Shown here: positions 1 through 64,000 of the stretch, piece by piece | How the letters are laid out: every line of letters starts with the position of its first letter | How positions within the stretch are numbered: position 1 is the stretch's first letter | Assembly: GCF_046119375.1 (NCBI RefSeq) | Contig: NW_027362763.1 | Location: 724,656,001-724,720,000, forward strand | Direction: 5' to 3' | Source of the DNA: Phyllobates terribilis | Lineage: Eukaryota | Length of the DNA: 64,000 nt | Made by a program: the position numbers and the translations under genes | Notes under the pieces: generated by a model | The model's database searches: none | The model's input: the letters and a program-made list of their open reading frames with translations, nothing else | Told to the model about the DNA's origin: nothing

Positions 1-330
1 ATCAGACTGGTTCTCTTTTATAGTTGTAAACTATAATAACGGCCATTAAAATGCGCTCTGTGTGCGCTGACGTCTGATCGCTGAGGCTCAAGTAATCGTG
101 GTTCTGCTCATGAATACACAGTCCTGTGGCTTTGTATGGATGTTTGGTGGAGACTCATAGAGTCAGGAGATGACTGCACATCTGGGACTACTGCCAACAT
201 CGTGCCCTCTGCACCCAAAAGATTGCAGAGCAGTTGCCAGTCAATTTTCAAAGCCCCCATAGAAATGAATGGAGAGGGCCACACAGCGAAACATTGGCGA
301 CAACCTTGCCTAAAACATTTATTTATTTTT

Positions 331-385
331 TACCTTTTTGAAAAAGGCTTTAATCCGGAGCCGAAACGCGTTAATGTAATAAAAA
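331..385 (+). repeat. Degenerate hammerhead-like / Penelope pLTR remnant
   Basis: TTTGAAAAAGGC-loop-GCC-GAAA-CGCGTT followed by AATAAA; stem II (GGC/GCC) and palindromic AACGCGTT helix III resemble retroelement-associated minimal hammerheads, but the CUGANGA core is not intact. Confidence 0.35.
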
Positions 386-1017
386 CCTTTATTTTATGCC
401 ACTGAAGATTCTTCATTTGCACAAGCGCAGCCCAGGTAGCGTGATCTTTCCACTAAAGTGAACCCTACTGGCCGTCAGTATCTGATTTATCCTCTCGACT
501 TCAAAGTATCGGGAGTATGTAATATTTAATGCTTTATACTCTTACTGGGACCTCTATTGGATGGAACGCGAATCTGATGATTGAGTTGTTACCATTGATG
601 CATAGAATTAATGTTTTAGATCTAATATAATATATAACTTTCTGACACAAGAAAATTATTTAGGTACTATAACATGTGACTTGAAAAGCGGTTGTCCAGT
701 CTTAGAACAAAAGTCTGCATTCTCTGACTGCTTGTGAGACCGGACAACCCCTTTAATTTAATAATAAATTGTAAATATGCAAAAGTTTTGTGTTCTAAAG
801 TTGTATTCCAATAAATATATTTTATCTAAATAGCTTGATTATTGTATCCTAATAATTAAAAGTCTGATGTTACCATTTTACTACAGTAAATTTATCACTT
901 AATTTATCACTATAAGTAAATTCCTAAATACATTTAATTAGCAAATCACAGTAGTTTTGTCTGGAGGGGTAATAAATATAGAATTAAATGGTCGCCACCT
1001 TATTTCACTGAGAGAAA

Positions 1018-1184
1018 CCTATTCTAGAATGTTAGGACAGGAGCCTGTGAGCGGGTGCCGCCGGGACAGGAGCCTGTGAGCGGGTGCCGCCGGGACAGGA
1101 GCCTGTGAGCGGGTGCCGCCGGGACAGGAGCCTCTGCCCCATTGCACATGCACGCAGGCTCCTGTCCTACCATTCTAGAATAGG
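1018..1184. repeat. Inverted-repeat element with internal 29-bp tandem repeat
   Basis: CCTATTCTAGAATGTTAGGACAGGAGCCTG (1018-) is inverted at 1152-1184; between them GGACAGGAGCCTGTGAGCGGGTGCCGCCG x3.4 (1035-1133). The same left arm recurs at ~20505. Confidence 0.75.
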
Positions 1185-1477
1185 TGCCCCATTCTTGAGA
1201 TAGATACAGGTCCCATCTCTATCGGAAATTTCTTGGCATACCCTGTCGTTATAAGCCATAAATGTATCTGATGAAAATATCCTATTAAGTAAGGTTGACA
1301 CTACATAACTTACTCCGAGCATTGATGCAGATAGCACAGTGTGAATGCTGCCACCCACTGGTGGAAGATGCTGCTATGCTATAAATTGTTTGTGGTTATT
1401 TTCTTGCCAAACTGCATGATGTATCAAAATCTGAACCCAGAGTGGGACAGATAATAATACATTATTTAGGAGAGTTT

Positions 1478-1808
1478 TTAAAGGGGGTTTCCAAACTTAC
1501 GATATTAATGACGACATTATTGCAATTGGGCACCCTTACTGACCAGCAGTTCTCAGCTCTGGGAGTGTCTAAACAGTGTTTGGAACTGGTACTTCACATC
1601 GGCTCCCATTGGAGTGAATAGGAGCTGAGCTGCAGTACCTGAGAGTGGCCACTATAGGGTGCTATTCCTGGCTCTCCACTGTTAACAATCGGCCGCTGCC
1701 AGAGCTACAGAGAGCTAATCTGTGGGGGATGCCGGATGTTAGACCCCACTGATCTGATATTGATAACATATCCCAAGGATGGATCAATAAAATGGAAAAC
1801 CCCTTTAA
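1478..1808. mobile_element. TTAA-flanked MITE (T2/Kolobok-like)
   Basis: TTAA-AGGGGGTTTCCA ... TGGAAAACCCCT-TTAA termini. Confidence 0.65.
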
Positions 1809-1984
1809 TGACTCAGTTAGTATTCACATCACCCACATTTATGGTATATCCACAGTATAAAACCCTGACAAATGCAGGTCTCACCTCTGAGACCCACTTA
1901 TGTCATGTATGGGAATCCTCCAATCCCTGTCCCACCTGGGAAGGTGCAAGTTTCTCTCCATTTAGTTGTAATATAATAAAAATT

Positions 1985-3625
1985 TATTATTTTTTTTACT
2001 ATAGCTCCAACATGTTTCTCGGCACTTTACAAATGAGACATTACACAGCAGTACAGAATTTAACAATTACAAGAGACGCAAGGGCCATGCGCTCAAGAGT
2101 TTACAATCTATGATAAAATAGTGGGGACACACACGGGAAAAAAAGTGCGCATCATTTATGGCACAGGCATGATTTTTATAAATTTATTGGGATATTCAAA
2201 TTACGCTGCATGAATCAGTAATTAGCCAGGACTTGTATTAGTATAGAGAAACAAAGTTCTACTGAGTTCATGGAGGGTGTGGGAACAGGTGATAGAAGCG
2301 ACAAAATTCTGAGGAAGACTGTCACGGGGATACCGCGACACAGAGGGGCCAGAAGATTGCGGCATCTGGTTACACTAACTCCTGCACTTATTAGAACTGC
2401 TTCACCATCCTGCAGGTTTCCTTGATGTCATGGCAAGGGTTAGTCAGTTCAGTTGATCTCCTGGAGCTCTCCATCCTGAATTGTCTCAGCTGTTCTGGGT
2501 TGGCCTCTCCCATCTAGTATATATTATCGCCCCTGGCACTTGGGAGTTGCCAGTGATAGTTCTACTTCCTGGTTTGGTGGTGAAGGAGAAAGTTCAGTGG
2601 TTGGAGAGTTTTTCTGGAGATTGCTGCATGGAGTTGGTTTGCGTGTTTTTCCTTATCCTCACATTTGGTTTGTGCCTCCTATTCCTCCTCTATTTTCCAT
2701 TCTGTTGTTTTGTGAGTGTATTTTGTATGATTGTAGTTTTTCTTTTATCCCTCCCTGTTAACCCTGTCTGTCTGGTTAGTGTTTTCCTATACACTTCAGC
2801 CCCTCACCTCCGTGGGTGGGGGAGGGATCAGATAAGGGTCAGTTAGCAGCAAATTTGGTTAAGAGAACCCGGTGTATCCACCTTCAGGGGTAATCTGGGG
2901 GACAGGGATGGACTAGGGTGCCCCTAGTTCGAGGGACCGGGTAGGTGCCCACAGTCCCTTGTCACTATGTGACAAAGACTTTGGAAAGGAGAAGATGGAA
3001 AGGTTAGATTAGAGCTGATAGGCCAGTCTTAAGCGTGCGTACTGGGAATTAGCTGGATTGTCTGGGGTAGAGCATTCCAGAGAAGTCCTGGAGAGGGAGG
3101 TTTGGATTATACTGTAGATATTCGTACTAGGTGATTAGTGGTCACTAGTGACCCAATACTTATAATAATCCAAACCTCCCTCTCCCGTCAGGACATATAG
3201 GGTAGTGCAGAACTGTGGAGAGCTTTACAGGTGAGAGTGGTAAGTTTGTATTGTACTCTGTAGCAGATGGGCAACCAGTGCAATGACTGGCACAGGGTGG
3301 AGACATCAGTTTAGTGGCTGGACAGAAATATGACACTGGCTGCTGCATTAAGGATAGATGGCAGAGGGGAGGGTTTAGTAATAGGCAAGCCAATTTAATA
3401 CAGAGTTGCAGTAGTCTAGTAGAGAACGTGTCGGAGCAACAGAGTTTTTGCAGAGTCAAAGGAGAGAAAAGGACGAACTCTTCAGATGTTTTTGAGGTGC
3501 AGGTTACATGAGTGATCGGTTGGCTATAGGCAGTGAAGGAAACCACTAAGTAAAATATAACCCCAAGACAGTGAGCATGCTGTTTGGGAGTAATGCAGTT
3601 TCTGCGTGGTTCTAGCAATATTGGG
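1985..3625 (-). mobile_element. L2-clade LINE 3' remnant, degenerate
   Basis: Minus-strand translation near 3160-3618 (ITPKQHAHCLGVIF...) resembles the L2 ORF2 C-terminus; L2-like 3' end motif at ~1985-2110; interrupted by a solo LTR. Confidence 0.65.
2320..2974. mobile_element. Solo LTR (655 bp)
   Basis: Begins TGTCA (2320), ends TGACA (2974), flanked by perfect 5-bp direct repeat AAGAC (2315-2319, 2975-2979). Confidence 0.8.
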
Positions 3626-3629
3626 TTTA

Positions 3630-3812
3630 TGCCACATTCACACGTTCAGTATTTGAACAGTATTTCACATCAGTATTTGTAAGCCAAAATCAGGAGTGGA
3701 ACAATCAGAGGAAAAGTATAATAGAAACACGTCACCACTTCTGTATTTATCACCCACTCCTGGTTTTGGCTTACAAATACTGATGTATAATACTGAACAT
3801 GTGAACATGGCC
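3630..3812. mobile_element. PIF/Harbinger-type MITE
   Basis: TTA|(G)GCCACATTCAC ... GTGAACATGGCC|TTA, 3-bp TTA TSD; a second copy in opposite orientation at 50010-50203. Confidence 0.7.
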
Positions 3813-5681
3813 TTAGGCAGGTTAATAGAGGGAGGAAGCACAAATTTTTTTTTTTTTTTATGGGAGTTATAGAAATAGCTGAGCAAGGGTGCTGAGAATA
3901 TACTTTCAGGCTGTTTTTCTACTTGGAAAAATGTAGCAGATTTTCTGCTGAATGTCTGCTTGCGGAAAATCCCGTGTTTTACAGTGCCAGTGTAATGCAG
4001 GCGTTTTTTTTTTTTTTTTTTTAAATCTCCTATGCCGTGGATATATCTCACAGCATGTAAATTGAGATCTGCAGAATCGCAGTATAACAACTTATGCAGC
4101 GGATGTAGGTGCATATTTTACACTTGCAGTGCAAACGATGAAGTGCGTAACTAGTCTACTCTACCCCACTCCTTCACAATGATATCTGTTGTGATAAATA
4201 CCACTGCAGGCATCTCTGCAGGGTCTGCTCTGTGGGACGTCCGCAGTAATTACCTGAGAACATAGAGCTATGCATTTCTTAAGTAAAGTCGCTAATGTGT
4301 CCAGCATGAGAGAAAACTAAAAGGTGGGAATTCATAAAGCAAGGGGTCAGTCATGATGTAGAGTTTGCTGGAGTAAGAGGCGTACTCCTCTTAATAAATT
4401 TGGGACTTCTTTCAGCTGGCCGTGCTCCAGAAACTGAAAATGTACAGTCATGAAATACAATTTTGCTGAAATTTTTTATATATACAGTATATAGTTATAT
4501 GAAATCTGTCTGTGTGCAAGGCCACAAGCCTTCTCACTAACCTATGCCTATCTTTCTAAAAAAAGTTGGCAAATCCGATGTAAACAGATGTGAAAGGTTA
4601 GTTTTTGTTTTGTTTTTTACTTTTTACACCAATTTGTGGTGTACAATGCTTGAAAAATTCCTTCCTACGTTCATCTCCTATATTTCCAATTTGTTTCACG
4701 GTTCATTTATGGCTTTGTTTAAAAGATTTGCACTACATTTGCTTGGCTGGTAGCAGGACAGAATATGTATGTAATTTGCTAATGAATTTAAAGAGGTTGG
4801 CTCAGCCTCATTATGGGGGGAAGGGCAGTACAGCAGAGTAGGCAGCGCTACGCTTGTTTTAGTAATGCTAATGTGTATATGATCCTTCTAATAAAGCTAC
4901 GGTAATTTGAATTTGAGAGGAGAGTTTTTAGAAGTGTTTGTAATGAGACCCCTCCCTCCCCCCCACACTGACTGCTGGAGATTAAGACGGTCAATCACAC
5001 TTAGTTCTGCTGTACATGTCATCACTCTGCAATGAGGAGAGCAGACTGTTTGTGAGTACATGGCTCACACTGAGCCTCGCCTAAGCTATTGTGGGGGCGT
5101 GCTTTTCTTTCTCCACTGTGTTGCTGCCTGCTTATGATTGGCCAGCATCAGAAAGAGGAAGAAGGATCCTCCCCTCAGTGAAATCTCTCTGGTAACGCCC
5201 ACTTCAGCTTAAAGGAAATTAACTTAGATCTCTACTATCTCTTCAACTGAGAGGCGAAATAAGAAACAAACAAAAATGTTTTATTCTACTGTATATCGTG
5301 TGTCCAGTTCAACATGAGAAAAACTTTAAGCTAGAATGTCTTCATGCACAGTAAAAATCTTAGCAAAAAATGGTTAAGAGGGGAAACGCAAACAATGTTA
5401 GAAAGTTGTAGAACCTTTAATTTAATTAAGATATATGGAAATCTCCTTTTTGGTCAGGGCTGAATTTTATTTTTGGCAGGTGAGGTCTGCTGACTGCACG
5501 GCACATGGTCCATGAGATGTCGGCAGAGGGACCACATCCCATTTTCTCCTAGCACATGCAGACATTTCCTTCAGACGTGTTTGTCAGCAGAATATTAAAA
5601 CCTCCAGTGTCTGTTTTTTTTTGTTTTTTTTTCCCCCCTAATTCTGCCCGGAGCATTAATCATTCCTTCTTCTTCTACCAG

Positions 5682-5846
5682 GAAGATTATGACCGCCTGA
5701 GACCATTGTCTTATCCCATGACCGATGTCTTCCTGATCTGTTTCTCAGTGGTCAATCCGGCCTCATTTCAGAATGTGAAGGAGGAATGGGTGCCCGAACT
5801 GAAGGAATATGCACCAAATGTGCCATTTTTACTGGTGGGCACACAG
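5682..5846 (+). CDS. RHOQ: Rho GTPase TC10/RhoQ, coding exon 3
   Basis: AG|[55 protein letters not shown]|GT; 165 bp, phase 0/0. Confidence 0.97.
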
Positions 5847-6140
5847 GTAGGTGTCGGTGACATTTTAGAAATACAGATGTGCATTGTATTGTTTCATCTA
5901 TCCTCTTTTTTTTTTTTTTTTTTTTTTGTTACCTTTCTGAAAAATAACTTTACTTCTCAGACTTTATAGCCATTAGATAAACTATGATCAGTGAGGATCT
6001 GATCCTTGAGACCCTTCAGTTATACGCAGGAACCCCACCGCCCCCTTTTTTTTTTTTTTTTTTTTTTTTTAACAATAATTTTTATTAAATGTTTTAACAT
6101 TTTGGATAAAGCATGAGTAAAAAGATTTCACATCAAAGCT

Positions 6141-7284
6141 TAGAAAAATATTTAGATTTGAGAGTCCTCAGTGGTTGATACCTTTTTAATAGCTAACTGA
6201 AAAGATGGTAACAAATTGCAAGCTTTCGAGACTACTCAGGTCTCTTCATCAGGCATAGTATACCACAAAATCTGAAGAGTCAAATATTTATACACACAAG
6301 AAAAAAAAATGCAATAGGTAAGACAGGTGATGAAAAGTATAGTGACTATGGAAGAGATAAACAGTTCTGGCTATAAATATTTTAGCAGTTAATAGATAAG
6401 GAGTGTGAAGGTTTTATTGTCCTGTGACCAGGTTCAGTGTTGTGATGGCCTCACAATTCTGAGGAGCACATTCCTTAGTTGATGTAGAATGACCTAAATC
6501 CATGCGACACATTCATTCCTGCTCTGAAAGTGTTAAAGGTCATCATCAGTTTATATTCTGAGACTCTTCTTTCTCTTTGAGATTTGAAGTTACCTTTTAA
6601 TACTAGTAATTTCATGTCTTTGATGCTGTGATCAGGGGAACAAAAATGCTTGGCTACAGGCAGATCTATTCTTTTTCTTTTATTGTGTGGCGAAGATGAT
6701 TCATCCTTGTTCTAAGTTTTTGCCCTGTCTCCCCTACATAAAGACCCCCAGCTGGACATTTGGTACATATAATTAAATACGCTACATTAGATGTGATACA
6801 GTTGAACGTACCTGGGATCTTATAGTCCTGATGTGAATTGGGAATCTTTATCTTGTTTGTGGTCGTTATAAACGGACAGGTTTTACATTTTTTCTGGTTG
6901 CAAGGAAAGGTACCTGTAGCTGGAGGAGATGACAGGGAGCTTCTGACAATGATGCTTCTTAGATTTGGGGGCTGCCTGAAACACAGAAGTGGGGGGTCTG
7001 GAAATATGGATTGTAATCGGGCATCTTTTTGTAGTAAGGGTTGTAGTTTCCGTGCAGCTCTTCTTAGCGCCTCCAGATTTGGATTGTAGGTGACTACTAG
7101 AGGCACCCGGTTGTTTTCTTGTTTGGTTTTGTAATGTAGGAGATGATTCCTTGATATTCTGGTGGCTCTTGTAATCTGGTTCTCAACTGTTCTTGGATGG
7201 TAGCCCTGTTTCAAAAAGGTCTTTCTGAGGCCATCAAGGTGTTTGTCTCTATCCATCAGGTTGGAACATATCCGATTATATCTG
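6141..7284 (-). mobile_element. Penelope-like element, 5'-truncated (RT thumb + GIY-YIG endonuclease + pLTR)
   Basis: RYNRICSNLMDRDKHL... linker with CxxxxCxxC, then AYLIICTKCPAGGLYVGETGQKLRTRMNH (GIY-YIG); one A-run frameshift at ~6670, ORF otherwise continues PVAKHF...GMN to stop at 6475-6477; hammerhead in 3' region. Confidence 0.9.
6217..6255 (-). ncRNA. Minimal type-I hammerhead ribozyme
   Basis: Minus strand reads UGC-CUGAUGA-A-GAGAC-CUGAGUA-GUCUC-GAAAGCU-U-GCA: intact CUGAUGA and GAAA cores, 5-bp stem II, palindromic AAGCUU helix III, 3-bp stem I. Confidence 0.8.
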
Positions 7285-7396
7285 AAAAGTTTTGAAGATC
7301 GAACTCAGTGTTTATTAGATCTGAGACAATACTGTATGTGTAGCAGTTACCCCTACCCTTCGTTTTTTTTTCTGTTCTATCTGTATTTTGGTGATC

Positions 7397-10300
7397 ATGG
7401 TCATCGTTGGGGAGCTCTGGTACAGCCAGCAGAAAAAGGACACTCTTATTGGAATATGTATAACCAGAGGCATTGACCCCGTCGGCAAAAACAAAGAACA
7501 AATGGTTGCTGCACTGGCGCAACTGGAGGCAGAGCAAGCCCTTCTCCAGACCTCAGCAGGGCCAGGGGTCAGCCGAGATATGGACAGTACTACTGCAGGG
7601 GTCCCACCTGTAGACGCATGCTGCGTCAGCGACCAGGGCAGCGTGGACCCCTATCTGCAGATGGCTCTACAGCAACTTCCTGCAGAGGATCATGAAGGAC
7701 AGCTGAAAGTCATTCAGCAGCACCAGGAGGCCGAGAGGGCCGAGTGAGCTCAGCGAGAGGCAGAGCGAGAGGCCCAAGCCCAGAGGGCCCATAAACTGCA
7801 GATGGCCAAACTCGGGATCCCAGCATCCACCTCACGGAACGGTGAGACCAACAATGCGACCCTGTTTAAGCCCCGTCCAGAGCATTTTCCTGTGATGGAA
7901 AAGGACGGCGACCTCGACACCTTTCTGAGGGGTTTTGAAAAGACTTGCAGACAATACCAGCTGCCGGAGGGGCAGTGGGCCCGATACGTAACTGCAGGGC
8001 TGCGAGGCAAAGCTCTGGATGTGTTTGTAGCTCTTCCTCCGAGCCTCGATGGGAACTATGATGCCATTAAGCAGGCCCTAATCCAGAGGTTTCAACTGAC
8101 TCCTGAGGTGTACCGTAAAAAGTTCTGGAACCTCCAACGTGGACCGCACGACAGTTACAGCGATGTGGTGCATGGGCTCCGAACCAACTTTGAGCAGTGG
8201 ATCCAAGGACTGTCAGCGACCACCTTTGAGCAGCTAAAGGATCTGATGGTGAAAGACCAGTTCCTGCATCTGTGTCCGACTGAGGTACGGCAGTTCGTGA
8301 TGGATCGAGAGCCACCAGATGGCAATAAAGCAGCGCAGATCGCAGACACCTACGAGGCCAACCGGAGACCGGAGGTGCGGAAGCTGGTTGTCGCCAGCTG
8401 GAAAGGGGGTAAGCCATCAACCACCATCCCTGCCCTTGCCAGCCGACCTTCCAGAGGCCTTTTTCCCGTTACCAATGCCCGGCCTGCATCTGATGCCCGC
8501 AGGTGTTATTTCTGCAACCAGACTGGTCATCTCAGCGCCACTTGCCCAGAGAAGCAGAGGAAGAAACCCCCCCCCCCCCCATCCAAGGCCCTAGGGCCTA
8601 ATGTCTCAGTTCTTTTGGTGGGTGGGCCGGTTGGGAGGGCCTGTGAAAACTTGCAGTCTGTCATGGTGGGGGACACTGTCACTGTAGGCCTCAAGGACAC
8701 TGGGGCCGAACGAATCCTCATCCGACCCAAACTGGTGTCCGCTGAAGAGCTTATTCCGGGAAAGACCCTGACTGTCACTGGGATTGGGGGCGTCCGATGC
8801 CCCTTGCCCATGGCCCAGGTTTTTATTGATTGGGGTGCGGGGAGTGGGGTGAAGGAAGTGGGAGTATCTGGAAATCTACCTGCAAATGTTTTGTTGGGAA
8901 CTGATTTGGGGAGGATGTTTGCTTATTATGTCCCTGACACCCCTCCCCGATCTGATACAGTTGGTAAGGTTAATGCTGATAATGTGAATGTCAATGATGA
9001 TGATGTTGATGTTGTATTGGAAGGTACAGGAGAACTCAGCCATGTCACGCTGTGGGGTGATATTGCTGAGGATCCCCTAGCAGGAGCAAGTGTCAGTGCT
9101 AAGGGTAATGGGGAGAGGCACAGGGACCATGAAGCAGGTGGTGCTGTGCCAGCGACCAGTGTCACAACAGATGGTGACCTGGCTGATGGTAGCTGCCCCA
9201 TACGTAGCACTGTGCCTGAGGTAATGGGGGAGGATGGGGAAGAAGTACTCATAGCCGCGCAGGATGATGGGACGGTGTTATTCCCTGGGGAGACGGCCTA
9301 TATAGCCGCTGTTACCCGCAGTCAGAGTGCCCAGAATGCAAGTAACGCCCTGCCTTCTGGACCCTCCTCGGACAGAGGAATAACAGAATCAGGTATGGAC
9401 CCAGAGCCGGTCCCAGTGAGGACGTGGCCTTTAACCTCACTTCTGGCTTCCTCCAGCCAGGAGTTTCAGGCAGCTCTGCACTCCGATGCTAGCCTGGAGA
9501 CGTTAAGGAGCCTCGCTGAGAAGCCCACTTCCGAGTCGGGTAAGGAGAGGGTATTCTGGGACCAAGGGAGGTTGTACCGGGAGACAGTTCCCTGTACACC
9601 CCAACAGGAGTGGCTGAGGGAAAGACAGCTGGTCTTCCCCTACCAATTCAGGGATGAGTTGTTGCGGATCGCCCATGAGATTCCACTCTCTGGACACTTG
9701 GGGGTCAGCAAAACCAAGGCCCGGCTGTCTCACCACTTTTATTGGCCCAAAATGGGGACGGATGTGGTGAACTACTGTCGCTCCTGTACCACGTGTCAAA
9801 GAGTGGGAAAGTCAGGGCCGGCTCCCAAAGCCCCCCTGATTTCTTTGCCAGTGATAGAGGAGCCTTTCCAGAGGATTGCTGTGGACATTGTGGGACCACT
9901 GGCCATACCCAGCAGCTCTGGAAAACGTTTCATCCTTACCGTGGTAGACTGCTACCCGGTATCCGGAGGCAGTAGCCCTGTCCTCAGTTAGGGTGGATAA
10001 GGTGGCGGACGCCCGCTTGGCCATCTTTTTGCGAGTAGGCTTTCCCAGGCAGATGCTTACCGACCAGGGGACCCAGTTCATGTCTCGCTTAATGGAGGCC
10101 CTATGTAAGAAAATGCAGGTGCAGCATCTGGTATCGAGCGCGTATCATCCCCAAACCAATGGTTTGTGTGAGCGATTCAACGGTACCCTCAAACAGATGT
10201 TAAAAATGCTGGTTGAGACCCAGGGACGCGACTGGGAGCGTTACCTCCCACACCTGTTATTTGCTTACAGAGAGGTTCCACAGGCCTCGACGGGGTTCTC

Positions 10301-12440
10301 CCCCTTTGAGCTCCTGTATGGCAGGCGTGTCCGAGGACCCCTTGGGTTGATAAGGGAATTCTGGGAAGCTCGGCTCTTCTTCCCAGGAGTGTCCATCGTG
10401 GAGTATGTCGTGCGCTTCCGTGACAAGATGCAGACCTTGACGCAGTTGGTGCATGACAACATGGCGCAAGCCCAGGCTGACCAGAAGCATTGGTATGACC
10501 AGAATGCCTGAGAGCGGACCTACCAGGTGGGTCAGAAGGTGTGGGTGCTGGTCCCCGTACCAAAGGACAAGCTTCAGGCGGCCTGGGAAGGCCCGTACGT
10601 CATTCACCATCAGCTCAACCCGGTCACCTACGTGATCACTCTTGACCACGCGCGGGGTAGGCGGAAGGCTTTTCACGTTAATATGATGAAGGCTCATCAA
10701 GAATGTGTAGCCTGCGTCCTACTGGTCTGCAGCCTGCCCGAGGATGGGGAGGACGACCCCCTCTTGGACATTCTGGCCCAAGCGAAGGCCAGCGGGTCCC
10801 TAGAGCAGGGTTCCCCAACTCCAGTCCTCAAGGCCCACCAACAGGTCATGTTTTCAGGATTTCCTTAGTATTGCACAGGTGATAATTACATCACCTGCAC
10901 AGGCAATAATTCCATCACCTGTGCAATACTAAGGAGATCCTGAAAACCTGACCTGTTGGTGGGCCTTGAGGACTGGAGTTGGGGAACACTGCCCTAGAGG
11001 ATGTAGAGATAAGCGCCTTGCTATCCGCAGACCAGAGGTCTCAGATGCGAGCAGTGCTGAAACCCTTCCAAGCAGTGTTCACCAACCTGCCTGGCAGGAC
11101 TGTAGTGGTGGTCCATGAAGTGGACACCGGGAATCATGCCCCACTCCGGCGGACAGCCTATCGAATCTCCGACGAGGTGCAGCATGTCATGCGCCAGGAG
11201 GTCGAGGAGATGCTGAAATTGGGGGTGATTAAGCGGTCCAAGAGCGTGTGGGCCTCACCTGTGGTCCTGGTGCCAAAGCAGGACCAGACCACCCGGTTCT
11301 GTGTGGACTACAGGGGGTTCAACGCTATCACAGCCTCTGATGCACAACCAATGCCACGCATTGAGGAGCTGCTTGAGCGGTTAGCCAGCGCGAGCTATCT
11401 CTCCATTATGGATCTGAGTCGTGGATATTGGCAGATTCCCTTGAGCCCCGGAGAAGTCCGCCTTTATCACCCCCTGCGGATTGTATGAATCCACAGTCAT
11501 GCCTTTTGGCATGAAAAATGCCCCTGCCACTTTCCAGCGAATGGTCAACCACCTGCTCCAGGGACTGGAGAGGTACGCAGTGGCGTACCTGGATGACATT
11601 GCCGTCTTCAGTCCCACCTGGGAGGATCACCTCGAGCATCTGCAGCAGGTGCTCGGGCGCATTCACCAGGCGGGCTTGTCCATCAAGCCAGGAAAGTGCC
11701 AGATGGTCATGAACGAGGTCCACTACCTGGGGCACCGGGTAGGTGGGGGTACTCTGAAGCCAGAGCCTGGGAAGGTGGACGCTATCGTGTCCTGGCCCAC
11801 CCCCAGGACCAAGAAGCAGGTGCAGTCCTTCTTGGAGACCGCAGGGTACTATAGACGCTTTGTACAAGACTATAGTAGCCTTGCGAAGCCCTTGACAGAC
11901 CTCACCAGGAGGAGCCTACCCCATTCAGTCAAATGGACAAAGGAATGCGAGGTGGCCTTTGGGGCTTCGAAGACTGCCCTGAGCAGCTCTCCTGTGCTAA
12001 AGGCGGTCGACGGCACACGGCCACTCTTTGTACAGACCGACGCCAGTGAGTTTGGCCTCGGTGCTGTACTCAGCCAGGTCGACTCGGGGAACCAAGAACA
12101 CCCCTTGTTGTACCTAAGCCGGAAACTGCTGCCGAGGGAAGTGGCCTATTCCACCATAGAGAAGGAGTGCCTGGCCATTGTATGGGCCCTGCACCACTTA
12201 CAGCCTTACTTGCACGGGCGCCCCTTCACTGTCGTGACTGACCACAACCCCCTGAGTTGGCTGCACACCATGTCGGTGCCAACGGAAGGTTGTTACGCTG
12301 GAGCCTCACCTTCCAGCAGTACGACTTTACCGTTCAACACTGCAAAGGCAGCGAGCATGGCAATGCTGATGGGTTGTCCCGGCGAGGGGAGCCTCCAGAG
12401 ATACGCCTGGAGGAGTACCAGAATGTCCTACCTCCATAGC
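7397..12440 (+). pseudogene. gag-pol polyprotein pseudogene (SCAN-like capsid, CCHC knuckle, protease, integrase, RT, RNase H)
   Basis: CYFCNQTGHLSATC (~8504), DTG protease (~8696), HHCC integrase zinc finger (~9670-9800), D..D..E (VDIVGP, TDQG, ERFN), YLDD (~11586), TDAS RNase H; disabled by CGA>TGA stops at 7745 and 10509, frameshifts near 9950, 11450, 12270 and a MITE at 10806. Confidence 0.92.
10806..10991. mobile_element. hAT-type MITE (186 bp) inserted in Gypsy pol
   Basis: ~43-bp TIRs CAG(G/T)GTTCCCCAACTCCAGTCCTCAAGG..., perfect 8-bp TSD CCCTAGAG (10798-10805, 10992-10999). Confidence 0.92.
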
Positions 12441-12460
12441 GCAGTCTAAAAAGGGGGAGG

Positions 12461-13642
12461 TGTCAGGCAAAATGTATTTTTGTCCTAGTTTTAAAAATGA
12501 GAGATGTCTTAAATCTCCACCCCCTGCTCATTTGGAAGAGGCTACATAGAACTCACTCTTGCTTTCCCCCTAACAAGGAATTTTTATTACTGCCATAAAA
12601 CCTCAGCTAAAGAACAAGCATTCAGGTATAAACTGGAACTCCCTCCAAAATCCTATTGTCTAACTGTACAAACTTTTAATGTCGAGTTTAATAGTGCACA
12701 TGACTGTCACAAACATAAGGACCACATTTTTTGGATGTTCACCTTTTTCCAATTGCGACGGTATATCTTACATAACTGGGAGACCACCGGAAGCACGGGA
12801 AATGGATTCTGAGCGTCAGAGATATCATATTTGATATCCATCTTCATGAATATTGGTGACGGCAAACATGATGTCTCCATCTTGGAGGTGGGACCCCCCC
12901 ATACCAAGATATGAAATCTGAAGGATTTTTATGTCTTGTGCAGCTGGGTGGGTTCACAAAACCGAGCCCCCGTGTGAGGTAAACAACATGGGTGTCTCCT
13001 AGTGTTTTGGCCTCTTACTAAAAACCAGAACGGACATTTTACTTCATTCTAACCCAGGGACGTCAGACGCATGCACTCCTCGTCGCTGCGTGGAGGAATC
13101 ACACCTAATTTCCGGGGAGCCGTCCCCCCCCCCCCCACAGAATCTGAGACCATCACCTCGTGGCGCAGGTTTTGCTATCCCTTATCCCTTTTATTTTAAT
13201 AACTGTTTTATGCATATATGTAAATTGTCTCTCTTTTTATAATATCTTGTATATCTTTTGTAAACACTTCCCACTTTCGGGAGTAAATCATTATTATTTA
13301 CCAGCTTCGTTCTTCTTGTCCTATGTCGACGAGCAAACACGTTCCTCCCCCACTAATTCACGTTACCTAACGGGTACCCGATCCACCTGTTAAGCGATCG
13401 GTGGTGGCAGTATACCAGTATTTGTGATATTGTGGTTTGAGGGTGGCTGGACGGAGGTATATATACATTCCTGGAAGGAACTGGTGGTATATATACGTCC
13501 TCTCACATCACGTGCCACAATAGTCGACATAAATTAGAGCAGCTGCGCCCTGTTGCTTATCCTCGGTCAATACCGTGTTTGACCAGCAGGATAAGGGGGC
13601 ACCAGAGGGCTGCAAGGTCTGACCAAGTGTGTTTTTGTGACA
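12461..13642 (+). repeat. Gypsy LTR (1182 bp)
   Basis: Starts TGTCA immediately after purine tract AAAAAGGGGGAGG; ends TGACA; no second copy in the window. Confidence 0.85.
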
Positions 13643-13644
13643 AT

Positions 13645-13662
13645 TGGTGGCAGCGGTGGGAT
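13645..13662 (+). other. Primer-binding site, tRNA-Leu
   Basis: TGGTGGCAGCGGTGGGAT = exact reverse complement of the last 18 nt (ATCCCACCGCTGCCACCA) of vertebrate tRNA-Leu(AAG/TAG type) including CCA. Confidence 0.88.
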
Positions 13663-13716
13663 AAATATTTTTCTATCTACTGGCTAACACGGTACAAGAA
13701 TATATATATTTTCCAT
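13662..13716 (+). mobile_element. Probable 3' tail of the Penelope-like element, in opposite orientation to its body
   Basis: First 14 nt TAAATATTTTTCTA are the exact reverse complement of 6141-6154 where the PLE body stops; followed directly by the second TSD copy (13717). Confidence 0.65.
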
Positions 13717-14711
13717 ACATCAAAGCTTTGCATGAATACTCTTAAAGATATAAAATCCCCCCCCTACCCTTCTCTCCTCCCAAAATGCAGCAATTTATGT
13801 AATGTATAACGTCTTCCATACCTGAAATAAAACTCTCCTCTAACTAAGCAAATCTGTTCGTTTTAATTTTTGTCCGCCCTATTGTCCATGCTACATGGTT
13901 ACAAGTGTCCCGGAACCACCTGACTAGACCTTCAAGATCCCCAAAGTGCCTTGAATGTCGTTTAATAAGTACCACTCGGAATGAGCAAATGGCTGAACCA
14001 CTCCCACGATTTCTTCTTGTGAGCATTTCCTTTCTAGTAATTGTCTCCACTTTTCAAAGAATTTCCCGGTCAGTTTGGTCTTATGCCTTTCTGCCTCCAA
14101 TTTTTCTAAAAGAATCAGCTGTTTTAGGTTGGACACCACTTCCTTCACGGAGGGAGCCTTCTCCGATATCCAATTTCGTAGAATGCATTTTTTTGCCAAG
14201 ATCATGATACTGTGTATTAGGGTGAGTCTGCGTCCTCGTTGACCTATATCCTCCCCTTCAAACCCTTCTCCTCTGTAATGAAAAATCCATGGATCTAATG
14301 CCCAATCCCCCCCCCCCCCCCAGATCCTCTTAACCAGACTCCTAATACTCTTCCAAAAAATTTGAATTGTTTTACATCTCCATAACCTGTGAAACATGTC
14401 AGTATTATCTTCTTGACATTTCGGGCAGGGCCTCCGTCGGATTCCACCCTCCCCCCGAATCGGGACATTGAACCCATAAATGGCCCTGTGAATAATCCTA
14501 AATTGGGTATCTCTCCATGCCTCATTAATCACGTTTTTTTTCATTGTTGCCCGTCCTTGTAGGATCTTATCACTGCCCCTTTTAATGTTTTCCAGCCACT
14601 TCAGGCATCTAGGTACGGATAAGGTTCTATGTCTGAAGAAATATTGAAGGTGGCCCCTCATACTCTTGTTGGGTGGGTCACATCCTCCTCAATCGTCAAT
14701 TAAAGAAGTTG

Positions 14712-15198
14712 CCCAGGATTGGGCACCACATTTTAAAAAAGACATTGAAAAACTGGAGCAAGTTCAGAGAAGAGCTACCAGGATGGTGAGCGGACTGCAA
14801 ACTATGTCCTACAAGGAACGGTTAAAGGATCTGGGAATGTTTAGCTGCAAAAAAGAAGACAGAGAGGATACTTTAATAGCTGTCTACAAATATCTGAAGG
14901 GATGTCACAGTGGAGAGGGATCATCCTTATTCTCATGTACACAAGGAAACACGAGAAGCAATGGAATGAAACTGAAAGGGAGAAGATACAAATTAGATAT
15001 TAGAAAAAAGTTAACAGTGAAGTGTGATCAATGAGTGGAACAGGCGGCCATGAGAGGTGGTGAGTACTCCTTCAGTGGAAGTCTTCATACAGAGGCTGGA
15101 CAGACATGTGTCTGAGATGGTTTAGTGACTCCTGCATTGAGCAGGGGGTTGGACCTGATGACCCTGGAGGTCCCTTCCAACTCTAACATTCTATGATT
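14712..15198 (+). mobile_element. CR1 LINE 3' fragment
   Basis: WAPHFKKDIEKLEQVQRRATRMV...LIAVYKYLKG and terminal GGTCCCTTCCAAC...ATTCTATGATT typical of CR1. Confidence 0.9.
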
Positions 15199-16205
15199 GT
15201 CATGTTTTTGTAACTTTTTTCCAAAAACGGCACCTCCAAACAGGTTGTGTGCTCTGCCCCCTTCACTGAATCTGGACTGCAATATCAAAAAGAACTGTTT
15301 TTGGACCAAAGTATCCAAGTTTTTCTGATCCTGGATAACCCTCTTTCAGGGGTTTTCGGGGCTTGAACTAAATCTGCAGTCACATGGTGATTGCATAAAT
15401 GAAGGGGAATCGTGACAGTTTGCCTATTGCATACTGACAGAATTCACCAATTACCAGATCGAATGGGCAGTCACATGTCACAAATTTTCATATTGACTGT
15501 CACATGCCGACTAGATTCCCATCAGCTTAACTCAATGCTCTATTGAGAGACGCGGATGAGATTGTAGTCTGCAAGAAAATAGTTATTATATTGCAATGCA
15601 ATATAATAATACCCACCTTTTAAAGAAACCATAGATTTTGCCACCCGGGTTTACAAAGCTATAAATCTGCTGTCTATATGGTAATCAGCCTTCTTTTTCC
15701 ACCAAGTATGTCCACATGTCAGTCTTCACTGCAGATCTAGCATTCTGTTCATGAACAGGTTTGTGTAAGATGACCAAAGTTTAGTTATATGTCCAGACTG
15801 GATCAGAGCTGTGTGCTTTTTTTTCTTTTATATTGTATTGTAGAAGGAGAGATTAAAAAAAACAAATGGACTTCCCTATATGTGATTATCATCAGGGAGT
15901 AAGGCTGCATCAATGGCTGCAATGATCGGCGCCTGCTGGAATACTGGAATAGCTCTGTAAATGTGTTTTTAGTCCAGTAAGAATATTGGGTCAGGTCATT
16001 TTAGTTTTGCCTGTGCCCATTTCTTGCTTCTCATTAAATGTGTTATTAAAAAAAAAAGATTCAGTACGGAGGGCACCAGGGCATAGGATGTTCTCGCTGC
16101 CTGTGATATTTCTCCACTTCACACCATTTTATTTGCTTTTTCATGTTTTAGGATATTGAAAAAAATGGGGAAAAAATGTGACTTTTTTATTTTTACGATT
16201 TGCAG

Positions 16206-16301
16206 ATCGACCTAAGAGATGACCCGAAGACTCTGGCAAAGCTAAATGATGTGAAGGAAAAACCCATTACTGTTGAGCAAGGGCATAAGTTGGCAAAAGA
16301 G
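16206..16301 (+). CDS. RHOQ: RhoQ coding exon 4
   Basis: AG|[32 protein letters not shown]|GT; 96 bp. Confidence 0.97.
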
Positions 16302-19300
16302 GTAAAAATGCTTGTTTTTTTTTCTTTCATTTTTTATTTTCTCAGGCAGAATGATGGTCTCATTATGTGAAGGATGCTTTACTGTTCCTATAGAAGTCGG
16401 GGTTAGAAGACTTGGGATTTGAATTCCTTTAATGACATTTTTATGCATCGCTGTTTATCTGATGGGAAGAGACGTTCTAGTAGAAATATTAATTTCCATC
16501 TAAATAACATGTACAATTATAACAGACACTTCATGCATCCGATACAGCCAGCAAGCTCTGCTACTCCGATACGTTACTCATTACTCTCCCCAAAATGTAA
16601 AGGTGTTCTCCAGGACTTTTTATATCGATTAACCCTACAGATCAGCCTTGTGAAGGAGACCCAGCACTCATGAACTCTGCATCCTCTGTTACATATGCAT
16701 AATGGCTTGTCTGCACCTGACCTGATTGATGTAATGTAACTTCACCCTGCATCCTGCCTGTGATAGGTTCCCCCCTATCAGCTCTTACAAGCAGATGGCA
16801 GGGAAGACAGACTGAGCTGGATCTCTTAGGATACTCTGCAGATTCTGCACAAAACACTCACAGCAGCATGTAAGAAAAGTTTCTAACTCTGCAGCTAATC
16901 GCTGTATGGACTCATCTACTAAATCAGTGCCCTCTTCTTTTAAAGCAGAATTATTACCTTCATACATAGGAACAAGCAGGGTGGGGAAAGGGATGTGTGT
17001 CAGAGCTGCCAGAAAGGATCTGATCAGTCATGATGTCATCCTGTAATTCACAAAATGTTGGAGACTGACTTTCTGTGTACACGGGACAGCATGTTTTATA
17101 CTGGTGGTCAGATTGGAGATCCAAATGTCATGGCATCCCATAATGATGAGGTGGAGGAATGTTGGGGTACAACTGTGGTAGAATGAAATGGCGCAGAATA
17201 TTGCTGAAAAGTCTCCATTATTTGTGCAAAATGATAGCTGAGGTTCTACTTTAAAGAGGTTGTATAGGACTCTATTAATGTCCTGCGATGGGGATCTGTA
17301 GGGGTCTGACATCCCCCACCAGCACTCCTACCGATTATAGGTACCAACGTTCAGTTCTGTTAACTTCAATAGGATCTGAACTGCAGTACCTGGGAATGGT
17401 CACTACACCGTGTATGGGGCTGTTGTGTGTTTGGTTCTGTATACTGTGGACTACCGGCAGCTGATTAGTGGAGTTGTCGTTTGTCAGGCCCGCACCGATA
17501 TTGATGACTTATTCTAAGGCAAGCTCAGTCCCGGAAAAACCTTTAACTTAGAAAAAAAACACAAAATTTGAGCTTGGTTTAAAATGGTAGTCCTGCCGCA
17601 CATAAATGCAGGTTCTATACCGAACGGGTTCACCTTGTTGCTGGTGGGATAGCTTTCATACTGTTTTTGATCAAAAACAGTGTTACTAAGAACCCTATTT
17701 TATTTAAATGCACTTGCTTTTTATTTATTTACAGCAGGGTTTATTTTAATTTTGCTTCTTGTAGGTTTTTCTAACCCTTTAACTTGTCTATGGGAATTGA
17801 AAGCTGATACAATTGTGACATTTCTTACAATCCTTTTATGTAACTATGTAACCAGCCTAAAGGTGTACACCGCAAAGGTCTATATGGCACGTTTGTCTCC
17901 TCTTCTGAATACTTGGCAGCTGATCGGAGTCTGTGCGTTCCTTGGCGCATAAGACCCAAGTGTCCTGGATCCAGTGGGACCCACCTGGATTTCAGATACT
18001 GTCCCGGGAATCCTGACGCAGGACCAATGTGTCCCTAAAATCTGCACTGCAACTGCTGAGGAGCAGCTTTAGTTGTCAAATAGTGTAGGGGAGGACTTGA
18101 TGAATGCTGGTGGTCCATCCACTGGTACACTCTGCATTCCTAAGAATGTTGACTCAGAATAGCCATCATCCATTCTTTATGGGACGGAGATAGAGTACGA
18201 TGCTTGGCTATATCCAGCAGTCCCATGGAAAATGAATGGAGTAAAGGAGCGCATGCTCTTTCAGGTGAGGATCACTGCAGATCCCCTTTCTTCGGCTAGG
18301 TGGAGGTCTCAGTAGGTGGACCGCCACAATCTCTTTAAAGACCTAGAACACTTTACTAATTGGGTAAAACACAGCTCGCCTTGCACTATCTGCGCAATGG
18401 GTAATATCTGATCACCACTTTCCCCACCAGACGTCCTATACACATTGCAGGGAGATGTTGGTAAGATTCCCAGCAGTGAGCTTGACTACAATCACATCAT
18501 TACTTCCAGCCTCTCGTGCAGGTTTACCAGCTCTGGAAAATTACATCAGTATTGTGCCAGGAATATATTAGAATGGAATCTGAGCTCGGCTCATTACTTG
18601 TTGCTTCTAAAATATTATACAGGAATCATAAAATACATAAAACAGGAGTGGTTACTGTATGACATGCTATTTCGTGGAGGCTCAGTATACATAGTAGTTC
18701 TACAACTGCTGCTTATTGATACTTAAATGGGGTTTTCCTCTTATAGTCCTCAATAGTAAATCCACACAGTCCGAACCTCCATTCTGCCAGGTTGGGCGGC
18801 CGCTGTGCCCAGCCAGCCTGAATAGAGGTGGCCGGCTTGTCTAAGAGTTGTCTCTTTAGTGGAGCTTAGCTATGCAATCTCCTTATTCTTGGTTGCTTGG
18901 TGGAGGGGACGGTTACTTTTTGAGTGACAGTTCTGGTCAGGAGCTCCGACCTGCTACAACAGATTAGCGATCTGTCAGTGTTCTGAGTCTACAGTTATCA
19001 CTACATCTGCATATAGAAATTACAGTGCCATTTGAACAACCACACTACTCAGGAAAGTGAGAGCCATGATTACGAGAACTGCTCTGAAAACTGTTAATGC
19101 TTGGTGCTGGGGGATTGTGATTATGCAGGAATGATAACAGCCCTGTCAGGAGGTGAGAAGCTAACTGCTGTATATGAATCATTAGGCTGGAGATGGGTGA
19201 CTGGGATGTTGGGAGTTAACTCTTCTGGAATGTTACTACTGCACACACATGACCGAGCTCTATGGAAACCACCTGTACACTATGTAAGATAAAAGCTTTC

Positions 19301-20595
19301 ATTGCAGGAGAATAACATCAGCTAGAAAAAAATCAAGTCAATTGCAAACTTATTTTCATGCTGTCTAACTAACTAAAGCAATTCAATAACCTGAGACTAC
19401 CCCTTTACCACATATTATTGTGGCGACACACTTGGCTTTTTCCGGCAACCCATAGAATGAATGGAGCGTCAGTCGAGCATGTGCACGGTGACCTCTAGAT
19501 TTCCGCCAAGTACTGATATTAAATCCACTTTTTTTAAGTGTGAAAAAAATAGAAAAAGGGGCCAAAAGTCAAAAATTTGGAGAGCAAGTATGGCTTGGGC
19601 AGAAAGACGTGAGTCATAAATGTCCCCCAATGAATAGATTAGGGAGATCTGTCACTTGGCCGTATGACTGGTCTGTGTGGTGGTCATATGCTGAGGGACC
19701 CAAGGTGGGATTAGATCCTAGCAAAGGAAACTGTTCTCTTGACTGTATCTCGAAGGGGGTCTATGCTTCGAATTTCAATACCAGCTGACTGACAATCCAG
19801 CCTAGGACACCCCCTGTTTACTTACTAATATTACATGGCCAATTATTATTATTCCGGTTGTATTCCCGCTGAATGCTGGATCAGCTTCCACAGTTTTGTC
19901 TGACATTTCTATTCTACGTGTATCCCTCAATGAAGACGCATTCTGCACAGGCGGATGGGAACCGGCGCTTGCAATTTTCGCTGCCTACTGAACAGGAAAA
20001 TAAATGGTCTCTTTTTTAGAAAATTGGTCTTATTTCAAGGACAATGTATTATGTTCTGGCTTTTCCAGGTAATTTAGCTTTACCTTCCTCAGACAGTTAT
20101 CTCGCGCTTGTGTCACATTCACCAGACTAGTTTGGATATTCTCATTTAGCATCAGTATCATTGTTGCAGTGTGTCCGGGGTAGGGGTGGGGGATTCAGGT
20201 GGTTCACTGTGATTTTCACCATAATTGCAATATACAGAAAATGTTGAGTAACTTTATAAATACTTTACTGAATGAAGTATTATTCTGGCATACTGTAGGA
20301 AATACACTGAACATGGTCCCTAACTGTGAATGAAACACTATCAGTTCTGTGCCTTTTTAAAGGTGTGTTCCTGGGAATAGGGAAAAATAACTAAAGGAAA
20401 TGTCATTAAATTCTTTTAATTGGCAAATCACAATGGTTTTCTGTAGAGAGGGAAGAGCACCATATAATTAAAATGGCTATCATCTTGTTGCAGTGACAGA
20501 AGCCTCTCCTAGAATGTTAGGACAGGAGCCTGTGACTATGTGCAGTAGGAAGTTCCTGTGATCTAGAGATAAACTGTACCATGTTTTGTCATTCA

Positions 20596-21190
20596 GATAC
20601 ACAGGGTGGACAGCAGTGTGAGCAGCCTCTCCTTACCTCTGCTCCCCTGGTATCTCCAGTATTAGATCAGACAGACAGGGTGGGAGCAGTGTGAGCAGCC
20701 TCTCCTTACCTCTGCTCCCTTGGTATCTCCAGTATTAGATCAGATACACAGGGTGGACAGCAGTGTGAGCAGCCTCTCCTTACCTCTGCTCCCCTGGTAT
20801 CTCCAGTATTAGATCAGACAGACAGGGTGGGAGCAGTGTGAGCAGCCTCTCCTTACCTCTGCTCCCTTGGTATCTCCAGTATTGGATCAGATACACAGGG
20901 TGGACAGCAGTGTGAGCAGCCTCTCCTTACCTCTGCTCCCTTGGTATCTCCAGTATTAGATCAGATACACAGGGTGGACAGCAGTGTGAGCAGCCTCTCC
21001 TTACCTCTGCTCCCCTGGTATCTCCAGTATTAGATCAGACAGGGTGGGAGCAGTGTGAGCAGCCTCTCCTTACCTCTGCTCCCTTGGTATCTCCAGTATT
21101 AGATCAGATAGGCAGGTTGGACTTCTCCTTAATGCTGTACCCCTGATATCTCCAGTATTAGATCAGATGGACAGCAGTGTGAGCAGCCTC
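20596..21190. repeat. 73/74-bp minisatellite, ~8 units
   Basis: Unit starts at 20596, 20670, 20743, 20817, 20890, 20964, 21038, 21107; core CAGCAGTGTGAGCAGCCTCTCCTTACCTCTGCTCCC(C/T)TGGTATCTCCAGTATTAGATCA. Confidence 0.95.
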
Positions 21191-21998
21191 TTATTGCCCC
21201 TGCATGATATCTAAAAAGTAAACAAAATTTTTCACCGACCAATAGGGCTAATATTAGATTCTTACTTCCTGTGCTTCACATGGGCATTAGCAGCAATAGA
21301 CTGACTTGGACCCTTTTTGTTTGCATAGAGATGTTATCTGAGCATGCTCTAATCAGGGCAAAGGTAATTGAGAAGTGAGGGGGAGGAGGTGGATCCTTTA
21401 CCTACTGTATATAGATGTCAGCAGTCCTTGTACAGTAGTGTGGCTTAAGTGAGCTGTGACATCCCTATTGGGATTGTTGGCTCCTGTGTCATTTGCTGTG
21501 AATAGAGGTCTTGTCTGTCATTGTAATCCTGTCTGTGATGATAATGAGACTGCTGAAAGACTTCTGTACAGAACAGGAAATATGAGTGTAATATTAGAGC
21601 TAGTGAGAAAACTGCAAGATTCATGATTTTTTCTTTTTTAATAGTGATATGAAAAATTGCAAAAAAATTGTTTTTAAAAATATGGATAAAGAGGTAAAGA
21701 GTCAGCTCACCCATGTGGAGACCAAACGCACAGAGCCAGCAGTGCCGCGTGGGAGCCAATCCAGAGAAAAAAGATTCCGGCGTAGATATCTTCCATAAAA
21801 ATCAATTTTATTAGTAAAGTTAAATACGATCCAAAATTCAGTCCATAGTCACAACCACAACAATTAATCATTGCATATCGACATACGCCAAAGACTAGCG
21901 TTTTATGTCATATCCTACAAAAGCACATGGTACAGATCATCCAATCCAATAGTAGTTTAAAATCCCACTATAATTGATTTTTATGGAAGAGCTCTAAG

Positions 21999-22210
21999 NN
22001 NNNNNNNNNNNNNNNNNNNNNNNNNNNNNNNNNNNNNNNNNNNNNNNNNNNNNNNNNNNNNNNNNNNNNNNNNNNNNNNNNNNNNNNNNNNNNNNNNNNN
22101 NNNNNNNNNNNNNNNNNNNNNNNNNNNNNNNNNNNNNNNNNNNNNNNNNNNNNNNNNNNNNNNNNNNNNNNNNNNNNNNNNNNNNNNNNNNNNNNNNNNN
22201 NNNNNNNNNN
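21999..22210. other. Assembly gap (212 N)
   Basis: Run of N; clips the outer end of the Tc1 left TIR. Confidence 1.
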
Positions 22211-23824
22211 CCCTATTAATCTTAAGCTTAATGTTTTATAAAAATTGGTGTTTTTGCAACAGCTATTTCAGTTTGATAGATGTAATAACTGTTGGACACA
22301 GTAATGTTTCTGCCTTGAAATGAGGTTTATTGTACTAACAGAAAATGTGCAATCTGCATTCAAACAAAATTTGACATGTGCATAAGTATGGGCACCCTTA
22401 TCATTTTCTTGTTTTAAATACTCCTACCTACTTTTTACTGACTTACTAAAGCACACTTTTTGGTTTTGTAACCTCATTGAGCTTTGAACTTCATAGCCAG
22501 GTGTATGCAATCATGAGAAAAGCTACTTAAAGTGGCCACTTGCAAGTTGTTCTCCTGTTTGAATCTCCTCTGAAGAGTGGCATCATGGGCTCCTCAAAAC
22601 AACTGTCAAATGATCTGAAAACAACGATTATTCAACATAGTTGTTCAGGGGAAGGATACAAAAAGCTGTCTGAGATTTAACCTGTCAGTTTCCACTGTGA
22701 GGAACATAGTAAGGAAGTGGAAGAACACAGGGACAGTTCTTGTTAAGGCCAGAAGTGGCAGGCCAAGAAAAACATCAGAAAGGCAGAGAAGAAGAATGGT
22801 GAGATCAGTCAAGGACAATCCTCAGACCACCTCCAGAGAGCTGCAGCATCAACTTGCTGCAGATGGTGTCACTGTGCATCGGTCAACTATACAACGCACT
22901 TTGCACAAGTAGAAGCTGTATGGGAGAGTGATGCGAAAGAAGCCGTTTCTGCAAGCGCGCCACAAACAGTCGGCTGAGGTATGCAAAAGCACATTTGGAG
23001 AATCCAATTTCTCTTTGGAAGAAGGTTCTGTGGACTGATGAAACAAAGATTGAGTTGTTTGGTCATACAAAAAGGCATTATGCATGGCGGCAAAATAACA
23101 CAGCATTCCATGAAAAACATTTGCTACCCACAGTAAAATTTGGTGGAGGTTCCATCATGCTTTGGGGCTGTGTGGTCAATGCCGGCACCGGGAATCTTGT
23201 TAAAGTTGAGGGACGCATGGATTCCACTCAGTATCAGCAGATTCTTGACAATAATATTCAAGAATCAGTGATAAAGTTGAAGTTACGCAGGGGTTGGATC
23301 TTTCAGCAAGACAATGATCCAAAACACCGCTCCAAATCTACTCAGGCATTCATGCAGAGGAACAATTACAATGTTCTGGAATGGCCATCCCAGTCCCCAG
23401 ACCTGAATATCATTGAACATCTGTGGGATCATTTGAAGAGGGCTGTCCATGCTCGGCGACCATCAAACTTAACTGAACTGGAATTGTTTTGTAAAGAGGA
23501 ATGGTCAAAAATACCTTCATCCAGGAACTCATTAAAAGCTACAGGAAGCGACTAGAGGCTGTTATTTTTGCAAAAGGAGGATCTACTAAATATTAATGTC
23601 ACTTTTCTGGTGAGGTGCCCATACTTATGCACCTGTCAAATTTTGTTTGAATGCAGATTGCACATGTTCTGTTACTACAATAAACCTCATTTCAAGGCAG
23701 AAACATTACTGTGTCCAACAGTTATTACATCTATCAAACTGAAATAGCTGTTGCAAAAACACCAATTTTTATAAAACAATAAGCTAAAGATTAATAGGGG
23801 TGCCCAAACTTTTTCATATCACTG
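22211..23824 (+). mobile_element. Tc1 transposon (DD34E, long IR/DR-type TIRs ~200 bp)
   Basis: 22211-22400 is inverted at ~23610-23800; right end ...CATATCACTG|TA; GGTGCCCA(T/A)ACTT direct repeats inside the TIR. Confidence 0.93.
22585..23596 (+). pseudogene. Tc1 transposase pseudogene
   Basis: MGSSKQLSNDLK...SGRPRK...WTDETK...QDNDPKH-(34)-E; at least three frameshifts and a stop at ~22910. Confidence 0.92.
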
Positions 23825-25705
23825 TATATAATGTGTGTGTGTGTATGTATATGTATGTATGTATATATATATTTATATTTATTTTTTTTTTTAACATAAA
23901 AACCCAATTTAGGTCATTTTGTGATAAAGCATTCCCTTTTAATGCCAAAAATTAAAGCAGATCCTGAAAGTTTTCTTGCTGGCACATTATGGGACTCACT
24001 TTTGTTTTGGACAAAAAAAAATACATGGATGTCAGCACCTCTAAGTGAATGGGCGCTGACTTTGGTTATTTTTGGTCTACGCGTTTTGAGTGGTGTAAGT
24101 GTCCTGTGCTATAAATGAGGGCGCTCGTAGTGTAGGCTGCTGTAATGGTTTCTTAGAGATTGGCTGTGATCCCTTGTGCCGGATCAGTTCTTCTTTTTCA
24201 GCAGAGTTTTGTCTTGGGATCTAGAAGTATATGAACTTCGGTGAGCTGTTATATGGTAGCGATACAATTAAAGAAAATGATTAAATGGTGCAGCTTCCAT
24301 TTATGTAACATAGGACTATTATTGGGAAATGTAAACTGTTACACATAGGAAAACAAACACTTCTCATTTTGTGGCTATTTTTTTTCGATGCAAATTACTC
24401 CAGTTTCAATAAGAGAACAGTTTCCAGTAACCACAGCTGATCTTAAAATGAGGCTGCACTTTTGGGGGTCACTTTAAATAATCTGCCTAAGTAGCAATTC
24501 CTTAAAATTAGCATGGACTAATCAAGACTGGTGTTTTGCACGACAATCTTTAGGCTGTGGCTGTGTGTCGCACGACACCGCACCGAGCAATTTCTTATGG
24601 GGTCCGACTATGATCTGCGACCTCCTGTGAAACAACAGAGTTGCAAAGGTTTACAAATATGTTGGATTTTCTGTCCCTTAACATAGAATTCAATGCAAGC
24701 GACATGGAGCTGCAACCTGCGTGAGACTTGGCTTTTTTTTTTTTTCTTGAGTGTGCGCAGGCCCTGACACACTCCTCCAGCACCACTGTGCACACAGGGA
24801 TTTGAGTTTGGGCAGTGTTCACTTTTGGCAAGTGAGAGCCGTCAATCCGGATCAGTAATAGATATGTAAATTAGAGGGTGTAACTGCATGGAAGTGCACT
24901 CATTTGCATACAAAAAAATCATGTTATGTATATTACTGGTATAATTTATTTTTCATAGGGGCTAAGTATCCTATATAAATATTTAAGTGGATGATAGTTT
25001 CCCTTTTTAAAGTTATTTTTTTTATATGCAAGTAATAAATGTCTGCTGCACTGCAGACAGGTTAACAGGATGCTGGATTCCTACCTAACAATACTATTAG
25101 AGAATTGCTATACTTGCCATTAGCACCAGCACAGTAATGATTGTCTTCTCTGTAACCATCGCTGCTGCAATTCTTTTTTTTTCCCCACTAAGAGCAGTTC
25201 TTCCATTTGCCTGCAAAATGATGTAAGCGCAGATATCGCTGCTTCCCTCCTCCTGCCTTCCAGCACATAGTGACTCACGAGCCGCAGTCTGTCCCAGGAT
25301 CACAGAGCCAAGGCGCAGCCGTGCCACAGCAAATACAGAAGATCAGGGGGCTTATGCAAAAACTGATTGTGCTGCCAAACAGCTCGTTCCATAGCAAAAA
25401 TCCATAATGCAACAACCATGGACGTCTTTGCAAGCTCTATACTTTACCCACATTCACAAAACTGCAAGGAAGCGGAGGATACGTGACAGCACTGACTGCC
25501 TAATATATTCTTATTACCTGGACCTGACACTGAAAACATCAATAAGTTGAATGTAGAAGACAGAATATTCTATATCTTCAGGGTAATTTAAAAGTTTCCA
25601 CTGCTGGGACCTCCATCTTTTGCACATATAAAGGGTCGCAGCTGTTTCTATCATTGGGGTCCAGATGGAAACCTAGTGAACATGCTTGACCGCCAATTAG
25701 AGATG

Positions 25706-25930
25706 AGCGAACTTGAACTTAAAAGTTCAGGGTTCAGTACCGGACAGTTAGTGTTCGGTGCTAAATGCCGAACTTCTCTGGGAAGTCCATTATAATGTGC
25801 GGAGTTGGAGAGCATTTTCTTCCTCCCCAGATCCAAAGTTTGGGTCTCCATTGTTTTGAATGGGTTTCGGGTACCAAACTTTGGACTATAGTTCATGTTG
25901 GGTACCAGAATCTGAATTTCCACTCATCCC
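25706..25930. mobile_element. TAGAGATGAGCGAA-type MITE
   Basis: TAGAGATGAGCGAA ... CCACTCATCCCTA imperfect TIRs; TSD not recognisable. Confidence 0.5.
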
Positions 25931-26422
25931 TACAGGCAGCCAATTGGTATGATGAGGTCCTCATGGCATACGTAGTATGGTATGGGTATACATTAGAGAT
26001 GAGCAAAAAGATTCGCACTACCCTAGTCTGGTGTCCACTTTGCTATGATGGAGTGGCGCAGAACTCAAATAGCCTCATGGGCATCTCTTGCAATCACTAA
26101 ACCCCCAAACTAATGTCATCTGGGCCTAGGATGCCAGCATTCGTGTGCTGGTGAGGGGAAGTTCGGAGCCTGGAAATGGACTCTGGATCCAGGTAGTGGA
26201 ATCTTTTTGCTCATCTTTAGTCCATATCTTTTTTTTTTTTTTTTTTCTGCATTGCAAAGAGTTGTGAACTAAGTACATTTCAATTCAAAGGTATCCCACA
26301 CACACAAAAGAAGTACAGCAAGCTATATACTTTTATTTTTCCCATCACAACTATATGACCTAAATAAATGCTATTGACATTGTAAACTGAAGTTTTATCG
26401 ATTGGCTTTTTTTCCCTGACAG

Positions 26423-26578
26423 ATTGGAGCGTGCTGCTACGTGGAGTGCTCGGCGCTGACACAGAAAGGACTGAAAGCCGTCTTCGACGAGTCCATTATC
26501 GCTATTTTAACTCCAAAGAAGAACGCCATGAAGAAAAGAATAGGCTCGAGATGTATAAACTGCTGTCTGATCACGTGA
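26423..26578 (+). CDS. RHOQ: RhoQ last coding exon
   Basis: AG|[51 protein letters not shown]; TC10-specific C-terminus with CC-CaaX. Confidence 0.98.
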
Positions 26579-26649
26579 GACGGGCGCTCTCCGCCTCCAG
26601 TACGAGTCCCCTGCACACGACAGCGGTACCACGGCTGCACAAAAGACAA

Positions 26650-26655
26650 TTTATT
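26650..26655 (-). terminator. Candidate PIGF poly(A) signal
   Basis: TTTATT on + = AATAAA on -, 190 nt past the PIGF stop, 72 nt past the RHOQ stop. Confidence 0.55.
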
Positions 26656-26845
26656 GACCTGATTTACAGACATGTTGCTGACAGCAACACATCCAGGACA
26701 TGATGGGTCACAAGCCTCCTGAAGGAAAGATGTGGTTTCTCATGGTCTCGTTCATAGTGACACTAGACATGTGCAGTGCGGTAACGGCGTCTGGTCTAGT
26801 TTTGCACAAACAGGAGCTCACGTCCTCGTCATCCTCCGGTTTTCA

Positions 26846-26959
26846 CTATCTGCTTTTGTATGTGAGCCTTTTCCTGTTCCAATAAATCCAGAATGGAGCC
26901 AGTAGAAGACTGGAAACGTAGCCGAACATAGCACCTAGTGAGCAGGAGATCGGCCAAAC
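26846..26959 (-). CDS. PIGF: GPI anchor biosynthesis class F protein, last exon
   Basis: CAG|VWPISCSLGAMFGYVSSLLLAPFWIYWNRKRLTYKSR*; 114 bp. Confidence 0.96.
   Translation of the reverse strand, partial: VWPISCSLGAMFGYVSSLLLAPFWIYWNRKRLTYKSR
26881..26886 (+). terminator. First AATAAA downstream of RHOQ stop (inside PIGF coding exon)
   Basis: AATAAA on + formed by PIGF codons ATT-TAT-TGG; usage unverified. Confidence 0.35.
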
Positions 26960-27063
26960 CTGCGGGAAGAAAGTTGTTTTTTTGTTTTAGCACAAAGGTA
27001 GGAGCGCAGGTAAAACCAGTACCAGATCTATCCACTGACTAGTTTTCATTTTCAGTCACAGGT

Positions 27064-27418
27064 TTAAAAAGGGGTATTCCCATTTCCAAGATCCTATCCC
27101 AATATGTAGTAGGTGTAATAAAATTAGTAAATGCCTCCAGTTAGAAATGTAGTGTAGTTATTCTGATAACTTGCGTCATTTACCCCATGTGCAGGGCATT
27201 ACAGTGGCTTAGGTATCCATGGTTATGACCACTCATATAGTGAGTTAGCTCTTAGTGGTTGAAACCATGGATACCCAAGCTACTGCAATGCCCTGCACAT
27301 GGGGTAAGTGACATAGCAAATCTGAAGAACTATACTACCTTTCTAATTGGAGACATTTGCTAATATTATACCTACAACATATTGGGATAGGATCTTGGGG
27401 ATGGGTATACCCCTTTAA
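27064..27418. mobile_element. Fold-back TTAA MITE family A, copy 1
   Basis: TTAA-AAAGGGGTATTCCCAT ... ATGGGTATACCCCT-TTAA; arms complementary over nearly the whole length. Confidence 0.85.
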
Positions 27419-27794
27419 TGAAATATAACAAAGCATTAAGATTCCTAGGTTAGTTTTACCAGGATGAGTCCCCTATATGGGATGTTCTCTATAGCGATGG
27501 ACATGATATTGCCTCTCATAAAGGGCCATTGGGTGGATAATAATGTATGATCTCTTCTACCAGGGGTGATGCAGACATATGACATTGGGATAGCTTGTTC
27601 TAGGCCCAACGGGAATGGGGGATATTTACTACAATTATACCCATTAGTACCTTATAAGGATAAACCATAGGCCACAATGAGCGATACTGCACTACATGTA
27701 ACATATAAACTCAAGGACATATACATAAAGCGAACGTCCCTGTTGAACGTAAGAAATCCCATTGTCAAAAAAAGGTTTGTTTTTTTTAAAGTGT

Positions 27795-28049
27795 GTAATA
27801 ATATTAGCAAATACCTCCAATTAGAAATGTAGTATAGTTCCATGGTTATGACCACTAGCATCTAGCTATCTGTCACTATTATCAGTATTCGTAACCATGG
27901 ATACCTAAGCTACTGCAATGCCCTGCACATGGGGTAAGTGACATAGCGAATCAGAAGAACTATACTACGTTTCTAATTGGAGGTATTTGCAAATATTATA
28001 CCTACTACATATTGGGATAGGATCTTTGAGAATGGGAATACCCCTTTAA
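27795..28049. mobile_element. MITE family A, copy 2 (left end degraded)
   Basis: TAATATTAGCAAATACCTCCAATTAGAAATG ... GGGAATACCCCT-TTAA. Confidence 0.75.
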
Positions 28050-28253
28050 GCCAGCATTAAATGAGCCACAAAACTAACCAAACACTATTTTTTGACTTTG
28101 ACATGTCTATTACCCATGAACTAAAAAAATTCTGAACAATGTTTGTCTTGTAAATTGTATGGTTGTTCCTCTGTTATTCCTCCTACTAATGTATAACTAA
28201 ATTGACATCAGGATGTTATCATTCCCTCTGGCAAAGGGACGTGTCCATACAAT

Positions 28254-28448
28254 CTAAGGTAAGAGTCAGAGGGCCATATAACTGACAAGGATCACAACGC
28301 AATCCTCGGACTGACCGTCGGCTCTCACGGCCCGCGAGTGACAGCTGCATAGAAATACATGCTGTCTCACTAGGGTCGGGAGAGCAGACAGCCAGTCTGA
28401 GCATTGCGATCCTTGTCTGAGTTTTATGGCCGTCTGACTCTTCCTTAA
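28254..28448. mobile_element. Harbinger-like MITE
   Basis: GAGTCAGAGGGCCATA ... TATGGCCGTCTGACTC inverted arms. Confidence 0.5.
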
Positions 28449-29760
28449 TTGTGATGACTGACTATAAATGCACATCCCCACCCCCAAAGGTGACTCCCAA
28501 ATGACTATACATTAGGGGAATAATAAAGGATCTGCACATAGAGAGGCCCCAGCATTGTTATTTCATGGGGGATTACAATCATTTACTATACCTCTTGGTA
28601 CACCTCTGCTTTCAGTTGTTAAAAATCCTCTTTTTACAACCCAATTACATCACCCACAGGTCACAGATACACTATCTGGGGTGCATGAAGGTTTACAGGA
28701 AAGCTTTCTGATCATCCCTGCAGAGCTGTAGTAGGAAGCCATATTATACAGCGATGACACAAGGGGCTTATATTCACCCCCCCCCCCCCGTTTACTAGAA
28801 GATAATGGCTCTTTATCCAGCACTTTTCTTAGATATATCCACAGCCGTAAGTCCAACCGTAATCAAGGATTGTCTCATCAGAGATATAGCTGGTATATTA
28901 TATTTCCGATCATCGGGTCCTTTTTTCCTGAATTGGGGTCAATGAACTGATCCTATAACAGTTGTGGCCTTTCATATAACCTGTCCCCCACCACAGATCT
29001 AAAGTACATAACACTGACATATGGACAGACAAGGAGCTGCGGGGGTCCAGTGAATGGGGGCAAATGGTTTCTCCACTCAGTTAGGAAGTCAACCTAGCTG
29101 TAGATTTGTACAGATTCGCAAAAAAAAAATCACTAACCTTTCTCCCCTTGCACAGCTTCCTTGACTGGTCTGCACAGGGTTCTATTGGGCGGCTAAAGTG
29201 ATCAGATTAGATGAGACCTTGCACAAAGTTGTGGAAGGAGAGTACAGTGTCTCAGGATCTCTGCTCTTATCCGCAGGTAAATCCTCACAAATGTTAATGC
29301 TAGGATGTGCCATCACTTTATGATGTGTGGGGATCGTGATACTGCAGTCCCCCTTACAATCCTTCCCAGCACAGCAGTGCCTCAGCCATCAACATCCATG
29401 TGACTGGGCCCAGCTGCAGGTCCCTGGACTATCTGACATTTTCCCTGTTCGTTCTCAGGATCAGACCCTTACCACTCCTAAAGAAGTGGCATATGATATG
29501 AATTACTTAAATACCCCCCTCCATCCCTTTAAAAGGGTTTAGAAATAGAAAAACCATAGTTGCTTTGTTGGAAACAGCACCACCACTGACCATAGGTCAT
29601 GTCTGGCATTGCAACTCCTCTCCATTGAAGTGAATAGGGCAGAGCTGCAATACCACACACAGACCATGGTGTGGTTTCCAAAATAAAGCAACCATATTTT
29701 TCTAATAGTGGAGAACACTACGCCTATCCCTTTTTTTTTTTTGTGTGTAAAATTTCAGAC

Positions 29761-30103
29761 TTAAATGGGGTATTCCCATCTCCAAGATCCTCTCCCAATA
29801 TAGGTATAATATTAGCAAATACCTCCAATTAGAAATGCAGCATAGTTCTTCAAATTCGCTGTCTCTTACACCATGTGCAGGGCATTGCAGAAGCTTAGGT
29901 ATCCATGGTTACGACCACTCATGTAGCGACAGTTTGTGAATTAGACCGCTCTTAATGGTCGTAGCCATGGCTACCTAAGCTACTGCAATGCCCTGCACAT
30001 GGGGTAACTGAAGTAACGAATCTGAAGAACTATGCTACATTTCTAATTGGAGGCATTTGCCAATATTATTATCATTACACTGGGATGGGAATACCCCTTT
30101 TAA
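29761..30103. mobile_element. MITE family A, copy 3
   Basis: TTAA-ATGGGGTATTCCCATC ... GATGGGAATACCCCTT-TTAA. Confidence 0.85.
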
Positions 30104-31772
30104 TGAACATGAAATAATATAAATCCCATATATCTGACACAGAATACAATGAACGTCTACATCTTGATTTATATCCAAAGCCTAAGTGTATGGTAGTAAT
30201 AGAGAACGTGGCGGTTTTATAGGAGACTTCTCTACGATCTCGTGTGGCTTTTGTAGAGCTGACTTTATTTTAGATTGCTGCATGTTGTATATTTTACATT
30301 AAACCTATACATAGATAGTGTCTAGGTCTTTTCTATTAGTCTATGACCATCTACAAGGCACTGTTTTGTTTTGTTTTTTTATTGCTTTTTTTTTTTTCTT
30401 TTTACATTGAAGCGGTACAGGATGATGGGATTATTTAAGGACTTAAGTATGAGACATATAAGGACTGGGAGAAAAGGTCTTGCTATTTTTTACATTGAAG
30501 GCTCTATTAAGCCGCACTTGTCTATAAGGAAACGGCATTGCCTAGAGCCCGAGGTATTGTCCATGTCTTGTGAAAATGCCCATCACTTCTTCACTCGCAG
30601 GCAAGCTTGGAAAACAAAAAAACCCCAAAACTTTAATGCGAGCCTCTGCACAACTTGATCACGCCGATGTGCCTCAGTCTTTCTTTGGAGCAACTATCTG
30701 TGATGAGCGGAGTTCATTTCTCATTGCCTAATAAATCCATGCAGTGTTTACTACCTGAGTCTCTGTGTGATCACTGTCTTTCTAGTAAAAGATGGAGGCC
30801 GTCTGCGCACAATACATAACCAAGACACCGGTACAGAGCGCTTAGGTCTCATTCACATGACTCTTCTGAGAAGTATCCCGTCCCAGTTGCATACGATTGA
30901 AATATGAAATTAATTCCCAATTCATCCCCAGGATAGGCAATCACTTTATAAATCGGTGAGGGTCCGCAGAATTGCCTGCTGATTATTAGGCGCAAAAGGG
31001 CAGTAGCACCGCTTCAATTTTGTTTTTCCCTTGCACAATGCCACCGCAGCATCTGGCTGTGCAGGTAACAGCAACAGGTCATAGTACCTTGAATAGAGCC
31101 GTGCTATCAACGGTAAAGTGGCTGCAATGTTGAATTGACCGTGCAGCCCCTCTTCTCTTATTATGGCCTCGTTCAGACATCTGTGCAAATTGATCTGAGA
31201 TCAGACTGCAATGCACGGACTGGCCGAGACTCTCCCGACCCGAACGTCACAGCCTCGTAGAAATACAAGAAGCTGTTACGGTCGGGTTGGAAAATTCCCG
31301 GGCAGTTTGGACATTGCTCGGACTGATTTGCACAGAGGTCTGCAATAACCCCATCAGGATCCTAAAAATCATTCTTTGATAGCACAGCCCTTTAGGAAAT
31401 GGGAAAAGCTGCTAAAACAATTTTTCCCACTTTAAACAATCTGATGACCACACTGTGTCCACCTGCTGGGACCTTCAGTGATCAGATGTGAGAAAACTGG
31501 CAGAAAGTGTTTAGTTTACCTGAAGGCGCCACCACAGGAGACTTCTAGCATTACACGGTTCACATTCATATCATTAATATGTTTGTGTAATGCAGGGCAG
31601 GACGGGTCCTCCAGACAGAGCGACAGAATTTACTAATAAGGTATATGGAAAAGTACCCCCAGCTCCATCCTATCAGGATAAACCCCTGCGGTTCACTTAT
31701 TGTAAGTATCTGCACCTACTAACACTTACATTCGTCAGTTGTAGCCATTTTTTTATTAGCAATCATGATATA

Positions 31773-32891
31773 CAGGTGCATCTCACTAAATTAGATATTC
31801 TAACAGTTAATTTATTTCAGTTCTTCATTACAAAAAGTGAACCTCATATTATATAGAGTCATTACACACAGAGTGATCTATTTCAAGTGTTTATTTCTGT
31901 TAATGTTGATGATTATGGCTTACAGCCAATGAAAACACAAAAGTCATTATCTCTGTGAATTAGAATACTTTATAACAACCGCTTGAAAAATGTTTTTAAA
32001 ATCTGAAATGTATGTTCAGTAAATGCCCTCAATACTTGGTCGGGGCTTGTTTTGCATCAATTACTGCATCAATGCGGCGTGGCATGGAGGCGATCAGCCT
32101 GTGGCACTGCTGAGGTGTTATGGAAGCCCAGGTTGCTTTGATAGCAGCCTTCAGCTCATCTGCATTGTTGGGTCTGGTGTCTCATCTTCCTCTTGACAAT
32201 ACCCCATAGATTCTCTATAATAGATTCTCTATGGGGTTAAGGTCAGGCGAGTTTGCTGCCATTCCAGCACAGTGATACTATTGTTTGTAAACCAGGTATT
32301 GGTACTTTTAGCAGTGTGGACAGGTGCCAAGTCCTGCTGGAGAATGACATTTCCATCTCCAAAAAGCTTGTCGACAGAGTGAAGCATGAAGTGCTCTAAA
32401 ATCTCCTGGTAGACGGCTGCGCTGACTTTGGCCTTGATAAAACACAGTGGACCTCCACCAGCAGATGACATGGCTCCTCAAACCATCACTGATTGTGGAA
32501 ACTTCACACTAGACCTCAAGCAGCTTGGATTGTGGCCTCTCCACTCTTTTTCCAGACTCTGGGACCTTGTGGAGTGTGTCAATGACTGCCTTCTGGACAT
32601 CTGTCAAGTCAGCAGTCTTCCCCATGATTGTGGCGCCTACTGAAACAGACTCAATGGGCCTTTTTAAACGCTTAGGAATCCTTTGCAGGTGTTTTTTGTT
32701 AATTATTCTAATTTACTGAGATAATGATTTTTGTGTTTTCATTGGCTGTAAGCCATAATCATTAACAGAAATAAACACTTGAAATAGATCACTCTGTGTG
32801 TAATGACTCTATATAATATGAGTTTCACTTTTTGTATTGAAGAACTGAAATTAACTTTTTGATGATATTCTAATTTAGTGAGATGCACCTG
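31773..32891 (-). mobile_element. Internally deleted Tc1 element (DD34E remnant)
   Basis: TA|CAGGTGCATCTCAC ... GTGAGATGCACCTG|TA; minus-strand AAVYQEILEHFM...QQDLAPVHTAK...DLNPIENLW. Confidence 0.9.
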
Positions 32892-33126
32892 TATATGTCA
32901 TTTATAGGAATGGATTCACTCGACTCATCTGGAAATGCTATTTCATACAATTGGGAACATTTTATTTGTGCAGGACATATGAGGTCACTAATTTTATACC
33001 ATATTACAAAAATAATTAGCCAGCTCTTCTGACCGTACCGGATGAGGTGGTAGAAAATAATAATATTCAACTATTAATGAAGGTTGTGACCAGTGGGAAG
33101 CCTGCCCATAAAAAAATAAGCCGTAC

Positions 33127-33803
33127 CTAAAAGGGTATTCCTATCTCCAAGATCCTATCCTAATATGTAGTAGGTGTAATAATAATCATATTAGCAAATA
33201 CCTCCACTTAGAAATGTAGTATAGTTCTTCTGATTCACAATGTTGCTTACCGCTTGTGCAGGGCATTGCAGTAGTTTAGGTACGCATGGTTACGACTAAT
33301 GTCTAGCGAGTATGTTCTGTTAACCCTTTCGGCGAGTATGCTCGGGCCGAGCTCAGAGTAGTTACAGCTCCTCGGTGTTCTGTTTAAATCACTCCCGTGT
33401 GCATGATTTGCGACTGTTTGACAGCTTTAATACATGTGAGGAATGATTGTTTCTTTTGCATTTCTCACATGTAATAAAGCTGTCACAGTTGCAAATCATG
33501 CACACGGGAGTGATTTAAACAGAACACCGAGCAGCTGTAAATACTCTGAGCTCGGCTTGATCATACTCGGCGAAAGGGTTAACAGAACATACTCGCTCAA
33601 CACTAGTTACGACCACTAACAGTTGTCACTATGTGAGTGGTCGTAACCATGGATACCTAAGCTACTGCAATGCCCTGCACATGGGGTAAGCGACATAGCG
33701 AGTCAGAAGAACTATACTACATTTCTAATTAGAGGTAATTGCTAATATTATTATTACACCTACATATTGTGATTGGATCTTGGAGATGGGGATACCTTTT
33801 TAA
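33127..33803. mobile_element. MITE family A, copy 4 (carries nested hAT MITE)
   Basis: Family A arms at 33127-33296 and 33606-33803. Confidence 0.82.
33297..33605. mobile_element. hAT-type fold-back MITE (309 bp)
   Basis: Perfect 8-bp TSD GTTACGAC (33289-33296, 33606-33613); TIR TA(A/G)TGT..AGCGAGTATGTTCTGTTAACCCTTTCG. Confidence 0.88.
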
Positions 33804-34246
33804 GGCCATATTTACACTAGGAGTTTTTTATGCTTTTGTATGCAAATTTTCAGCTGCGTTTTACATTACCAGCAAAGTGTATGAGATTTCAGAAATCTCA
33901 TGCACACACATTGGTTTTTGTGTCCTCAGTATTTTGTGCTTTGCATGTTTTTTTGCATAATAGAGCATGTCACTTCTTTCAGCGTTTTTCACCCCCTGAA
34001 AGTAATTGGCAGTGACAAAAACGCTGTAAAAACGCAGGTATCAGGTTTTTTTGTGCCAAAACCTGATGAAGTTGAATAGGTAATTTTTCTTCCACTGAAC
34101 TTTATCAGCATGCATAAAGAGACAAATGGACAGCGAAAAAAAACAAAACAAACAAAACCTGCTTTTTGGAGGCAGAAACTTTACTGCAAAGAGATCAGGT
34201 TTTGCTGCAGAAAAAAAAAAAAAACATGCCTGGTGTGAACATAGCC
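33804..34246. mobile_element. Harbinger-type MITE
   Basis: TAA|GGCCATATTTACAC ... GTGAACATAGCC|TAA. Confidence 0.6.
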
Positions 34247-34620
34247 TAAGTCTCCGTCGGACCGTAAGTGATGACAACGGGTTCGAGGCATCATCACTTC
34301 CAGTCAGGGCAGATTCCAGTGGTAAGTATGGCATTTTTTTTCTTTACAGGGATAGCTTCCCACTTGTAAGTTTGATCCACAGTAAAAAAAACCCTTTCAG
34401 AGCAGCTTCACTGTAATTATGTTGTAAATTGCCTTTTCTGATGCAGAACGCTGGAGGAGATGTTACATCCATGTAACAGCGCTCGCCTCCTGGGCCTCTT
34501 CTCGTACACTGTACACAGCTCTGATCCGCTGGCAGCACATCTGTGAGGGTTGTGCTCCATACAATGTACACCAAGGGGCAGCAGCTCTTACAATGTGCCA
34601 CGTATCAGTGATGAACTAAC

Positions 34621-34729
34621 CTGCCAAGGCCGATCCCAGTCTAGTGGTAAAGGAAATGCTCCCAGCCAGGCTCCGATTATACTGCAGATCGTGGTTAGCT
34701 GTAGGCTGTGGTCCCAGACAGACATTGCC
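34621..34729 (-). CDS. PIGF: PIGF coding exon (5th of 6)
   Basis: TAG|g AMSVWDHSLQLTTICSIIGAWLGAFPLPLDWDRPWQ|GT; 109 bp. Confidence 0.97.
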
Positions 34730-35283
34730 CTAAAAATACATAGAAATAAAAAATAATAGAAATAATCTAACATGCACAATTAAAGTTGGTGCAAGTCGAT
34801 TCACAGGACCCGGTCTATTGGCCATATCAGTAATCTGTAGCCGCTGGATGGGAGCTGTGAGAACCGCCTCGTATCGTTTGATTATCCGGCCTGGCACAAT
34901 GTCACATGTCTGTCACACCGCGGCCACAGATGACCGATGTGACTGATGGACCGGATCCTGCAAAACGATTCGCATCCACTCTATACATAATGCACATATC
35001 AATTCTGTAACAGATTTCTGACCAACAAAACTTCCTAAGACATTGGTGGTATTATGGCTTGTTTTTTTTTTTACATTATGACTTGTAGTTTTCATTGTTG
35101 TCATTTTGATGTGCACAGAACATTTGTATTCCATTTTTTGGGAGATGATGAACAGCTATTTTTTATGGCACTTTAAAAAATTACAATGCTGGATGAATAA
35201 AATGGTTTTATTTGTGACAATATTATTTGTTTTTTTAAATAACAAAACACTGTACTGGATTTTTTTCAGCCCTACAATGGAGC

Positions 35284-35629
35284 TTAAAGGGGTATTTACA
35301 TCTTCAAGATTCTATCCCAATATGTAGTAGTAATAATATTAACAAATACCTCCAATTAGAAATGTAGTATAGTTCTTCTGATTTGCTATGTTGCTTTCCC
35401 CAAGTGCAGGGCATTGCAGTAGCTTAGGTATCCATGGCTACCACCACTAACCTCTAACTACCTCACTATATGAGTGGTCGTAACATTGGATACTTAAGAT
35501 ACTGCAATGCCCTGCACATGGGGTAAATGACATAGCTTATCAGAAGAACTATACTACATTTCTAATATTATGATTATTACACCTACTACATATCGGTATA
35601 GGATCTTGGAGATGGGAATACCCCTTTAA
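35284..35629. mobile_element. MITE family A, copy 5
   Basis: TTAA-AGGGGTATTTACATC ... GATGGGAATACCCCT-TTAA. Confidence 0.85.
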
Positions 35630-35912
35630 CCCTTTCTTTTGACTTCTTAGATAGTACACTGTAATACTTCTGTATTGTCATTGCATCCGAAAAGATCTTG
35701 CCTTGGTACATTGTAGACTGGGATCTATGTTGTAGCAGGGTGTCTGATGCAAGTGCAGCGGGCTACAGCTAGATCGCGCTTTCCCCACACTGTAATTGCA
35801 AAGAATGGTGTGATACCTACCAGCTCCCTGCTCTGTGCTAATACAATGCTGTGTAAGAGGGGGATAAATGTATACAATCATATATTATATGAAATATCAG
35901 GATAGGTCTTAC

Positions 35913-36029
35913 CCATCTTTACTGAAAACCCTGATCCAAGCATGGAAGTTTGGTCCTAGTATGCAGAGACAGCGAGATGTGGTGAAAGACGAGAGCAGGA
36001 CGGCAAACAAAAAGGTTTCTCCCACTGAT
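35913..36029 (-). CDS. PIGF: PIGF exon 4
   Basis: CAG|a SVGETFLFAVLLSSFTTSRCLCILGPNFHAWIRVFSKD gg|GTAAG; 117 bp. Confidence 0.96.
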
Positions 36030-37130
36030 CTGTATAGAAAGCAAAGAAAGAATAAAATATGTTGTAGTTAAAATCTATATATCCAATACAGATAGAAAAC
36101 AGGGATCTGGTACTGCCCACAGTTCACCCTATTAACAGCAAGTCAGTAGCCATCTGCGACACCGTGCACTAGATTGATAGAAAAGTCGTTTCGAGTGATC
36201 ATGCTTCCTCTGGGCCATCAGATGAAGCGTTTTCTCCACGCGAAACGGCTGCTAGTCAAGTTTGTTTCAACATTATAATCTACAACAGACAAAAAAATTA
36301 TTTTTATGTGTATTTTTCAGCATGAAAAATCCATGTAAAATAAAAAAAAAAAAGTGTGTGAAAATACCCTTAGGACATGTGCACACAACGTCTGTAAAAT
36401 GCCGGCAGAGCTGCCAAGGTTTTCCTAGGTGAAACAGCTTCAGGAAAGAACTTGCGGTCTCTTTCCTGAAGCTGTTTTCATGTTTTTTTTTTTTGCTTTT
36501 GCAGAGGCTCCACCACCGACATCTTTTCTTTTTCTATAGTTTAAACTATAACTAGAAGGCAGCTTCTGCTAGAAAGACACGCTACTTTGCACGGCTTCAC
36601 CCTCTCCGAACCCTGAGGCGGTTAGAAAAAAGTTAACAAAAGACTGAACACGTACACGGTTTCCAGTTGGAATCCGCCTGAAATAAAAAGTTGTGTGCAC
36701 AGTTTTTTTTTTTCCTGGATTTTGGATCAGATTCCGCTCCAAAATCCACATCAAAAATCAATTCTTTCTATTCATTACAATGAGAAATCACTCCTATAGT
36801 GCTCATGGTGCTGTTTTTTTTCAGCATGCAAAAAAAGCAACATGTCAGTTCTTGTGGCATTTTTGCTTATTTAAAAGAAAAAAAAAAATGCTCCAAATTT
36901 CACTGCTGAATATAAACAGAAAACAAAAAGTGTCAAAATCTGCACCCAAAAAAAATAAAAAATTGTCTGAAAAATTCAAGTCAAAGAACCCAGTGTGAAC
37001 ATACCCTTAGGGCTTCGGTGTTGTAATTAATAACCATGAAGATACGATCCACGCTGTATACATAGAATTTCAATGGCTTGGACATTGTATAATTTCGTCA
37101 GTCCTCCCGTAAGACATAAAACATACTTAC

Positions 37131-37222
37131 TCTACAAGAGGCGCGCCGTACAAGACTATAATCCCATGGAACAGCAGGCAGGAGACAGAGAAGTACAGGC
37201 AGGATCTGTACAGTTTATTAAT
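37131..37222 (-). CDS. PIGF: PIGF exon 3
   Basis: CAG|INKLYRSCLYFSVSCLLFHGIIVLYGAPLV ga|GTAAG; 92 bp. Confidence 0.96.
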
Positions 37223-37330
37223 CTGAAAGAAATAGAAAAGAATTAAAAATCGGTTCTGAAATAGTACAAAGGCAATGGAGGTTGGTTGGGCTCTCCATTT
37301 GGAATGCTGAAATTAGAACACGGGGCATTA

Positions 37331-37949
37331 AGCCCCAGTCTCACATAACGAGATCGCTAGCGAGATCGCTGCTGAGTCACGGTTTTGGTGACGCAACAGC
37401 GACCTCACCAGCGATGTCGCTATGTGTGACACTTTGCAGCGATCAGGCCCCTGCTGTGAGGTCGCTGATCGCTGCAAAGTGTCCTGGACCATTTTTTGGT
37501 CCTTGCCCTCCCGCTGGTCAGCACACATCGCTGTGTGTGACAAGCGATCAGGCTGGTAACCATGATAAACAGCGGGTTACTAGGGGCACACGCGCACTTA
37601 GTAACCCGCTGTTTATCATGGTTACCACTCTGCTACGGTTAGCGGTAGCCTCCAGCTCACCATAGCAGAGTGGTAACCATGATAAACAGCGGGTTACTAA
37701 GTGCGCGTGTGCCTCTAGTAACCCGCTGTTTATCATGGTTACCAACCTGCTCCTGCTTTAGCAGCAGGCTGGTAACCAGGAGCAGGACATCGTGGAAAGA
37801 TTCTTTCCACGATGTCGCTACTCCCCTGATCGCTGGTGAGCCTGCCTGTTTGACAGCTCACCAGCGATCACTTAGCGACGCACCAGCGATACCAGCCAGG
37901 TCACATCGTTGTCGGGATCGCTGGTGCGTCGTTATGTGATACGGTACCA
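37331..37949. mobile_element. Harbinger-type fold-back element with nested hairpins
   Basis: TTA|AGCCCCAGTCTCACATAACG ... CGTTATGTGATACGGTACCA|TTA; two internal ~28-bp-stem palindromes at ~37554-37626 and ~37672-37744. Confidence 0.7.
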
Positions 37950-38120
37950 TTAGTTTCTCTTTTCAAGATTTTCCATAGATTGAGTCTGATATTACAACTC
38001 CTTCCCAATATGCTGCAATACCATTCACAGCCAAAAGGGGTGCTGTTGCTAGAAGAAAAAAAATACATACACCTTTGTTTCTAATCTCAGACAACCCCTT
38101 TAGAGATAAAACTTTAATAC

Positions 38121-38348
38121 CTTGTGTGTTAATGAGCTTCTTTTGGTTGAAGGATTTGGTTTCAGGGTCAGTAGTAATAAAACATTGACAGTAATGACAC
38201 AAACGGAGCAGATGCAAAGCCAAGTGAGGTGCGTTCCCAAAAGTGAGAATTCATCTAGGAGGAGTGGCGGGACACAAAGAGAGAGGAGAACGGCCAATCC
38301 ACACAGGACGTGTCCTACTGAGAGTCTCCTGATCTCCGTTTCATCCAT
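38121..38348 (-). CDS. PIGF: PIGF first coding exon (exon starts 38352)
   Basis: TAG|GATC ATG MDETEIRRL...THLTWLCICS...KRSSLTHK|GTATT; 228 bp; five exons sum to 660 nt = 219 aa + stop. Confidence 0.97.
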
Positions 38349-38394
38349 GATCCTACAGTAAAAAAATAAAAATAAATAAAATTTTATATATATA

Positions 38395-40023
38395 CAGTAC
38401 AGACCAAAAGTTTGGACACACCTTCTCATTTAAAGATTTTTCTGTATTTTCATGACTTTGAAAATTGTACATTCACACTGAAGGCATCAAAACTATGAAT
38501 TAACACATGTGGAATTATATACTGAGCATAAAAGTGTGAAACAACTGAAAATATGTCTTATATTCTAGGTTCTTCAAAGTAGCCACCTTTTGCTTTGATG
38601 ACTGCTTTGCACACTCTTGGCATTCTTTTGATGAGCTTCAAGAGGTAGTCACCGGAAATGGTCTTCCAACAATCTTGAAGGAGTTCCCAGAGATGCTTAG
38701 CACTTGTTGGCCCTTTTGCCTTCACTCTGCGGTCCAGCTCACCCCAAACCATCTCGATTGGGTTCAGGTCTGGTGACTGTGGAGGCCAGGTCATTTGGCG
38801 TAGCACCCCATCACTCTCCTTCTTGGCCAAATAGCCCTAACACAGCCTGGAGGTGTGTTTGGGGTCATTGTCCTGTTGAAAAATAAATTATGGTCCAACT
38901 AAACGCAAACCGGATGAAATAGCATGCCGCTGCAAGATGCTGTGGTAGCCATGCTGGTTCAGTATGCCTTCAATTTTGAATAAATCCCCAACAGTGTCAC
39001 CAGCCAAGCACCCCCACACCATCACACCTCCTCCTCCATGCTTCACGGTGGAAACCAGGCATGTAGAGTCTATCCGTTCACCTTTTTGCGTCGCACAAAG
39101 ACACGGTGGTTGGAACCAAAGATCTCAAATTTGGACTCATCAGACAAAAGCACAGATTTCCACTGGTCTAATGTCCATTCCTTGTGTTCTTTAGCCCAAA
39201 CAAGTCTCTTCTGCTTGTTGCCTGTCCTTAGCAGTGGTTTCCTAGCAGCTATTTTACCATGAATGCCTGCTGCACAAAGTCTCCTCTTAACAGTTGTTGA
39301 AGAGATGTGTCTGCTGCTAGAACTCTGTGTGGCATGGACCTGGTCTCTAATCTGAGATGCTGTTAACCTGTGATTTCTGAGGCTGGTGACTCGGATAAAC
39401 TTATCCTCAGAAGCAGAGGTGACTCTTGGTCTTCCCTTCCTGGGGCGGTCCTCATGTGAGCCAGTTTCTTTGTAGCGCTTGATGGTTTATGCAACTGCAC
39501 TTGGGGACACATTCAAAGTTTACCCAATTTTTCGGACTGACTGACCTTCATTTCTTAAAGTAATGATGGCCACTCGTTTTTCTTTACTTAGCTGTTTTTT
39601 TCTTGCCATAATACAAATTCTAACAGTCTATTCAGTAGGACTATCAGCTGTCTATCCACCTGACTTCTGCACAACACAACTGATGGTCCCAACCCCATTT
39701 ATAAGGCAAGAAATCCCACTTATTAAACCTGACAGGGCACACCTGTGAAGTGAAAACCATTTCCGGTGACTACCTCTTGAAGCTCATCAAGAGAATGCCA
39801 AGAGTGTGCAAAGCAGTCATCAAAGCAAAAGGTGGCTACTTTGAAGAACCTAGAATATAAGACATATTTTCAGTTGTTTCACACTTTTTTGTTAAGTATA
39901 TAATGCCACATGTGTTAATTCATAGTTTTGATGCCTTCAGTGTGAATGTACAATTTTCAAAGTCATGAAAATACAGAAAAATCTTTAAATGAGAAGGTGT
40001 GTCCAACCTTTTGGTCTGTACTG
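38395..40023 (-). mobile_element. Tc1-family DD38E (Intruder-type) transposon, ~270-bp TIRs
   Basis: TA|CAGTACAGACCAAAAG ... CTTTTGGTCTGTACTG; 38395-38660 inverted at ~39750-40023. Confidence 0.9.
38558..39609 (-). pseudogene. DD38E transposase pseudogene
   Basis: MARKKQLSKEKRVAII... [41 protein letters not shown]: 38 residues between second D and E; several stops. Confidence 0.88.
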
Positions 40024-41100
40024 ATATATATATATATATGGTAAAAAGGCAAACGACATTAAGGTCACAGATTTTACACAATTTGTAAAAATCACTTGGC
40101 CGTCTGGTGTGATTTTCCCCTGCACCGCAGATGTCATACATGCACTGGAAGGGGGCAGTGTCTGAGTCTTTACTGTACGAGCAGAGAGACTGTGTCCGCT
40201 ACAATATGTTGTGATGGATGATTCACTAAACAAGTTAAAGGAGATTCTGTGACTCCTCAGCTGTGATTAGCAGCAGCCACATAAAAACTTATTTTTTAGG
40301 ATAAGACAGGAACATAAAATACACATGGAAGCGGTAAATCCAATTTCCCAGGCAGCATAGAGCAGTAGTGGCCGTTTAGCGGGGTAAAAGGTCCCCGACA
40401 GGTTCCTTATAAAGAGTCATCCAATGTAACATATAGGACCCGATTCATTATTGCATGTACTCCTTTGTTTGTCTAGTTTTCGGTGCTTTTCGCAGATTTT
40501 CATTTGTACCTATTTTCTATTTGTACGCCTGTTTTTTTTTTTGTTGTTGTTTGTTTTTTATCTTAGCCATTGTGGGCAGGGTTTGGGACTTCCAGATGTT
40601 TTATGACTGATTCGCCAATTGTGATTTTTTTAAAAAAAAGTTGCTACATTTTTGGGGCAAATGTCCTCCAGTCACCCTTACTGGAGTGAGCTCACGTTTT
40701 TCCGAAATTTCTGTGCAAATTGCTACGAAGTAACAAAAAAAAAAGTTAAGAATAAATATAAAGATCATTTTTGGTTTTGCAAAAAATTCATGGGTCCGTG
40801 TGCACCATTTTGAAAAATTTGGTACAAAACAAAAATGCAAACCAATATCACAAAATAAAATAAACAAAAGTGATGAAAAGGATGAATCGCGGGCCATAGC
40901 GTCATCCCATGATATATGTCTCTGACCAGGCCGTGTGACAACCAATATGGCTTCTGTTACATCTTACGCATGCGTTGTCCTCATCCCGCCATGTTCTATC
41001 TGTATAAACACTGCACGGTCTGGGAGATTACGTTTCCGCGCCTCAAAGTATGGGTAACCACCCCTCTGCGCAGTCTGGGAAATTACCCCCTCCCCCCCGA

Positions 41101-41260
41101 ACTGCACGGTCTGGGAGACGACGACGACGAGCATGTGCGGTCTGGGAGACGACGACGACGAGCATGCGCGGTCTGGGAGACGACGACGACGAGCAAGCGC
41201 GGTCAGGGAGACTACTACGATCATGCGCGGTCTGGGAGACGACGACGACGCGATGCACCA
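41101..41260. repeat. CpG-rich 31-bp minisatellite (~5 units) in PIGF intron 1
   Basis: GGTCTGGGAGACGACGACGACGAGCATG(T/C)GC starting 41108, 41139, 41170, 41201, 41229; flanked by a direct repeat ACCACCCCTC(T/C)GCGCAGTCTGGGA at ~41058 and ~41270. Confidence 0.9.
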
Positions 41261-41575
41261 TCTTGGTGACCACCCCTCCGCGCAGTCTGGGAGACCACCG
41301 TGCAGGTGGCCATATTGGCTTACTTCTATGTAACAGACATTACTAGGTGTAAGTACACAGTGTACACGCCTATACACTCGCACATTAGGTCTGAGGCTCA
41401 GTCTGTGCTACGTGCACGTCAGTGGCATCTATCACTGCCCTCAGAGGGCTCCGCCACACTGTATGAGGCAGTAGTACTATATACACAGCACAAGACCTGA
41501 TGTATCCCCAGCTCACAGCTCGGCGCCAGACACCAGGGAAGGTCACCAGGACTGAGAGCAGCGCTCACCACTCAC

Positions 41576-41640
41576 CTGCCGCTCACCACTCCTCCTCCCA
41601 ACACCTGAGCTTGGATCCGCCCACAGCCAGCGAGGACGGG
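41576..41640 (-). other. PIGF: Probable PIGF non-coding exon 1 (TSS approximate)
   Basis: Consensus donor CAG|GTGAGT at 41576/41575 on minus strand in GC-rich DNA just upstream of CRIPT; coding exon 2 has only 4 nt of UTR, so an upstream exon is required. Confidence 0.6.
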
Positions 41641-41756
41641 TAAGCCAATCCGAGCGAGAGCGCGGTAACACGTGATCCACCGGAAGTGGCGACACCGGAA
41701 GTGTCCTGTTGTTTACAGTTCTCCGCTGCCTGGAGAAGAGGGGAAGTCGGGCAAAG
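41640..41756. promoter_or_regulatory. Bidirectional PIGF/CRIPT promoter core
   Basis: CpG-rich; CCAAT 41645-41649, E-box CACGTG 41669-41674, two ACCGGAAGTG ETS/GABP sites (41679-41688, 41694-41703). Confidence 0.8.
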
Positions 41757-41772
41757 ATGGTGTGCGACAAAT
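41757..41772 (+). CDS. CRIPT: CRIPT exon 1 coding part
   Basis: AAGATGG Kozak; ATG GTG TGC GAC AAA T|GTAAGT (MVCDK-C). Confidence 0.93.
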
Positions 41773-42189
41773 GTAAGTGTCACCTGACAGATGGTTTGAT
41801 GTGACCGGGCTCCTCCAGGGTCACTACGAACTACAACTCCCCGCATTCCTTATGACTCACAGTGAGTCAGATCATGTTGAGAGTTGTAGTGTTCATCATT
41901 TTCTCAGAAAAGAGATCTTTTTATACTGCAGTATTTGTGGCGTAGACTCCAGCATCGATGTGATCGTGGCCCTATGACAGCTCTGACGATCTGGGTCACA
42001 TTCCCAGTTTTGGGTAATGTTCCCTTCTGTGTCGGAGGCGTCGTCACAAATTGTGGCACGTTTCATTGTGAAAATAACGCTAATCTACATCAGTGGGGTC
42101 AGCTGCCTCTTTTTTTATTAAATGAGTTGATTGGTCTCTGATGTCAGATGTCAGAGCACACGTGTCAAACACCGGCCTGTGGGCCAAAT

Positions 42190-42700
42190 GTGGGGCCCAT
42201 TTATTCTGTATGGAGGGCTATGTGGGGCCATTATTCTGTATGGAGGACTATGTGGGGCCCATTATTCTGTATGGAGGACTATGTGGGGCCCATTATTCTG
42301 TATGGAGGACTATGTGGGGCCATTATTCTGTATGGAGGACTATGTGGGGCCCATTATTCTGTATGGAGGACTATGTGGGGCCCATTTATTCTGTATGGAG
42401 GACTATGTGGGGCCCATTATTCTGGATGGAGGACTATGTGGGGCCCATTATTCTGGATGGAGGACTATGTGGGGCCCATTATTCTGGATGGAGGACTATG
42501 TGGGGCCCATTATTCTGGATGGAGGACTATGTGGGGCCCATTATTCTGGATGGAGGACTATGTGGGGCCCATTATTCTGGATGGAGGACTATGTGGGGCC
42601 CATTATTCTGGATGGAGGACTATGTGGGGCCCATTATTCTGGATGGAGGACTATGTGGGGCCCATTATTCTGGATGGAGGACTATGTGGGGCCCATTACG
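42190..42700. repeat. 30/31-bp minisatellite (16 units)
   Basis: TGTGGGGCCCATTATTCTG(T/G)ATGGAGGACTA; follows a hAT-like end GTGTCAAAC..GGCC; copy at ~52547-53055. Confidence 0.95.
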
Positions 42701-42992
42701 CTGTATACTGTTTGGCCTCCCTGGGTTAGAGGGAACCTGTCGCCTCTCCTGACATTTTAGTAAATACTTGTTCTCCTTCTAATAGAACGATTCTGAAGCT
42801 TCTTTTCTGAGAACTCCACATTGTTCTGCTCCTCTCTTACTCATTCGGGAAATTTGTACATACATGGGCAAATGGGTGGTCCGGGTATGGATGAAGGACC
42901 CTACACCGTCTTCATGTGCACTACATGTCTCTGATAGGAGGGGTAACGCCCAGTTGCCAATGGATTAATATATTTCTTGGAGGTGTAACAGA

Positions 42993-44269
42993 GTGTGGAG
43001 TCGGTAAGCCAAACCCCTGACTTCTCAGTTTCCCTGACTTCCGACTCCCAACTCCACAGCCCTGCTTCACTACTGAGCGTGGACATAAAGTGCAGCACAG
43101 ATTCATCTCAACTAAAAGCAGAGACCCTTATATCAGGAACAGAACAGACATTTATAGGTCATTTCATAACTTTCCCAAATTCTTCTGAAAACATTTACAG
43201 CACATCTTGCATTGTACTACTGTACCCCATTTATTATATAGTTTCGGAGTCTGGCTATTTTAGGCCTCTTTCACATGTCCGTGTCTTCAGTACGCGTGGT
43301 GACAGTTTTCACACGTAGAGGCAGTCAAATGAATGGGTCTGCGCACACGTCAGTGTGTTTCCACGGACCGTTTCCACGACATACTGACATGACCATTTTT
43401 TTCACGCTGCACGGGTTGTAAAGCATCCACATAGATGACATCCGTGTGACACGTACCGGCGCCTGGGAATCAGCAGTACATTTAGTGCTGTTCCCAGACA
43501 CCGGGTGCTGATGGCATCTGTCATCATTGTACCCTGCTGTCGCTGTGAACAGCACCAGCAGGGGACAATGTTGACAGTTGTATTGTGCCTCCGCTGTGTC
43601 CAGCAAGTTTAAAAATAAGACTAAAATAAAAAAACACTTATACTCGCCTGTCCAAAACACTGTCCCATCCTGTAATCCATCTGACCGACAATTCTGTATC
43701 AGCGTCTGCAGTGGCTTGATTCGACTGCAAATGCTGAGGAGCAGAGGAGAATGCCACTGCGCTGAGCTCACTGAGCGATGTCCTGTCACTCACTGAGCTC
43801 AGCGCAGGTCAGGTACCCGCTCGCTGCAGCGAGTCATTCTCCTCTGCTCCTCAGCGTGTGCGGTCGCATCAAGCCTCTGCAGACACTGATGCATAATTGC
43901 CGGTCAGATGGATTACGGCATGAGACAGTATATCGGACAGGAGAGTATGTGTTTTTTTATTTTTACAGTTGCTGGACACAGTGGGGGCAGAATACAACTG
44001 TCAACATTGTCCACTGCTGGTGCTGATTGCAGCGCAAGCAGGGGACAGATGAGAGATGCCTCCGTCACCTGGGAACAGCGCTGCCTATGCCGCTGATTCC
44101 CTGGCGCCGGTACGTTGATCCTGATGCGGCACATGGTTGCCACACAGGTGGACACTTATATCTCCTGTACTGTTTTTTCCAGTACCGGAAATATCAGGAC
44201 GCTTGAAACAGACCTTATACTGACTCCGAATCCACCAAAATGTACATCAACTCTGACTCCACAGCCCTG
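42993..44269. mobile_element. hAT-type CAGGGCTGTGGAGTC MITE, interrupted
   Basis: 8-bp TSD GTAACAGA (42985-42992, 44270-44277); homologous to 48715-49039; split by insertion at 43263. Confidence 0.7.
43263..44214. mobile_element. Harbinger-type non-autonomous element (952 bp) with ~200-bp internal inverted repeat
   Basis: TTA|GGCCTCTTTCA ... TGAAACAGACC|TTA; ~43553-43760 inverted at ~43820-44027. Confidence 0.75.
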
Positions 44270-45385
44270 GTAACAGAGGAGCAGCACTATGCAGTGTTGT
44301 GAGAACTGATGCTCCAGAATTGTTATATTACAGGGAATTAACTCTTTACTAAAGCCCCCATACACCTTATATACCTGTCAGACGATCATTGGTTTGACCG
44401 ATCATTCATCTGGCAGCTGTCTCAGCTGTCTCTCCCAAACTCGGGAGCAAGCGGTCCTGTGTTCTGTGTGAGACATCTCTGTCGGTGGCTTACCTCGAGA
44501 ACCAAAATCTCTGTAGTTTGAAATCAGACATGTTGGATCTTTATGTCTCCCGTCATCCTCTGTCAGGGGCCCCCATGCACATTAGACTGTCGGCCGAACC
44601 TGTCGATATTGGCAGTTTCGGACAACGTTAGTGTATGGGGGGCTGAACGCATGTCAGGAAATGTGAAATATCCTCTTTAATGAAGCTTTCTTTTGTTACT
44701 GATTTAACCTGATAACGACCAATTGGCGTAAATTTGCGGCTTACTTGGCTTTAGTCTCATTAGCCATGTGGGTGAAAAAAAAAGTTATGACTGTTGAAAA
44801 GTGGTGAAGCAGAAATGGTAAAAGAAAATAAAACGGTCTGGTTATTTCGCCCCTTTCAGGCCGCCTGCTCATTAAGGGGTTAATTAGGGAAAAATGATGA
44901 TTAATGAGGACATGAATTTATAGTATTAAATATGACAATAAATAGAGTAACATTTCCATAATCTGCCATTGTGTGACTGAAAACCTGCCATCCTGTATGT
45001 ACAGTGTGTACTGGAGCTCACACATAGTCATATCAATTGTCTGCCAGTACCTTGTTTCCTCACCCATTTTACTTAAATCCTCTGCATCATAACATATTGT
45101 GGACTTTTTATAACTGATTTCATCAAGACTGGCGACGTTCTTGTCAGTCTTACAGGAAACGTGCTGGAGTCGGAGGCGCCAGATTCATTAAGAGGAGCGT
45201 CTGACAAGTGATGTGCGCCTCCATCCACCTCACTGCAAATCTTACTCCAATCAGGTACCGGAGTAAGATTTCTGACTTAAGGTCTCTTACAGCTCGTCAT
45301 GAATTGGACTGATTGTTCTTTCACCCGTTTCTCATGTTGGTGGTTATTATCACAATGATTTACTGATGTGATGTCTGTTTTACAG

Positions 45386-45451
45386 GTGAGAAGAAGCTGG
45401 GCACAGTAATCACCCCCGACACATGGAAGGCAGGGGCCAGGAATACCACTG
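45386..45451 (+). CDS. CRIPT: CRIPT exon 2
   Basis: CAG|gt EKKLGTVITPDTWKAGARNTT g|GTAAAT; 66 bp. Confidence 0.96.
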
Positions 45452-46084
45452 GTAAATCACTTATGACATTTCATCTCACAGAGTGTCTTGTGTGTCCTTT
45501 TCTTACTTTGTGGACATTTTTTTTGTGTGTTTGAAGTGTGCCAACATCTAACAGTCTGAGAAATAGTAAGCGTAGGGAGTAGATGACACCTCTGCCACCA
45601 TCTTCCCATCCTTTATAGTGTCTTGTCTGTTCTCTCCTTCAAGCAGGGATATTTCAGGGCGTCAGAGCTGCTCCTCTACCATTTATTTAATTTAGTTTCT
45701 TAAATGAAACCGGTCACCGGGATTTACCTCTATCAGGTCACTTGTTGACTAGATGGGCGCGGCCTTGCTCAATGCAAGTGAATTGAGCGAGGCCAAATGC
45801 TGCCGAAGTATGCAAATCGTATACCAGCAATCATATGACCACCCGCTCCCAGCACTGGAGAATCCTGACAGCACGCAGTGTGTGTGATGTGAGGATTCAC
45901 CAGTCTGCAGACAGAGTTTCACTGCAGACTTGTAGACTAAGACCAGACAACCCCTTTAAACTCTGACTGTGAGTATTTAAAAATTAAGTTAAAAACGTCA
46001 CTCCCCGCAGTCACCTGATTAGTCTAGGATCGCTGTCAATCAGTTCCACAGCGCAGACACTATGGGTCTCGGAAAATGGCGACT

Positions 46085-46397
46085 TTTTTTTTTTTGCCAC
46101 TTAAATAAAATAAGAACCTATACATGTGTGGTGTCTACGAACTCGTAATGACCTGGAGAATCATAATAGCAAGTCAGTTTTAGCATTTATTGAATACAGT
46201 AAAAAAAGCAAACAATTGTAGAATTGCACTTTTCCAGTACACGACATGGTAAAACCAATGGTGCCATTCAAAAGTAAAACTCGTCTCGCAAAAAAAAAAA
46301 GCTATCACATGGCCATATTGACGGAAAAATAAAAAAGTTATGGCTCTGGGAAGAAGGGGAGCAAAAAAACGGAAAATCCTAAGGTTGCCAAGGGGTT
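46085..46397. mobile_element. Right end of a TTAA/piggyBac-like non-autonomous element
   Basis: Ends ...CCAAGGGG-TTAA; related end at ~44883 and a matching left end TTAA-CCCCTTAATGACC at 49233. Confidence 0.45.
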
Positions 46398-47855
46398 AAT
46401 GGTACCAGTGAACATAAATTCCCTTAAAAACTGATTTTATTATTTTGATTACAATACACCAACACTAAACCCTGTGTACAATTATTAAAAAAAGGTAGTT
46501 TTAAGAGACTAATCACAGCCAGGAAGGACCTATATATGACTCTAGTCTTCACCTACTGCTGTTCCTACCCACCGGCAGAGATTGGCACCCTAAGATACGA
46601 GAACTGTGCGCCCGCTCAACGGCGGCTTTCCCTAATGTCCCTGGTACAGTCCTATTTCTAATACAACCCTGCAGTAGAATGAAGACAGAAAAGGTATACA
46701 GGCATCATAGAAGTCTGTATCTGTGTTGTAATGAATTGACATAGTCCGATTCACACTTTTTGACATATGGTACCAGGACACCATAGCCATGTAGGTACAC
46801 GATGATACTAAGACGTGCCTTGTTGACATTCATACTAGAACACTTTCCTTTAAGTTTCCCTCTCATTTTGAAAGCCTAAACATAGCATATGCTATTCTTT
46901 CCTGTAGCAGAAAAAAAAAGTAAAACCTGTAGGATAACTCTGGGATCTTTTCACATTTGTGCAGTCCTAACTCCAGTAGTAAAGGAGGATCAACTGTATG
47001 TGAAGTATTCTTCTTCTTTATAGGCATAGTGTACTGGTACATAGAAATCAGATATTGCTATATACCTGTACATTTCTTTACCTGCATATTGGGGGCAAAA
47101 TAAAAGTCGGAGTTTGTTTTTGACATTTTTTAATGTACACTTTCTAAAAATGAATGTCACAAACCAGTAAATAACATGGACATATTTGGTGATTGGTAAA
47201 TGGCAGAAATAATGGCGCAATTTTTTTTTTTATTTACAACTTTTTTTATAGGTAAAAAAATAAATAACACAGATGTAATAACACTTACATATGTATTTGG
47301 CAAAATGGTATTTAAAAAAAACGACAGGTCGTCCCTCTAAAGAAATAAACTTCAGAAAGCAAAGCTTTTGTAAAAATAAAAAAAAGTTATGGCTGTTACA
47401 GCTATGAATAAATGGAAAAAAAAAAATAGTCTGGACATCTGAGTACGTGCATCACAAAAATGTCATTCTGTATATTTTCTATATGCTTGTGTGTATGTGT
47501 GTGCTATGTATATCTGTGTAATGTGTAAATGCATGTAATGTGTTAGCAGGTGTATAATTTATATATGTCTGCCTAATATAAACCTGCATGTCAATGTGTA
47601 TACGTTTTCCTATCTGTCCCTGGTACCCACTTACGCTGGTAGGTTAGTATGGAGGCTGAAAACAATAAGCGTGTATGCAAAATATCGCTCCCTCAGTTTT
47701 GCCTATGGTGTAATGCTCCATATTAAGACCTTATCAGGCTTCAGATACATAATGAATGTAGTCAGGATTTTTTGTGATTTCTTTGCTTTGTTTTTTTTTT
47801 TTTTTAAAGGACGTTTGAAAACTATAATTAATTTACTTTATCAATTAACTTGCAG

Positions 47856-47910
47856 AAAGCGGCGGCCGAAAACTGAATGAAAACAAAGCCCTGACATCAA
47901 AGAGGGCGAG
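47856..47910 (+). CDS. CRIPT: CRIPT exon 3
   Basis: CAG|aa SGGRKLNENKALTSKRA ag|GTTAGT; 55 bp. Confidence 0.96.
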
Positions 47911-48533
47911 GTTAGTGCCTGCGGAAGCGGTTACCATTGTGTCCATGTCCTCTCCCTATATTCTCCCGGGATACTGCGCTGTACTTGGTCGTTTGCTTTC
48001 TTGTTGTGTCTGGATGGCGGCTTACACATTGTTATATTATCTTGGCTCCTGATCTACAGATGTTGTTCTATGAGCTATTCTCATACCTGCAGCTCCCATA
48101 CACTTTACCCACCATGCACTACAGTTATTTAGGGAAAAGTTGGACCTCACTCATTTTCAATTAATGCCGAACAACCAATTTTACTTTTATCATTTAATCA
48201 TTTTAATTACAATCATTTTGTTACGGGAAAAGAAATTCAGAACTCGTGCAAAAATAGATTTGTCCTATGGCACCAAATGGACCACATTAACTATAATGGT
48301 GTCGCATTGGTCTCTGTTTGGGCGGATGTTATTTTAACAGAAAAAAATTGCCAGTTTGCTGCAATTTTTAGTTGCATTATAGTGCTAATACCAGTGATTG
48401 TCTGCAGTGGTCACACGGGGGAGCTGGGTACGTCATTGCTGCAGTCAGATTTATGGTTACTGAGTTGCGGCAGTGAAAATGTTGCATATCTTTTCACTAT
48501 GCAGTGAGGAAGCTTTCCATCTGCAAAACCTCA

Positions 48534-49236
48534 TTAAAGGGGTATTCCCATCTTCAAGATCGTATTCCAGTATTTAGTAGGTGTAATAATAGTAATATTA
48601 GCAAATACCTCCAATTAGAAATGAAGTATAGTTCTTCTGATTCGCTATGTCGCTTACCCCATGTGCCGGGCATTGCAGGACCTTAGGTATCTATGTTTAA
48701 CAACCACTAGCAACCAGGGCTGTGAAGTTGGTAAGCCAAACCTCCGACTCCTCAATTTCCCTGACTCCAACTCCACAGCACTGGTCACTACTGAGCGGGT
48801 ACATAAAGTGAAGCACAGATTCCTCTCCACTAAAAGCTCAGATCTTTGGATCAGGAACAGAACAGACATTTATAGGACATTTCATAACTTTCCAAATTCT
48901 TATGAAAACATTTACAGCACATCCTGCATTGTACTACTGTACCCAATTTATTATATATTTTAGGAGTCTGTCCATTTTATACCGACTCCAACTCCACCAA
49001 AATGGATACCGGCTCCATGACTCCGACTCCACAGCCCTCCTAGGAACTAATTAATTGTTACTAGGTGAGTGGTCGTAACTATAGATATCTAAGCTATTGC
49101 AATGCCCTGCACATGGGGTATGTGACATAGCGAATCTGAAGAACTATGCTACATTTCTAATTGGAGGTATTTGCTTATTGTTATTACACCCACTGCATAT
49201 TGGAATAGGATCTTGGAGATGGGAATGCCACTTTAA
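48534..49236. mobile_element. MITE family A, copy 6 (carries nested hAT MITE)
   Basis: TTAA-AGGGGTATTCCCATC ... GATGGGAATGCCACT-TTAA. Confidence 0.82.
48715..49039. mobile_element. hAT-type MITE (325 bp)
   Basis: CAGGGCTGTG ... CACAGCCCT(C); 8-bp TSD CTAGCAAC / CTAGGAAC. Confidence 0.8.
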
Positions 49237-49492
49237 CCCCTTAATGACCTGTGACATACATTTTCGTTACAGGTCGCCATGGGGCGATGTATCGCAGGAC
49301 GGCGCGGTGTTCAGGGAAGATCATACTGAGATGTGACCATGGTAACACAAAATAATTCATCTTCCAGGAAAGGTTACGGCCATTTCCAGCCTACAGAATA
49401 GGACAATCCTTCCTCCCTCCATTCATTTACATGAAATTAGCACTATTTAGAGATCGAGCAGGAACAAGAAATGTCATATCTGTCACCAACAA

Positions 49493-49798
49493 TTAAAGGG
49501 GTTGTCTGACAATGTTTTGTTCCCAAAATGCAAGGATTGTTATATGGTGGTAACATTTTTACTGGCCGTAACCCTTCGATCGCCCCAGCGCAGGTGCGAT
49601 GATATTTCAGACCACTGCAGACAATCACGTGCCCCAGCAGTCAGGTGACTGAAGAATGGGACATGGTTGATTCCCGTCCCTGCAGAGACCACTGGAGGGA
49701 CCTGCGCTGGTGTTATACCTGTTGAGCATGTATTCTCTTTTATGTTATAACATTTTCTGCATTTTTTAATTTTTATGTAAGCTGGAAAAACCCTTTAA
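49493..49798. mobile_element. TTAA-flanked MITE (T2/Kolobok-like)
   Basis: TTAA-AGGGGTTGTC ... GAAAAACCCT-TTAA. Confidence 0.6.
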
Positions 49799-50009
49799 TA
49801 TTCCAGTCACTCTCCTTGGAGTTTGGCAGGAAGATTTCAGCTGATTGTTTTTACAACCCAAAATACCAGATTCACTGAGGAAGGGGGGGGGGGGTTGTAT
49901 AGAAATCACTTAAAATAGTAAAAAAAAAAGCGTTAATCTATTTTCTTCCTACTACTGTGGACCACAGTTCTCTAATGTGTTGCACAGGCGGAGCACGAAG
50001 GATGGTTTA

Positions 50010-50203
50010 GCTTCACATTCACACATTCAGTATTTGGTCAGTATTTTACATCAGTATTTGTCAGCCAAAACCCGGAGTGGGTGATAAATACAGAAGTGGT
50101 GACGTGTTTCTATTATACTTTTCCTCTGATTGTTCCACCCCTGGTTTTGTCTACAAATACTGATGTAAAATACTGACCAAATACTGAACGTGCGAACGTG
50201 GCC
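50010..50203. mobile_element. PIF/Harbinger-type MITE, same family as 3630-3812
   Basis: TTA TSDs; internal sequence is the reverse complement of the 3630 copy. Confidence 0.7.
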
Positions 50204-50702
50204 TTAGGTGTTGTGTCCTACTTTAAAAGTTCTCATTTATGGGCCCAGGATGGTGGAAGACATAAAAAGAAGACCCTGGATCTTTAAGTTTTAAAGTAGT
50301 GGATGATCCTTTCAACTTTCCATAAAGTTTCTTTTCCTTTGCTATTCTTCTTGAAAATAAATTGTCAATTGGGTGTAACCATTTTCCAGGTCAGTGTATC
50401 ATGTCTCGTAAAAATCGGATGTTATACTGTGGCTCCGTATGAAATGCAATTTATTTATTTTTTTTGCACCCATAGACTTGAATCGCTGAGTCTTATCTGA
50501 TTTACTAGTACATGCTGCAGTCTTATGATCCTGCAGACAAAACCTTTCCATCTCTCCCATGTTGTTTGCCAATATATTTGTGATTAGTGTTTAAATCTTT
50601 TAAATCTTCATTCACACACACCAATCAAAAAAAAAAATATATATATATATATTATATATGTATATGTGTATGTATGTAATCATTTTTTTATTTCTGTCTT
50701 AG

Positions 50703-50806
50703 GTTTGACCCATATGGAAAAAATCGATTTGCGATCTGTCGTATCTGCAAAAGTTCTGTTCACCAGCCAGGATCACACTATTGCCAAGGATGTGCCTATA
50801 AGAAGG
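50703..50806 (+). CDS. CRIPT: CRIPT exon 4
   Basis: TAG|g FDPYGKNRFAICRICKSSVHQPGSHYCQGCAYKK g|GTAAGC; 104 bp. Confidence 0.96.
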
Positions 50807-52299
50807 GTAAGCAATGGAAAACAAAACCGTAAAGCTGCAGAAGAATAATTCCAAGGATGCAGCAGCTGAAATCCCTGGCGATGAGCTGCGGCCATTAGTC
50901 ACCACTGCTGGGAACATTTAGTATTTTATGACGTCCCTTCAAATAATAGGCATTTACCTGTAAAACAACCTGCGTTCCTTATTCATATCTGTGCTTGGGG
51001 TTCAGCTGCTGCAGGGCTGTCACTGACAGGGGCTGTGACCCAGCTTTTCTGAGAACCAGAATGGCCTATCTGCTCCTTTGCTCATTTATAAATGAGAAAG
51101 GGATATATTACATTTACCAGTTAGAAGTCTGGGAAAGCGGGGTGGCAGTAAGGCAGTGCCACTACATGGCAGATGTTTTCCATCTCTGATTTTGCTACGG
51201 ATTTCACTTAATGCATTTTACGGCTTTTACGTTTGTTTTTGTACACATTTTTCTGCTACATGTGTATGTGGGTGTGAAAACCCTACTGGAACGAAATCCG
51301 TGCCGCACATCTGCAGCAATTCTGTCATGTCTGAATGTGCTCTGAGATCTTGATTGATTGCAGAGATTTTCTAGTAAACCTTTATGAGAAAAGTCTGGGG
51401 TCAGTATGCAAATTCTTGTTACTAGAGCTTCATAGGAGGAGATAGGGGGTCCCCAATTCAAGACACCCCTCTTTTTTGCTTAAAGAGCATATCTTGTTCT
51501 ATAAGGCCCAACGCTTGCATCTATCAATTCTTGTAATGCTTCGTTTCCCCTGTGGTGGCGCTGCAGGAGACCTGGACTCTTACTGCTGGATTCTTCTTCA
51601 GGTTGCAGCTGATTTCTGGGAGTCTCCATCTTGTGATCGTAATGGAGGACCATTGTAATAAAAAGGGATTGTCCATAGAGTACGATCCTTTTAACCCCTT
51701 ATCCACATCCGCAATACATTTCCGGCTGGTCTGCGCACTTACCGTTTGTGATATACCGCTGGCACTCGACTGACTGTTGCACTTGGAGCTCGCACTGACT
51801 GCAATGGTTGTGCCTCTTAGATTAATACAATAGATTGTAATACGTGACCAGCCGGTCGCAGGTTCTATTTACCTTAGAGCCAGGGGTGGGGAACCTCAGG
51901 CCCACGGGCTGTTTACGGCCTTCGGTAACCTTTTATTCAGCCCCCGGCAGCTGTGTTTTGATGGCTGCTAGCCCATTCATCTCATCTTGCCCTGTGCGCA
52001 CGCAGTGTTCACTACTGAACCCTGACGCGCGTGCAGTGAAAAATTACATCCTGACCCCAGTGCCAGCGTCAGGACATACTTTGGGGGCAGAGTTAGCGCC
52101 TGATTAGTACGGCCCCTGAAGGGTGGTATAAATAGCCAAATGGCTCTTGGCAAAAAAAAAAAATGATTCCCCACCCCTGCCTTCAGGGATTAATAAAATA
52201 TATATATATAGAACACCCAAAAATATATTGCTGCACCTCCAAGGGGCTAACACACTGTATAAATCAACGTAAGGTGATGGCAACATCTTCACTCCTTCA

Positions 52300-52399
52300 N
52301 NNNNNNNNNNNNNNNNNNNNNNNNNNNNNNNNNNNNNNNNNNNNNNNNNNNNNNNNNNNNNNNNNNNNNNNNNNNNNNNNNNNNNNNNNNNNNNNNNNN
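52300..52399. other. Assembly gap (exactly 100 N, placeholder size)
   Basis: Run of 100 N exactly between the two duplicated copies. Confidence 1.
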
Positions 52400-55300
52400 G
52401 TCACAAATTGTGGCACGTTTCATTGTGAAAATAACGCTAATCTACATCAGTGGGGTCAGCTGCCTCTTTTTTTATTAAATGAGTTGATTGGTCTCTGATG
52501 TCAGATGTCAGAGCACACGTGTCAAACACCGGCCTGTGGGCCAAATGTGGGGCCCATTTATTCTGTATGGAGGGCTATGTGGGGCCATTATTCTGTATGG
52601 AGGACTATGTGGGGCCCATTATTCTGTATGGAGGACTATGTGGGGCCCATTATTCTGTATGGAGGACTATGTGGGGCCATTATTCTGTATGGAGGACTAT
52701 GTGGGGCCATTATTCTGTATGGAGGACTATGTGGGGCCATTATTCTGTATGGAGGACTATGTGGGGCCCATTATTCTGTATGGAGGACTATGTGGGGCCC
52801 ATTATTCTGGATGGAGGACTATGTGGGGCCCATTATTCTGGATGGAGGACTATGTGGGGCCCATTATTCTGGATGGAGGACTATGTGGGGCCCATTATTC
52901 TGGATGGAGGACTATGTGGGGCCCATTATTCTGGATGGAGGACTATGTGGGGCCCATTATTCTGGATGGAGGACTATGTGGGGCCCATTATTCTGGATGG
53001 AGGACTATGTGGGGCCCATTATTCTGGATGGAGGACTATGTGGGGCCCATTACGCTGTATACTGTTTGGCCTCCCTGGGTTAGAGGGAACCTGTCGCCTC
53101 TCCTGACATTTTAGTAAATACTTGTTCTCCTTCTAATAGAACGATTCTGAAGCTTCTTTTCTGAGAACTCCACATTGTTCTGCTCCTCTCTTACTCATTC
53201 GGGAAATTTGTACATACATGGGCAAATGGGTGGTCGGGTATGGATGAAGGACCCTACACCGTCTTCATGTGCACTACATGTCTCTGATAGGAGGGGTAAC
53301 GCCCAGTTGCCAATGGATTAATATATTTCTTGGAGGTGTAACAGAGTGTGGAGTCGGTAAGCCAAACCCCTGACTTCTCAGTTTCCCTGACTTCCGACTC
53401 CCAACTCCACAGCCCTGCTTCACTACTGAGCGTGGACATAAAGTGCAGCACAGATTCATCTCAACTAAAAGCAGAGACCCTTATATCAGGAACAGAACAG
53501 ACATTTATAGGTCATTTCATAACTTTCCCAAATTCTTCTGAAAACATTTACAGCACATCTTGCATTGTACTACTGTACCCCATTTATTATATAGTTTCGG
53601 AGTCTGGCTATTTTAGGCCTCTTTCACATGTCCGTGTCTTCAGTACGCGTGGTGACAGTTTTCACACGTAGAGGCAGTCAAATGAATGGGTCTGCGCACA
53701 CGTCAGTGTGTTTCCACGGACCGTTTCCACGACATACTGACATGACCATTTTTTTTCACGCTGCACGGGTTGTAAAGCATCCACATAGATGACATCCGTG
53801 TGACACGTACCGGCGCCTGGGAATCAGCAGTACATTTAGTGCTGTTCCCAGACACCGGGTGCTGATGGCATCTGTCATCATTGTACCCTGCTGTCGCTGT
53901 GAACAGCACCAGCAGGGGACAATGTTGACAGTTGTATTGTGCCTCCGCTGTGTCCAGCAAGTTTAAAAATAAGACTAAAATAAAAAAACACTTATACTCG
54001 CCTGTCCAAAACACTGTCCCATCCTGTAATCCATCTGACCGACAATTCTGTATCAGCGTCTGCAGTGGCTTGATTCGACTGCAAATGCTGAGGAGCAGAG
54101 GAGAATGCCACTGCGCTGAGCTCACTGAGCGATGTCCTGTCACTCACTGAGCTCAGCGCAGGTCAGGTACCCGCTCGCTGCAGCGAGTCATTCTCCTCTG
54201 CTCCTCAGCGTGTGCGGTCGCATCAAGCCTCTGCAGACACTGATGCATAATTGCCGGTCAGATGGATTACGGCATGAGACAGTATATCGGACAGGAGAGT
54301 ATGTGTTTTTTTATTTTTACAGTTGCTGGACACAGTGGGGGCAGAATACAACTGTCAACATTGTCCACTGCTGGTGCTGATTGCAGCGCAAGCAGGGGAC
54401 AGATGAGAGATGCCTCCGTCACCTGGGAACAGCGCTGCCTATGCCGCTGATTCCCTGGCGCCGGTACGTTGATCCTGATGCGGCACATGGTTGCCACACA
54501 GGTGGACACTTATATCTCCTGTACTGTTTTTTCCAGTACCGGAAATATCAGGACGCTTGAAACAGACCTTATACTGACTCCGAATCCACCAAAATGTACA
54601 TCAACTCTGACTCCACAGCCCTGGTAACAGAGGAGCAGCACTATGCAGTGTTGTGAGAACTGATGCTCCAGAATTGTTATATTACAGGGAATTAACTCTT
54701 TACTAAAGCCCCCATACACCTTATATACCTGTCAGACGATCATTGGTTTGACCGATCATTCATCTGGCAGCTGTCTCAGCTGTCTCTCCCAAACTCGGGA
54801 GCAAGCGGTCCTGTGTTCTGTGTGAGACATCTCTGTCGGTGGCTTACCTCGAGAACCAAAATCTCTGTAGTTTGAAATCAGACATGTTGGATCTTTATGT
54901 CTCCCGTCATCCTCTGTCAGGGGCCCCCATGCACATTAGACTGTCGGCCGAACCTGTCGATATTGGCAGTTTCGGACAACGTTAGTGTATGGGGGGCTGA
55001 ACGCATGTCAGGAAATGTGAAATATCCTCTTTAATGAAGCTTTCTTTTGTTACTGATTTAACCTGATAACGACCAATTGGCGTAAATTTGCGGCTTACTT
55101 GGCTTTAGTCTCATTAGCCATGTGGGTGAAAAAAAAAGTTATGACTGTTGAAAAGTGGTGAAGCAGAAATGGTAAAAGAAAATAAAACGGTCTGGTTATT
55201 TCGCCCCTTTCAGGCCGCCTGCTCATTAAGGGGTTAATTAGGGAAAAATGATGATTAATGAGGACATGAATTTATAGTATTAAATATGACAATAAATAGA

Positions 55301-55739
55301 GTAACATTTCCATAATCTGCCATTGTGTGACTGAAAACCTGCCATCCTGTATGTACAGTGTGTACTGGAGCTCACACATAGTCATATCAATTGTCTGCCA
55401 GTACCTTGTTTCCTCACCCATTTTACTTAAATCCTCTGCATCATAACATATTGTGGACTTTTTATAACTGATTTCATCAAGACTGGCGACGTTCTTGTCA
55501 GTCTTACAGGAAACGTGCTGGAGTCGGAGGCGCCAGATTCATTAAGAGGAGCGTCTGACAAGTGATGTGCGCCTCCATCCACCTCACTGCAAATCTTACT
55601 CCAATCAGGTACCGGAGTAAGATTTCTGACTTAAGGTCTCTTACAGCTCGTCATGAATTGGACTGATTGTTCTTTCACCCGTTTCTCATGTTGGTGGTTA
55701 TTATCACAATGATTTACTGATGTGATGTCTGTTTTACAG

Positions 55740-55805
55740 GTGAGAAGAAGCTGGGCACAGTAATCACCCCCGACACATGGAAGGCAGGGGCCAGGAATAC
55801 CACTG
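55740..55805 (+). CDS. CRIPT: CRIPT exon 2, duplicate copy
   Basis: Identical to 45386-45451 with intact splice sites; probably the same exon assembled twice. Confidence 0.6.
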
Positions 55806-58209
55806 GTAAATCACTTATGACATTTCATCTCACAGAGTGTCTTGTGTGTCCTTTTCTTACTTTGTGGACATTTTTTTTGTGTGTTTGAAGTGTGCCAACA
55901 TCTAACAGTCTGAGAAATAGTAAGCGTAGGGAGTAGATGACACCTCTGCCACCATCTTCCCATCCTTTATAGTGTCTTGTCTGTTCTCTCCTTCAAGCAG
56001 GGATATTTCAGGGCGTCAGAGCTGCTCCTCTACCATTTATTTAATTTAGTTTCTTAAATGAAACCGGTCACCGGGATTTACCTCTATCAGGTCACTTGTT
56101 GACTAGATGGGCGCGGCCTTGCTCAATGCAAGTGAATTGAGCGAGGCCAAATGCTGCCGAAGTATGCAAATCGTATACCAGCAATCATATGACCACCCGC
56201 TCCCAGCACTGGAGAATCCTGACAGCACGCAGTGTGTGTGATGTGAGGATTCACCAGTCTGCAGACAGAGTTTCACTGCAGACTTGTAGACTAAGACCAG
56301 ACAACCCCTTTAAACTCTGACTGTGAGTATTTAAAAATTAAGTTAAAAACGTCACTCCCCGCAGTCACCTGATTAGTCTAGGATCGCTGTCAATCAGTTC
56401 CACAGCGCAGACACTATGGGTCTCGGAAAATGGCGACTTTTTTTTTTTTGCCACTTAAATAAAATAAGAACCTATACATGTGTGGTGTCTACGAACTCGT
56501 AATGACCTGGAGAATCATAATAGCAAGTCAGTTTTAGCATTTATTGAATACAGTAAAAAAAGCAAACAATTGTAGAATTGCACTTTTCCAGTACACGACA
56601 TGGTAAAACCAATGGTGCCATTCAAAAGTAAAACTCGTCTCGCAAAAAAAAAAAGCTATCACATGGCCATATTGACGGAAAAATAAAAAAGTTATGGCTC
56701 TGGGAAGAAGGGGAGCAAAAAAACGGAAAATCCTAAGGTTGCCAAGGGGTTAATGGTACCAGTGAACATAAATTCCCTTAAAAACTGATTTTATTATTTT
56801 GATTACAATACACCAACACTAAACCCTGTGTACAATTATTAAAAAAAGGTAGTTTTAAGAGACTAATCACAGCCAGGAAGGACCTATATATGACTCTAGT
56901 CTTCACCTACTGCTGTTCCTACCCACCGGCAGAGATTGGCACCCTAAGATACGAGAACTGTGCGCCCGCTCAACGGCGGCTTTCCCTAATGTCCCTGGTA
57001 CAGTCCTATTTCTAATACAACCCTGCAGTAGAATGAAGACAGAAAAGGTATACAGGCATCATAGAAGTCTGTATCTGTGTTGTAATGAATTGACATAGTC
57101 CGATTCACACTTTTTGACATATGGTACCAGGACACCATAGCCATGTAGGTACACGATGATACTAAGACGTGCCTTGTTGACATTCATACTAGAACACTTT
57201 CCTTTAAGTTTCCCTCTCATTTTGAAAGCCTAAACATAGCATATGCTATTCTTTCCTGTAGCAGAAAAAAAAAGTAAAACCTGTAGGATAACTCTGGGAT
57301 CTTTTCACATTTGTGCAGTCCTAACTCCAGTAGTAAAGGAGGATCAACTGTATGTGAAGTATTCTTCTTCTTTATAGGCATAGTGTACTGGTACATAGAA
57401 ATCAGATATTGCTATATACCTGTACATTTCTTTACCTGCATATTGGGGGCAAAATAAAAGTCGGAGTTTGTTTTTGACATTTTTTAATGTACACTTTCTA
57501 AAAATGAATGTCACAAACCAGTAAATAACATGGACATATTTGGTGATTGGTAAATGGCAGAAATAATGGCGCAATTTTTTTTTTTATTTACAACTTTTTT
57601 TATAGGTAAAAAAATAAATAACACAGATGTAATAACACTTACATATGTATTTGGCAAAATGGTATTTAAAAAAAACGACAGGTCGTCCCTCTAAAGAAAT
57701 AAACTTCAGAAAGCAAAGCTTTTGTAAAAATAAAAAAAAGTTATGGCTGTTACAGCTATGAATAAATGGAAAAAAAAAAATAGTCTGGACATCTGAGTAC
57801 GTGCATCACAAAAATGTCATTCTGTATATTTTCTATATGCTTGTGTGTATGTGTGTGCTATGTATATCTGTGTAATGTGTAAATGCATGTAATGTGTTAG
57901 CAGGTGTATAATTTATATATGTCTGCCTAATATAAACCTGCATGTCAATGTGTATACGTTTTCCTATCTGTCCCTGGTACCCACTTACGCTGGTAGGTTA
58001 GTATGGAGGCTGAAAACAATAAGCGTGTATGCAAAATATCGCTCCCTCAGTTTTGCCTATGGTGTAATGCTCCATATTAAGACCTTATCAGGCTTCAGAT
58101 ACATAATGAATGTAGTCAGGATTTTTTGTGATTTCTTTGCTTTGTTTTTTTTTTTTTTTAAAGGACGTTTGAAAACTATAATTAATTTACTTTATCAATT
58201 AACTTGCAG

Positions 58210-58264
58210 AAAGCGGCGGCCGAAAACTGAATGAAAACAAAGCCCTGACATCAAAGAGGGCGAG
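58210..58264 (+). CDS. CRIPT: CRIPT exon 3, duplicate copy
   Basis: Identical to 47856-47910. Confidence 0.6.
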
Positions 58265-61056
58265 GTTAGTGCCTGCGGAAGCGGTTACCATTGTGTCCAT
58301 GTCCTCTCCCTATATTCTCCCGGGATACTGCGCTGTACTTGGTCGTTTGCTTTCTTGTTGTGTCTGGATGGCGGCTTACACATTGTTATATTATCTTGGC
58401 TCCTGATCTACAGATGTTGTTCTATGAGCTATTCTCATACCTGCAGCTCCCATACACTTTACCCACCATGCACTACAGTTATTTAGGGAAAAGTTGGACC
58501 TCACTCATTTTCAATTAATGCCGAACAACCAATTTTACTTTTATCATTTAATCATTTTAATTACAATCATTTTGTTACGGGAAAAGAAATTCAGAACTCG
58601 TGCAAAAATAGATTTGTCCTATGGCACCAAATGGACCACATTAACTATAATGGTGTCGCATTGGTCTCTGTTTGGGCGGATGTTATTTTAACAGAAAAAA
58701 ATTGCCAGTTTGCTGCAATTTTTAGTTGCATTATAGTGCTAATACCAGTGATTGTCTGCAGTGGTCACACGGGGGAGCTGGGTACGTCATTGCTGCAGTC
58801 AGATTTATGGTTACTGAGTTGCGGCAGTGAAAATGTTGCATATCTTTTCACTATGCAGTGAGGAAGCTTTCCATCTGCAAAACCTCATTAAAGGGGTATT
58901 CCCATCTTCAAGATCGTATTCCAGTATTTAGTAGGTGTAATAATAGTAATATTAGCAAATACCTCCAATTAGAAATGAAGTATAGTTCTTCTGATTCGCT
59001 ATGTCGCTTACCCCATGTGCCGGGCATTGCAGGACCTTAGGTATCTATGTTTAACAACCACTAGCAACCAGGGCTGTGAAGTTGGTAAGCCAAACCTCCG
59101 ACTCCTCAATTTCCCTGACTCCAACTCCACAGCACTGGTCACTACTGAGCGGGTACATAAAGTGAAGCACAGATTCCTCTCCACTAAAAGCTCAGATCTT
59201 TGGATCAGGAACAGAACAGACATTTATAGGACATTTCATAACTTTCCAAATTCTTATGAAAACATTTACAGCACATCCTGCATTGTACTACTGTACCCAA
59301 TTTATTATATATTTTAGGAGTCTGTCCATTTTATACCGACTCCAACTCCACCAAAATGGATACCGGCTCCATGACTCCGACTCCACAGCCCTCCTAGGAA
59401 CTAATTAATTGTTACTAGGTGAGTGGTCGTAACTATAGATATCTAAGCTATTGCAATGCCCTGCACATGGGGTATGTGACATAGCGAATCTGAAGAACTA
59501 TGCTACATTTCTAATTGGAGGTATTTGCTTATTGTTATTACACCCACTGCATATTGGAATAGGATCTTGGAGATGGGAATGCCACTTTAACCCCTTAATG
59601 ACCTGTGACATACATTTTCGTTACAGGTCGCCATGGGGCGATGTATCGCAGGACGGCGCGGTGTTCAGGGAAGATCATACTGAGATGTGACCATGGTAAC
59701 ACAAAATAATTCATCTTCCAGGAAAGGTTACGGCCATTTCCAGCCTACAGAATAGGACAATCCTTCCTCCCTCCATTCATTTACATGAAATTAGCACTAT
59801 TTAGAGATCGAGCAGGAACAAGAAATGTCATATCTGTCACCAACAATTAAAGGGGTTGTCTGACAATGTTTTGTTCCCAAAATGCAAGGATTGTTATATG
59901 GTGGTAACATTTTTACTGGCCGTAACCCTTCGATCGCCCCAGCGCAGGTGCGATGATATTTCAGACCACTGCAGACAATCACGTGCCCCAGCAGTCAGGT
60001 GACTGAAGAATGGGACATGGTTGATTCCCGTCCCTGCAGAGACCACTGGAGGGACCTGCGCTGGTGTTATACCTGTTGAGCATGTATTCTCTTTTATGTT
60101 ATAACATTTTCTGCATTTTTTAATTTTTATGTAAGCTGGAAAAACCCTTTAATATTCCAGTCACTCTCCTTGGAGTTTGGCAGGAAGATTTCAGCTGATT
60201 GTTTTTACAACCCAAAATACCAGATTCACTGAGGAAGGGGGGGGGGGGTTGTATAGAAATCACTTAAAATAGTAAAAAAAAAAGCGTTAATCTATTTTCT
60301 TCCTACTACTGTGGACCACAGTTCTCTAATGTGTTGCACAGGCGGAGCACGAAGGATGGTTTAGCTTCACATTCACACATTCAGTATTTGGTCAGTATTT
60401 TACATCAGTATTTGTCAGCCAAAACCCGGAGTGGGTGATAAATACAGAAGTGGTGACGTGTTTCTATTATACTTTTCCTCTGATTGTTCCACCCCTGGTT
60501 TTGTCTACAAATACTGATGTAAAATACTGACCAAATACTGAACGTGCGAACGTGGCCTTAGGTGTTGTGTCCTACTTTAAAAGTTCTCATTTATGGGCCC
60601 AGGATGGTGGAAGACATAAAAAGAAGACCCTGGATCTTTAAGTTTTAAAGTAGTGGATGATCCTTTCAACTTTCCATAAAGTTTCTTTTCCTTTGCTATT
60701 CTTCTTGAAAATAAATTGTCAATTGGGTGTAACCATTTTCCAGGTCAGTGTATCATGTCTCGTAAAAATCGGATGTTATACTGTGGCTCCGTATGAAATG
60801 CAATTTATTTATTTTTTTTGCACCCATAGACTTGAATCGCTGAGTCTTATCTGATTTACTAGTACATGCTGCAGTCTTATGATCCTGCAGACAAAACCTT
60901 TCCATCTCTCCCATGTTGTTTGCCAATATATTTGTGATTAGTGTTTAAATCTTTTAAATCTTCATTCACACACACCAATCAAAAAAAAAAATATATATAT
61001 ATATATTATATATGTATATGTGTATGTATGTAATCATTTTTTTATTTCTGTCTTAG

Positions 61057-61160
61057 GTTTGACCCATATGGAAAAAATCGATTTGCGATCTGTCGTATCT
61101 GCAAAAGTTCTGTTCACCAGCCAGGATCACACTATTGCCAAGGATGTGCCTATAAGAAGG
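61057..61160 (+). CDS. CRIPT: CRIPT exon 4, duplicate copy
   Basis: Identical to 50703-50806. Confidence 0.6.
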
Positions 61161-62678
61161 GTAAGCAATGGAAAACAAAACCGTAAAGCTGCAGAAGAAT
61201 AATTCCAAGGATGCAGCAGCTGAAATCCCTGGCGATGAGCTGCGGCCATTAGTCACCACTGCTGGGAACATTTAGTATTTTATGACGTCCCTTCAAATAA
61301 TAGGCATTTACCTGTAAAACAACCTGCGTTCCTTATTCATATCTGTGCTTGGGGTTCAGCTGCTGCAGGGCTGTCACTGACAGGGGCTGTGACCCAGCTT
61401 TTCTGAGAACCAGAATGGCCTATCTGCTCCTTTGCTCATTTATAAATGAGAAAGGGATATATTACATTTACCAGTTAGAAGTCTGGGAAAGCGGGGTGGC
61501 AGTAAGGCAGTGCCACTACATGGCAGATGTTTTCCATCTCTGATTTTGCTACGGATTTCACTTAATGCATTTTACGGCTTTTACGTTTGTTTTTGTACAC
61601 ATTTTTCTGCTACATGTGTATGTGGGTGTGAAAACCCTACTGGAACGAAATCCGTGCCGCACATCTGCAGCAATTCTGTCATGTCTGAATGTGCTCTGAG
61701 ATCTTGATTGATTGCAGAGATTTTCTAGTAAACCTTTATGAGAAAAGTCTGGGGTCAGTATGCAAATTCTTGTTACTAGAGCTTCATAGGAGGAGATAGG
61801 GGGTCCCCAATTCAAGACACCCCTCTTTTTTGCTTAAAGAGCATATCTTGTTCTATAAGGCCCAACGCTTGCATCTATCAATTCTTGTAATGCTTCGTTT
61901 CCCCTGTGGTGGCGCTGCAGGAGACCTGGACTCTTACTGCTGGATTCTTCTTCAGGTTGCAGCTGATTTCTGGGAGTCTCCATCTTGTGATCGTAATGGA
62001 GGACCATTGTAATAAAAAGGGATTGTCCATAGAGTACGATCCTTTTAACCCCTTATCCACATCCGCAATACATTTCCGGCTGGTCTGCGCACTTACCGTT
62101 TGTGATATACCGCTGGCACTCGACTGACTGTTGCACTTGGAGCTCGCACTGACTGCAATGGTTGTGCCTCTTAGATTAATACAATAGATTGTAATACGTG
62201 ACCAGCCGGTCGCAGGTTCTATTTACCTTAGAGCCAGGGGTGGGGAACCTCAGGCCCACGGGCTGTTTACGGCCTTCGGTAACCTTTTATTCAGCCCCCG
62301 GCAGCTGTGTTTTGATGGCTGCTAGCCCATTCATCTCATCTTGCCCTGTGCGCACGCAGTGTTCACTACTGAACCCTGACGCGCGTGCAGTGAAAAATTA
62401 CATCCTGACCCCAGTGCCAGCGTCAGGACATACTTTGGGGGCAGAGTTAGCGCCTGATTAGTACGGCCCCTGAAGGGTGGTATAAATAGCCAAATGGCTC
62501 TTGGCAAAAAAAAAAAATGATTCCCCACCCCTGCCTTCAGGGATTAATAAAATATATATATATAGAACACCCAAAAATATATTGCTGCACCTCCAAGGGG
62601 CTAACACACTGTATAAATCAACGTAAGGTGATGGCAACATCTTCACTCCTTCATACTTTTATATTTTTATTGTTCTAG

Positions 62679-62743
62679 GGATCTGTGCCATGTGTGGGAA
62701 GAAAGTCCTGGACACAAAGAACTATAAGCAAACCTCCGTGTAA
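62679..62743 (+). CDS. CRIPT: CRIPT last exon (single copy)
   Basis: TAG|gg ICAMCGKKVLDTKNYKQTSV*; class I PDZ-binding end QTSV; exons 1-5 sum to 306 nt = 101 aa + stop with four CxxC motifs. Confidence 0.97.
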
Positions 62744-63048
62744 AGAGCTGTAAAACTGTAGTATAATCACATTTTCCCAGCCGGATGGACGGAGAATTTA
62801 CCTCTGTATCATCCATGGAAATATTTCATGTCCCGACTTTATTTTACTAAGCAGACGAGTTATCTGAGATTTCCATTTCTGATATTAGTTAACGTATTCT
62901 CTGTCTGTGTTTTTTGGTGAATTTGGACTTTTTTTCCCCGCTTTAACTGTATTATGTTATTTTATTGCATTCAATTTGTCATTTTCACAGTGCAGGCGTG
63001 AACTTGAAGTTACAGGGTTAGGGTATCACATTACTGCCATTGCTTCCA

Positions 63049-63058
63049 ATTAAATAAA
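63049..63058 (+). terminator. Candidate CRIPT poly(A) signal
   Basis: Overlapping ATTAAA/AATAAA ~305 nt after the stop codon. Confidence 0.55.
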
Positions 63059-63071
63059 AAAAAACTATAGT

Positions 63072-63600
63072 TCTTAAAGCATCATCAGAAAATAACCGAT
63101 TTAAATAAATTTTTTGTCTTTAAAGTTATTTTTTTTTTTTTTTTAACATGTCACAATTTGTTTTGAAAATAACATTTGCAATTTTCACACTGGCCGCTGG
63201 GGCTTTTACTTTCTTATTGTTTCTGGAGAGAACACATGCACATTAGCAACAATGGTCGGATCCTGACCCTATCTTATGTATTGAAGCATCTAATGAGCGT
63301 GTGCAAAGGTTATCGTGAAAGGAGGGGGAGCTGTGACCACGCCTGTTTTGATTGGTGGATCCTGTGTTATCAGCTGTGTTTAGAGGCTTAACTTGTCATT
63401 TTAAGCACACCTCTGCTGATAAGGAGCCTGCTGAAAAGACAGGAAATAAGAGTCTAAAGAAAAAAGTCCCAGTGGCCTGTGTGAAAATTGCAAAATTACT
63501 AATTTTTTATTTTTATAAAAAACAAAAACCTTTTTCAAAAATACATGTAACATAAAAACCTGATTTAAACAATAAGTAATTTTCTGCTGATACTTCCTTT
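63072..63600. mobile_element. Degenerate fold-back MITE
   Basis: TTGCAATTTTCACACTGGCC (~63177) inverted at ~63473-63492; outer ends uncertain. Confidence 0.45.
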
Positions 63601-64000
63601 CCGAAAGCTTATTCAAACGATTTTCAGCCCATGTAAATAGGTCTTTTAGTTTTTTTTATTATTATTTTTCTTGATTAGAATAATAGAAATCTGGCACAAC
63701 AGATGCTAAACACCAGTGTGAACAGCTCCTAGTCCACACTGAATAACATCTGTGATCTCCGTATCCTTGATCCAGAGTTATGAGTTTTGTAAATTAAAGA
63801 AGCTGAATGTTTTAAAATCTTATGTCTTGTGATGTTTGTTGTGTGTGCTTGGATATACCTTAGTTGTAAAATATCCCTGTACTACTTACACAAAAGTTAA
63901 AGGGGTTGTCTTACAAACAACATGTATATCCTATCCACTGGAAAGGTGATATCTGTATGATTCTACTTGGAATGCCACCGATTATAAGAATGGGAGATCC

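Follow-up and report, generated by a model that had tools for sequence, protein, structure and literature searches.

The analyzed window is a 64,000-nt stretch of the Phyllobates terribilis genome (GCF_046119375.1, NW_027362763.1, positions 724,656,001-724,720,000 of the forward strand). It contains an exon of a Rho-type small GTPase gene on the plus strand (5682-5846; Pfam Ras PF00071, E 1e-12; AG/GT borders), which we take to belong to a RhoQ-like gene. The whole composite insertion described here lies downstream of this exon, presumably within an intron. It interrupts a 5'-truncated L1-like element on the minus strand, whose poly(A) tail and final 3' UTR part occupy 6046-6129 and whose remainder spans 13729-14572 (94-96% identity to 19 copies). 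A C-terminal Cys/His motif can be seen in this element, and Pfam gave no match to that region. The sequence ACATCAAAGCTT is present on the plus strand at 6130-6141 and 13717-13728, with no third occurrence in the window. Since all 19 other L1 copies carry the motif only once, in the context GATTTC|ACATCAAAGCTT|TACA(T/C)G, and run continuously from the 3' UTR part into the region corresponding to 13729 onwards, this 12-nt duplication is a genuine target-site duplication (TSD), and an L1 that contained the motif twice by itself is ruled out. The initial annotation had read the direct repeat as a TSD and proposed that excision of the block restores the L1 3' UTR; comparison of the L1 family across 6140/13717 agrees with both.

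Read contigs from two samples cover the right junction (13687-13804 and 13692-13788); it is the only one of the four with such support, and its shorter side is covered by 30 letters. No empty allele was present among the read contigs listed; a 6141-13759 joint among them differs in its letters and was read as another L1 copy. Every part of the composite is a high-copy repeat and three junctions are not covered by read contigs, as might be expected of an assembly chimera of repeats. Such an artifact is nevertheless hardly credible, given a clean TSD within an otherwise continuous L1, a 118-nt contig from another sample and study that spans the right junction without differences, and three similar events elsewhere in the genome (described below).

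The outer parts of the insertion are two head-to-head arms of a Penelope-like element (PLE). Arm 1 (6141-7284, minus strand; 94-99% identity to other copies) shares T6141 with the left TSD, has its 3' end at a fixed position, site 1, without a tail, and is 5'-truncated within the ORF, so that the C-terminal portion remains, including a GIY-YIG-like motif. ORFs of this PLE family show a Pfam RVT_1 match followed by a YVGETG motif near the C-terminus; the latter was read by eye, and Pfam gave no GIY-YIG match in these ORFs. Arm 2 (13663-13716, plus strand) consists of the 13 nt before site 1 and the tail up to site 2, and its last bases match the target imperfectly. This short right-hand tail had been attributed to the PLE, and rightly so: after ...TTTTTCTA, 22 of 29 other PLE copies continue into the tail sequence, and the remaining 7 end there. 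Among 52 PLE 3' ends, 18 lie at site 1, 32 at the tail, and 2 elsewhere, and the PLE RNA has two fixed start sites, 40-45 nt apart. Positions 6141-6154 match 13662-13675 exactly in reverse complement, as first noted, but the 14-nt overlap arises because the arms start from these two fixed sites and not as an overlap at an inversion point. Similarly, the twin-priming signature suggested earlier stands insofar as the process works much alike, but its layout is the fixed two-site arrangement of the PLE rather than the random L1 type: there is no poly(A), and both starts are fixed sites of the PLE family.

Long PLE copies have a pLTR at both ends, and directly joined two-arm insertions are common in the family (37 of 80 surveyed site-1 loci, with 29 of the 80 unresolved, and 26 of 49 surveyed tail-anchored loci). 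The composite fits an insertion of an EN+ PLE, with a single ORF in which the reverse transcriptase (RT) precedes the GIY-YIG motif, a pLTR with two fixed 3' ends between which lies a tail of 30-40 nt, and head-to-head arms under one TSD. An Rfam search of 5900-14000 at E 1 gave no match to a hammerhead ribozyme; weak hairpin matches fell only on the MITE described below.

The arms enclose 6,378 nt of a Gypsy element in the permuted order leader-gag-pol-PPT-one LTR-PBS, all on the plus strand. The leader and gag start (7285-7747) begin 79 nt past the family primer-binding site (PBS) and take in a 105-bp stretch initially annotated as an orphan third sequence. That assignment is ruled out, as all 39 non-self matches to 7200-7520 begin at query positions 83-87 (window 7282-7286) and continue into Gypsy, and the stretch is the leader of intact copies, 78 nt after the PBS. 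The following region (7748-12447) encodes gag-(protease)-integrase-RT-RNase H (Pfam SCAN, Integrase_H2C2, rve, RVT_1, and RT_RNaseH); it is broken by frameshifts and stops and is colinear with the full-length copies L161 and L164 at 93-95% identity. Its integrase precedes the RT, an order that we assume to be Gmr1-type or Gmr1-like. A later MITE with inverted arms (10806-10991), absent from the full-length copies compared, is flanked by an 8-bp duplication, CCCTAGAG (10798-10805 and 10992-10999). The polypurine tract (PPT; 12448-12460), which also precedes the 3' LTRs of other copies, leads into a single LTR (12461-13642; TG...CA, 1,182 nt; sister LTR L058), a 2-nt AT spacer, and an 18-nt PBS (spacer and PBS, 13643-13662; PBS, 13645-13662). 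The PBS is the exact complement of tRNA-Leu positions 59-76, as given by tRNA-Leu(AAG/TAG) genes of the same genome. Intact Gypsy copies continue past it with CATAG, whereas the window piece ends here. Each junction has a 1-nt ambiguity, A7285 being compatible with both PLE and Gypsy and T13662 with both Gypsy and PLE.

The gag, integrase, RT, RNase H, PPT, and tRNA PBS place the piece in the Ty3/gypsy family, but it does not have the form of an integrase-made provirus, as it has one LTR and ends at leader+79 and at PBS nucleotide 18. Ordinary copies of the family carry a pair of LTRs and are flanked by 5-bp TSDs. The locus has a single LTR and lacks such a Gypsy TSD, which rules out a separate Gypsy insertion with its own TSD.

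The permuted order and the PBS end, which go beyond the initial annotation, are informative about the molecule that was taken up. Plus-strand strong-stop DNA is copied from the primer tRNA up to the m1A58 block, and the right end of the Gypsy piece corresponds to tRNA position 59, adjacent to A58. Among the 26 other 3' LTRs whose sequence extends to the LTR end, none is followed by a PBS, and 47 exact matches to the LTR end plus PBS of this family run on into the leader, the window being the sole exception. Two further matches without a leader belong to a different family, five PBS-terminated matches in a second tRNA-Leu family represent an LTR variant rather than captures, and no copy of the 19-nt PBS type that breaks off at the PBS was found in the Gypsy family. 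On a tree of 39 LTRs, the tRNA-exact 18-nt PBS (15 copies) and the 19-nt form (24 copies) are scattered (14 changes, compared with 12.2 after shuffling), as would follow from fresh copying of the tRNA in every cycle. The window PBS is tRNA-exact and that of its sister LTR L058 (100/99) has the 19-nt form; because about 40% of ordinary copies are also tRNA-exact, this shifts the odds only about 2.5-fold. On the left, 78 nt separate the end of the piece from the natural minus-strand terminus. Thus, the right end consists of LTR, spacer, and an 18-nt tRNA copy (with the 1-nt junction ambiguity), the left end lies just past the PBS (79 nt), and the 5' LTR is absent. Judged by its sequence, the piece likely matches the intermediate that precedes second-strand transfer, and it is mainly this shape that argues for uptake of cDNA, rather than of RNA or a provirus.

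We consider it unlikely that the co-inserted donor was a later product of reverse transcription. Such a donor could be a one-LTR circle linearized in the vicinity of the PBS, or a full-length linear cDNA still carrying the 18-nt tRNA copy at its right end and copied for 6.4 kb. One-LTR circles share the permuted order and are described in the available text as the commonest LTR-retrotransposon product in fly oocytes (bioRxiv 2022.09.25.509424), and the +2 ends at L325 (see below) are compatible with a finished blunt cDNA. However, nothing would direct the opening of a circle of about 7.4 kb to PBS nucleotide 17-18 (about 2 in 7,400 positions) or make a linear donor stop 78 nt before the first PBS (about 1 in 75, taking a zone of 100 nt).

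Searching other PLE junctions for foreign cDNA, as had been suggested, revealed three further independent events in which an LTR end of the Gypsy family abuts the 5' end of a PLE arm, at +2, -2, and -13 from the LTR end. These are an 892-nt LTR piece ending at -13 (L223), a piece of about 400 nt ending at -2 (L259/L390), and LTR-end pieces ending at +2 with the unclipped AT (L325/L327), all with a TSD; at L325, several Gypsy pieces follow in succession. No two of the four events share a junction, and the recurrent ones involve differing Gypsy sublineages and PLE breakpoints, which rules out a common chimeric master. Across 156 PLE-anchored loci (1.07 Mb), the Gypsy family occurs only at these junctions, with a rough chance expectation of 0.002-0.024. 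The earlier view that a PLE drove a single insertion with one TSD, and that Gypsy DNA entered where its arms meet, is supported and extends to other loci. The end at PBS nucleotide 18 is found in one event only, and two of the other three stop short of any natural terminus. From the Gypsy side, a PLE came next in none of 30 loci examined among 47 matches to the LTR end plus AT; most of these were solo or 3' LTRs whose TSD begins with AT. The tail-anchored survey of 49 loci (of 731 matches; one contig) found the Gypsy family at no joint, and three apparent gaps in it proved to be the PLE itself, diverged PLE, and nested insertions (L402 by junction alone). Two of the 29 unresolved site-1 loci, L319 and L323, adjoin another LTR-like repeat.

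In the established scheme, Gypsy RNA has no U5-PBS downstream of the 3' R region. This argues against an RNA route, in which the PLE machinery would have copied a read-through transcript of a tandem provirus, or a source with a PLE and a Gypsy LTR already side by side (by 5' transduction or by a template switch on RNA). Furthermore, the PBS-tail junction of the window was found at no second locus, the four events differ in junction and Gypsy sublineage, and the A that integrase would clip is retained at both L325 junctions. We regard this route as very improbable, even though PLEs can move DNA between pLTRs (PMC3846280, available text), one LTR-internal fragment-LTR-PBS locus is known (L044/L076), and an LTR-promoted transcript is conceivable for L325/L327.

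There is also only a slight chance that two steps were involved, with an ordinary two-arm PLE insertion suffering a later internal double-strand break that was patched with Gypsy cDNA while the old joint was deleted. Breaks patched by LTR cDNA are described for yeast and mouse zygotes in the available parts of two reports (PMC11372161, PMC4516963), and the dating leaves room for this: by triplet branch medians, the PLE arm (1.65%) and the Gypsy piece (1.65-1.9%) are equally diverged from their own relatives, in favor of a joint insertion, but the L1 host (1.56%) is not separable from the insert, so dating cannot prove co-insertion. However, in three two-arm insertions the Gypsy piece sits exactly at the joint, and the 156 loci show no case of it within an arm, or in flanking sequence that lacks a PLE end. 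Nor is a deletion needed, as very short tail arms with the same start base as arm 2 are joined directly in L180-L182.

Taken together, these results make it probable that the locus records one PLE insertion, whose head-to-head arms enclose an unintegrated Gypsy cDNA intermediate end-joined into the open joint. A staggered PLE cut in the L1 3' UTR produced the TSD. At the two sites used throughout the PLE family, one target end would have primed 1,144 nt of cDNA from site 1 and the opposite end about 55 nt from site 2 (compare PMC11167929, available text), leaving two inward-pointing free 3' ends, for which direct joining is the usual outcome. A nearby Gypsy molecule may have stalled before second-strand transfer, with a minus strand running from U5 back to the PBS region and a plus-strand strong-stop of U3-R-U5-AT-PBS(18). 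The tail-arm cDNA could then pair with the plus-strand 3' end through a 1-nt match, followed by gap filling over 20 nt and ligation to the minus strand, while the 3' end of the other arm could anneal on single-stranded minus DNA 79 nt beyond the PBS, again through a 1-nt match, and prime plus-strand synthesis. Gypsy integrase would play no role in uptake. Candidates for the joining are host microhomology-mediated end joining and a template jump by the PLE RT; microhomology is 1 nt at each junction and thus carries little information on the enzyme.

More tentatively, and with the balance tilted somewhat against it, the PLE RT may itself jump to LTR cDNA that has not been integrated, landing on its free 3' ends, either strong-stop or unclipped U5. 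PLEs might then provide a regular integrase-free germline route for LTR cDNA in vertebrates, operating in a few per cent of two-arm insertions in a shared burst, and such loci would be fossils of intermediates otherwise seen only in vitro. The right ends of captured pieces are fixed and their left ends scattered, which bears on template jumping by the PLE enzyme. The locus itself is a dead fossil: nothing suggests that it was copied again.

The presence of foreign cDNA indicates that the joint of a head-to-head PLE insertion stayed open, with two free ends that were joined in the final step. This favors priming from both target ends over self-priming, to which such joints are attributed in the available text of PMC3846280. 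In the composite, foreign ends seem to have captured a second-strand-transfer intermediate, which raises the question of whether this intermediate is exposed to host end joining in the vertebrate germline, as proposed for flies. A 3' LTR with an 18-nt PBS, or an LTR with an unclipped dinucleotide, against a non-LTR 5' end provides a search signature for other large genomes.

Capture of cDNA at breaks is already known for Ty1 and MuERV-L; for Ty1 in yeast, it was reportedly described by Moore and Haber, Teng and Gabriel, and Yu and Gabriel (1996-1999). The comparisons that follow refer to the available portions of the sources cited. Ty1 cDNA captured at yeast double-strand breaks is likewise taken up independently of integrase, with a 3' LTR hotspot and cDNA-only extra nucleotides in 40 of 56 captures (PMC11372161). 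There, however, the break was induced in a laboratory strain and pieces were mostly short, whereas the composite is a natural, inherited vertebrate locus with a near-unit-length intermediate, and the break was the integration site of another retroelement. RT-product-mediated break repair in mouse zygotes similarly involves LTR-element pieces (MuERV-L and MaLR) without their own TSD, with microhomologies of 1-5 nt and sometimes several pieces in a row, as at L325 (PMC4516963). In contrast to the composite, those breaks were made by CRISPR and both piece ends were truncated; the terms "primer binding" and "PBS" are absent from the available text.

Head-to-head insertions of EN+ PLEs, with an inverted pLTR and a one-sided tail, likewise have two arms with 3' ends outward, two fixed RT start sites with the tail between them, a TSD of about 8-12 nt, and an AT-rich target (PMC3846280, PMC11167929). 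Unrelated DNA between pLTRs is mentioned (PMC3846280), but the cargo of the composite is another retroelement, located at the 5'-to-5' joint and bearing cDNA-specific ends. In the literature searched, whose supplements may list similar cases, we found no report of LTR cDNA at PLE joints. L1 twin priming and chimeric or templated L1 insertions also involve cDNA primed from both target ends and an inner joint closed by end joining, and foreign RNAs or DNA can be incorporated (PMC2912911, PMC11702581, PMC13174262). The composite differs from them in its fixed start sites and lack of poly(A), and the L1 partners named in the available text are tRNA, rRNA, snRNA, Alu, and mRNA, not LTR cDNA intermediates. 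Finally, the intermediate drawn for second-strand transfer of LTR retrotransposons by alternative end joining (alt-EJ), with a full minus strand and a plus strand of LTR and PBS, equals the molecule that we propose for the composite (bioRxiv 2022.09.25.509424). In that system it is reportedly closed by host Pol theta, XRCC1, and Lig3, whereas in the composite its partners would have been foreign ends rather than its own.

The composite insertion (window positions 6130–13728) lies in a 10.6-Gb genome, downstream of a Rho-type GTPase gene exon (identified by Pfam Ras) and within the 3′ UTR of a minus-strand, 5′-truncated L1-like element. The 12-mer ACATCAAAGCTT occurs exactly twice in the window, at 6130–6141 and 13717–13728. 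In each of the 19 other host-element copies it is found once, with the window's left flank upstream and its right flank downstream; the repeat is therefore a true target-site duplication (TSD) in a continuous L1 3′ UTR, as the initial annotation had proposed, and an L1 family carrying the 12-mer twice is ruled out. Elsewhere in the window, the L1's 5′ end adjoins a LINE 3′ fragment (14648–15190), which we take to be CR1-like from its motifs and which has no Pfam match. A minisatellite with units of 73–74 nt occupies 20593–21203, and a Tc1-like DNA transposon (22211–23799) has 186-nt inverted arms flanking a transposase-like ORF (22932–23555, minus strand).

The outer arms belong to a family of Penelope-like elements (PLEs), whose ORFs contain an RT domain and a C-terminal YVGETG motif. 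Site 1 accounts for 18 of 52 PLE 3′ ends and the tail end (site 2) for 32; the other two lie elsewhere. The family shares this two-start-site layout with the anole PLE, for which it was demonstrated in vitro and which nicks and extends both target strands (PMC11167929). The family typically inserts as head-to-head arms within a single TSD, with direct joints at 37/80 site-1 loci (29 of the 80 are without a joint assignment) and 26/49 tail loci, showing overlaps of 0–10 nt or a few filler bases. The tail arms of L180–L182 share their start base with that of the window and are joined directly to the other arm. The short plus-strand right tail is indeed PLE, as previously suggested, since 22 of 29 other copies run beyond ...TTTTTCTA into the sequence of 13676–13714, while seven end there. 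The 14-nt overlap noted earlier is an exact reverse complement (6141–6154 and 13662–13675), but it does not lie at the inversion point; site 2 is farther along than site 1, so both arms include this stretch. One further locus (L177:739–1517) has a 750-nt insert in its PLE tail arm, with the 14-nt site-1 word directly repeated on both sides, and may reflect another element homing into the pLTR. At L319 and L323, the PLE arm 5′ end adjoins the terminus of one further LTR-like repeat, the same at both loci, possibly a later nested insertion or a capture.

Between the arms lies a 6,378-nt Gypsy piece (7285–13662), which holds a later 186-nt MITE and is colinear with full-length copies at 93–95% identity. 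Its integrase precedes RT, and stops and frameshifts interrupt its coding region. The order is leader (+79), gag-pol, PPT, one LTR (12461–13642), AT, and primer-binding site (PBS; 13645–13662). The 105-bp "third sequence" of the initial annotation is not an orphan spacer but Gypsy leader: all 39 non-self matches to 7200–7520 begin at 7282–7286 and run on into Gypsy, and the stretch lies 78 nt beyond the PBS in intact copies. One nucleotide of microhomology fits both partners at each Gypsy/PLE junction. Ordinary Gypsy copies have CA termini and 5-bp duplications. The leader follows in 59/59 LTR–PBS rows from intact copies (some places twice in the set), and of 29 other 3′ LTRs examined, 26 extend to the LTR terminus and none of these has a PBS after it. 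A rearranged copy of the three-LTR type (L044/L076) reads LTR–PBS–short internal piece–LTR–PBS–internal.

The window PBS pairs without mismatch with the 3′-terminal 18 nt of mature tRNA-Leu(AAG/TAG), and genes for both tRNA-Leu(AAG) and tRNA-Leu(TAG) are present in the genome. The match stops at position 59, adjoining A58; in retroviruses, plus-strand strong-stop DNA stops at m1A58 of the tRNA. Exact-pattern matching, which yields lower bounds for both break-off and read-on, found at least 47 places where LTR–PBS continues into the leader. In these matches, only the window copy of the Gypsy family terminates directly after the 18-nt PBS, and no family member does so after the 19-nt form; two further break-off matches were rejected as belonging to another Gypsy family. 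An origin of the piece by RNA transduction, with a chimeric or tandem locus as its source, is considered improbable. Over a 39-LTR tree, the PBS forms (24 long, 15 tRNA-exact) are scattered, with 14 changes versus 12.2 in shuffles, and the sister of the window LTR (support 100/99) has the long form, a pattern that fits recopying from tRNA. Such scatter would be expected if every replication cycle re-created the mismatch and then resolved it. Synthesis of an LTR–PBS copy that extends into the tRNA is described in bioRxiv 2022.09.25.509424. Since the tRNA-exact form is also present in ~40% of ordinary copies, the exact PBS is only modest evidence. In a second tRNA-Leu Gypsy family (L218–L222, L167), an LTR variant terminates in the PBS plus ~30 nt ending TGACA; L218 and L219, 5.8 kb apart, look like both LTRs of one element, so this variant has propagated. 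A tandem array at G000:C11:651.057–651.069 Mb and beyond, with spacings often multiples of 52 nt, has the LTR end and tRNA-Leu PBS in each unit and is apparently a satellite built from their junction. A large cluster of tRNA-Leu 3′-end matches, many ~1,460 nt apart, lies at G000:C11:599–608 Mb.

Inspection of the sequence adjoining PLE arm 5′ ends revealed three further events in which the LTR end of the window's Gypsy family lies against such an end. At G000:C5:66039500–66049400 (L223), TSDs enclose a 2.67-kb site-1 arm, ~13 nt of slippage filler, an 892-nt LTR piece stopping 13 nt short of the LTR end, and a 1.25-kb tail arm. At C1:602541752–602556000 (L259 and L390), a site-1 arm, ~400 nt of LTR stopping 2 nt short of its end, and an arm of full length that holds two nested insertions are found with a TSD that has a 3-nt slip at left. 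The loci at C13:90.08 Mb and C17:5.31 Mb (L325/L327), counted as one event, hold LTR-end pieces and one PLE arm between TSDs; the pieces retain the AT that integrase would clip, twice in L325. The L325 flank letters are common to 11 places, mostly small contigs, and this type of event seems to have been amplified. The pieces derive from different Gypsy sublineages, and the point of contact with the PLE also differs between them. Across 156 PLE-anchored loci (1.07 Mb), the Gypsy family at ≥ 83% identity occurs solely at these places. Counting against recurrence, no further case came from 49 tail-anchored or 30 Gypsy-anchored loci, and 29 of the 80 site-1 loci lack a joint assignment. Three such abutments have a chance expectation of 0.002–0.024, for assumed inputs of 2,000–30,000 LTRs and 250 junctions. 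At L336, L345, and L349, 5′-truncated or head-to-head LTR pieces ending CA+AT have no PLE alongside and are possible cDNA captures at other breaks.

The order and ends of the Gypsy piece are as observed in the window; from them, we infer a stalled Gypsy intermediate that was joined to the PLE arms. Both target ends would prime PLE cDNA, leaving two 3′ ends facing inwards. The donor, stalled ahead of second-strand transfer, would offer on its right side a plus strand whose 3′ end is PBS nucleotide 18, and on its left side a long stretch of single-stranded minus-strand DNA; later cDNA forms are an unlikely donor. Tail-arm cDNA would be joined to the right end, the other PLE arm would anneal to the minus strand 79 nt beyond the PBS, and both joinings together would produce the locus in one step. 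Host alt-EJ and a PLE-enzyme jump are candidate routes to the joint. In the latter, the enzyme would have jumped onto the cDNA 3′ end, with subsequent 5′ truncation, and the expected outcome is fixed right ends with scattered left ends. Relative to the LTR end, the right ends of the four events are fixed (+20, +2, −2, and −13), and the left ends are scattered, giving pieces of 166 to 6,378 nt; however, end joining of cDNA termini predicts much the same ends.

Triplet branch medians (PLE arm 1.65%, Gypsy parts 1.65–1.9%, L1 1.56%) are consistent with co-insertion, although such dating lacks the power to demonstrate it, and later patching of an existing PLE insertion is judged very improbable. 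The right junction is covered without differences by a public-run contig from another sample and study (13687–13804), whose shorter flank, at 30 letters, falls one below the bridging threshold, and also by a read contig of a second sample. This support concerns one of four junctions, and no empty allele was seen in the contigs of public runs; misassembly is considered extremely unlikely.

In open-access main texts, no published account of LTR cDNA intermediates at the joints of PLE insertions was found. LTR cDNA captured at breaks is described for yeast Ty1, cDNA-only extra bases included (PMC11372161), and in mouse zygotes (PMC4516963), as are twin priming and foreign inserts for L1 (PMC2912911, PMC11702581, PMC13174262) and host DNA carried between the pLTRs of PLEs (PMC3846280). 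The window locus is dead, yet it is an informative fossil: probable LTR cDNA capture, a kind of event already known at breaks in other systems, here recurs against PLE arms.

Follow-up and report, generated by a model that had tools for sequence, protein, structure and literature searches.

A Gypsy element ending at its tRNA-primer sequence lies between the inverted arms of a Penelope insertion in Phyllobates terribilis

We describe a composite insertion in which a Gypsy element with one LTR is enclosed by two inverted arms of a Penelope-like element, the whole being flanked by a single perfect 12-bp target-site duplication (TSD; 6130-6141 = 13717-13728) within a LINE. On balance, we favour the reading that two Penelope cDNAs in the open insertion gap were linked to a reverse-transcription intermediate of Gypsy lying between them, without the Gypsy integrase, and we stress that this is a single case. 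The window (i.e. the whole stretch of DNA analysed, 64,000 nt) originates from Phyllobates terribilis (GCF_046119375.1, NW_027362763.1, positions 724,656,001-724,720,000 of the forward strand), and the composite is situated in the intron that follows an exon of a Rho-family GTPase gene (next exon-like translations near 16215). Its parts and surroundings, in window coordinates, are:

5682..5846, + strand: exon of the Rho-family GTPase host gene (Pfam Ras, E 6e-12)
6046..6141, - strand: 3' end of the L1-like LINE (poly-A and 3' UTR), target of the composite
6130..6141, + strand: left copy of the 12-bp TSD ACATCAAAGCTT, identical to the right copy
6142..7285, - strand: Penelope-like element, long arm without tail, 1144 bp, 5'-truncated, GIY-YIG region broken
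7285..7396, + strand: Gypsy leader, from nt 79 past the PBS up to the gag ATG (family homology)
7397..12449, + strand: Gypsy gag-PR-IN-RT-RNase H in Gmr1-type order, with stops and frameshifts (ORFs; Pfam)
10806..10991, strand unassigned: MITE, a later insertion in the Gypsy element with an 8-bp TSD CCCTAGAG, missing from family copies
12450..12460, + strand: polypurine tract, PPT (sequence; 262 exact PPT-LTR junctions across the genome)
12461..13642, + strand: sole Gypsy LTR, 1182 bp, TGTCA...TGACA (alignment with full-length copies)
13643..13662, + strand: AT (13643-44) and the 18-nt PBS (13645-62), complementary to tRNA-Leu 59-76
13662..13716, + strand: Penelope-like element, short arm with tail, 55 bp, in the opposite orientation to the left arm
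13717..13728, + strand: right copy of the 12-bp TSD, identical to the left copy
13729..14688, - strand: rest of the LINE (ORF2 C-terminal CCHC region), 5'-truncated

The interrupted LINE is one that we take to be L1-like, and since a Pfam search of its remainder (13729..14688) returned no match, it is from the poly-A and the CCHC motif that we take this label. In alignments, 13 of 14 LINE copies matched both the 6046..6141 piece and the sequence from 13717 on, and the insertion site was uninterrupted in all 14, each crossing it once. The frame around the Gypsy element has the attributes of a Penelope insertion, namely inverted arms, a tail on one of them, and a TSD outside the whole (family TSDs measure 9-14 bp). 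The long arm is 91-96% identical to family copies, the tail seen in the right arm is present in 17 of 19 Penelope-like copies, and one copy (L035) encodes a reverse transcriptase (Pfam RVT_1, E 3e-12) together with a GIY-YIG-type motif that is visible in translation, the Pfam endonuclease match being absent. At least 18 of 29 copies (selected by their tails) are two-armed and inverted, a figure that does not derive from the automated count, which was distorted because reference copies themselves contain inverted arms. The filler in the other two-armed copies reaches at most 15 nt, and the 6.4 kb found in the window are unparalleled in this sample. An exact search for tails starting at the same base after foreign DNA gave four matches (the window itself, an insertion of 4 nt, a transposon that arrived later, and a chimera involving a different Penelope family) and no second Gypsy capture. 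The 53-bp tail arm of another copy (L166) begins at the same base as the short right arm of the window, which can thus be a primary product. An earlier, sequence-only reading of this DNA had overlooked the two-armed insertion with its own 12-bp TSD; its claim that an integrase TSD is lacking holds for the 5-bp type and was incomplete, for the 12-bp TSD brackets the composite. The Penelope insertion probably supplied both the break and the route of entry for the Gypsy piece.

Pfam matches within the Gypsy copy comprise SCAN (gag), Integrase_H2C2, rve, RVT_1 and RT_RNaseH, with the integrase domains upstream of RT-RNase H, and from this order the copy is presumably a Gmr1-type Ty3/Gypsy element. 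The arrangement gag(SCAN)-PR-IN-RT-RH-PPT-LTR, devoid of a 5' LTR, bears out what had been read from the letters. Elements of this type occur in frogs (PMC4131045), and the family shares with them the integrase placed before RT, a tRNA-Leu PBS, a PPT, TG...CA LTRs and a 5-bp TSD (found in 4 of 7 ordinary copies with both ends visible), whereas in the window copy the TSD, the 5' LTR and the 5' PBS are missing, together with 78 nt of leader. From an ordinary integrase-made insertion it differs in having one LTR, with the left end inside the leader, and no 5-bp TSD.

The right end is confirmed. The PBS that follows the sole LTR and its AT, as the sequence-only reading had stated, complements the 3' 18 nt of the genome's tRNA-Leu(AAG/TAG) genes plus CCA, and the tRNA base beyond is A58, so that the proposed check on the cognate tRNA came out as expected. 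Past the PBS, ordinary family copies continue with CAT(A)GG.. (27 of 29; CATA.. in 26 of 26 family-A sites among 40 fetched), whereas the window reads AAATATT, which is Penelope and not Gypsy family sequence. The element does therefore stop at the PBS end, and because T13662 matches both the PBS and the Penelope tail, the break lies at PBS nt 17 or 18; the continuation predicted for intact elements (GGTGGGATCATGG) proved wrong, as the family reads GGTGGGAT-CATAGG. What is present is an end of the intermediate type: PPT-LTR, then the 18 tRNA nt that lie 3' of A58 (one T shared). In human and mouse systems the plus-strand strong stop extends over 18 nt of the tRNA and is halted by m1A58 (PMC8599865), and by analogy the same modification on Phyllobates tRNA-Leu may have set the strong-stop position here.

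Within the family, such an end was encountered nowhere else: a PBS followed the 3' LTR at 0 of 74 other ends (63 visible in 80 fetched regions and 11 in full-length copies), a PPT preceded the 5' LTR start in 0 of 34 (14 + 20), an exact genome search for LTR end, PBS and a non-C base returned the window as sole match, and a PBS joined to Penelope was not encountered a second time. In a sister family, for which 100 of 161 sites were listed (79 of them belonging to the family proper), 76 of the 79 were normal, one ran into the tRNA, and two (L268 and L270) jumped to a place in their own interior at PBS nt 18, while breaks at +2 to +6 numbered none among these 79.

The left end is less telling. 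Gypsy homology reaches 7285, i.e. 78 nt past the PBS end, and the element does not start at 7391 by the gag ATG as had been supposed; the TGGTGAT-CATGG seen there is the usual end (27 of 29 copies) of a leader of ~190 nt (184-194 nt) and not a PBS remnant. A long leader between PBS and gag, which the sequence-only reading had named as counting against it, is hence present and tells against its account of the left end. Instead of ending at or within the PBS, the minus strand would have ended 78 nt downstream, which fits only an unfinished or trimmed strand. Owing to this position inside the leader and to the wrong prediction, the claim of a base-exact fit at both ends fails, the right end alone matching the intermediate. 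Given that 4 of 26 family copies have breaks within 260 nt of leader, such breaks are not rare and the left end carries little information. An integrase-free copy of a reverse-transcription intermediate with a strong-stop right end, as originally suggested, is still the best reading (in view of the 0/74 census and the nt-18 jumps of the sister family), save for the left end. A leader hairpin considered at this end was discarded (z -1.9 and -2.9 for a 53-nt piece in two copies), as it was lost in a 139-nt fold (z -1.3). The leader of one family copy (L277) harbors a nested, inverted family LTR.

We envisage that the Penelope endonuclease would nick both strands 12 bp apart, and that each nick would prime an inward cDNA, one starting at the tail-less site and running for 1144 nt, the other starting at the tail site and running for 55 nt. 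A Gypsy intermediate caught before the completion of second strand transfer would offer two free 3' ends: that of the minus strand, which would have halted 78 nt before the PBS or been cut back to that point, and that of the plus strong stop, at the copy of tRNA nt 59. Both would be suitably polarised to pair with one Penelope cDNA end each, and a 1-nt microhomology is found at each inner junction (A7285, shared by the Gypsy leader and the Penelope arm, and T13662). Fill-in and ligation may then have fixed the composite, the joiner being either host end-joining or the Penelope reverse transcriptase. In a second version, which we regard as a plausible though minority option, the Penelope reverse transcriptase would have left its own RNA for the free 3' end of a tRNA-bearing Gypsy minus-strand cDNA, used this DNA as template over 6.2 kb and the tRNA over 18 nt before m1A58 halted it, and met the second Penelope cDNA.

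The same Gypsy intermediate may, less probably, have been caught later, at a break (hairpin or cruciform cleavage) in an already existing Penelope palindrome, with loss of inner Penelope sequence. Inverted arms are fragile, and late capture would account equally well for the end at PBS nt 18. Capture of LTR-element cDNA at breaks is known from yeast and mouse (PMC11372161; PMC4516963). Against it, the right arm and L166's primary short arm share their starting base, which makes a loss of Penelope sequence unnecessary, and the three-point branch lengths of the Gypsy interior (0.020) and the Penelope arm (0.019) give the two elements the same apparent age (LTR, 0.023). The LINE, which must be older, scored 0.015, and with an age resolution of ~0.5% divergence these values allow simultaneity without showing it.

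Somewhat less likely again is a tandem or nested Gypsy array (LTR-interior-LTR-PBS-interior) that integrated normally in the Penelope element and lost its outer ends through two later deletions. Tandems do exist in the sister family (L275, L182), and the nested LTR of L277 and the frequency of leader breaks (~4 per 26 copies x 260 nt) speak for it as well; yet no family tandem was seen at the 74 3' LTR ends or the 34 5' LTR starts surveyed, a break in a 2-nt window of ~6.2 kb is demanded, and both deletions must end within the Penelope arms, one of them at a natural arm start. We consider it improbable that the piece stems from a closed one-LTR circle that broke open close to the PBS, was deprived of 78 nt and was ligated into the Penelope gap: although the ends lie just 78 nt apart on such a circle, and the single LTR and missing integrase TSD would follow, a break at nt 17/18 is not predicted (~4 in 6200 by chance, either end counted), and products of the sister family break exactly there.

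A mobilisation in trans by Penelope of read-through RNA from a donor in which the Gypsy fragment already lay between Penelope repeats is very unlikely. Unrelated DNA can ride in Penelope repeats with a TSD (PMC3846280), but the donor was not found (the genome has a single instance of the LTR-PBS-non-C pattern), and the origin of the PBS-18 junction would merely be shifted elsewhere.

The assembly was compared with short-read contigs from four of 22 runs found (four samples, two studies). Between 5700 and 14300, with at most one gap, contigs in X1 (13692-13788) and X5 (13687-13804) join the Penelope tail to the LINE, holding only 25 and 30 letters of the Penelope side where the threshold is 31. 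The PBS-Penelope junction (13615-13715) is uncrossed among the contigs listed, X1 and X5 giving no cover at 13615-13658; as contigs reveal presence and not absence, this speaks neither for nor against the inner junctions. An assembly error that joined repeats, which would agree with inner junctions not shown by the contigs listed, is hardly credible in the face of a perfect 12-bp TSD that restores a continuous LINE, of Penelope arms arranged as is normal for the family, and of a junction that falls on a biologically defined base.

The ingredients are each known, and it is their combination that is unusual: a literature search, covering mainly papers outside subscription journals, returned no report of an LTR-element intermediate inside a Penelope insertion. 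A Penelope protein from Anolis cleaves both strands and extends each, with two start sites bounding the tail (PMC11167929). Inverted arms, an optional one-arm 3' tail, an 8-12-bp TSD and foreign DNA are shared with described Penelope insertions and pLTR captures (PMC3846280; PMC11167929), but the cargo reported there consists of unassigned DNA or host genes, is mostly flanked by direct pLTRs and has been interpreted as mobilised in trans, whereas here it occupies the inversion junction, its end resembling that of an LTR-element intermediate. In yeast, Ty1 replication intermediates are taken up at double-strand breaks, and extra nucleotides found only in cDNA accompany 40 of 56 3' LTR insertions (PMC11372161). 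That process likewise inserts LTR-element cDNA without integrase, though as short pieces at induced breaks, while the present piece is 6.2 kb, nearly whole, in a vertebrate germ line and at a break made by another retroelement. In mouse zygotes, CRISPR breaks captured truncated LTR-element DNA that shows microhomologies of 1-7 nt and lacks an integrase TSD; there the ends bear no relation to the PBS, and the insert is not framed by a second retroelement (PMC4516963). Aberrant second-strand transfer in HIV-1 also leaves a junction at or just past the PBS copy of the primer tRNA, but there the plus strand lands on the minus strand of its own element, and the product is inserted by integrase (PMC12657518), in contrast with the junction to a Penelope arm and the missing integrase TSD seen here. 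Three loci of the Phyllobates genome (L182, L268, L270) are products of such aberrant transfer.

If the capture of a Gypsy intermediate in the open gap is true, the composite would be a fossil of two retroelement classes in mid-reaction in a single event, and it would indicate that an open Penelope gap with two inward cDNA ends accepts kilobases of foreign DNA, and that a near-whole LTR element entered the germ line without integrase. It would also provide a concrete substrate for purified Penelope protein and bear on the carriage of foreign and intron-containing DNA by Penelope elements. Should the jump of the Penelope reverse transcriptase be the true course, DNA templates would be copied in trans across retroelement classes, a simple answer to how Penelope moves intron-containing genes. 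As the composite is one dead, intronic copy without sign of function, its significance is mechanistic only.

Two ideas on neighboring sequences were set aside: that other families have, past the PBS, a 26-nt module derived from U3 by inverted copying, and that two read-throughs into the tRNA end just before G37 (only L186 is clean, L184 having 10-nt homology at the jump). Genome-wide, tRNA-Leu was copied beyond A58 at five loci. The PBS of the window is of the tRNA-perfect 18-nt form, as in 16 of 27 ordinary copies, the other 11 having a 19-nt form.

The single-LTR Gypsy copy, taken by the sequence-only reading for a reverse-transcription intermediate inserted without integrase, is a real feature, but its left end and the Penelope frame surrounding it had to be corrected. 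The intron that holds it belongs to a Rho-family GTPase gene, recognised by a Pfam Ras match on the exon at 5682-5846, with additional exon-like stretches at about 16215 and 26430. The assembly measures 10.6 Gb, and the window corresponds to G000:C3:724656001-724720000. The locus is composed as follows:

6130-6141, first copy of the target site duplication (TSD), ACATCAAAGCTT
6142-7285, minus strand, tail-less Penelope arm, 1144 bp
7285-13662, plus strand, Gypsy piece, between the two Penelope arms
10806-10991, later MITE within the Gypsy pol region, 186 bp, bounded by terminal inverted repeats, TSD 8 bp
12461-13642, the only Gypsy LTR, followed by AT
13645-13662, 18-nt primer binding site (PBS)
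13662-13716, plus strand, Penelope arm with tail, 55 bp
13717-13728, second copy of ACATCAAAGCTT

The LINE at the flanks was compared in 14 copies, all of which contain the 12-bp target sequence once and read through it. As the Gypsy lies inside Penelope arms enclosed by one 12-bp TSD, it arrived with the Penelope insertion or afterwards. The two-armed inverted layout is the normal geometry for this Penelope family: a second, inverted arm is present in at least 18 of the 29 copies selected by their tail, TSDs measure 9-14 bp, and arm junctions show overlaps of 1-7 nt or fillers of up to 15 nt. One copy (L166) has a 53-bp tail arm with the same start point as the window's; it is a minimal two-armed insertion (L166:1481-1560; arms of about 15-21 bp and 53 bp, TSD 12 bp). 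In work on the purified Penelope protein of Anolis, both strands are cut and extended, with synthesis starting at two sites on either side of the tail (PMC11167929); this explains why one arm is tailed and the other tail-less.

The proposed start of the element at the gag ATG (7391/7397) is ruled out by the family leader (184-194 nt long), whose homology runs back in the window to 7285, 78 nt past the PBS end; all 29 fetched family copies match the sequence upstream of 7391, and A7285 is common to the leader and the Penelope arm. The domain order gag(SCAN)-PR-integrase-RT-RNase H (Pfam; PR assigned from position, without a Pfam match) is what we take to be the Gmr1 type, and the coding region is interrupted by stops and frameshifts.

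The right end stood as described. ARAGORN detected tRNA-Leu(AAG) and (TAG) genes in three of the five loci tested, with 3' ends GGTTCGA-ATCCCACCGCTGCCA; thus, the 18 nt after the only LTR are complementary to tRNA positions 59-76 with CCA, and A58 adjoins the match directly. CATAGG follows the PBS in 27/29 family copies and, in a second set of 40 sites fetched from 85, in each of the 26 that belong to the family; the window enters AAATATTTTTCTATC there, which is Penelope-like 3' tail sequence. Since one T is common to both, the break falls at PBS nt 17 or 18. An exact genome search for this LTR end and PBS followed by a non-C base returned the window as its sole match. A looser LTR-end and PBS search gave 288 matches, of which 47 were inspected and belonged to other families (save the window and one point variant), the remaining listed matches lying mostly in one satellite. 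Within the family (L003-L030) the PBS has an 18-nt form (16/27) and a 19-nt form with one extra A relative to the tRNA (11/27), which is close to the even split that a mismatch in the source element would produce.

We lean towards a Gypsy reverse-transcription intermediate joined into the Penelope insertion during the same event, without integrase. Two Penelope cDNAs would point inward, and the end of each could pair with the intermediate, whose two free 3' ends (that of the minus strand in the leader, that of the plus strand at PBS nt 18) would have the matching polarity; the gaps may then have been filled in. Published cases describe Ty1 intermediates captured at breaks (PMC11372161), MuERV-L and MaLR pieces captured in mouse zygotes (PMC4516963) and unrelated DNA captured between Penelope repeats (PMC3846280). 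The literature searched, from which most subscription journals were missing, yielded no LTR-element intermediate within a Penelope insertion. For a single dead copy, the interest is mechanistic.

Capture of the same intermediate later, after the Penelope insertion, appears unlikely; taking both timings together, an integrase-free intermediate is the likely source. Three-point branch lengths (from pairwise distances only) were 0.020 for the Gypsy interior (17 copies), 0.023 for its LTR (19 copies), 0.019 for the Penelope arm (25 copies) and 0.015 for the LINE (12 copies), which must be the oldest, so that its value displays the noise of the method. The 5' and 3' LTRs differ by 0.013-0.031 in most family copies (two higher, 0.05-0.09), and activity of the Gypsy, Penelope and LINE families falls in one period.

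A tandem Gypsy trimmed by later deletions is improbable, even though a young sister family includes a tandem copy (L275), one family copy has an inverted same-family LTR nested in its leader (L277:1476-1601), and 4 of 26 family copies break within the first 260 nt past the PBS. The window's own family gave no tandem sign: a PBS followed the 3' LTR in 0/80 junctions (fetched from the first 100 listed among 262 exact PPT-LTR junctions; 63 reached the LTR end, 9 stretches ended short, 8 lacked an LTR match) and in 0/11 further 3' ends within 20 full-length fetches, and the polypurine tract (PPT) directly preceded 0/34 5' LTR starts. Our rough estimate for this route (a tandem rate of at most a few percent, a break rate of about 1/1000 for a 2-nt window, a few hundred copies) is ~0.01 cases genome-wide, and this still leaves aside the further requirements of a left deletion and a Penelope frame. 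Ordinary family copies showed clear 5-bp TSDs in four of seven cases. An opened circle joined in is rather improbable, and a trans-mobilised RNA very much so; misassembly is scarcely credible. Public short-read contigs neither supported nor contradicted the inner Gypsy-Penelope junctions.

Jumps at PBS nt 18, and read-throughs past it, occur elsewhere in the genome:

L268:7019-7040 and L270:7041-7062, PBS nt-18 jump sites in sister-family copies
L182-L186 (G000, this assembly: C5:351790073, C8:394585903, C13:205595388, C2:782344870, C2:966769147), tRNA read-through loci

Among 100 listed of 161 sister-family sites, 76 were normal, 18 were module-type (a 26-27-nt stretch after the PBS), two formed one snap-back, one was the leader of another family, two jumped at nt 18 and one was a tRNA read-through; breaks at +2 to +6 were absent from these 100. 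L270, complete and flanked by a 5-bp integrase TSD, jumps from the PBS into its own RT region (3-nt microhomology), and L268 is similarly joined to its own RT region. At the five read-through loci found genome-wide, the LTR end and PBS extend beyond the usual stop into mature tRNA-Leu(AAG) over about 30-47 nt (CCA counted) before switching to the element's interior in L182 and to an inverted copy in L183-L186; in L186 the tRNA part stops cleanly at position 38, adjoining G37, presumably the m1G37 site. These cases, though small in number, indicate that in this genome strong-stop 3' ends have been joined to incorrect partners and the products fixed. Comparable jump products are known for HIV-1 (PMC12657518) and the stop at m1A58 has been demonstrated in vitro (PMC8599865).

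Several Gypsy families (seen in L103, L077, L105, L107, L109, L110, L272, L273) have LTRs lengthened by AT, PBS, a related 26-27-nt module and TGACA, sometimes in repeats and in L103 at both LTRs (1535-1620, 7379-7440); an origin of the module as an inverted U3 copy was rejected. A satellite of >40 kb (G000:C11:651056950 to at least 651098000; L097-L099) repeats a 52-bp unit in which LTR end, tRNA-Leu PBS and module are combined. In the window, 42043-52400 and 52400-62750 form a near-identical tandem duplication (period ~10,354 bp, with a 31-bp minisatellite), which is either recent or an assembly artefact.
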